A DNA stretch of 57,318 bases from Octopus bimaculoides (taxonomy: Eukaryota), in contig NC_069005.1 of assembly GCF_001194135.2 (NCBI RefSeq), positions 25,888,887-25,946,204 on the forward strand, read 5' to 3'. Under the pieces are notes generated by a model. The model saw only the letters and a program-made list of their open reading frames with translations, had not been told where the DNA came from and did no database searches. The translations under genes and the position numbers were made by a program. Positions 1 to 57,318 of the stretch are shown here, one piece after another. The number at the start of each line of letters is the position of its first letter. Position 1 is the first letter of the stretch.

Positions 1-109
1 AAACACTTTGAAACTTGGAACACTGGTAGAATGTGTCATATAAAACATCTTTTTCTCTTAGTCTTCTTAAAAAAAAAAGAAATCCATAAATTATTCCATG
101 TTAAAGTTG

Positions 110-379
110 TATTTCTGTAATTTCAACCAATCACTGACGTCCATTCAGCCAAAGTGCCGGCTACATAAACAAACGATTCTGAAACAATTAACCCTACCCC
201 TAACCCTAACCCTAACTCTAACCCTAGGGTTAGGGTTAGGGTTAAAGCAAATTTAAAATGAAAAAAGCAAATAAAACGAAGGTATGGAGATTAAATACGC
301 TTTACATCGCTTAATCAGCCAAAGGAGTAAATGTAAACAACTGAATACTTGTCAGTGATTGGTTGAAATTATCGAAATA
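110..379. mobile_element. Fold-back/MITE-like element with central telomeric repeats
   Basis: Inverted arms tatttc..taatttcaaccaatcactgac (110-138) and gtcagtgattggttgaaatta..gaaata (351-379), with (CCCTAA)n/(TTAGGG)n at 188-244. Confidence 0.6.
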
Positions 380-594
380 AGACAATTTTTTACATGAAAT
401 AAATTCGAATACAAAAATATTTTTCTGTTCTATAGCACAAAATAGATAAGTTGTCTTTCTAGTTTGTTCTAACAGAACATCCTCATTTAAGTGGCAATAA
501 ATATGACTTCTCAATATTTTCTATCTCTTTCTAGCTATAGATATCAAGTTGTCTAAGATTTCCCATTGTATGTCTAGACAATGGTACCTTAACA

Positions 595-875
595 CAGGGG
601 TTTTCAAACTGTAGGCCGTGGACCACATGGGGTCTGTGGACAGCAAATACTTTTTAATGGCAATTTGATTTTATATATGTTTTTTTAATCAAAATCTTTT
701 AATTGACAATAAACCTATTTGTTAAATACTATTAAATAAATAAATGTAAAAATATGTTATTTTAAGCAAATATTTATGTATAAATTTCATAAGCGTTTAT
801 AAGGGGGTCCCTAACCCTAAGGTAAAGCCTGAAATATAAAAGGGGTCTGCAAGTCAAAAAGTTTGAAAACCCCTG
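595..875. mobile_element. hAT-like MITE
   Basis: 16-bp TIR caggggttttcaaact/agtttgaaaacccctg; 8-bp TSD ccttaaca/ccttaata. Confidence 0.8.
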
Positions 876-927
876 CCTTAATATATAATATGGTAAATCT
901 TTCTAAAGTCCTTGTTTCTCTTTCCAG

Positions 928-1033
928 TATACCGAAATTACCACGGAAAAATGATCTGATTATCTGGGTGAAGATGACCGAAAACCAAAAACAGGTCTAC
1001 GAATCTTATCTATGCTTAGATGAAGTGAAACAG
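928..1033 (+). CDS. ERCC6L: ERCC6L/PICH internal exon (gene is 5'-truncated by the window edge)
   Basis: tttccag| ... cag|gtgag. Encodes IPKLPRKNDLIIWVKMTENQKQVYESYLCLDEVKQ, matching from memory human ERCC6L LSRKNDLIIWIRLVPLQEEIY. Confidence 0.92.
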
Positions 1034-1502
1034 GTGAGAATTAACAAGTCTGTCTTACATTTAGATAATGCCAAACAGGTAAGAATTTTAAAAAAATAAA
1101 AGCTGAAATAAACAATGGATATTGTGTTGGTCAGTTCAGTAGATATTGTGTGGAAGGGATTTTTAAATTAAATTCTTTTACTTGTTTCAGTCATTTGATT
1201 GTGGCCATGCTGGAGCACTGCCTTTAGTCGAACAAATTGACCCCAGGACTTATTCTTTGTAAGCCCAGTATTTATTCTATCGCTCTTTTGCTGAACCGCG
1301 AAGTTACGGGGATGTAAACACACCAACATTGGTTGTCAAGCAATGGTGGGGAGACAAACACAGACGCAGAAACATATACATATATATAAAGACGACGGGC
1401 TTCTTTCAGTTTCCATCTACCAAATCCATTTACAAGATTTTGGTTTGTCCAAGGTTATTGCAGAAGATGCCACAAAATGGGAGTGAACCCGCACAGAATT
1501 AA

Positions 1503-1725
1503 CCCTTTTGTTACCATATTTCCGTTGAGATGCTCTGTATTTCTTTCAATTGATTTTAAATATAACAAAGAATTTAGAAAAATAACTTAGTTATCATTCA
1601 GCTGGTGTTAGGAACATAAATTGTGACTAAGGTTTGGTGGAAGATTTTAATTCAAAACTTATGAAAACAAGACATTTGTACTACAGAGCCAGAGACGATT
1701 TCAGGTGGGTTGGTAATCAGAAGGG
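1503..1725 (+). mobile_element. TTAA-flanked (piggyBac-like) MITE family E
   Basis: CCCTT...AAGGG ends. Other copies at about 4786-5034 (inverted, tandem), 27355-27575, 41456-41678 and 41703-41923. Confidence 0.75.
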
Positions 1726-2396
1726 CTAACAGTAAACTTATTGGGTTATTTCTGAAAACTTTACCCAAAAAACCTGAAAGCATAGACAGTGTTGTGTTTG
1801 TATGGAAAGATAGTTGCTCATTTGCTATTCGTTGAAAAGTAAAAGAAATTGGAATACGATGATTACTTAATGCACTTTATATACTTTATGCACAATTTTA
1901 CAGACTTAATACATAGTCCCCTCCCACTTTATCTCCCACTCTTTGCCGTACCCTCTTTTTCTCTTCTTGTTTTTTTTTGCTCTTTGCATTTCCCTTCAAC
2001 TAATCATGTGAAAGTGTTACAGACAGGCTAAGTAACAGGAAAAAAAACTTAGTTAAAAAAAAAAAAACGTTACACATTTCACTCTGTGGTATTGAACAGA
2101 ATATTTGCTATAACGATATTTCTGCTTCAGCAACTCAGTACTGAACCCATCTGAAATGTAATGGAAAAATAAGTCAGTTTCAAAGCATTGATGTCCAGCT
2201 CAGAAAAGCAAAGTCTGAAAGGAATAGAAGTCATTTCCTTTGATTTCTAGATAGAAGCAAATAAGAAATAACACTTACTGGCCAAAGACAAAAACAAAAT
2301 AATTTTGCTACACTGTGTAATATATCTAACACCTACCAAATGTATTGAGTGACACATTTGTTTGTCCACTCACTTGTATCTCTCTATCTTTCATAG

Positions 2397-2527
2397 CTGA
2401 TGTCATCAAGTAAATCTCCACTTGTGGCTCTTATCATACTCAAGAAACTGTGTGATCATCTTCGTCTGATGTCTGTGAGAGTTTGTCGAAGTCTGGGATT
2501 GCTGACCAAAGAGGAAAGTCGAAAATT
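2397..2527 (+). CDS. ERCC6L: ERCC6L exon (SNF2 'LKKLCDH' region)
   Basis: tttcatag| ... tt|gtaagt, phase 0 in and 2 out. Encodes LMSSSKSPLVALIILKKLCDHLRLMSVRVCRSLGLLTKEESRK. Confidence 0.92.
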
Positions 2528-2813
2528 GTAAGTGGAATTGATAGTGGGGGTGGATCGAGAGACAACTACTAGGTTGGTGCATAATTACAGTGGCTTTTTT
2601 TTTCAGCGACGTGAAGCGGAAGCGACAAAAAAAAACATGTCCTTTCGGTAAGCAATGCTACTTACCACACAGCCGCTCCTGCGCCTATATTAATTTTAAC
2701 GAATATTAATTTTATGTATTGTTGTTAGTTGGTAAGTATAAAAAGAAAAAAAATATATATTCATAATATGATGTTAATGGTGTTTTTTTTTTTGTATTGT
2801 TTTTTTTTTGTAG

Positions 2814-3123
2814 CCGTTCATCATTCCATCACTTAGATGATCCAGATGAGATTGCTGAACAGACAAAGGAAATGAATGTTTTAGACCAGAGTTCTAAACA
2901 CACCAGTGGTAGCAGCACCATCAGTAGCAGTGAGTTCAATGAGAATGCTTGTGCTGCCACTCAGCTTAATGGTATTCCAGACACCGTATTATGCCAAGAG
3001 TCTGGTAAACTGATTGTTCTTATTGAGCTGCTTGGTTATATTGTGGCCACTAACCACAAATGTGTTGTCTTCTCCCAATCAGCCAAAATGTTAGACATCA
3101 TTCAGAAAATTCTGAATAACCTG
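2814..3123 (+). CDS. ERCC6L: ERCC6L exon (helicase C-lobe start, motif IV)
   Basis: ttttgtag| ... ctg|gtaagg, phase 2 in and 0 out. Encodes ...ESGKLIVLIELL...KCVVFSQSAKMLDIIQKILNNL. Confidence 0.93.
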
Positions 3124-3358
3124 GTAAGGCTTTACATATCATCATCATCATCATTATCATCGTTTAACGTCCGCTTTCCATGCTAGCATGGGTTGGACGA
3201 TTTGACTGAGGACTGGTGAAACCGGATGGCAACACCAGGCTCCAATCTAAATTTGGCAGAGTTTCTAGAGCTGGATGCCCTTCCTAACGCCAACCACTCA
3301 GAGAGTGTAGAAACAGTGGGGCTCGTCCGGGATATATATATATATATATATATACATA

Positions 3359-4232
3359 TACTAGCTGACGTACCCAGTAATTTCCGCGAAAGCAGGGCTT
3401 ATCTCTTGGTTCCGTTCTCATAATTGTTTCACTAATCCAATAACAACAATACAAAATAGCTAGCCCTTAAAACGGCTTTTGTGCATTTATATAGAATACC
3501 GAACAGTCTTACACAGGATCTTGTTTTTAGGAATTCTCAATAAGTTATGAATACCTGAATTGTAAAGTCAGTTATGTAATAACATGAAATTAGTTACCCG
3601 ATAGTAAGAATTCAAATAAAGTAGCCCCGAAAAGGGCTTTAATGTTTCCAGAGGTTTTAGAACTTAGGAGGAAATACTAATAAGGTATGTATACGAAAAT
3701 CATGATGCATGTTATGTAATAACAGGCTAATCAGATATGAGATAATAACAATTCAAAGTAAATAACTCTGAAAAGGGCTTTTGTGTGTTCGCAGAGAATA
3801 TTACCCTCAGCGGCGCTAGTGTTGGTATATTCGTGAATAAATCACTAACGAAAATAAGTGGATCTGTTGTTTAGGAAAATACTATTTACTTGTTTAAGGA
3901 TTGTACTGGATAAATTGCAAAAGTAACTCAAATAGTTCAAATACTAAGAAATAAGCATACTCAATTTCATTTTTACCTAGTAATTTAGGAAAATGAATGT
4001 GTTATTTCTCTTGATTTTTAAATTAAAATATGTTAGATATATATATATAAGGATCCCTTCCAGAGGCCCTATTATCGATTTTTTTCGACAATCAGAGTAT
4101 GCCATGAGGTTTCCAGACATGAGTTCTATTCACATGTCAAGTTTCATCAAATTCGATAAAATGATGTAGGAGGAGTTAACTAACAACTCCACAAACGCAC
4201 CCACAGACAAAATTTCCCACATATGTAGTAGA
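3359..4232 (+). mobile_element. Possible non-autonomous Helitron/Helentron-type element
   Basis: Begins tactagctgacgtaccc and ends ...cacatatgtagtagat, termini typical of such elements, with internal degenerate repeats. Family assignment is from memory only. Confidence 0.35.
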
Positions 4233-4489
4233 TAATCAAAACTTAGAAACATCATATGGGTTGATATATTATTATTACAGAAAATGAAGTAAATTTCAAG
4301 CATGGGATAGCTGTCTACAAAATTGGGTACATAAACTTTTTTTTTTTCTTGGAGTATTTACCCAAATTTTCAAGAAATATTCTGGATCGTTTTAAACTTA
4401 TTTTGTGCTTGACTTTTGGCCCAGCCTGTATAAATATGTGTATGTGTGTGTATAGATATATAGATATATATGTATTGTTTCTCTCGTAG

Positions 4490-4603
4490 AAGTACAAATA
4501 TGTCCGAATGGATGGCAAAGTCATAAAATTAGAAGAGAGAGCAAGAATTATCCGCAAATTTGAGACAGACAAGAGCATTTCTATATTCTTGATGACTACA
4601 CAG
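4490..4603 (+). CDS. ERCC6L: ERCC6L exon (RMDG...FLMTTQ)
   Basis: ctctcgtag| ... cag|gtaaga, phase 0/0. Encodes KYKYVRMDGKVIKLEERARIIRKFETDKSISIFLMTTQ. Not in the ORF track. Confidence 0.93.
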
Positions 4604-5248
4604 GTAAGATTTTGTTGAACAGCTGACAATAATAGTTTCTTGCATGTGTCTGTGGTTGTGTGCATTGTTAGATGGTTGCAGTATACTTCTGCACTTTCTT
4701 TAACCCTTTTGAAACCGCCTCTGGTTCTGTAGTACAAATGTCTTGTTTTCAAAAGTTCTGAATTTAAAATCTTCCACCAAACCTTAGTCACAATTTATGA
4801 TCCTAACACTAGCTTAATGATAACTAAGTTATTTTATTAAATTCTTTCTTATATTTAACCCTTTTGATACCAACCCAGCTGAAACCGATTCTGGCTCTGT
4901 AGTACAAATGTCTTGTTTTCAAAAGTTCTGAATTTAAAATCTTCCACCAAACCTTAGTCACAATTTATGTTCCTAACACTAGCTTAATCATAACTAAGTT
5001 ATTTTACTAAATTCTTTGTTATATTTAACCCTTTNNNNNNNNNNNNNNNNNNNNNNNNNNNNNNNNNNNNNNNNNNNNNNNNNNNNNNNNNNNNNNNNNN
5101 NNNNNNNNNNNNNNNNNNNNNNNNNNNNNNNNNNNNNNNNNNNNNNNNNNNNNNNNNNNNNNNNNNNNNNNNNNNNNNNNNNNNNNNNNNNNNNNNNNNN
5201 NNNNNNNNNNNNNNNNNNNNNNNNNNNNNNNNNNNNNNNNNNNNNNNN

Positions 5249-5290
<42 letters not shown>

Positions 5291-6155
5291 CTGGCAGAAT
5301 TGTTAGCACGCTGGACAAAATGCTTAGCCGTATTTCGTCCATCAGTACATTCTGAGTTCAAATTCCACCGAGGTTGACTTTGCTTTTCGTACTTTCAGGG
5401 ATTTGATAAATTAAGTTACCAGTGAATCACTGGGGTCGATGTAATCGACTAACCCCCTCAAATTTCTGGTCTTGTGTCTATAGTAGAAACGATTATTATT
5501 ATTATCAAGGTGGTGCCTCAGCATGGCTACAGTCTAATGAATGTAAAAGATAAATGGTATATGTATATGTGTGTGTGTGTGTGTGTGTATGTATATATCT
5601 ATCTATCTATCTGTGCGGGTGGCACGTAAAAGCACCTACTACACTCTCTGAGTGGTTGGCATTAGGAAGGGCATCCAGCTGTAGAAACTCTGCCAAATCA
5701 GATTGGAGCCTGGTGTAGCCATCTGGTTTCACCAGTCCTCAGTCAAATTGTCCAACCCATGCTAGCATGGAAAGCGGACGTTAAACGACGATGATGATGA
5801 TGACATATATATATATATACATATTCTTGTTTCACTGGTAACTTAATTTATCACCACTATCTTGTTGTGGTGGTATTCTGTGTCTTATCTTTGACTTGTC
5901 TATTGTTATCACTGATAGCTCCACAAAACAATGGCTTTGAAGTGTCTACCTTGGCAGTAACTCGAACTCATAATATTTAATTGACACTGACTCCAATCAA
6001 GGAACTCGTACAACGACTCAACTACTACTGACTGACCTTCTGACTTTATAGTGGCTGAGTCATACCACTTTGTCACATGGGGAAAGGGGTGTACCATTTC
6101 ATTACAACAATTTCTTTTCCTGATGAAAATCTTTGCACACTGTTTCATTTTCCAG

Positions 6156-6345
6156 TTGATCCAAGCTGGAACCCTGCAACAGACAGCCAGGCTGTGGACA
6201 GGGTTTACCGTATTGGTCAAACGAAGAACGTCATTATCTTCCGCTTAATGACTTGTGGTTCAGTTGAAGAGAAAATCTACATCCGCCAGTTGTTCAAACT
6301 ATCTATCAATCGACAAACCACCAAAGAATCCAAGGATCCATTTAG
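6156..6345 (+). CDS. ERCC6L: ERCC6L exon (helicase motif VI)
   Basis: tttccag| ... ag|gtaatt. Encodes DPSWNPATDSQAVDRVYRIGQTKNVIIFRLMTCGSVEEKIYIRQLFK...DPF. Confidence 0.95.
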
Positions 6346-6944
6346 GTAATTCAAAGCAAGAACAGTTTTTTTCTTTATAAGCTTCTAGGTCCAGGCGTGG
6401 CTATGTAGTAAGAAGCTTGCTTATCAGTCACATGGCATCTTGGTTAAGTTTATTGTACTTTAGCCTCGGGCCAACCAAATCCTTGAGTGGCTTTGGTAGA
6501 CCCTCAGTCAAGCCATCCAACCCATGCCAGCATGGAAAGCAGACGTGAAACAACGACGACGATGATGTCAATGTTATCTAGTGGTTGTCTTTTGAGATGT
6601 GACATTGATCATCATTTGTTACTGAAAGAACGCTGGGTCACATATACTTCCCTTGTACACACACACACACACATCTACTCACACAGAGTTGAAACGTTGT
6701 TTGATTTTTCTTTTCAGCGTTGAATGTTCATCATCCCACTTCCATTACACACACACACACATTCACGTATCTCCCTTTTACACACACAGAGTTGAAGCAC
6801 TCCCACTACCTGTTTGTTATCACCCCTTCCTTCTTTCTCATTCATATGTTGTGACGGAGAAAAACACAACAGTATTATTATAGTAGACAATGTACTGTTA
6901 AATGTATATATTAGAAGCAGTATTAATACCAAGAAATAATATTC

Positions 6945-6978
<34 letters not shown>

Positions 6979-7282
6979 CACACACACATATATATATATA
7001 TATGTATGTATGTATATATATATATATATACATATATACGTATATACGACAGGCTTTCAGTTTCCGTCAACCAAATCCACTCACAAGGCTTTGGTCGGCC
7101 CGAGGCTATAGTAGACACTTGCCCAAAGTGCTACGCAGTGGGACTGAACCCGGAACCATGTGGTTGGTAAACAAGCTACTTACCACACGGCCACTCCTGC
7201 GCCTGTTGTTAGCTCTTCAGGAATTGTTATACTGGGTACATTTATCATTCTTTCACACTGATTTATTCTGCTTTGTTGTTAG

Positions 7283-7421
7283 GTACTTCACTAAGCAGGA
7301 CCTGAAACAGTTGTTCATTGTGGAGAATCTGGCTTGGTCTGACACTCAGCAGCAGCTCAATGAAATGTTTGCTGGTATGAGGCAGTCTGATGAAGTTGTC
7401 GACCAACAAATCGAATTCATC
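7283..7421 (+). CDS. ERCC6L: ERCC6L exon (3' end lost in N gap)
   Basis: ttgttag|g, phase 2 in. Encodes RYFTKQDLKQLFIVENLAWSDTQQQLNEMFAGMRQSDEVVDQQIEFI, then runs into Ns at 7422. Confidence 0.9.
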
Positions 7422-7944
7422 NNNNNNNNNNNNNNNNNNNNNNNNNNNNNNNNNNNNNNNNNNNNNNNNNNNNNNNNNNNNNNNNNNNNNNNNNNNNNNN
7501 NNNNNNNNNNNNNNNNNNCCTTTTTCATAACCATAACATGTCTGCCTTTTTCAAAACCATAACACTTGTGCCGGTGGTATGTTAAAAAACATTCGAGCGA
7601 GGTCGTTGCCAGTGCCGCTGGACTGGCTCCTGTGCAGGCGGCACGTAAAAAATACCATTTAAAGCGTGGCTGTTGCCAGTACTGTCTAACTGGCCCTTGT
7701 GCCGGTGGCACGTAAAAGCACCCACTACACTCTCGGAGTGGTTGGCATTAGGAAGGGCATCCAGCTGTAGAAACTCTGCCAGATCAGATTGAAGCCTGGT
7801 GCAGCCATCTGGTTCGCCAGTCCTCAGTCAAATCGTCCAACCCATGCTAGCATGGAAAGCGGATGTTAAACGATGATGATGATGATGATAACCCATCAAT
7901 ATCCTCATCATCATGAATTTAGTAGCTTTGTGGTTTAGTTCAAA

Positions 7945-8330
7945 GTGGAGAAAATTGGGGCCCTTTATAGAAACTCCTTAAAAAATGATGAGATTGAGGC
8001 ATTAGTCTTCTTTATACTATTTCCATTTCCTTTTAATTTCTCTCAATACCTTTTCATACTATTCCCAAGGTCCCCAACATTAATTAGCTCTATCTTCACC
8101 TTTTTCATCTTCCAGTCGGGCTTTCTCACATTTAAGAGGATTGTACTTCCTTCTTAAGTATTCAGGGGTCAAATGGGCATGCAATATCAATTATAGAGCT
8201 CCTGTAGTTTGCCTTGTCCACCACCACCAGGTCCAGCTTGTCTGTTTGGATTGGGAATTCCCGCAGGATTTTGCAAGTCTCCAACTCAGTCACTCTCTGT
8301 GGTTTGTGTTTGTACTGTGTCTTGCCTCTC
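7945..8330 (-). mobile_element. RLE-clade (R4/NeSL-like) LINE 3' fragment
   Basis: YKHKPQRVTELETCKIL.EFPIQTDK.DLVVVDK...IIDIACPFDP resembles the restriction-like endonuclease domain. Confidence 0.65.
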
Positions 8331-8963
8331 TCCAACCTCCACTTTTCACACAGTTTCCAATGTAGCAAATTATTATTATTAAGGCAGCAAGCTGGCTGAA
8401 TCGTTAGCACGCCGGGCGAAATGCTAAGCAGTATTTCGTCTGCCGTTACGTTCTGAGTTCAAATTCCGCCGAGGTCGACTTTGCCCTTCATCCTTTCGGG
8501 GGTCGATAAATTAAGTACCAGTTATGCACTGGGGTCGATGTAATCGACTTAATTCCTTTGTCTGTCCTTGTTTGTCCCCTCTATGTTTAGCCCCTTGTGG
8601 GCAATAAAGAAATGAGAAACGTTAGCACGCCGGGCGAAATGCTTAGTGGCATTTTGTCTGTCTTAATGGTTCTGAGTTCAAATGCCACCAAAGTTGACTT
8701 TGCTTTTCACCTTTTCAGAGTCAATTAAAATAAGTACCAGTGGAGCGGGGTCGGGGGTGTAATCAACTTATCCCCCCTCTCCCAAATTGCTGGCCTTGTG
8801 CCAAACTTTGAAATGATTGGATGTCTCCCTCTTTTAGGGATTTTCATTGTTTACATGCTTCACTCTCACTCTATTTGTATTGTCTTCTACCATCCCCAAT
8901 GTTTTATATAAACCTCTCAGTAATTAATAAAGAAAACATCATCATCATCCTTATTATTTCTAG

Positions 8964-9055
8964 ATGTGTTTGGTGTCAGTGACCATGATTTAGTGTTTTC
9001 AAAAGAAGATGACAATGAAGAAGCAACGTTATCTAACTCCAGAGTGGAGACAATG
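8964..9055 (+). CDS. ERCC6L: ERCC6L exon (GVSDHDL), probable GC donor
   Basis: tttctag|at. Encodes VFGVSDHDLVFSKEDDNEEATLSNSRVETM (human GIAGISDHDLMY). The best phase-0 donor is ATG|GCAAGT. Confidence 0.85.
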
Positions 9056-9234
9056 GCAAGTTGGTCTTTATATCTATATGTCCTTATCTTCGAAACGTCT
9101 AGTTTAGAATAGAGGCAGCTGACGAAGGATTAATTCCAAGTGGCTATCTGTTTTCCTATGTGTTCGTTCCGTGGTCTGTAGATGTAAGCATGTACATATA
9201 TGTGTGTACACATGCATATATATTCTTTGTATTA

Positions 9235-9273
<39 letters not shown>

Positions 9274-9473
9274 CATAATTAAGGGATCAGCAAATATTTG
9301 CTTCACCATATACCGAAGTTCAGAAATAGCAGGTAAAACAGCTAAGAATCCCACAGATAGCATCACTTGTAACTCACAAAGGCAAAAACATATNNNNNNN
9401 NNNNNNNNNNNNNNNNNNNNNNNNNNNNNNNNNNNNNNNATATATGTGTGTATACATGCATATATATTCTTTG

Positions 9474-9516
<43 letters not shown>

Positions 9517-9520
9517 CATA

Positions 9521-9732
9521 CAGAGTGGCCCAAAAGTAGGTTTACAGTTATCATGTAGGCACTTAAAATTTCTCTTAAAACATTTTATTACATTTAAATT
9601 TCTATCTTACAATTAACTAAATTAGCGTAGAATAATGGTTTCATATTTGTTTATAACTAAGATCTAAACTGTTAATTTATCAATGCGAAAGAGATAGTTG
9701 AGTAACTGTAAACCTACTTTTGGGCCACCCTG
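9521..9732. mobile_element. Tc1/mariner-like MITE
   Basis: About 30-bp TIR cag(a/g)gtggcccaaaagtaggtttacagtta, flanked by TA on both sides. Confidence 0.8.
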
Positions 9733-10203
9733 TATATGTTAACATTATATTCATATCTCTCTACCACATGGTTTCAAGTCCAGGCTAACCATAGTGTTGT
9801 GAGTGGATTTGGTTGATGGAAACTGAAAGAAGCTCATTGTGTCTGTGTGTGTGTGTGGTTGTCCTTGCGCTGACATGACATCACATGATTGTTGTAGGTG
9901 AGAGTCACCATCATGCAGTGTCATTCATTCTCAGGTTACTTGAAAAACATGTTTGGCTAAGGAGAAGTAGTACCTTACTTGGAAACGGGCGAGGGTTGGC
10001 AACAGAAAGGGCATCCAGCTGTAGAAAATCTGCCTTGACAAATTCTTTCTTATCCATACTAGCATGGAAAAGTAGACTGTAAAATGACGGTGACTTTATA
10101 TATATATATGGTAAGTAGCTTGCTTACCAACCACATGGTTCCGGGTTCAGTCCCAAAGCCTTGTGAGTGGATTTGGTAGATGGAAACTGAAAGAAGCCCG
10201 TCG

Positions 10204-10244
<41 letters not shown>

Positions 10245-10411
10245 ATGTTTGTGACTGTGTTTGTTCCCCCAACATCGCTTGACAACCGATGCTGGTGTGT
10301 TTACGTCCCCGTAACTTAGCAGTTCGGCAAAAGAGACCATTAAANNNNNNNNNNAGGCGGTGCTCCAGCATGGCCGCAGTCAAATGACTGAAACAAGTAA
10401 AAGAGTATATA

Positions 10412-10459
<48 letters not shown>

Positions 10460-11374
10460 AAAATTTTATAATTATAGGCATAATTATAATTAGGGTTCAG
10501 CAAAGTTGCTTCACCACATACCGAAATTTAGAAATAGCAGTTAAATACTATTTCACTACCATCAGATATCTCCCAGACTGTCTGTGTGTGTATTTATATA
10601 TGTTTGTTTGTATGATGTTTTTGATTATGGTTATTGTGTATTTATTTTTAGCAGAGGTGTAGGAGTGGCTGTGTGGTAAGTAGCTTGCTTACGAACCACA
10701 TGGTTTTGGGTTCAGTCCCACTGCGTGGCACCTTGGGCAAGTGCCTTCTACTGTAGCCTTGGGCCGACCAAAGCCTTGTGAATGGATTTGGTAGACAGAA
10801 ACTGAAAGAAGCCCGTCGTATATATGTATATGTGTGTGTGTGTGTGTGTATGTATATATGTTTGTGTCTCTCTCCAACATCGCTTGACAACCGATGCTGG
10901 TGTGTTTACGTCCCCCGTAACTTAGCGGTTCGGCAAAGAAGACTGATAGAATAAGTACTAGGCTTACAAAGAATAAGTCCTGGGGTCGATTTGCTCGAAT
11001 AAAGGCAGTGCTCCAGCATGGCCACAGTCTCAAATAACTGAAACAAGCAAAAGAGAGGAATTCTGTTTTTGAATCGATATATTGTTTGGTTGTCCTGGCA
11101 GTGTCAACATCTGGAGTTTGGCCACCCCTGAGTCTCTAAACTGCTTTTAATTCCCTTTTGATGGTGCTTTCTCTTTGCATGCCTTGTATTTTCTATGTAC
11201 GTGCCCGTATACTGCCCTTTGTCCACTCCTGTGGTTTTATTGCTTGTCGTCTCACTTTTGTGGTATACTATCTTATTGACCACTCTTGTGCTTTTACAAC
11301 CCATTGTCCGACCCCTTTGGTGGGTATTTTCTGTTGTCTGCAACACTGGTTTTAACTAATTTCCTCTCTTGCAG

Positions 11375-11585
11375 ATGGTCCAAGCCGAAGAAGCGATTCG
11401 GTCCGAGGTGAATACTGACCGAAGTGTTTCTGTGAAACAATGGTCAAGTACTAGCTCTACGGTCAATAACGAGAGACAAATGAGGGACCCTGATGGTCAA
11501 AATTTTGTCTCTTTGCTCCCGCTGAACCCCAATGGAAAGGTCCCTACTGTACCAACAACTCACACTCGTCCACCTTTCAACAGGA
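11375..11585 (+). CDS. ERCC6L: ERCC6L exon
   Basis: ctcttgcag| ... a|gtaagt, phase 0 in and 1 out. Encodes MVQAEEAIRSEVNTDRS...PPFNR. Confidence 0.8.
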
Positions 11586-11599
11586 GTAAGTGACCCTTT

Positions 11600-12420
11600 A
11601 TGTACTCTTTAGTTTCTCTACTCCCTCTCTTTCCTTTGGCCATGTCTCTCTACCTCTCTTCTTCCTCACCCCTTCTCATCCTTACTTATTTTTACTTTCC
11701 CCCCCCCCATTCTTTATTCTCATCTTCCATGCTTACCTCTCTCTTCCCCTCATCTCTCTTTAGTCTTCCTCTTTCCTCTAGTTTCTCTTTAATCGCTTGC
11801 TCTCACTCTACCCCTGTAATCTCTTTTCTCTCCCCCCTCTACTCTCTCTCNNNNNNNNNNNNNNNNNNNNNNNNNNNNNNNNNNNNNNNNNNNNNNNNNN
11901 NNNNNNNNNNNNNNNNNNNNNNNNNNNNNNNNNNNNNNNNNNNNNNNNNNNNNNNNNNNNNNNNNNNNNNNNNNNNNNNNNNNNNNNNNNNNNNNNNNNN
12001 NNNNNNNNNNNNNNNNNNNNNNNNNNNNNNNNNNNNNNNNNNNNNNNNNNNNNNNNNNNNNNNNNNNNNNNNNNNNNNNNNNNNNNNNNNNNNNNNNNNN
12101 NNNNNNNNNNNNNNNNNNNNNNNNNNNNNNNNNNNNNNNNNNNNNNNNNNNNNNNNNNNNNNNNNNNNNNNNNNNNNNNNNNNNNNNNNNNNNNNNNNNN
12201 NNNNNNTACTCTCTCTCCCCCCTCTACTCTCTCTCCCCCCTCTACTCTCTCTCTCCTCCTCTAGTCTCTCTCTCCTCTAGTCTCTCTCTCCTCTAGTCTC
12301 TCTCCCTCTAGTCTCTATAATCTCTCTCTCCCTCTATGCCTCCCCTTCTAATTCACCCCCTCCTCTAGACATTGCTATACCTCTTCCTTCCACTAGCCTC
12401 TCTCGTCTCCACCTCTCTAG
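11600..12420. repeat. CT-rich low-complexity / short minisatellite tract around an N gap
   Basis: Repeated ctctcccccctctact and ctctcctctagt units. Confidence 0.8.
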
Positions 12421-13027
12421 TAAGATATTAGAGAGTGGCAGTAACACAATATTTCTCAACCCTTTTTTTACCCTATGGACCCCTTTGGTCCCTATTTCAC
12501 TCTACTGGACCCTAACACCCTATTGACATCCCCAAAATTATATCGTATCTTTACAATTTTATATTATTAGGAATTGTATAAAAAGGTTGTTAAAATATTT
12601 TGTGAATCACAGGAGTATTACCAATTTATTACAGATAAATTTTTATCAACAAAATCTTATATGGTTCCCCAAGGGCCATATAAGTCCTGGTTGAGAACTG
12701 TTGTTGTAATGTATCAACGTTTCTGTAAAGAAGTTTCCATTTCAGTGAAATATGTGTCTTGAATGGCACAGCAATGCAGAATGGACTACAATAACTGTTT
12801 TAATTTTGGAAAATTACTATTTTTAAATCTCACAACAAGAGATATTCAGCAACAGTACTTTGTAGTAAAGATTATTTGCCAACATAAAATGGCAGTCCTG
12901 GTTTAGGACTAATGTTGCTGTAATTTAGCCTCAGGAGACGTCGTCTCCAGCTGGCTATACGACACGATCTGTGTCCTTATATTTTCGAACAAGAGAATCT
13001 AGCACCCCCACTCAGCTCAAAACAATA

Positions 13028-13072
13028 TCTGTGTATCATGATTTCTGGGTTATTTCTCTTCATCAGCACAGA
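13028..13072 (-). ncRNA. Minimal type I hammerhead ribozyme motif (Penelope-type)
   Basis: Minus strand reads UCUGUG-CUGAUGA-AGAGAAAUAACCCA-GAAA-UCAUGA-UA-CACAGA: 6-bp helix I, intact core, palindromic helix III, weak helix II. Confidence 0.55.
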
Positions 13073-13112
13073 ATAATTGTTTTAATGTAATTATTCATAG
13101 TACCATAGTACA

Positions 13113-13470
13113 AGTCACTGCTATAATCCGATTATAGCAGTGACTCGATCGATTCCTAGCAATATCTGAAGAAAGAATTTTTATATTTCGAAATATTATA
13201 TCAGACTATGGACAATTAAATTTAAACAGTTATTATAGTCCACTCTGCATTGTTGTGTCATTCAAGACCTGTTATATTTCACAAACAATACACAATGCTT
13301 CCAGCAAACATCAATTCCTAGTAATACCTGAAGAAAGCATTTTTATATTTCGAAATATTATATCAAACTATGAACAATTAAATTATAACAGTTATTATAG
13401 TCCACTCTGCATTGTTGTTCCATTCAAGACATATTTCGCAAACAATACACAACGCTTCCAGCAAACTACA
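13113..13470. repeat. 16-bp-arm palindrome followed by a ~162-bp tandem duplication
   Basis: agtcactgctataatc-c-gattatagcagtgact (13113-13145). Duplicated units start at about 13153 and 13315. Confidence 0.85.
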
Positions 13471-13538
13471 ATACTCTCCTATCCATTCCAGTGATTTATA
13501 ATTCTTGATGATATTTTGTTTGTCTTCTTGATGCACAG

Positions 13539-13819
13539 ATGATGATGATGTTGTTGTTGTTGTTAAAGACAGTGATGATGATGATGATGATGATTTCACC
13601 AGTGTTTCAATTGGTAGCAACAACAACAACAGCAGCAGCAGCAGAACTGGAGTCAATGACCTGACAACACCATCTATTGATAGATGGACGATGAATTACA
13701 ATAAGAACAGCAGCAGCAGTACTCTTGGTACCATTTCTAATCCAATCTCTGTTGAAGACTGTTGCTCGGATGAACAGCTATCACCAACCCCTATTGTCCA
13801 CTCATCAGTCCCTAATACA
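13539..13819 (+). CDS. ERCC6L: ERCC6L low-complexity exon
   Basis: gcacag|at ... aca|gtaagt. Open frame; phase 1 in and 0 out fits both neighbouring exons. D/V/N/S runs are encoded by trinucleotide repeats. Confidence 0.7.
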
Positions 13820-14299
13820 GTAAGTCTAAGGAGGAATTTCCTAGCCTTCAGCCATTGAACTGTGACCATGTTGGAGTGCGTAGTATGTAGGGTTTTGTTT
13901 TGTAATTGACCATATTACTTACTGTATTTTAACATGTATAAGGAACCCCCTAATTTTTAGGGCTTAAAATTTTGAAAAAAAAGCTTTGTAAGGGATTATA
14001 ATACTATCCGTGTATAAGAAACTCCCATATTTTTTAACCTAATTTTTTTTGGGGGAAAAAAGGGTTCCTTAGAATATGGTATTTCTGTACAATTTTATTA
14101 TATTGAGCTCTGTTTGTTGAACCTCTAAGTTACATTTTGATGCAAAGGGACACAACACCCTGGTTCTTATGCACAATCACTCACAGACAGCAAGCTGGCA
14201 GAATTGCTAGCATGCTGGGCAAAATACTTTGTGGCATTTTGTCCAACTTTACGTTCTGAGTTCAAATTCTGCTGACGTCAGCTTTGCTTTCTGCCTTTA

Positions 14300-14780
14300 G
14301 CCCTGAGCTCCACAACCACTGACGGGTGTACTTCTGCTCTACAACAGCTTGTTTGCTACAGGCTACATATTTGCCATGCAGAGGGTTTTGTTCTCACCCA
14401 TCAACAGTTGCTGCGCTTCTATCCTGCTGTTCAGCCTGGGTATTATACACGAACTCAATAGCAAATTTTTTGCTCGCCTTCATGATAGAATGAAGCATCT
14501 GATGCCTCTTGTGATTTTCAACAAGTTTTAGCATCCCGTCGTGAGATGTTTCAAGACATTTGGCCAGTCCAGTTGTGGTGGTTTTGTAAGAGATTTCAAA
14601 ATGGATCAAGCCTCGACTTCTTTGATCTCTGGGAAGGTAAAGACGATCTGCATCTGCCTTTGGGTAGTGCACCTCATTTCAAGTCAGCACCTTATGAATT
14701 TTCCTGTCACTTTTCTTTATTTTGCTGATATTCCAGTTCAACACATTGAAACTGTAAATAACTGGAACTGCTAAGGAATT
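14300..14780 (-). mobile_element. R4/Dong-like LINE fragment
   Basis: HYPKADADRLYLPRDQRSRGLI motif. Confidence 0.6.
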
Positions 14781-15010
14781 TATGGCTAACACCTTGTTAT
14801 ATGCATTTAGCTCAAGTTTCGGGACTGCTCAATCTCTCCTATAGCAATCCTTCCGGATTTTCTCTCTCATGCTTGCATGGGGGTTGGGGTAATTGACTCC
14901 CTCCCTCCGCACAAATTGCTGATTTTCTGCCAAAATTTGAAATTATTATTATGATATATTATAAATATTTTATTGTAGATTTTATTGAACTCTATTTGTT
15001 TTTCTTGCAG

Positions 15011-16295
15011 AAATCCTTGTCTGATTCTGTTTGTGAATCTCCTGCTCCTGAAAACAACACTACAAAGACCGGTTCCATTGGCCGGAAATCTTCTATTTTA
15101 CACTCCGATGACCTTCTGAAATCATTCATGTGTAACAATAGTGCGAATTCCAGTCGCCAGCGTCCTCGTCTGTCTGATTCTGTCCGTAAGGCAGAAGACA
15201 CAGCAGTCGATTCGGAGGATGGTACATGGTTTGTTGCTGACTCAGATGATGAAAATGGTACCACTACTGAGATGGGTCGCCATACTACATTAAAGCCAAG
15301 TCTCAATTTCTGTGTAGCAGAATCTGACAGTGAGAATGACATGATTAATGATTCTTGCGCAGATGGTAGCCTGTCAGGAAAGGCTTTGAACAGCACCAAA
15401 GGTAGCAGCAGTAAGAATTTCCGTACACCCTCTTTCAAAGGTGTGTCTTCTGTGGTGCCGAGTAGCTCGCCAAGAACTGAAGGCCGCGAAGAGGAGGAAA
15501 TGGAGACTGTGGCAGATAACTCATTTGAAGGTCAAACAGAACAACGTTTGGGGCATGACCAAAGCAAGAACACAGAATGTAATGGTGAGGGGAACGACAG
15601 CGTTGTCAATGTTAAAAGACACCGAAAGGTATATTGTGTGATAAGTTCTTCAGAAGAGGATTCTGGCTCTGATGGTGTTGATGACGACGACAACAATGAG
15701 AACAAAAGAACCAATGATGACAGCAGCAGTTTCGATGCTGTGCTTCCGAAACTGTCAAAATGTCATCGAAAGAGACTCCTCTCTTCATCAGAGTCTGAGG
15801 CAGGAACAGATTCTGATGGTGAAGGAGAGAATAATATCTCTGTTGTCCAAGAAATGTTGAATATTTCTACTAATCCACACGAGTCACTCATCTCTTCTGT
15901 CCAAGTACGTCCTGTCAAAGTTCGAAGATCGCAACAGTTTAATAATTCCCAAACAACGCAGTCTCCTAGCCTGTCGTCGGCTGCTCGAAAGGGTCCTTTC
16001 GAGGCAGAGCTCAGTGATGCGGATATGGAAGGCGCATCTGCGGTGGTTAAGAACAACAGCTTGGTTGCCCGTGGGGCTGGAGGGACATCTGATGGGGTCG
16101 GTGAAAGGGAGGAGGACGGAAATGGAAAAAGAGAAGAAAACGATGTAAAGGAGGATGAAGACAGTGAAGAGGAGGAAGAAGAAGAGGGAGATGATGAACA
16201 AGAGGAAGAAAACGAGATGGATGTAATAAATAAAGAGAGAAAGGAAATATCAGTAGTAAGGGAAGAAAATGAAGACAGTGAGGAAGAGGAAATAG
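15011..16295 (+). CDS. ERCC6L: ERCC6L long Ser/Asp/Glu-rich disordered exon
   Basis: tttcttgcag| ... g|gtatgt. 1285-nt open frame (ORF 14951-16321), as expected for the long acidic C-terminal region of PICH. Confidence 0.85.
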
Positions 16296-16452
16296 GTATG
16301 TTGTTTCTTTATCGCAAGTGAATGATTTAAAAGAGGCAGGTGGGTGACGAGTCTACGGTTGGTGGTAGCAGGGGTGAGGGGCATCCTGTTCTTCAGCATT
16401 ACTACCTTGTGCCCATGGTAACTCAGTTCTAGGTTAATCCCTTAGCCCTTAA

Positions 16453-16673
16453 CCCTTTAGCGTTCAGATTATTCTATCAAACGTAATATGCTTATTGATT
16501 CACATTGATTTGAATTAATCATGCATTATCTCATATCTTCAAGATCTTGATGGTGTAATTACTTAATGTAGAATAACATTGTAGGGTAGGTGTGAGAGCC
16601 TGGATCTGGTCAGTTTGAACATAAAACAGATTAAATATTTTGGCCGGATATGGCCGGTTTAAATACTAAAGGG
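16453..16673 (+). mobile_element. TTAA-flanked MITE family F
   Basis: TTAA|ccctttagc...ctaaaggg|TTAA. Other copies at 16674-16865 (inverted, partial), 20358-20856, about 27925-28141, 36391-36881 and 40925-41135. Confidence 0.75.
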
Positions 16674-17295
16674 TTAAACTGGTCGTAGCCAGTCTAAATA
16701 TTCCACCTGTTTTATGTTAAATTGGCCAGATTTTTGGCTTCTCACGCCTACCCTACAATGTCATTCTAAAAATTAAGCAGTCACATAGTTGAGATCTTGA
16801 AGCTGCAAGATAATGTGTGATTAACTGAAAGCAACGAATAAATAAGCGTTACATTTCACAGAATATGAATAATATGAAGGTTGTTCAAATCTGAGATAGA
16901 AATTGTAACCATTTACAGCAAATCGACAAATTTGCAGATCTATCAGACCATTGATTTAACTGCTTTAGTTACTCTTTTACTTGTTTCAGTCGTTTGACTG
17001 CGGCCATGCTGGAGCACCGCCTTTAGTCAAGCAAATCGACTCCAGGACTTCTTTGTAAGCCTAGTACTTATTCTAGGCCTGAGGCTATAGAAGACACTTG
17101 CCCAAGGTGCCATGCTGTGAAACTGAACCCAGAACCATGTGGTTGGGAGGCAAACTTCTTTATATTTTAAAATACCCATAGAAGCGTTCTATAAAGTCCT
17201 TCCAATCCCAGACCTGTATTGAATCAATATTTGAAAGTTTTTATTCTTTCTTTTCAATGGAAAAAAATTATCTCATGTTTATATTTCTTTTGAAG

Positions 17296-17356
17296 AATTG
17301 CCATTTCTTTCCAACGAAAAGAGTGAAGAATTCAACAACTTTGTCAGGGATGCCAG
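17296..17356 (+). CDS. ERCC6L: ERCC6L exon (start of C-terminal TPR-like helix)
   Basis: ttttgaag| ... ag|gtaggt, phase 1 in and 2 out. Encodes ELPFLSNEKSEEFNNFVRDAR. Confidence 0.8.
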
Positions 17357-18282
17357 GTAGGTATTTTGTTTTCTCTTAGATGATTTTACCAGCAGAACAT
17401 TTGTCCAACCTTAACTTTCAGTAACTAAGGGACTTAGAAAAGCAAAATAAATTTGTGGCCAAGATAATTGATATAATTTGACCTTTAGCATTCAGATTTC
17501 TGTCTAATGTGATGCTTATTTATTCACATTGATAAAAATTAGTCATGCATCACCTTGTAGTTTTATATCCTGGTGTTTGATAAATAATTTAATAAAGCAA
17601 GGGGAAGAAGTATTTACATGATGTACAACTTTTACTGTTTCTGCTTGCGAAGACCTGTTCAGGCAAGCGAAATCGAAAATGAAATAAATTCGACGACTGG
17701 CACCCATGCCAACATCGTCTCCTTCATTGGACACGAAACTCGGCTTGCGAAGACCTGTTGGGGCAAGCGAAAGCGAAATCGTGATAGCACCTGTGCCCAG
17801 CGTCGCCTTCCTGGCACGTGTAAAGACATTCGAGCGAGATCGTTGCCAGTGCCGCTGGACTGGCTCCTGTGCAGGTGGCATGTAAAAGCACCCACAACAC
17901 TCTCAGAGTGGTTGGCGTTAGGAAGGGCATCCAGCTGTAGAAACTCTGCCAAATCAGATTGGAGCCTGGTGTAGCCATCTGGTTTCACCAGTCCTCAGTC
18001 AAATCGTCCAACCCATGCTAGCATGGAAAGCAGGCGTTAAATGATGATGATTTGTTTGTTGTTCATATATCTGTCACATCTGTCCCTTAGCTCATTTTTT
18101 TTTTGTTTGAATTATGCAAATTGCCTAGGCCATGTGTCTTTACATCTAAATCCCTTGGCTACAGGAAGTAAGGTAGAACTGTTGTCTTGGTGATGATATC
18201 TGTTGAAGTAGAAACACGTACCCCTGACCATCCTCTTATCTCTGAACAAAAACTAATGTTCCTTTCTCCCTTTTGTTTTCAG

Positions 18283-18412
18283 AAAGTCTTATCTAAGTGA
18301 GAATTACAAAGAGGCCTTGTATTCAACGCTGAAGGCTCTTAATCTCGATTCAAGTGACTTAAAATTACAGACATTTGCACTGAAACTGAGAAAACTCTGT
18401 AAACCTCAATGA
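18283..18412 (+). CDS. ERCC6L: ERCC6L terminal exon (TPR-like)
   Basis: ttttcag|a, phase 2 in. Encodes KSYLSENYKEALYSTLKALNLDSSDLKLQTFALKLRKLCKPQ*, resembling human QEALNCLVKALDIKSADPEV. Confidence 0.87.
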
Positions 18413-18668
18413 GACAATCACTACAAATATGGAGTTCAATGAATTCGGTAAACTGAACGTCATCACAGATTCATTGTTCACTGCAGATTATTTTTTGTTA
18501 ATTTTGTTATTTGTTTTATTTGTTTGAGTTTAGTTTTTTCTCATTAGAGATTTCACTGTCATTTGTAAAAAAAAAAAAAAAATATGCACTGCATAACATT
18601 GTGTGTTTCTTTAGTTTTTATCTCCAAACCCTAATTTCTTTTGTCTCGTGTTGGTGAATGTATACATA

Positions 18669-19576
18669 GGAGGAGGCACCCAAAAGAAACTAGAATTTTG
18701 CAATATTATTTTAATCACTTAGTTTTACATGTTGATGCTTTTGTTGTCTTCAAAGTATTCTCCATTTGAAGCGATGCATCGGTCAAGACGCATTTTCCAC
18801 TGTACGTAGTAGTCCTGGGAACTCTTGCGAAGTTATGCCTTTCAATGCTTCCGTCGTTTTTTTCCCTTCATATCTTCCACATCTGCAAATTCCATAGCAC
18901 CACCTTTCATCACCAGTGATGACCTTTCAATAAAAATAGTCCAGATCAAATTCCACTTGTTCTCTCCGTTCACGACACGCATTCAGTCGTGACTGCTTTT
19001 GATCTTCCGTAAACAAGCGAGGTACAAATTTTGCTGCAATTCTTTTCATTTGCAATTCTTTACTCAAATTTCATTGGCAAGAGCTCCAGGACACACCAGT
19101 CATATCAAACAAGTTCGTCAATTGCTTGGTGACGGTCGTCCACGATCAGTTCATGAATTTCATTTGTTCAGTAAGAGTCGACGTTCATCGCGAATGGAGT
19201 TGATCTTCAAGCGACAAGTGACCATTCCTAAAGCGTGAGAACCACTTGTAAACTTGTTTTTCTCATGGCAGTGTCCCCCTTGTAAGCTATTTGAAAAGCA
19301 TGACAACTGTGTTGGCTGTCATCTATCCCTGCAGAAAACAGGACTTCATGTAGGCATGTTGTTCCTTCATTTCAGCCATTGCAAAAATTGATGAACAGGG
19401 GAAGAAGCTCTGCTAAACAGAGATGCACCATGTGGTTGTACAACTTCACACAATGACCCCTGGTCGGTGGACTGATGCCTGAGGGTCGCACCCAGCGGCT
19501 CCTAGTGGCGGGAGCCTGAACTGCAATAGGTTTGTTCCACAGAGAACGTTTCCAGTTACGTTTGGGTGCCTCCCCT
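18669..19576 (-). mobile_element. Mariner element, internally deleted and decayed
   Basis: TA-flanked TIRs (ggaggcacccaaa). Minus-strand remnants MAEMKEQHAYMKSCF, QVYKWFSRFRNG, KFVPRLFTEDQKQSRL, VITGDERWCY jump directly to C-terminal RLDRCIASNGEYFE. Confidence 0.85.
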
Positions 19577-21024
19577 TATGTGAGTGTATGTGTAAAGAGA
19601 GAGGGACATAATAAATAAAAAAAGATACAATTTTTCTTCTTACTCCTTATTTTTGACTTGTAATATATAACATGATAAAGCTGATGACCAAAAAAGGTAT
19701 ATACATGTATGTATGTATATAAATATTTGTATAATATCTCAAATTCTTGTTGTGTGATTTTTATAGGTCTTCTTTTATAATGGGCTGTATATCATCATCA
19801 TCATCATCATTTCTATGCTTGTATAAGTGGGTGGATCTTCAGCACAGTATCTCCCGACTTGTATTTTTTTTTTTTTTTTGTGAGGTTCCACATCCTGAGT
19901 CCAGTCTTCAACCTCTTCCCATCTTTCTTTTGTCCCTACAGTTCTCTTTCTATAGAGACATCCTGGGCCCTCTTCGCCCAGAAGTCATCATCCCACACTA
20001 CATGTCTGTACTAGCGCAGTCCCCTCTTTTGCATCTTGCCCACTACATCAAATTCCTCTTGGTTTCAGTTTTCTCTTTCCAAGAAGTTTGTTTAATTGTG
20101 ATTTTATCCAACCTCTTCCCCTCTCAGATTCACACACTTATTGCAGTGGTCCTTCAGTTTTTCTAAGCCCTGTCAAAGAACTCGGAAGGTTGGGCCTGGA
20201 ACCAGGCCTTTCACGATACCCTTAAAGCCAGAAATTTTTCAGCACCCCCTCATATAAAAGTATGAAAATACCAATAATGTTTTTGTCATTTGACACAGAT
20301 GCCTGCACTTACACTTATTGGCTGGTGTGCTAATTGAACCTATATCCCTTAGAACATAACCTTTTAGCATTTAAACTAGCCAAATCCAGCCCCTCACACC
20401 TACTCTACAATGTCATTCTAAAAATAAACACTCACATTATTGAATTCTCAAAGCTATGAGATATCATCATCATCATCATCATCTAGCATCCGTTTTCCAT
20501 GCTGGCATGGATTGGACAGTTCAATTGGAACTGGTAAGCTGGAGAGCTGCTCCAGGCTCCAGTAATCTGTTTTGGCTTGGTTTCTATGGCTGGATGCTCT
20601 TCCTGACACCAACAACTCCACTATCTTTACCAGGTGCCTTTTACATATTACCAGCATGGGTGTTTTTAATGTGTCACTGGCACTGGCTACGACTACGATT
20701 TCATTTAGCTTAGCATGTTTTCTCAAGCACAGCAGATCACCAAAAGTCTTGGTTACTTTTCATCGCTGCCATGAGACTCAGATAATGGATGTTTAATTCA
20801 AAACAATGCGAATAAACAAACATCACTTCGGACACAGTATTTTGAATGCTAAACGGTTAATGTAGAGCTAACTGCAGAGTCCTCAACTCCCTGGTAATGT
20901 CACGCAAGATAATGTATTGTGTATGTGTTTTAATGCAGTAATGAAAAAGAAACAAAACAAATCATAAATTCATACAGAATACTCTGCAAAATTTATTGAA
21001 TACTTTCATTTGCTGAACCAAAAT

Positions 21025-21066
<42 letters not shown>

Positions 21067-21603
21067 TTATCTTTGTGTGTGCATGAGCATGCAGATGTGT
21101 ACATGTATGTGTGTGTGTGTATATAATATATATATATATATATATACATACATACATACATACAAGTGTGTCTGTGCTTGCGTGTGCAGGTATATGTGTA
21201 TGTAAACGTGTGTGTGTATATATATATATATATGTATCTGTATATATATGTATATGTATATTTAACCCTATTCTGACCATATTTCTAATGAAATACTCTG
21301 CTGAAATACACATAACAATTCATGCTTTTGAAAATAAGAATTTGGACGGAGTTAGTATAAAATAACTTTGTTGTTTTTATTAAAGCTGATGTTAGCAAAA
21401 GATTCTGTTGCTTAAAGTTAGGATGGGAAGTATATAATTATGAGCTACATGCAGTTTTATACATTGAAGATCTTATCTAGGCTTGTTTTAAAACCTGCCT
21501 AACTAAAATCTCCAATGTATGAAACTCTTAGTAGCGCCTAGGTATATACAATATTTATCTCACCAGATGGAGTACTTTTTTTGTTGATCTTACCTTAAGT
21601 AAA

Positions 21604-21641
<38 letters not shown>

Positions 21642-22078
21642 CATANNNNNNNNNNNNNNNNNNNNNNNNNNNNNNNNNNNNNNNNNNNNNNNNNNNNNNN
21701 NNNNNNNNNNNNNNNNNNNNNNNNNNNNNNNNNNNNNNNNNNNNNNNNNNNNNNNNNNNNNNNNNNNNNNNNNNNNNNNNNNNNNNNNNNNNNNNNNNNN
21801 NNNNNNNNNNNNNNNNNNNNNNNNNNNNNNNNNNNNNNNNNNNNNNNNNNNNNNNNNNNNNNNNNNNNNNNNNNNNNNNNNNNNNNNNNNNNNNNNNNNN
21901 NNNNNNNNNNNNNNNNNNNNNNNNNNNNNNNNNNNNNNNNNNNNNNNNNAAAGGCAAAGCTGATCTCAAGCAGAATTTGAACTCCGAACACAGCTGCAGA
22001 CAAAAGCGTTTTGCCTGGCGTGCCAACAATTCTGCCAGCTCTCTCTCCCTATATATATATATAATAAATATATATATA

Positions 22079-22115
<37 letters not shown>

Positions 22116-22117
22116 CA

Positions 22118-22151
<34 letters not shown>

Positions 22152-22471
22152 AAAAAAAAATGAAACAGCTACCAAATGTGTTGAGTGCCACTTTCTTTTT
22201 GTTTGAACACAGTATGTGTGTATTATATTTATAAGGTGAGGTTACTCTCCCTGGCTGTTCCAAGTTTCATCTTGGTACAATAATAATAATCACCTAATTG
22301 ACATTCAGGAAATTTTCGTCTTCTTGGTAAATTCAATTGTTGGATTTGCAACCATTCTAACTATAGTATAATAGTGATCTTCGATATTTTCATTAATTCC
22401 AATCTAATCTTCAATTGGAAACAGTTATTATTGTTGTTGTTGTTGTTTGACCCTGGACATCTGAAACTATT

Positions 22472-22606
22472 TCAGTACTGGACCCTGTTCGGTTGGTTAT
22501 TACTGATCAACGCTGTGTTATCTCCGACGAAATTCAGTTGGAAACACAGACAGTTGATCTCGTTGCACCCTGGATCACAGCTGCAATCACACTTGCAGTT
22601 TCCAAA
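22472..22606 (-). CDS. Uncharacterised Cys-rich membrane protein, terminal exon
   Basis: ctttctttctccag|, phase 0. Encodes FGNCKCDCSCDPGCNEINCLCFQLNFVGDNTALISNNQPNRVQY* (7 Cys). Confidence 0.8.
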   Translation of the reverse strand, partial: FGNCKCDCSCDPGCNEINCLCFQLNFVGDNTALISNNQPNRVQY

Positions 22607-23806
22607 CTGGAGAAAGAAAGAGAGTTGGAGATAGAGTGGCGAATAGTAACACTATGTAACAATTTTATTTATTATTATTTTTCTTTGGTCTTTGGTCAGT
22701 AAGCATTATTTCCTATTTGCTTCAATCATCATCATCATCATCATCATCGTTTAACGTCCGCTTTCCATGCTAGCATGGGTTGGACGATTTGACTGAGGAC
22801 TGGTGAAACCAGATGGCTACACCAGGCTCCAATCTGATTTGGCAGAGTTTCTACAGCTGGATGCCCTTCCTAACGCCAACCACTCAGAGAGTGTAGTGGG
22901 TGCCTTTACGTGCCACCCGCACAGATAGATACATACATACATACGCACACATATACATATACCATTTATCTTTTACATTCATTAGACTGTAGCCATGCTG
23001 AGGCACCACCTTGATAATAATAATAATAATAATTGTTTCTACTATAGACACAAGGCCAGAAACTTGAGGGGGTTAGTCGATTACATCGACCCTAGTGATT
23101 CACTGGTAACTTAATTTATCAAACCCCTGAAAGTACGAAAAGCAAAGCCAACCCCGGTGGAATTTGAACTCAGAATGTACTGATGGACGAAATACGGCTA
23201 AGCAATTTGTCCAGCGTGCTAACAATTCTGCCAGACAGACAGACACACACACACATTTACAAAATCAGCGTTTATCAAAAGAAATCACTACTACCCCCTT
23301 CAAACTTTGCTTTTGTAACCTAGCATCACTGTTTTCCATTACATTTCAAACAGATTCAGCACTGAGTTGTCATCATCTCAGAGATTCAGCATCCGAAGAT
23401 CATACTTCGCCACCCCATCCCATATCTTCCTGGCTCTAGCTCTTCCCGCAGTTAGAGATCATAAGGTTTACAATATAGTTTTGAAAAACCACAGTGTCTT
23501 GCAGGAATTTTTGTCCAAGCGATGCATTCCATCCCACAGAACAAAACTTAGTGTGTGTACGTAGAGCTTTTTCTTGATTTTTCCATAGGATTCCACTATT
23601 TTTTAAGATGTACTGTTCCTTGCTTGTGAATGCAGCCTAGGTAAGTATCTTGAAGAAGCAAGTAAGACAAGATAGTAAAATAATAGACCATTGACAATGA
23701 TGAGTACAATTTTTTTCAGCTGGATTTTCGACCTTATTGCAAGCCTCACCTGTTCTTCCTCCCAACTTTTTCAGATTCTAGATGTCAAGACAAAGAAAAT
23801 GATATA

Positions 23807-24192
23807 GGCGCAGGAGTGGCTGTGTGGTAAGTAGCTTGCTTACAAACCACATGGTTCCGGGTTCAGTCCCACTGCGTGGCACCTTGGGCAAGTGTCTTCT
23901 ACTATAGCCTCGGGCCAACCAAAGCCTTGTGAGTGGATTTGGTAGACGGAAACTGAAAGAAGCCCGTTGTATATATGTATGTATATGTGTGTGTCTGTGT
24001 TTGTCCCTCCACCATCGCTTGACAACCGATGCTGGTGTGTTTACGTCCCCGTAACTTAGCGGTTCGGCAAAAAGAGACTGATAGAATAAGTACTAGGCTT
24101 AAAAAGAATAAGTCCTGGGGTCGATTTTTTTCGACTAAAGGCGGTGCTCCAGCATGGCCGCAGTCAAAAAAATGACTGAAACAAGTAAGAGT
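23807..24192 (+). mobile_element. tRNA-derived composite SINE family A (head + microsatellite + conserved tail)
   Basis: A-box TGGCTGTGTGG and B-box GGTTCAGTCCC. Near-full copies also at 10656-11055, 56080-56475, 43425-43790 (-) and 53745-54070; partial copies at about 1175-1440, 7020-7200, 10100-10400, 16975-17160, 34500-34680, 35890-36100, 39000-39180 and 42250-42460. Confidence 0.85.
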
Positions 24193-24430
24193 TTTTTTAA
24201 CCTTGAAAATGGCCAGGGTGGTGCTTACGACACTCTTAATAAATGCCTCATATGTAGTGTATAATATGTAGTGCATAATATATAGTGTATAATATATAAC
24301 ATTGTATATTCATCATCATCGTTTCACATCTGTTTTCCATGCTGGCACAGGTTGGATGGTTTGACTGGAGCCTGTAGGGCCAGGGGCCTCACCACGCTCC
24401 ATTGTCTGTTTCTGATGTGATCTTTGTCAG

Positions 24431-24770
24431 ATGTTACTGCCCTCTTCCTCCCCAAACATAGTCCCTTCTATCCTGGTAACCAAACACCCGACAGAGATGG
24501 GGATCAAAGCTGTCCTTCACCCTTCCTACAGTCAAGATTTTCCTTCCTGTGACTTACAGTTATTCCCTAAGCTGAAGAAGATGATAGAAGCAATGATAAA
24601 GGTTCTGGACATCTTCAATTTCAAAGACATCCATGGAGCCTTCACAAGGTTGCTGGAGTGCTACGACAAAGTCCATTGAAACCAGCAGATTCTACTTTGA
24701 AGGAGATTTAGTTTTGCAATTCTTTGAAATTAATAAATGTCTCCTTTGAACATGTCTCAAAACTTCAAGA
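24431..24770 (+). mobile_element. Mariner transposase C-terminal remnant
   Basis: HPSYSQDFPSCDLQLFPKLKK resembles the mariner HPPYSPDLAPCDF.LFPKLK motif. Confidence 0.7.
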
Positions 24771-24799
24771 ATGCACATCATATTGTTCTTATCATTTAA

Positions 24800-25300
24800 T
24801 GTTGTGCAAGAGTGAAGACAGCGCCGGATTGGTCATGTGATATGGATGAATGTCAACAGATTCATAAAGAAGTGCTGACGACTCAAACTGGATGGAACTT
24901 GTAGAAGAAGGAGACCCAGGAAGACAGGGATCGAAATAGCGAAGGATAATCTCAGGACATTGGACCTTACAGAAGAGATGTCAAAGGATCGGAATATCTG
25001 GTGCCTTGCTGTAATTGAGAAGACCTGTCCTCCACAGTAAAAGTGTTAATGCCCCTCCCCCTGCTGAAGGGGATTGGCCCGTAAGAACCCTGTGCTGGTG
25101 CCACATAAAAGGCACTTGTGTCTGCACCAGATAATAGAAACCGTGTCAGCGTTACATAAAAGTGCTCATGCTGGTACCATGTAAAATTCTTGGCTTTAGG
25201 AAGGGCATCAAGCCTTAGAAACCTAGCCAAATCAAACTGGAGCCTGGTGCAGCTCCCTGGTTTGCCATCATGGACAACGAATGTTAAAGGATGAGGATGA
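24800..25300 (+). mobile_element. RTE LINE 3' remnant (ORF end + 3'UTR)
   Basis: GHVIWMN...RRRRPRKT.IEIAKDNLRTLDLTEEMSKDRNIWCLAV is an RTE C-terminus that continues into family D sequence. Similar remnants at 44410-44760 (+) and 19800-20160 (-). Confidence 0.7.
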
Positions 25301-25544
25301 GTGAGTCAGACAGGGAAAGACAAGATAAAGCAATTTACATGATTAATGTTAATAATAATAATAAAAAAACCAGTTGAATTACTTACACCACATGTGTTAC
25401 CAGACCCTGCACCAGCACAACATTGACATAGAATTATATCAACACAGTCCATTTGCTGTAAAGTGGAAAGAAGATAGATACAAAGTAATATTTACAATAC
25501 TGATATCTAGTTGTATCGACATAGTCCAGTTCGCTGTAAAGTGG

Positions 25545-25880
25545 GAGAAGGAGGTGGTGCATGGCTGAGAATCATGAGGTAGTGAGTTCGATTCCCGGAC
25601 TTGGCTATGTGTTGTGTTCTTGAGCAAGAATACTTTATTTCACCTTGCTCCAGTTCACTCATCTGTAGAAATGAGTTGCGACATCACTGGTGCCAAGCTG
25701 TGTCAGCCTTTGCCTTTCCCTTGGATAACATTGGTGGTATGAAGAGGGGAGGCCGGTATGCATGGGCGACTGCTGGTCTTCCATAAATAACCTTGCCCAG
25801 ACTTGTGCCTCGGAGAGGAACTTTCTAGGGGCAATCCCATGGTCATTCATGACTGAAGGAGGTCTTTGCCCCTTTACCCT
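25545..25880 (+). mobile_element. Third tRNA-headed SINE
   Basis: B-box gagttcgattcccgg, a gtgttcttgagcaag central motif, and a ctttacc tail. Confidence 0.55.
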
Positions 25881-26745
25881 ATATATNNNNNNNNNNNNNN
25901 NNNNNNNNNNNNNNNNNNNNNNNNNNNNNNNNNNNNNNNNNNNNNNNNNNNNNNNNNNNNNNNNNNNNNNNNNNNNNNNNNNNNNNNNNNNNNNNNNNNN
26001 NNNNNNNNNNNNNNNNNNNNNNNNNNNNNNNNNNNNNNNNNNNNNNNNNNNNNNNNNNNNNNNNNNNNNNNNNNNNNNNNNNNNNNNNNNNNNNNNNNNN
26101 NNNNNNNNNNNNNNNNNNNNNNNNNNNNNNNNCCAACATACTGCTATTTCTAAATTTTCAGTATGTTGGAGAAGCAACTCAAGCTAATCCCTGTATATTT
26201 ATGATTATAAATGGTTTTACCGATAAAGGTTTTTTCATACTGAACTACTTGGCAAAATTGTTAATTATTAATTCTATTACTAATTGATGATTCCCTGCCC
26301 TTATTTCTATATATATATATAGTAATATATATATAGCTTGACATATAATATTGGTTTCAAATTTTGGTTCAAGGCAGCAATTTTGAGGTAGGGGGTTGCA
26401 TCGACCCAAGTATTCAACTGATATTTAATTTATCAACTCTGAAAGGATGAAAGGCAAATTTGAACTCAGAATGTGAAGATGGATGAAATGCCACAGCATT
26501 TTGCCTGCTGTGCTAATGATTCTGCCAGCTTACTGCTTTAGTTTTACATATAATATTGATGCAGAATTATGTCAACATTGTAGATCTGTCTTCACGTTTT
26601 GAGTTCTAATATTTGGGCCAGTCTGTTCTAACAGAACATCCATGTTTAAATGGAGATAATTATTACCTCCTGGTAGTAACACTCTCTCTGTTACTATTAT
26701 ATGTTTTTTAACAAGGTTGATAGAGAGAAAAAAGAGTTATCTTAC

Positions 26746-26892
26746 CTTCCTTTGGGGACAGCAGGCATCTAAGCATTTTTCCACACTTGGCACCGAACAA
26801 GTGCATTTCTCTGAGATAGCCAGGCAGCACTTGATACAACTGTTGTCAGGCTTGGATCCACAGATATTACACTCGGAACAGACACCTCGCTT
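26746..26892 (-). CDS. Uncharacterised Cys-rich membrane protein, exon 3
   Basis: tttttctcaacag| ... aag|gtaaga, phase 0/0. Encodes KRGVCSECNICGSKPDNSCIKCCLAISEKCTCSVPSVEKCLDACCPQRK (11 Cys). Confidence 0.83.
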
Positions 26893-27354
26893 CTGTTGAG
26901 AAAAAGTGAAAGGTCAGAGTTTAGAGAAAGTAAGGAAACAAAATTACTCACACTCCTTTCTACTCTCTCCCCCTTCTTTTTCAATTGGGGTATCCATGTA
27001 TCTACTCTACAGTAAGACACCTATCTCTGTGCCTCTGTACCTTTAATCTTCCAACTAATCCAAAGCCACAACCCTCAATACAGCTCCCCCACTCGCAGTT
27101 GAGGTGGGTTTAGTTTTGTCTTGCAAGACACTTGGTGACCTTATTGGTGTTGGTGCCTCATAAAAAGCACCCGGTACACTCTGTAAAGTGACTTGTGCGG
27201 GGAAGGGCATCAGGCTGTAGAAACCATGCCAAAATAGATAATGGAACCTGATGCAACCTTGCCAGCTCCTGTCAAACTGACCAACTCATGCCAACATAGA
27301 AAACAGACGTTAAATGATGATGATTTTTTTCCCAATAAATGTAAATATTGTTAA

Positions 27355-27575
27355 CCCTTTCGTTACTGTATTCATTTTGAGATGCTCTGTGTTTCTTTCA
27401 ATTAATTTTAAATATTACAAAGAATTTAGTAAAATAACTTAGTTATCATTCAGCTAGTCTTAGGAACATAAATTGTGACTAAGGCTTGGTGGAAGATTTT
27501 AATTCAGAACTTATGAAAACAAGACATTTGTACTCGGAGCCAGATCCGGTTTCAGCCGGGTTGGTAACGAAAGGG
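27355..27575 (+). mobile_element. TTAA-flanked MITE family E, intact copy
   Basis: TTAA|ccctttcgttac...gtaacgaaaggg|TTAA; perfect 12-bp TIR. Confidence 0.85.
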
Positions 27576-28659
27576 TTAATAGCTACTCAAGTCAGACATG
27601 ATTAAAGTTTAAAGGTTTACTCAATCAGAGCTGACCTAGATCTAAACAAAAACAACAACAGTTCCTTCTAAAGACTAAAGGACTTCATAATAATGTATTC
27701 TAGAAACACTTAGAAAGGCTTGCCGAAAGAACACACTTTTGTCTGACAAGTATTCCGACTATTGTTTTAAAGCTGTTACTCGGTGAATTTCAACCCAAAC
27801 CAGACAATTTGCATTTTCATTCAATGCATATTTAGTCAGATTAATTCTGTATTTTCTATTGTATTTTATTAAAAACCAATAATCCCCACTCTCATGCATA
27901 TTACACACAATAAATAGCTACTTTAGTATTCAGATTATGCTATCGAATAAAATACTTATTTATTCACATTGTTTTGTATTAATCAAACATTATCTCGCAG
28001 CTTTGAGATCTTGATGATGTGATTGTTTATTTTTAGAATGACATGGTTTTAGGATTGGTGTGAGAGGATAGATCTGGCTGCTTTGAACATAAAACAGGTA
28101 GAATAGCTGAGCTAGATATGACAGGTTTAAATGCTAAAGGGTTAAAATCAGTTAAGCTGTTATTGTAATGTTCTGGCTTCAACCAAAACTGTTTTAGCCA
28201 ATATGTCAGTTGCTAGTAAAGGTGTTGGACTCACAACTACAAAGTTGTGGGTTCAATACTGGGATTGAGGCTGCACATTGCCTTTGAGCTAGTCATTTCA
28301 GGCTACGCCCATCTGAAAATTTATCCTGGCCAAATACTGATGCAACCTCTCTCTCTCTCTGTCTCTAGCTGCTGCATTACTGGAAATATTTTGCTGGGTC
28401 AACGATTGCATATAACTACATGTCACCAGCACCGGTGCCTTTCATGTGATGACATTTGAATGTTTACACTATTTTTACACCACATTCTATGTTGACTTCT
28501 ACACTGGAAAATAAAGAATATAGAGGCTTCTTTTACAGAACATGTGACCTGGAAATTTTGTACAGAAGATAAGAGGAAGGTGTGTGCTGATTTGATATCA
28601 AAATATCCATAGCCCATAGCCTATGCCAGTGGGTGTAACCAGCCCATTTATGAATACCC

Positions 28660-29220
28660 CTCATTCATTGGACAATAAACCTTGCTTGTGAAGACCTACT
28701 GAGGCAAGTGAAATTAAAATCAAAATTGCTGACGTGGCTGATGACAGTACCGCCTGATTGGCACTCATGCCAGTGGAACGTTAAAAGCACATCTGAACGT
28801 GTTCGTTGCCAGGGCCACGGATTGGCTCCCGTGCTGGTGGCACATGAAAAGCACCATTTGAGTGTGATCGTTGCCAGCGTCGCCTTACCGGCACACATGC
28901 CAGTGGCATGTGAAAAACAACATTTGAGCGTGGTCGTTACCAGTGCTGCTGGACTGGCTCCTGTGCAGGTAGCAGGTAAAAACACCTTTTCAGCATGAGT
29001 GTGGTCATTGCCAGAACCGCCTGATTGGCCCTCATGCCGGTGGCACGTGAAAAGCACCCACTACACTCTTGGAGAGGTTGGCGTTAGGAAGGGCATCCAG
29101 CTGTAGAAACTTTGCCAGACCAGATTGGAGCCTGGTGCAGCCTCTGGCTCACCAGTCCTCAGTCAAACCGTCCAACCGATGCCAGCATGGAAAGCAGACG
29201 TTAAACAATGATGATGATGA
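28660..29220 (+). mobile_element. RTE 3'UTR-derived repeat family D (long copy)
   Basis: Ends ...ccaacccatgc(c/t)agcatggaaagc(a/g)gacgttaaac(gat)n. Copies at about 3155-3310, 5605-5800, 7560-7890, 17600-18050, 20461-20770, 22740-22920, 27150-27325, 33140-33325, 36500-36789, 37140-37680, 38810-38995, 44590-45025 and 53380-53460. Confidence 0.85.
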
Positions 29221-29251
29221 TATCTAGAGATTAAATTAAATTTTGTCTCAC

Positions 29252-29386
29252 CGTAAGACATTGCTGAATAATGGTGAATATGATGATAACCAAGAGGTAG
29301 ATACCAATAGCAATGGACAGGATGGACGCTGGGTGGTAAATGAGTGTGACTGGTGTTGGCTGTGGGGTCGACATAATCGGCACCAT
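29252..29386 (-). CDS. Uncharacterised Cys-rich membrane protein, exon 2 (TM helix)
   Basis: ttttccag| ... acg|gtgaga, phase 0/0. Encodes MVPIMSTPQPTPVTLIYHPASILSIAIGIYLLVIIIFTIIQQCLT. Confidence 0.8.
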
Positions 29387-30876
29387 CTGGAAAATTCCAA
29401 AAAGAATCAAAATATTTAGCAAATGTGAAGTAAATATAATTTTATTGATTCAGAAAAAAAAAAAAAAATTAACAACAACAACAATAATAATAACAACTGA
29501 TTGTCAGTTGCTTGACCGTAACCAGTTGAGCATGTCCCTTAGTGGCTGATGATATGTGCATCTTTGATCTCGAGCAGAATTAGTTGGGTAGCATCATAGC
29601 CATACGTTGAGAGGAATTCTTTGGGGTTTCAATAACTCAGCCCCAGAAACATAGGTGTTTTGTTCATCATCCTTCAACAACCCTCATTCGGGGACCTTTT
29701 GAGTGGGATGGGCTACTTGACCTGAAGATAATTCTGAGTCTCACCTGCAAAGTCATGCATTGTTTATCTTGATATGAGATCACCGTGTCGCACATATGTT
29801 TGTGATGCATGTGCCTGGTGCACCCTTATCAGATGAGTGGTCATGATGGGTATATTGGACTTTGTACACTTGTACCCCAGTGTCACTCTAATGGCATACA
29901 CTGCTCTCTCGGATTAAGTCAATTAGATTGACTTCAGTACATAACTGGTACTTAATTTATCGACCCCAAAAAGATGAAAGGCAAAGTCGACCTCAGTGGA
30001 ATTTGAACTCAGAATGTAAAGACAGACGAAGTACCATTAAGCATTTTGCCAGGTTGCTAACGTTTCTCCCACCTCACCGCCAGCATCACAATAATAATAA
30101 TAATAATAATAATAATCCTTTCTACTATAAGCACAAGGCCTGAAATTTTGGAGAAGGGGCTAGTCGATTAATATTGACCCCAGTAAGTAACTTGTACTTA
30201 TTTCATCGACCCCCTAAAGGATGATAGGCAAAGAAGGACCTCAGCTGAATTTGAACTCAGAACATAAAGACAGACGAAATGCCACTAAGCGTTTTGCCCG
30301 GTGTGCTAACGATTCTGCCAGCTCTCCACCTTAGATATAATAAATAACAATAATAATCCTTTCTACAACAGGCACAAGGCCTGAAATATGGGGTAGGGGA
30401 TAAGTCGATTACATTGACCCTAATTTTTGACTGGTACTTATTTTATCGACCCCAAAAGGATGAAGGGCAAAGTTGACCTCAGCAGAATTTGAAATCAGAA
30501 TGCAAAGAAGGATGAAATGCTGCTAAGCATTTTTCCTGGCATGCTAATGAGTTCGCCAGTTGGCCACCTTTAACAACAAGAGTACTCAGAGAGCGCAAAC
30601 CTCCACCAAGGCAACACCAACGTCCTCTCAACCATTACCCAGAGATAGTTTTTAGAATGAGAATATCTGAAATAAACTCGACTGCTCTCACAAACGAGAA
30701 TACTAAAAAATGAACCCGACCGTTCTCAAAAATTGGCGATCTTACGTTAAGTACTTTAGTTTAACGACCTGGCAGGATTCGAACTCAGAACATAAAGACA
30801 CATAATTAAATATAACATTTAGCTGGTTTTCGCGGAGAAGGGAGTATGTATAATAGTCGTCGGTATTTAAGAGAAC

Positions 30877-31072
30877 TGGTACTACTAAAGCAGCGTGGTC
30901 CCGAACGCGCAAGCTAGTCGTGAGTGGTCGATCCTAACCCTAACCCTAACCCTAAATAGTATTCATTTGCGCGCGCGCGCACTTTTTGTAGGATCGACCA
31001 CTCACGACTAGCTAGCGCGGACGCGCAACTGCGCGACTGCGAGTTCGGGACCACGCTGCTTTAGTAGTATCA
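30877..31072. mobile_element. Fold-back element with telomeric core and 6-bp TSD
   Basis: About 55-bp composite inverted arms, GAGAAC direct repeats at 30871-30876 and 31073-31078, and CCTAA(CCCTAA)3 at 30933-30955. Confidence 0.8.
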
Positions 31073-31194
31073 GAGAACTTTATCAACACTGTAAAGGGGT
31101 TAACAGGTGTTATCGATCTCAGCAAGATTCGAACTCAAAAAATAAAGTGACGCGAAAAAGAAAAAAAATGAAAGTTTTATAACTTCGTCCTTAC

Positions 31195-31239
31195 CATAGT
31201 CCCAAAGAAAACATCCTCGCTGTCCTCTGTCCCGAACAT
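31195..31239 (-). CDS. Uncharacterised Cys-rich membrane protein, exon 1
   Basis: ATG...ATG|GTAAGG; 15 codons MFGTEDSEDVFFGTM, phase 0. Could instead be partly 5'UTR, with translation starting at the exon-2 Met. Confidence 0.6.
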
Positions 31240-31849
31240 TTACGAGAATCACATCGCCTATTAAGAATTTATGTGAGAGGGATGACTTAACAATGAACAA
31301 GGGCTACCACAATGAACAACAATGTTCAAAGATGATCGCCAATGTTCAAAATTTGTTCTTAGAAACAAAGTTAATGTTTGATCACGTGACTAAGTTCTGG
31401 TTTCTAACGACTAAAATATCACTAATTTTCTGTATTTTTAAAACATTCTAAAAAAAGATTTTTCTCCCATATTTTTCTCATCAAAAAATTGAAAGAAAAT
31501 TTTTCCCTTTCAAATATCTTCTTATATGTTCCCAATGAATTAAAAACATTTTTTCTCCTTTTATAAACTCATTTACTTCCTTTATGTTTATTTTCTTCAT
31601 CGATTTCGTACTTCCGGTTTCCTCGAAAAAACCACAAGGCTTTTTTACTATGTATTTACTTTCGTTCGTTGATTAACCACTAATTATATAAATAATTATT
31701 AATTATTCTAAAATTAGAATTAATTTAGTTCCATAAGAGTACGATAGACTGATTCATTGTTGAAACAAGAAGAAGGAAGAATATCAACAAAGTGGATGTT
31801 TGATTTGATTGCGTTGAAATAATTAACCATAAAAGAGAAGAGACCAAGA
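31240..31849. promoter_or_regulatory. Probable bidirectional promoter (Cys-rich gene / ESS2)
   Basis: The two ATGs face away from each other, about 610 bp apart. The interval is locally CpG-bearing and largely free of repeats, with an ETS-type ACTTCCGG (31610-31617) and an E-box TCACGTGA (31382-31389). Confidence 0.55.
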
Positions 31850-31972
31850 ATGGCTTTGGAAACAACGGAATATTGCGGAGTTCTTCGGAAAATCAGAAAT
31901 AACAGCGATAACGAAGCGGTTACTGTGAAGAAGATAAAGAAAAAAGTTCTCGATGAAGATACTTATATTGAA
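31850..31972 (+). CDS. ESS2: ESS2/DGCR14 splicing factor, exon 1
   Basis: ATG...KKVLDEDTYIE|gtgagt, matching human KQRVLDEEEYIE. Confidence 0.93.
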
Positions 31973-32614
31973 GTGAGTTTTACATTCATGTCACTGTTCT
32001 GTAAAGTTGTTTTTCGTTTGAGCACTGTTCTCTGTGTATTGTTGTGGTTTAGTCTTAATTAATTACTGCTCTAATGAGCCATGGTCAAAACGCCTGTCTC
32101 TCCACAGAATTTTTGGTATATCCTGTATTCTACGGGTTTTAGTTCAGTAAATTTGAATAAATTTACGCACCAGTGCCGAAGGAGTACTTATCAAACGTGT
32201 CCTTCCTTAATATCTAGAAAAAAAATAGTGTAGTAGTTGAAGTGCACCGTATATGAAAGAAAAAATGCGCGCTGACAAACGGGGTGGGGGAGACGGTTGG
32301 TGGGTGATGTGGATCCTAGTCCTACCAAGCTCGGCTACAAACTCCGAAGATTTTTTTTTTGCGTCCTCTAATATGGCAGGGTGGGAGATTTGGGTACTAT
32401 TTCTAGCAGGTTCAAGACCACATTGAGACTCGTTTATACTGGTTGCATGGTTACGTTAGCTCTATGACCAAAGACTTCTGGTCAGAACGAGTTTGTATAT
32501 ATCGAAATTGAGGGAGTGGAACAAATAAAATATACGCTACATATGTATCTTAGCTAGCCGAAGCTTGTGATGCAATTGCTCTACATTAAGCTCTCCTCGT
32601 GTAGCCAGGCCGCG

Positions 32615-33149
32615 ACATAATAAGCACTAGTGCTGGTGCCACATAAAAAGCACTGGTGCTGGTGCCACATAATAAGCACTAGTGCTGGTGCCACATAAAA
32701 AGCACTGGTGTTGGTGCCACATAATAAGCAGTAGTGCTGATGTCATTTAAAAAGCACTGGTGTTGGTGCCACATAATAAGCACTGATGCTGGTGCCACAT
32801 AAAAAAACACTGGTGTTGGTGCCACATAATAAGCACTAGTGTTGGTGCCACATAATAAGCACTAGTGTTGGTGCCACATAATAAGCACTAGTGTTGGTGC
32901 CACATAATAAGCACTAGTGCTGGTGCCACATAATAAGCACTGGTGTTGGTGCCACATAATAAACACTAGTGCTGGTGCCACATAAAAAGCACTGGTGTTG
33001 GTGCCACATAAAAAGCACTGGTGTTGGTGCCACATAATAAGCACTGGTGTTGGTGCCACATAATAAGCACTAGTGCTGGTGCCACATAATAAGCAGTAGT
33101 GCTGATGTCATTTAAAAATCACTGGTGCTGGTTCCACATAAAAAGCACC
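32615..33149 (+). repeat. 26-bp minisatellite, about 20 units, in ESS2 intron 1
   Basis: Unit ACATAA(T/A)AAGCACT(A/G)GTG(C/T)TGGTGCC; runs directly into a family D tail. Confidence 0.95.
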
Positions 33150-33375
33150 CAGTACACTCTGTGGAGTGGATGGCATTAGGAAGGGCAACCAGCTGTAAAA
33201 ACCAAGCCAAAACAGACTGTGGAACCTGGTGCAGCTCTTGGCCTTGCCAGTTCCTTACAAGCCAGCCAATCCATGCCAGTCTGGAAAACGGATGTTAAAT
33301 GTTGATGATGATGATGATGATGATGACTGCATAGATCTGTATATATAATTTTTTTTGTTTTTGTTTCATTCTCAG

Positions 33376-33538
33376 GGTTTGCAGAAGATTATTCAGCGTG
33401 ATTTTTTCCCTGACCTTCCAAAGTGGAAGGCTCAGGCGGAATATTTTGATGCAGTAGAAAACAATGATCTTGTCAAATTACGGGAAATCCAGATGAAATA
33501 TGGTCTACGGCGCCCAGAAACAGGCTCTTCATCTGTCT
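33376..33538 (+). CDS. ESS2: ESS2 exon 2
   Basis: Encodes GLQKIIQRDFFPDLPKWKAQAEYFDAVENNDL...; canonical AG/GT, phase 0 in and 1 out. Confidence 0.95.
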
Positions 33539-35434
33539 GTAAGTTTGCTCTCTTTCTGTTACAGTTTTCACGATTATTTTTCATAAGTTTTGTATTTTAT
33601 ATCAAACGTTTTGTGAATAATGTAGTAACTGGTTATAGATTTCCAATGGTTCAATCACTGGTTCACTGCATTTCCAGTGTTGAGAGAGAGAGAGAGTAGA
33701 ATATCAAGGGAGTGTCTGTGTAACTCAGGTGAATATATATATATATATATATATAAATTAGATTGGAGCCTGGTGTTGCCATCCGGTTTCACCAGTCCTC
33801 AGTCAAATCGTCCAACCCATGCTAGCATGGAAAGCGGACGTTAAACGATGATGATGATGATGATATATATATATATATATATATATATGAACACATTCAC
33901 TTACACATACATATGCACATATACATAAAAGAAATGAAATTGAAAATGCACTTGAAGTCTTTAAGAAGATTTTTTTTCACATTAACTCAACTGGTTTCAT
34001 AATTCCATAAATTTCAAAAGTAGCATTAGATTGAGGGATGTAGAGCTGTACTGAAGCAGTCTTGATTCTAACAGGAGTTTGAAAACTTTCTTTTTTTCAT
34101 ATGGAGAGATAATGACTGCAATTAGTTAAGGAACAGTTTGGCTGAAGGTCATGTGGTCAGGCATAGAATTTATTTAGATCTTTGTGATGTCTGTATATTA
34201 GGTTTATGGGAATTTAGAATGACAACTGCACAAAAAGTTAGTCCAGTAATTCTGTCCTGGCCATATGGACAACAATGGCATTTTAGACTCCCTATTACAT
34301 CATGTGACAGGATGGATGATAATTGTACCAAGAGATAAAACTGTGTCATGTGACTGTATGAACACCAGATTATCAGAATAACTAAAAATTGAGAAATAGA
34401 TTTCTTGCTTGTATTTGAGAGACAGTGAGTCATGTGTCTGAATATACGTATGTCCTGTTATCTATTTGATTGTGTGTGAGAATGAGACCAGTTGTCAAGC
34501 TTTGCGAGAGGACAAATGTAAATACACACACACACACATGCATACACACATATTCGATGGGCTTCTTTCTGTTTCCGCTTACCAAGTCCACTCAAAAGGC
34601 TTTGGTCGACCTGAAGCTATTGAAGAAACTTGCCTGCGGTGCCACACAGTGGAATTGAACCCGGAGCCATGTGGTTGGGAAAGAAGCTTCTTATTTCTTT
34701 ATTGCCCATAAGGGGCTAAACATAGAGGGGACAAACAAGGACAGGCAAAGGGATTAAGTCGATTACATCAACCCCAGTGCATAACTGGTATTTAATATCG
34801 ACCCCGAAAGGATGAAAGGTAAAGTCGACCTCGGCGGAATTTGAAAGAAGCTTCTTACCACATGACCATGCCTACGTCTAGGTATATTCAGCTATGGGGA
34901 CATCTTCAGGCTTCTTTCAGTTAGGGAAAGTGTACAACTATTATTCCAGGCACACTTTTCTTCAACAACATCTTGGTTTGTTCTTCACCAGAAAATAACT
35001 TAGTACTTGCAACTCCTTGGTCTGGTTCCAAGTGAAAATGAAATCTGTCTGTCTTACATGCTTTGATTAGAAGAGGATCGTGAGAATGATTGATTTCTTG
35101 AAATTCATGTTGCAAATGGTTTGTCCATCTGCATAGCAGAACTCCAGAGATTTTCATTCTTCATCAGTGAGTTATGCTTGAAATTATGCATAACTTTTAC
35201 ATTTTTTCAGTGTCAGAATTTTCTTTTTTCCCAAATCAGTGTCTGGTATTTCTTAAACACTCAATTAAGAAAGAAAAAAAAATCAGCAAAATAATAAAAA
35301 ATGAGAGATTGGTGGTGGAAGATAAAATTTTTTAAATAATGTAATTTTGCACCTTTTTTCCACTTAATCATAATCATTCACATTGAAAACATAAATCTGA
35401 AGAAATTGTTGTAAAAGAATCAAATTACAAAATG

Positions 35435-35650
35435 TTGCAACTCTCACCAGCCACTCCTCTATCCCTAGTTTCTGCAATGACCACCAGATACGGGAGTGGG
35501 TGACCCTGTTGAACACTTTCTCCATGTCAGCAAAAGCAAAGCACAGAGAGGTTTTTTGGGGGGGCCTGGTACTTTCGCAGCTGCCTCACCAGGAATATAG
35601 CATCAGTGGTGCTTCTCCCTGGCACAAAGCCAAACTGCTTCTCATCTTCT
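35435..35650 (-). mobile_element. RTE reverse-transcriptase fragment
   Basis: QFGFVPGRSTTDAIFLVRQL ... AFADMEKVFNRV...WWSLQKLGIEEWLVRV. Confidence 0.75.
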
Positions 35651-35749
35651 GTGGTATATACTGTTGACAAACCTCTTATTGTGATTGATACTCGACACAC
35701 AATACTCCTTCCTGATACATTTAACTCTTGTTTTATTGATTCTTAACAG

Positions 35750-35866
35750 ACAACACTCCAGACACTTTTGAAACCCCTGAAGGTAGAGAAAATAAAGCAT
35801 CTCCAACAGAGAGTTCATCACTGAAAGAAAAACAAGACAATACTTCAGAGAAAAACGAAGAATCAG
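35750..35866 (+). CDS. ESS2: ESS2 exon 3
   Basis: Encodes YNTPDTFETPEGRENK... (human YVTPATFETPE); phase 1/1. Confidence 0.92.
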
Positions 35867-36210
35867 GTATGGCTAGTTTTCCTATCTTACTCTCTTTTAC
35901 TTGTTTCAGTCATTTGACTGCGGCCATGCTGGAGCACCGCCTTTAGTCGAGCAAATCGACCCCAGGACTTATTCTATTCCATCGGTCATCTTTTGCCGAA
36001 CCGCTAAGTTACAGGGGACATAAACACACCAGCATCAGTTGTTAAGCGATGTTGCGGGGACAAACACAGGCACACAAACATATACACACATACATACATA
36101 CATATATATCTTATCTAGATATACATTTATCCATGTATATCTAAATTATCTTGGATGTCTTTTGATTTATAGATAGAATGTAATATGTTTTTTTGTTTTT
36201 TTTTTCCCAG

Positions 36211-36359
36211 AGAGACTTCACCTTGATACGCTGGATAACTATCTGTCGAAACACACCAGCGAGGACAACGCATCTTTTGCAGAAATTCTCAAGGAAACAC
36301 AACGTAAACACAAAGAAAAACACTCGTGGTTGTACGAACAAGAAGAAAAACAAAACATT
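36211..36359 (+). CDS. ESS2: ESS2 exon 4
   Basis: Encodes LDNYLSKHTSEDNASFAEILKETQRKHKEKHSWLYEQEE; phase 1 in and 0 out. Confidence 0.95.
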
Positions 36360-48300: not shown

Positions 48301-49355
48301 TGTGAGGGGCAAGATCGCCGTGTTACCGATATATCAAGGTGTTTCTTGATAGAGGTGTGTAACTCAGTATGTACACGTGCTTTTCTGAGGAACTTCGCTG
48401 CTCAACTGTCGTAACTGGGAAACAGAAGGGCAGATAACTCTCTTTTACTGGCGAGAACGAGGGCACTTCTTACCCGGTCATTCCACTTGATTTGCTAGAA
48501 ATACCAGTCAATTTTCCTTTCATTCGCACCATTGGTTGTTATAATTCCTTGATTTATGAATTGACTGGATGGTCACTACTGGGACGCCTATCATCATAGG
48601 TCTTTTCGATCAAAGTTAACCCGTGCTTAAACTATAATTCTTTCTATTATAGACACAAAGGCATGACATTTTGGAGGAGGGGGTTACTCGATTACATCGA
48701 CCCCAGTGCTCGACTGGTAGTTAGTTTATTGACTCTTAAGGGATGGTGGCAAAGTCGACCTCAACGGGATTTGAACTCTGAACGTAAAGACGGAGTGAAT
48801 GCCGCTGAGAATTTTGTCCGGCGTGCTAATGATACTGCCAGCCCGTCGCCTTTGGTGGTTAAACGATACCAGCTCTCTTTCACAGACATAAACGAATAAA
48901 CCAGCGAAGAACCTCCTATGTGGTCGTTCGGCCTGCTTAAAAAAGTAACCAAATTCCCTCAAATTACACCATGCCGTGCATGGTACCCAGTGCACACACG
49001 CACACACACAAATCTCCAAAGAGAGGATCGAATCATCGGGTCTTCTTGAAGACCAAGGGGAACTGCAACTGTATCTTAAACTCATGAAATGACTTTGTAG
49101 GGTCAGCACATGGAAGAGGAGGGTGCAAAAGCCTTGAAAATCTCTAAGGTACACCATTTGTCACGACGGCGCTCTCTACGACTCCATGAATGAATTGAGG
49201 ATCTCAGGTGGTAGGCTCCCTGAGAGTGTTGAGAGTTCATACAAGGGCTTAGGGAGGCGTTAAATGTTTACATGGATCGTGATTTTTCTTAGAAACAAAA
49301 TATTTATAACAGGTACGATATTAGGAATGAGAACTCAGGTTCGAAATTTCCCCAA

Positions 49356-49401
49356 GACACCTTATGAAGGCTGGAGGGTTTATCAGCCGAAACGTTGTGT
49401 T
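49356..49401 (+). ncRNA. Degenerate hammerhead motif (core G5U) in a Penelope-like remnant
   Basis: GACAC-CUUAUGA-A-GGCUG...CAGCC-GAAA-CGUU-GUGUU. Confidence 0.5.
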
Positions 49402-49599
49402 AGCAACAGACAAGATGAGGACAAATATCCGTCAAATGTAAATAATGTACGTAATTCCTCATCTCTTAAATATAGAACAGGTCCAATATTATATTTAAAT
49501 ATATTTTCAAATAAATAAATAAGATAATAATAGTCCTTGTCGAATTTCGAATATAACTGAGACATTGGTACTGGAGAATGTATCACACCAGCTGACATT

Positions 49600-50400
49600 C
49601 CAGGTGAGCTATTTATCCCACTTCTCGTTCGAACGGGGAAAACTGGTTATCCTGTCCGAATGCCTCCTGATGCGGCGGTCGAGACCACAGGCTCAAGTTG
49701 TGTTGGAAAATCAACAACCTCGAGGTTACGAAGTCTGAGTCATTCACGGACAGATTTTTTTTTCCACATACATCTGTCGTTGTTGAAAACCCTGACGTCT
49801 TCAGTTTCTGGAATAAATGCACTTCTTCAAATTGCGATGAAGATGTCTGTGCATCGGTGATTCTCTGAAGTTTGACTTCCAGATCTGTGAGACTTTCAAA
49901 TGCTGCTGCGGATCCGTTGTGAAGTCTTTCGGCCTCCACCCACTGTCATGTCATTGTAGTAGTCCTGGCTGTCTTCCACGCCATGCTGCTCTCAATAAAG
50001 TATAACCTAGACACTGCAGGTTTCCCTTCCCAGCTTGAGCCAGCGGGGATAGACCGAGGGGACGGTAAAAGGCCTGACAGCATGACAATTTTCTTGTTCC
50101 GCGGTGATAGACCCCTCATCTGAAATTCCACACGCTGTGACACCTTCTCCGACGGCAACCTGGTGTGTTCAGCTGCTGGCCCAGGTCGAGATTGGCAAAC
50201 TGTCAAAGTATCGGCTGCTCTCTAATAGATTTGTGGTCGAGCCTGTGCCAGTGAAGAGCTCCGACGTTCTCGGCCCTAGGATCACATCCCTGCTTACTGC
50301 TATCGGGTCGGAGGTGGCTGTTCCAGTGCATCTCCCTCATCATCTTCAGGAGCAACGCCTTTTCCATTTTGTCCACTGGGACCGAGAGGCAGATTGACAA
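49600..50400 (+). pseudogene. CRE-like RLE retroelement remnant
   Basis: GDGKRPDSMTIF...RPLI*NSTRCDTFS, then a frameshift to KYRLLSNRFVVEPVPVKSSDVLGP. This is the PD..D endonuclease C-terminus with stops. Confidence 0.6.
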
Positions 50401-51153
50401 GCCTTTTTTTTAGATATTACTTCTCGTTTTATATAACCAATCATGATTTAACGAAGTGCATAATATGTAATTTAATTATCACATATATAAATAATACAGG
50501 TGGCCAACCAGAGGGTAAAAAAAACGACGAAAACCAGTGAAACAGTCACTGAATCAATGGATATCGTTGGCTGCTCGGGGCAACGCTGCTGTTATATTCT
50601 CCGCGGAACATAAATGAAACAAATATATTCAACAGAAAATGTTGAAATTTGTTTTCACTCTTTTTCCTCGCCTTACCAAGAATAGATCGGATTGACATAG
50701 ACTCTTATATTGAAGAAAGCTGATTCTACAACATGTTTATATAAGATATGAATCCCTGTCAAGAAAGTTTTACACGAGGAATTATGACTTAATACTTATA
50801 CATAGATAAGATTTGAAAATTTTAATCACATCTATCAATACACCAATAACATTATTTGTTTATTAATTCCACATTGCTTTCTTTTTTTTATTATTTTCTT
50901 ATCGGTCTTCCTTTCTTTCCATAGTTCTTTTTTTCTTTGTGCATATGATGGAGCGATTGATTTACTTATTCATTCATTTATCGATTTAAACACATATTTG
51001 TCTTATTTTAATTGATTTACTAATACCTTTACCAGTCAAGCGTTCCTTCCTCCCTACCTCCGTTATTTTCTTCTTTAATTCCTTCATTTCTTTGTTTGTT
51101 GTTTGTTTTTCTGGCAGTTTTATACTTCTGTAGGGTTGAAAAAAAAAATTCAA

Positions 51154-51792
51154 ATGTCGTTGCCTCCAGTAAGTCGGACAGGACGCCAATCCGTCTTTTC
51201 TCGGACCAGACGTTGTTTCAAGAGGTTGTTTGGGAGTTGTACTAGAAGAAATTCTGTCGGTCCTGATCCCAACCCTACAGAAAGAGTATCTGGCCATCGT
51301 GTTCCTCGTAGTCTCTTCATAAACGCAGAACCAAGAACGGTTACTGTCAAAGATGCCGAAGAAGAGAAGCTGGAGGTAGAAGAAGAAGAAGAAGAAGAGG
51401 AAGAGGAAGAAGAAGAAGAGGAAGAGGAAGAAGAGGAAGAGGAAGTGGAGGATAGCGAATACGATGAGAAAACTGAGCAGGGGAAGGAACAGGAAGAAGG
51501 AAAGGTCGAAGGAAGAGAAGTGGAGACGAGACATCAGAGTGAATTAAAAGAGCTGGGGATGATGAGAATGACAGAGAGGAAAAGCTTGGAAGATCTAGAA
51601 TTAGCAGAGCTGAAGGAACTGGAAGATGAGGTGATGCAGGAACTGGAAGAGTTGGACTGGCTCGTAAAACGGAAGAAACAGCTAAGGGAGAAAGCGAAAT
51701 CTGAGAAGTTGGCGCAGATGATGGAGAATCCAGAATTGGTGAAAGAGATAGAGTACTTGGAAAGGTGGAAGAGTTGGATGTTTCACCACTGA
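51154..51792 (+). CDS. Orphan Glu-rich / coiled-coil protein (212 aa from first ATG); no family recognised
   Basis: Long open frame: basic N-terminus, poly-E tract, helical L/E/K-rich C-terminus. A polypyrimidine tract and tag| acceptor at 51133 precede it. Part of the openness is due to GAR repeats. Confidence 0.55.
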   Translation: MSLPPVSRTGRQSVFSRTRRCFKRLFGSCTRRNSVGPDPNPTERVSGHRVPRSLFINAEPRTVTVKDAEEEKLEVEEEEEEEEEEEEEEEEEEEEEEVEDSEYDEKTEQGKEQEEGKVEGREVETRHQSELKELGMMRMTERKSLEDLELAELKELEDEVMQELEELDWLVKRKKQLREKAKSEKLAQMMENPELVKEIEYLERWKSWMFHH

Positions 51793-54700
51793 AATACAAA
51801 AACAAACAAAAAAAAAGCCTCCCAGAAACATGTACAATCAGTCTAAATTTGTAACGATAATGTAAACTACTACGATTGGTTTGATTCAAAAATACAGATA
51901 CTTCAGCATATGGTTAATGTATTTAATGTTTAAAGCATACGCGCGCGCTCATTCACAAACTATATGTACCTTTTAATCCTTTGAGATTAAGGATCTGCAC
52001 CCAAACAGAGTTTAGCCCTGGGCTAAACTGTATAGAAGACCATTAGCTGTCCACGCAGCAGGTCCCTACCAACCGTGTTCTCCAATAGATGTGAAAAGGC
52101 CACTACAGATTGGCACCAATCTTGTGTCAAAGATTTCTAAAACGAAGTTGAAAGACAGCTTTAGACTACTTTACAGACTCCTCCTATTTATCGTTGATTT
52201 AACCGAACCCTATGTTTGATTGGTACTGGTATTTTTTTCTTCTATGATGAATAGCGAAGTTGATCTTCGTCTGACATTAATACTTAACTGTTTGATTATT
52301 ATTCTGTAAGATATTGTAATTTATTTTAATTTTACATTTTATCACGACTCTTTCTGGCATATATATATGTATANNNNNNNNNNNNNNNNNNNNNNNNNNN
52401 NNNNNNNNNNNNNNNNNNNNNNNNNNNNNNNNNNNNNNNNNNNNNNNNNNNNNNNNNNNNNNNNNNNNNNNNNNNNNNNNNNNNNNNNNNNNNNNNNNNN
52501 NNNNNNNNNNNNNNNNNNNNNNNNNNNNNNNNNNNNNNNNNNNNNNNNNNNNNNNNNNNNNNNNNNNNNNNNNNNNNNNNNNNNNNNNNNNNNNNNNNNN
52601 NNNNNNNNNNNNNNNNNNNNNNNNNNNNNNNNNNNNNNNNNNNNNNNNNNNNNNNNNNNNNNNNNNNNNNNNNNNNNNNNNNNNNNNNNNNNNNNNNNNN
52701 NNNNNNNNNNNNNNNNNNNNNNNNNNNNNNNNNNNNNNNNNNNNNNNNNNNNNNNNNNNNNNNNNNNNNNNNNNNNNNNNNNNNNNNNNNNNNNNNNNNN
52801 NNNNNNNNNNNNNNNNNNNNNNNNNNNNNNNNNNNNNNNNNNNNNNNNNNNNNNNNNNNNNNNNNNNNNNNNNNNNNNNNNNNNNNNNNNNNNNNNNNNN
52901 NNNNNNNNNNNNNNNNNNNNNNNNNNNNNNNNNNNNNNNNNNNNNNNNNNNNNNNNNNNNNNNNNNNNNNNNNNNNNNNNNNNNNNNNNNNNNNNNNNNN
53001 NNNNNNNNNNNNNNNNNNNNNNNNNNNNNNNNNNNNNNNNNNNNNNNNNNNNNNNNNNNNNNNNNNNNNNNNNNNNNNNNNNNNNNNNNNNNNNNNNNNN
53101 NNNNNNNNNNNNNNNNNNNNNNNNNNNNNNNNNNNNNGAGTGTTTATTGAGAGAAAACACCTAAAACTCCACGAGGCTCCGGCAGAGGATGGTGGCGAAC
53201 CCTGCTGTACTCTTTCACCACAACTTTCTCTCACTCTTACTTCCTGTTTCTGTTGTACCTGTAATTCACAGGGTCAGCCTTGTCACACTGTGTCACGCTG
53301 AATGTCCCCGAGAACCACGTTAAGGGTACACGTGTCTGTGGAGTGCTCAGCCACTTGCATGTTAATTTCACGAGCAGGCTTGCCAGTCCTCAGTCAAATC
53401 GTCCAAGCCATGCTAGCATGGAAAGCAGACGTTAAACGATGATTATGGTGATGATGATGATGTATGTATTGAAAGAAACATCTAGGTTTCTTTCCCTGAC
53501 ATTTTACATAGTTCAATCTATACAGGTTAGTGTGAAAAACAAAATAAGAATTTTGTAAGAAGTTTCAATAAAACTAGTTTTTAAACATCAAATGGCTATG
53601 CGGGTCCACCAGAATAAAATAGTAATCAAAGGGGTCCTTAATTAAAAAATGGCTGTGAACCCATGGTCTAACCAAACATTCTGATCAGTTGACTAGAATT
53701 TTTACAAATAGAAAATGAATCACAAATAACCATTGGTCAATACAGGCGTAGGCATGGCTGTGTGGTAAGAAGCTTGCTTCCCAACCACATGGTTCCAGGT
53801 TCAGTCCCACTGCATGGCACCTTCGATAAATGTATTTTGCTATAGCCTCTGGCTGACCAAAGCCTTGTGAGTGGATTTGGTTGACAGAAACTGAACGAAA
53901 CCTGTTGTATATATCAATGTGTGTGTGTGTGTGTCTTTGTGTATGTGTTTGTCCCTCTCCACCACTTGACAACTGGTGTTGGTGTGTTTACATCCCTGTA
54001 ACTTAGTGGTTTGATGAAGAGACTGATAGAATATGTAGCAGGCTTAAAAAAATAAAACAAATACTGGGGTCGATTCATTNNNNNNNNNNNNNNNNNNNNN
54101 NNNNNNNNNNNNNNNNNNNNNNNNNNNNNNNNNNNNNNNNNNNNNNNNNNNNNNNNNNNNNNNNNNNNNNNNNNNNNNNNNNNNNNNNNNNNNNNNNNNN
54201 NNNNNNNNNNNNNNNNNNNNNNNNNNNNNNNNNNNNNNNNNNNNNNNNNNNNNNNNNNNNNNNNNNNNNNNNNNNNNNNNNNNNNNNNNNNNNNNNNNNN
54301 NNNNNNNNNNNNNNNNNNNNNNNNNNNNNNNNNNNNNNNNNNNNNNNNNNNNNNNNNNNNNNNNNNNNNNNNNNNNNNNNNNNNNNNNNNNNNNNNNNNN
54401 NNNNNNNNNNNNNNNNNNNNNNNNNNNNNNNNNNNNNNNNNNNNNNNNNNNNNNNNNNNNNNNNNNNNNNNNNNNNNNNNNNNNNNNNNNNNNNNNNNNN
54501 NNNNNNNNNNNNNNNNNNNNNNNNNNNNNNNNNNNNNNNNNNNNNNNNNNNNNNNNNNNNNNNNNNNNNNNNNNNNNNNNNNNNNNNNNNNNNNNNNNNN
54601 NNNNNNNNNNNNNNNNNNNNNNNNNNNNNNNNNNNNNNNNNNNNNNNNNNNNNNNNNNNNNNNNNNNNNNNNNNNNNNNNNNNNNNNNNNNNNNNNNNNN

Positions 54701-55229
54701 NNNNNNNNNNNNNNNNNNNNNNNNNNNNNNNNNNNNNNNNNNNNNNNNNNNNNNNNNNNNNNNNNNNNNNNNNNNNNNNNNNNNNNNNNNNNNNNNNNNN
54801 NNNNNNNNNNNNNNNNNNNNNNNNNNNNNNNNNNNNNNNNNNNNNNNNNNNNNNNNNNNNNNNNNNNNNNNNNNNNNNNNNNNNNNNNNNNNNNNNNNNN
54901 NNNNNNNNNNNNNNNNNNNNNNNNNNNNNNNNNNNNNNNNNNNNNNNNNNNNNNNNNNNNNNNNNNNNNNNNNNNNNNNNNNNNNNNNNNNNNNNNNNNN
55001 NNNNNNNNNNNNNNNNNNNNNNNNNTTGCAAAAACAGTAGTATCTTTCTTTTTTTACTTTTTGTTACAATCTTTAATTTTTGATAAAATTTTTTAAATGT
55101 TTGTTTAAATAAACCCATTTCAAAAAAGTATCAAGTGGGCCGCAAGATAAAAGTCTGCAGGCCACATTCGGCCTGTGGGCCTCAGGTTGGCCAGCCCTGA
55201 ACAAAACCATTAACCCTGACAATGTCTCT

Positions 55230-56241
55230 TCCATTAACCTCAAACAATGCACCCTAAAGTTAGCTTCTATATTCATCAAACAGTTCAATCTCTCCCTTTC
55301 AAGAGGAGTATACTTTGATCATTCTAAACACAACAGTGTGTTCCATTCACAAGAAGGACAACCTTTCTAAACTGCCATCCTATTAGACTCACTTCCAATA
55401 TCTCAAGGATAATGGTAATAGCCTTCAGCTGGCATTCTCCATCATCTTGAATCTATTTCTCTCATAAATGGTCCCGTAGTGGCGTGAAATTATGGCCACC
55501 ATTAAGGAAGTACAATCTGCGCATGCGCAAGGGACTTGCCTTCCCGGAAGCCCCTCCAGTGCGCATGCGTAGTAAAACCAGTACTTAAAGCGCTACTTTC
55601 GTTTTCTAACACTTGAGCGTTCTACTGTTTCTTAATATATATTTTTGTTGAAAGGTGATAGAGAGAGACTAATGTCTCTATTGCAACTATCAACCTTTTA
55701 CAGTCCTTAGCATGATTTCTCCAATGAAAGCTGCCCAACTATGGGCTCTGTTTGCCTCTCATATCTTGGATCAATAGTTTCCTGATGTGGCATTTGCTGA
55801 TAGAACTCTCTCTAGTAAATCTGGTGTGTTCCAGGCTTTGGTTCTATACCCAACATTTTCCCTTCTATACATCAGTCGTCTACTCGTCATCATCATGTCT
55901 AGCTGCAGTCACTTCATTCTTCCCTAACCTTTCTCCTCCAAAAGTCATCCACACGCAACCTAGACATCTCACAACACACCTACACTGACTCCATCAAAGA
56001 AACCGTGAAAACATCTTCCAGTGAAGTCAAACAAATATTTTCTCCTTCAACAGTAAAAAAAAAAAAAAAAAAATTCAATGCAGGAGTGGCTGTGTGGTAA
56101 GTAGCTTGCTTACCAACCACATGGTTACGGGTTCAGTCCCACTGCGTGGCACCTTGGGCAAGTGTCTTTTACTATGGCCTCGGGCCGACCAAAGCCTTGT
56201 GAGTGGATTTGGTAGACAGAAACTGAAAGAAGTCTGTCGTA

Positions 56242-56284
<43 letters not shown>

Positions 56285-56900
56285 CTGTTTGTCCCCCCAA
56301 CATCGCTTGACAACCGATGCTGGTGTGTTTACGTCCCCGTCACATAGCAGTTCGGCAAGAGAGTCAGATAGAATAAGTACTAGGCTTACAAAGAATAAGT
56401 CCTGGGGTCGATTTGCTCGACTAAAGGCGGTGCTCCAGCATGGCCGCAGTCAAAATGACTGAAACAAGTAAAAGAATATAAAAAAATCACAACCACTGCC
56501 TGTCTCAAAGAACCATTACTACATTTCACACCACTTAAGTATGATCAACATGCAGCTACAGCCCAAACAATAGGTCTCAGTATCACTGAAAATTTCTCAT
56601 GGGGAATATATCTCCTTAACCTAGGAGTATCAAAGACTGGTCTTTCTATTTGGAGCCGGAAAATATTTCAGGCTCCGATAACTATAGGTATTTTAAAATG
56701 CTCCGTTGAGGTCTACAATGGAATACTGCTCCCATATCTGAGAAGGTGCAGCTGCACATATATTCTAGCCTGCATGCAGAGAAAGGCCACACAACTAATT
56801 GGTACAGAATCACCCTTGGACAACCAACGACCCATCATCTCTCTTTGTTTTCTATTCAGCTACTCTACACAAGTCTCTACTTCTCGGAGTTGGTAGTCTC
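55230..56900 (+). mobile_element. Fragmented CR1/L2-type LINE, interrupted by younger insertions
   Basis: GVFQALVLYPTFSLLYISRL (the GVPQGSVL.P.LF.LYINDL motif) and RSTMEYCSHI*EGAA...MQRKATQLIG. Confidence 0.6.
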
Positions 56901-57318
56901 ATGTCACTGACACCCCCTATTCCCTCGTCTTTCTTTCATTACCCATGCAGTGTCTTATCCCTCCTAGGTTTCTCATTAAGTACTACCCTCTGTTTTTCCT
57001 CCTCAGAATATTAGCTGAAATTTTCTCCCTGTTCACGTCTTTACTTGCAGCCATTGACTTGAAATAGTTTAAGCAAAACGTTAACAACATCAATCCCTGG
57101 TTTTTTGGAGGATCGGCGAAAGCCACGAACACTGGTCTTTTCTCAACTCGTTGCAAGAACCAACGAACCAACAAACAAACAAACAAATCATTGTTTAACG
57201 CCAAATTGAAAAAATGAGCAAAACCAAACTTAAAATGAGTCGCTTTTCCCTCACTACATTAAAAACGATGCTCTCCTTCCCACCCAAACCTTACAGTAAT
57301 TATTTTCTATGATAATGG

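What the first reader, a model, noticed from the sequence alone, without database searches (positions are those of the whole stretch)
22472..31239. Hidden 4-exon gene: single-pass membrane protein with an 18-Cys tail after the TM helix
Seen in sequence: four minus-strand exons (45, 135, 147 and 135 nt), each with canonical splice sites and all phase 0. They join into MFGTEDSEDVFFGTMMVPIMSTPQPTPVTLIYHPASILSIAIGIYLLVIIIFTIIQQCLTKRGVCSECNICGSKPDNSCIKCCLAISEKCTCSVPSVEKCLDACCPQRKFGNCKCDCSCDPGCNEINCLCFQLNFVGDNTALISNNQPNRVQY (153 aa, 19 Cys). The ORF track shows only exon 2 in this frame. There is no signal peptide, one hydrophobic helix (about residues 35-55), and KR right after it. Inference: the positive-inside rule puts the CxxC/CC/CxCxCxC cluster in the cytosol, so it could be a membrane-tethered metallothionein-like metal or redox module, or a heavily S-palmitoylated adaptor. 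I recognise no named family. This is the best candidate for an undescribed system here.
Basis: partly seen in the sequence, partly recalled or inferred. Interest (0 to 1): 0.82.

Follow-up and report, generated by a model that had tools for sequence, protein, structure and literature searches.

The report
Conserved membrane protein with cysteine-rich tail
The gene is real but has five coding exons, not four, and is already annotated in octopus as an uncharacterised protein; it belongs to an old, unnamed animal family (from molluscs to mammals, apparently including a human gene in the 16p11.2 interval) whose function nobody has studied.

Summary
The four minus-strand exons exist at the stated coordinates with canonical splice sites. 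The model is incomplete. The five exons translate exactly to RefSeq XP_014783669.1 (Octopus bimaculoides LOC106878842 isoform X1), 176 aa with 24 Cys, so the gene is not hidden. The gap sits in an intron and hides no exon: gap-free O. sinensis and Argonauta loci and a spliced cuttlefish transcript are colinear. dN/dS between O. bimaculoides and O. sinensis is 0.037. An exhaustive profile search finds 57 cluster representatives in molluscs, annelids, a flatworm, a tardigrade, a sea urchin, lamprey, ray, reptiles and mammals. All are "uncharacterized" or carry spurious keratin-associated names. Two intron positions are identical from octopus to dolphin. The dolphin orthologue lies directly upstream of ALDOA, where papers list human LOC112694756. 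There is no match in Pfam, in PDB sequences or by fold search. Charge asymmetry (67 of 68 members) supports an outside N-terminus and a cytosolic Cys tail. The function, probably a metal-thiolate domain with palmitoylated juxtamembrane cysteines, is inferred and untested.

The parts
31195..31239 (-). Coding exon 1 (45 nt): start codon and acidic N-terminus MFGTEDSEDVFFGTM
   Evidence: The donor is gtaagg and a TAA lies directly upstream of the ATG. The same 45-nt exon is present in O. sinensis and Argonauta. RefSeq isoform X2 instead starts at M16 in exon 2.
29252..29386 (-). Coding exon 2 (135 nt): S/T/P-rich outer tail plus the single transmembrane helix (about residues 34-57), ending ...QQCLT
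   Evidence: AF2 pLDDT is 86-97 over the helix. The intron after this exon sits at the same position and phase in Argonauta, Sepia, Diadema and dolphin.
26746..26892 (-). Coding exon 3 (147 nt): juxtamembrane KRGxCxxCxxC and 'module A' (CC..SE.C.C..PS...CLD.CCP.RK), 11 Cys
   Evidence: This is the best-conserved block of the family: G63, C65, C71, C82, C90, P95 and C105 hold the consensus residue in at least 80% of 72 sequences.
25887..26132 (.). Assembly gap (246 N) inside intron 3; hides no exon
   Evidence: The gap is also present in GCA_001194135.2. The gap-free O. sinensis and Argonauta introns contain no coding segment, and the protein is colinear with the Sepia mRNA contig.
25387..25455 (-).
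   Evidence: It has AG/GT flanks and is phase 0. It is needed to reproduce XP_014783669.1 exactly. It is near-identical in Argonauta and Sepia. Diadema has a 72-nt exon here, and the dolphin has no separate exon at this position.
22472..22606 (-). Coding exon 5 (132 nt plus TGA): 'module B' NCKCDCSCDPGCNEINCLCFQLNF (7 Cys) and a variable C-terminus
   Evidence: C138, C146, N150, C151, C153 and F154 are conserved across the family.

Best explanation
Identity. Window 22472-31239 (-) holds the five-exon gene LOC106878842 of Octopus bimaculoides. Its 176-aa product belongs to an ancient, unnamed animal family. NCBI labels the vertebrate members "LOC112694756 homolog".

Shown. The protein has a short, acidic, Cys-free, S/T/P-rich N-tail and one transmembrane helix with a conserved Tyr. 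A roughly 100-residue tail follows, with 24 Cys in fixed positions. Exon 3 encodes module A, exon 4 a cassette and exon 5 module B. The gene is under strong purifying selection.

Inferred mechanism.
- The helix acts as a reverse signal-anchor. The N-tail faces the lumen or outside, and the Cys tail sits in the reducing cytosol.
- The cysteines closest to the membrane (C58, C65, C68, C71) are S-acylated.
- The rest folds around metal-thiolate (most likely zinc) clusters into a compact membrane-apposed domain that serves as a docking or scaffold surface.
- Because every exon is phase 0, exon skipping can produce membrane-free or shortened forms.

Rough likelihoods: identity and family over 0.97; cytosolic tail about 0.8; metal-cluster domain with juxtamembrane acylation about 0.4.
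For: - Gene model. The five exons have canonical sites and translate exactly to XP_014783669.1. The window is identical to GCA_001194135.2.
- Conserved structure. O. sinensis has the same exon sizes, and Argonauta differs only in exon 2, 120 nt instead of 135. Sepia genomic DNA matches a spliced 1048-nt transcript contig in seven blocks.
- Selection. dN/dS is 0.037.
- Family. 57 representatives score E<1e-3 and 29 score E<1e-10 in an exhaustive HMMER search. They span molluscs, annelids, a flatworm, a tardigrade, a sea urchin, lamprey, ray, reptiles and mammals. Pairwise, octopus versus dolphin gives E=2e-15 and octopus versus Diadema gives 3e-16.
- Introns. Two phase-0 intron positions are identical from octopus to dolphin.
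- Topology. 67 of 68 members have more K/R in the 12 residues after the helix than before it, and none is reversed. N-tails have a median of 21 aa, almost no K/R, no Cys and 39% S/T/P.
- Folded domain rather than only lipidation sites. Non-Cys positions E88, P95, L101, D102, P106, N150 and F154 and the Cys spacings are conserved across phyla. The octopus tail is 24% Cys, with 6 CxC, 3 CC and 3 CxxC motifs and no His.
Against: - No experiment bears on topology, metal binding or acylation.
- AF2 gives only pLDDT 41-68 for the tail even with 33 sequences. That fits a metal-dependent fold that cannot be modelled without ions, but it also fits disorder.
- No Pfam metal-binding family matches.
- Cys number varies widely in the family, from 7 to 35 (some of these models are truncated), and the central cassette is replaced in vertebrates. 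Not all cysteines can therefore be structural ligands.
The transcript evidence is from cuttlefish.
Confidence: 0.5

Rival explanations
1. The tail is mainly a multiply S-palmitoylated lipid anchor or adaptor, like LAT/PAG-type transmembrane adaptors or the Cys-rich endodomains of viral spike proteins. Most cysteines would be acylation sites that pin the tail to the inner leaflet and sort the protein into ordered membrane domains. No metal would be involved.
For: The predicted topology is type III with a short outer tail. Cysteines sit at the cytosolic end of the helix and just after it (C58, C65, C68, C71). Cys number varies between members. AF2 confidence in the tail is low.
Against: Cys spacings and several non-Cys residues are conserved over about 100 residues from molluscs to mammals, which lipidation sites alone would not need. 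There are no conserved tyrosine or other docking motifs of the adaptor type. The distal module B is the best-conserved part and is duplicated as a unit in Capitella.
Confidence: 0.2
2. A membrane-tethered metallothionein-like buffer. The tail would bind and release Zn, Cu or Cd dynamically for metal homeostasis or detoxification, or act as a redox sink, rather than forming a fixed structural domain.
For: The tail is 24% Cys with CxC, CC and CxxC motifs and no His. The median Cys count in the family is 21, close to the 20 Cys of mammalian metallothionein (own knowledge, a lead only).
Against: No metallothionein family matched in Pfam for any of 33 members. Conserved hydrophobic and aromatic residues (17 I/L/V/M and 3 F in the tail; F154 conserved) are atypical of metallothioneins. 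Sequence conservation across phyla is much higher than is usual for metallothioneins.
Confidence: 0.15
3. The orientation is the opposite one (type II). The Cys-rich part would be lumenal or extracellular and disulfide-bonded, forming a small knotted ectodomain that acts as a ligand or receptor.
For: Dense, positionally conserved cysteines are typical of extracellular disulfide-rich domains. Some members have N-x-S/T sequons after the helix (66 in 9280 residues).
Against: The charge bias points the other way in 67 of 68 members, with none reversed. N-tails are short, acidic and lack K/R, as expected for translocated N-tails. Sequon density is higher in the N-tails (16 in 1277 residues) than after the helix. 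The Cys count is odd in many members and varies widely.
Confidence: 0.1
4. The reader's four-exon, 153-aa product is the true or main product, meaning the 69-nt exon is skipped.
For: The exon is a phase 0/0 cassette, so skipping keeps the frame. The dolphin orthologue has no separate exon at that position.
Against: Both RefSeq isoforms of O. bimaculoides and O. sinensis, all O. vulgaris models, Argonauta and the Sepia transcript contigs include it. The exon is almost invariant among cephalopods.
Confidence: 0.04

Closest known systems
Vertebrate 'LOC112694756 homolog' proteins (human LOC112694756 at 16p11.2, mouse Gm57854, rat LOC103691235): predicted and uncharacterised
   Same: The architecture is the same: a short S/T/P-rich N-tail, a helix with a conserved Tyr, R-x-C-L-x-x-x-G-x-C, module A (CC..C.E.C....PS....LD.CCP) and module B (C.C.C....P.C....NC.CF). 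Octopus versus dolphin gives 32% identity and E=2e-15. The two intron positions and phases are identical.
   Different: Mammals lack the separate 69-72-nt cassette exon and end right after module B (...CFEIKLR). The genomic neighbourhood differs: ALDOA and PPP4C in dolphin, against ESS2 and an SNF2-family helicase in octopus. I did not retrieve the human protein itself. The link rests on NCBI's naming of orthologues and on the gene order given in PMC11354020.
Transmembrane adaptor proteins with juxtamembrane palmitoylation (LAT, PAG/Cbp, LIME, NTAL)
   Same: No signal peptide, a short outer N-tail, one helix, and cysteines directly at the cytosolic face. This works-like comparison rests on own knowledge.
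   Different: Those adaptors carry a single CxxC and a long tail with tyrosine motifs. Here there are 24 Cys over 100 residues and no conserved tyrosine. No sequence similarity was detected.
Metallothioneins
   Same: High Cys content with CxC, CC and CxxC motifs, no His, and about 20 Cys.
   Different: This protein is membrane-anchored and has conserved hydrophobic and aromatic positions. It has no Pfam metallothionein match and is strongly conserved between phyla.
Sprouty/SPRED Cys-rich (SPR) domain and tesmin/TSO1 CXC domain
   Same: These are cytosolic Cys-rich domains of about 100 and 40 residues that associate with membranes by palmitoylation (SPR) or hold Zn3Cys9 clusters (CXC). A C-x-C-F-like motif recalled from memory was the lead.
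   Different: Neither PF05210 nor PF03638 appeared for any of 33 members, even at E<=1. Neither domain is preceded by a transmembrane helix.

Membership tests
Unnamed animal 'LOC112694756-like' TM plus Cys-rich-tail family | Significant sequence similarity over helix, module A and module B | tested here: met
   In the profile search, 29 representatives score E<1e-10. Pairwise E-values are 2e-15 against dolphin and 3e-16 against sea urchin.
Unnamed animal 'LOC112694756-like' TM plus Cys-rich-tail family | Signature residues Y45, G63, C65, C71, C82, C90, P95, C100-L-D, C105-P, C119/C121/C122, C138, C146, N150, C151, C153, F154 | tested here: met
   All are present in the octopus protein. Each holds the family's consensus residue in 60-92% of 72 sequences.
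Unnamed animal 'LOC112694756-like' TM plus Cys-rich-tail family | Phase-0 introns directly after ...CL-x (end of the helix exon) and after module A | tested here: met
   The positions are identical in O. bimaculoides, Argonauta, Sepia, Diadema and dolphin.
Unnamed animal 'LOC112694756-like' TM plus Cys-rich-tail family | Short Cys-free N-tail and K/R only on the C-side of the helix | tested here: met
   In octopus the N-tail has 0 K/R, 4 D/E and 11 S/T/P in 33 residues. In the family, 67 of 68 members show the same bias.
Metallothionein | Match to a metallothionein family model | tested here: not met
   No metallothionein family appeared in hmmscan of the octopus protein at E<=10 or of 33 members at E<=1.
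Metallothionein | Binds several metal ions through thiolate clusters | not testable with these tools
   This needs purified protein with ICP-MS or spectroscopy.
Sprouty (PF05210) / tesmin-TSO1 CXC (PF03638) | Match to the domain model | tested here: not met
   Neither model matched any of the 33 members scanned. The PDB profile search found nothing related.
Palmitoylated transmembrane adaptor proteins (LAT/PAG type) | Short outer N-tail, one helix, juxtamembrane Cys motif | tested here: met
   The sequence features are present. Acylation itself was not tested.
Palmitoylated transmembrane adaptor proteins (LAT/PAG type) | Several conserved cytoplasmic tyrosine-based docking motifs | tested here: not met
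   There is no conserved Tyr in the tail. The only conserved Tyr is inside the helix.
Keratin-associated proteins (name given by NCBI to several mammalian orthologues) | Match to keratin-associated protein models; no transmembrane helix | tested here: not met
   No such Pfam hit was found in the members scanned, and all full-length members have a helix. The name is a by-product of Cys richness.

The most novel reading that the evidence does not exclude
The tail is a previously unrecognised, membrane-anchored polynuclear metal-thiolate domain (Zn/Cu or Fe-S) with a new fold, conserved from lophotrochozoans to mammals. Its human member would be an overlooked protein-coding gene between TLCD3B and ALDOA, inside the 16p11.2 BP4-BP5 copy-number interval.
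Probability: 0.3. Interest if true: 0.7.

Novelty: new variant of a known kind. Interest (0 to 1): 0.45.

Why it matters

The wider point is that this small protein defines an animal-wide family that has kept its helix, its Cys pattern and even its intron positions across protostomes and deuterostomes. Yet the family has no Pfam entry, no solved or confidently predicted structure, and no functional paper among those searched.

Its mammalian orthologue sits next to ALDOA. NCBI's naming of orthologues and the published gene order (PMC11354020) link it to human LOC112694756, which appears in gene lists of the 16p11.2 deletion/duplication interval (neurodevelopmental and obesity phenotypes). It has apparently never been considered there as a candidate.

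A defined domain signature and a clear topology prediction make the family directly testable.

Tried and rejected
- Pfam scans of the 153-aa and 176-aa proteins, of isoforms and of 33 family members gave only scattered sub-threshold hits to transmembrane-helix families.
- PDB sequence searches with two profiles found only helix-driven or insignificant matches: the sodium-channel beta-2 helix at E=0.06, phospholipase A2 at E=5.6 and the poliovirus receptor at E=2.1.
- AF2 with 5 sequences gave pLDDT 40.7. With 33 sequences it gave 59.9, and only the helix was confident. Foldseek of that model against the PDB gave 0 hits, which is uninformative for the tail given the low confidence.
- Literature searches returned only gene lists or nothing. 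The terms were LOC112694756, AC093512.2, ENSG00000285043, Gm57854, LOC103691235, LOC106878842, LOC115224561 and A0A0L8G6W0, plus a keyword combination. I could not confirm that Ensembl AC093512.2 is the same gene as LOC112694756.
- The Sprouty, CXC and metallothionein resemblances recalled from memory were not borne out by the model scans.
- A hidden exon in the N gap is rejected.
- A second copy in the window is rejected: tblastn finds only the five exons.
- The organisms behind the intronless ENA metagenome members could not be identified.


Full report
**Observation.** Each is flanked by a pyrimidine-rich acceptor ending in AG and a GTAAG or GTGAG donor, and all are phase 0. They join to the quoted 153-aa sequence with 19 Cys.

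A word-indexed search of 5.8 billion proteins returned a 176-aa protein, XP_014783669.1, [quoted passage not shown].

Those residues, QMDCVDIILCQCCAGAGSGNTCG, are encoded at window 25455-25387 (-). This is a 69-nt phase-0 exon with acceptor ...ctttacag and donor gtaagt. The five exons together translate exactly to XP_014783669.1. The window is base-for-base identical to GCA_001194135.2 CM046625.1, gap included. The product has 24 Cys, all between residues 58 and 153.

**The assembly gap.** The gap at 25887-26132 lies in the intron between exon 3 and the missed exon, more than 430 nt from either exon, so no frame crosses it. I tested in three ways whether it hides a further exon.
- The O. sinensis locus has no N at all and the same exon sizes, 45/135/147/69/132 plus stop. 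Argonauta hians also has five phase-0 exons, with only exon 2 shorter at 120 nt.
- Their gap-free introns at this position (1592 and 637 nt) contain only repeat-derived open frames and nothing resembling the family.
- A 1048-nt Sepia pharaonis transcript-like contig (Logan assembly of run ERR4031017) carries the uninterrupted 495-nt CDS. It maps to the Sepia genome in seven blocks, including the 135-, 147- and 69-nt exons. This also counts as spliced-mRNA evidence for the model in a cephalopod.

tblastn finds no second copy in the window.

**Selection.** Between O. bimaculoides and O. sinensis there are 19 synonymous and 3 non-synonymous differences: dS 0.196, dN 0.007, dN/dS 0.037. At greater distances dS is saturated. 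By dN against Argonauta and Sepia, the Cys tail is the slowest-evolving region: 0.13 and 0.25 for the tail, 0.17 and 0.52 for the helix, 0.62 and 0.72 for the N-tail. The C-terminal half is nearly invariant between octopus, Argonauta and cuttlefish.

**Family.** An exhaustive HMMER profile search of 1.84 billion cluster representatives found 57 proteins at E<1e-3 and 29 at E<1e-10. Almost all are 100-400 aa with the same layout. Names and sources place them in these groups:
- bivalves and gastropods (Saccostrea, Gigantopelta, Nucella, Patella);
- annelids (Capitella, Paralvinella);
- a cestode (Schistocephalus) and a tardigrade (Paramacrobiotus);
- a sea urchin (Diadema);
- lamprey, a manta ray, geckos and turtles;
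- many mammals.

Every name is "uncharacterized", "hypothetical", "LOC112694756 homolog" or an obviously composition-driven label. The labels include keratin-associated protein 10-x, sperm mitochondrial-associated cysteine-rich protein and Mst84Db. The mouse entry is "predicted gene 57854".

Direct BLASTP gives E=2e-15 for octopus versus dolphin and 3e-16 for octopus versus Diadema.

Exon mapping shows all coding exons are phase 0. The intron after the helix exon (...CL-x | x-R/Q-G-x-C) and the intron after module A sit at identical positions in octopus, Argonauta, Sepia, Diadema and dolphin. Diadema has a 72-nt exon where octopus has the 69-nt one.

The dolphin orthologue lies directly upstream of an aldolase (PF00274) gene and a Metallophos gene. 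That matches the published human order TLCD3B, LOC112694756, ALDOA, PPP4C in the 16p11.2 BP4-BP5 interval (PMC11354020). I did not see the human protein itself.

**Signature.** In a 72-sequence alignment the best-kept positions, in octopus numbering, are Y45 in the helix, R56, L59, G63, C65, C71, C82, C83, E88, C90, C92, P95, C100-L101-D102, C105-P106, C119, C121, C122, C138, C146, N150, C151, C153 and F154.

**Comparison with known families.** Nothing matches.
- Pfam gives no family for the octopus protein at E<=10 and no recurrent family among 33 members at E<=1. In particular there is no metallothionein, Sprouty or tesmin-CXC model.
- PDB sequence profiles give only helix-driven or insignificant hits.
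- AlphaFold2 with 33 sequences is confident for the helix only (pLDDT 86-97). The tail scores 41-68, and Foldseek against the PDB returns nothing.
- Nine papers mention LOC112694756, all as an entry in gene lists. The other identifiers give nothing useful.

**How it probably works.**

*Shown:*
- There is one hydrophobic stretch and no other, hence no cleavable signal peptide.
- In 67 of 68 members with a detectable helix, the 12 residues after it hold more K/R than the 12 before it, and none is reversed.
- N-tails have a median length of 21 aa, are Cys-free and acidic, and are 39% S/T/P. N-x-S/T sequons are denser there (16 in 1277 residues) than after the helix (66 in 9280).

*Inferred from the positive-inside and charge-difference rules (established knowledge):* the protein is type III, with the N-tail outside or lumenal and the Cys tail in the cytosol (about 0.8).

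In a reducing compartment, 24 cysteines with conserved spacing and conserved neighbouring residues are best explained by metal-thiolate clusters that hold a small domain together. The cysteines at and just after the membrane face (C58, C65, C68, C71) are likely S-acylation sites. I put this combined reading at about 0.4.

The main rivals are a purely palmitoylated anchor or adaptor (0.2), a dynamic metallothionein-like buffer (0.15) and an inverted topology with a disulfide-rich ectodomain (0.1).

The modular phase-0 exon structure fits predicted isoforms that drop the helix exon. These are seen in O. vulgaris CAI9740714/CAI9740713, mouse Gm57854 and a macaque entry. One isoform drops module A (Prolemur). 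These are annotation models, not verified transcripts.

**Verdict.**
The topology and the "no named family" claim hold. "Hidden" and "four-exon" do not.
- The gene model itself is already in RefSeq and UniProt.
- Still undescribed are the family as such, its breadth across animals, its conserved intron positions and its signature.
- I rate it a new variant of a known kind: single-pass proteins with Cys-rich cytosolic tails.
- Interest is moderate. It would be higher if the tail proves to be a new metal-cluster fold, or if the human member matters in the 16p11.2 interval.

Noticed in passing
window 31850 onward (+): An ESS2 (Pfam Es2) gene starts at 31850, only 610 bp head-to-head from this gene's ATG at 31239, which suggests a shared bidirectional promoter region. 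The same arrangement occurs in O. sinensis and Argonauta.
   Followed up: partly
window about 12472-18412 (+): The 3' part of a 1441-aa SNF2-family helicase gene (SNF2-rel_dom, ResIII, Helicase_C) lies tail-to-tail with this gene, about 4 kb from its stop codon. The order is conserved in O. sinensis and Argonauta.
   Followed up: no
window 23125-23209, 29964-30048, 30212-30296, 30450-30534; inverted pairs 22815-22907 / 29050-29142 and 24305-24401 / 29126-29222: Several copies of SINE-like interspersed repeats, in both orientations, fill the introns. They account for many of the spurious ORFs in the region.
   Followed up: partly
P0005, P0007 (O. vulgaris); P0159 (mouse); P0157 (macaque); P0165 (Prolemur): Annotated isoforms drop the helix exon (exon 1 joined to exon 3) in an octopus and in mammals, or drop module A. 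All exons are phase 0, so the frame is kept. If real, the family makes both membrane-bound and soluble forms.
   Followed up: no
L007 (dolphin) 10001-15735, with neighbours at 19088-21581 and 24567 onward: The mammalian orthologue sits immediately upstream of ALDOA and PPP4C. Some Ensembl-derived UniProt entries even label it as aldolase (P0165), so expression values reported for LOC112694756 may be confounded with ALDOA.
   Followed up: partly
L009, L010, L011, L012 (ENA assemblies ERZ25069837, ERZ25071366, ERZ25878734): Intronless family members lie on 57-345 kb contigs of metagenome assemblies. On L010 a second ORF of the same length (163 aa) lies head-to-head and may be a paralogue, though it was not compared. 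On L011 and L012 the neighbour is an uninterrupted 1359-aa BP28CT ORF. The host is an unidentified intron-poor eukaryote.
   Followed up: partly
P0013 (Capitella teleta ELU13760.1), residues about 205-230: This protein carries a second copy of module B (GNCNCQCGSTGCENCDCLCFSCKL) at its C-terminus, which suggests module B is an autonomous unit.
   Followed up: no
L002 (O. sinensis) about 16122-16590: Intron 3 holds an open frame of 157 codons with the ...GKRGRGRPRTRWLDTIKS motif. From memory this is typical of the tail of a retrotransposon ORF, so it is probably a LINE fragment.
   Followed up: no
window, 12 N runs (e.g. 5035-5248, 11851-12206, 47046-47564, 52374-53137, 54080-55025): The window carries 3522 N in 12 gaps. 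Gene models elsewhere in it, such as ESS2 and the helicase, may be affected.
   Followed up: no
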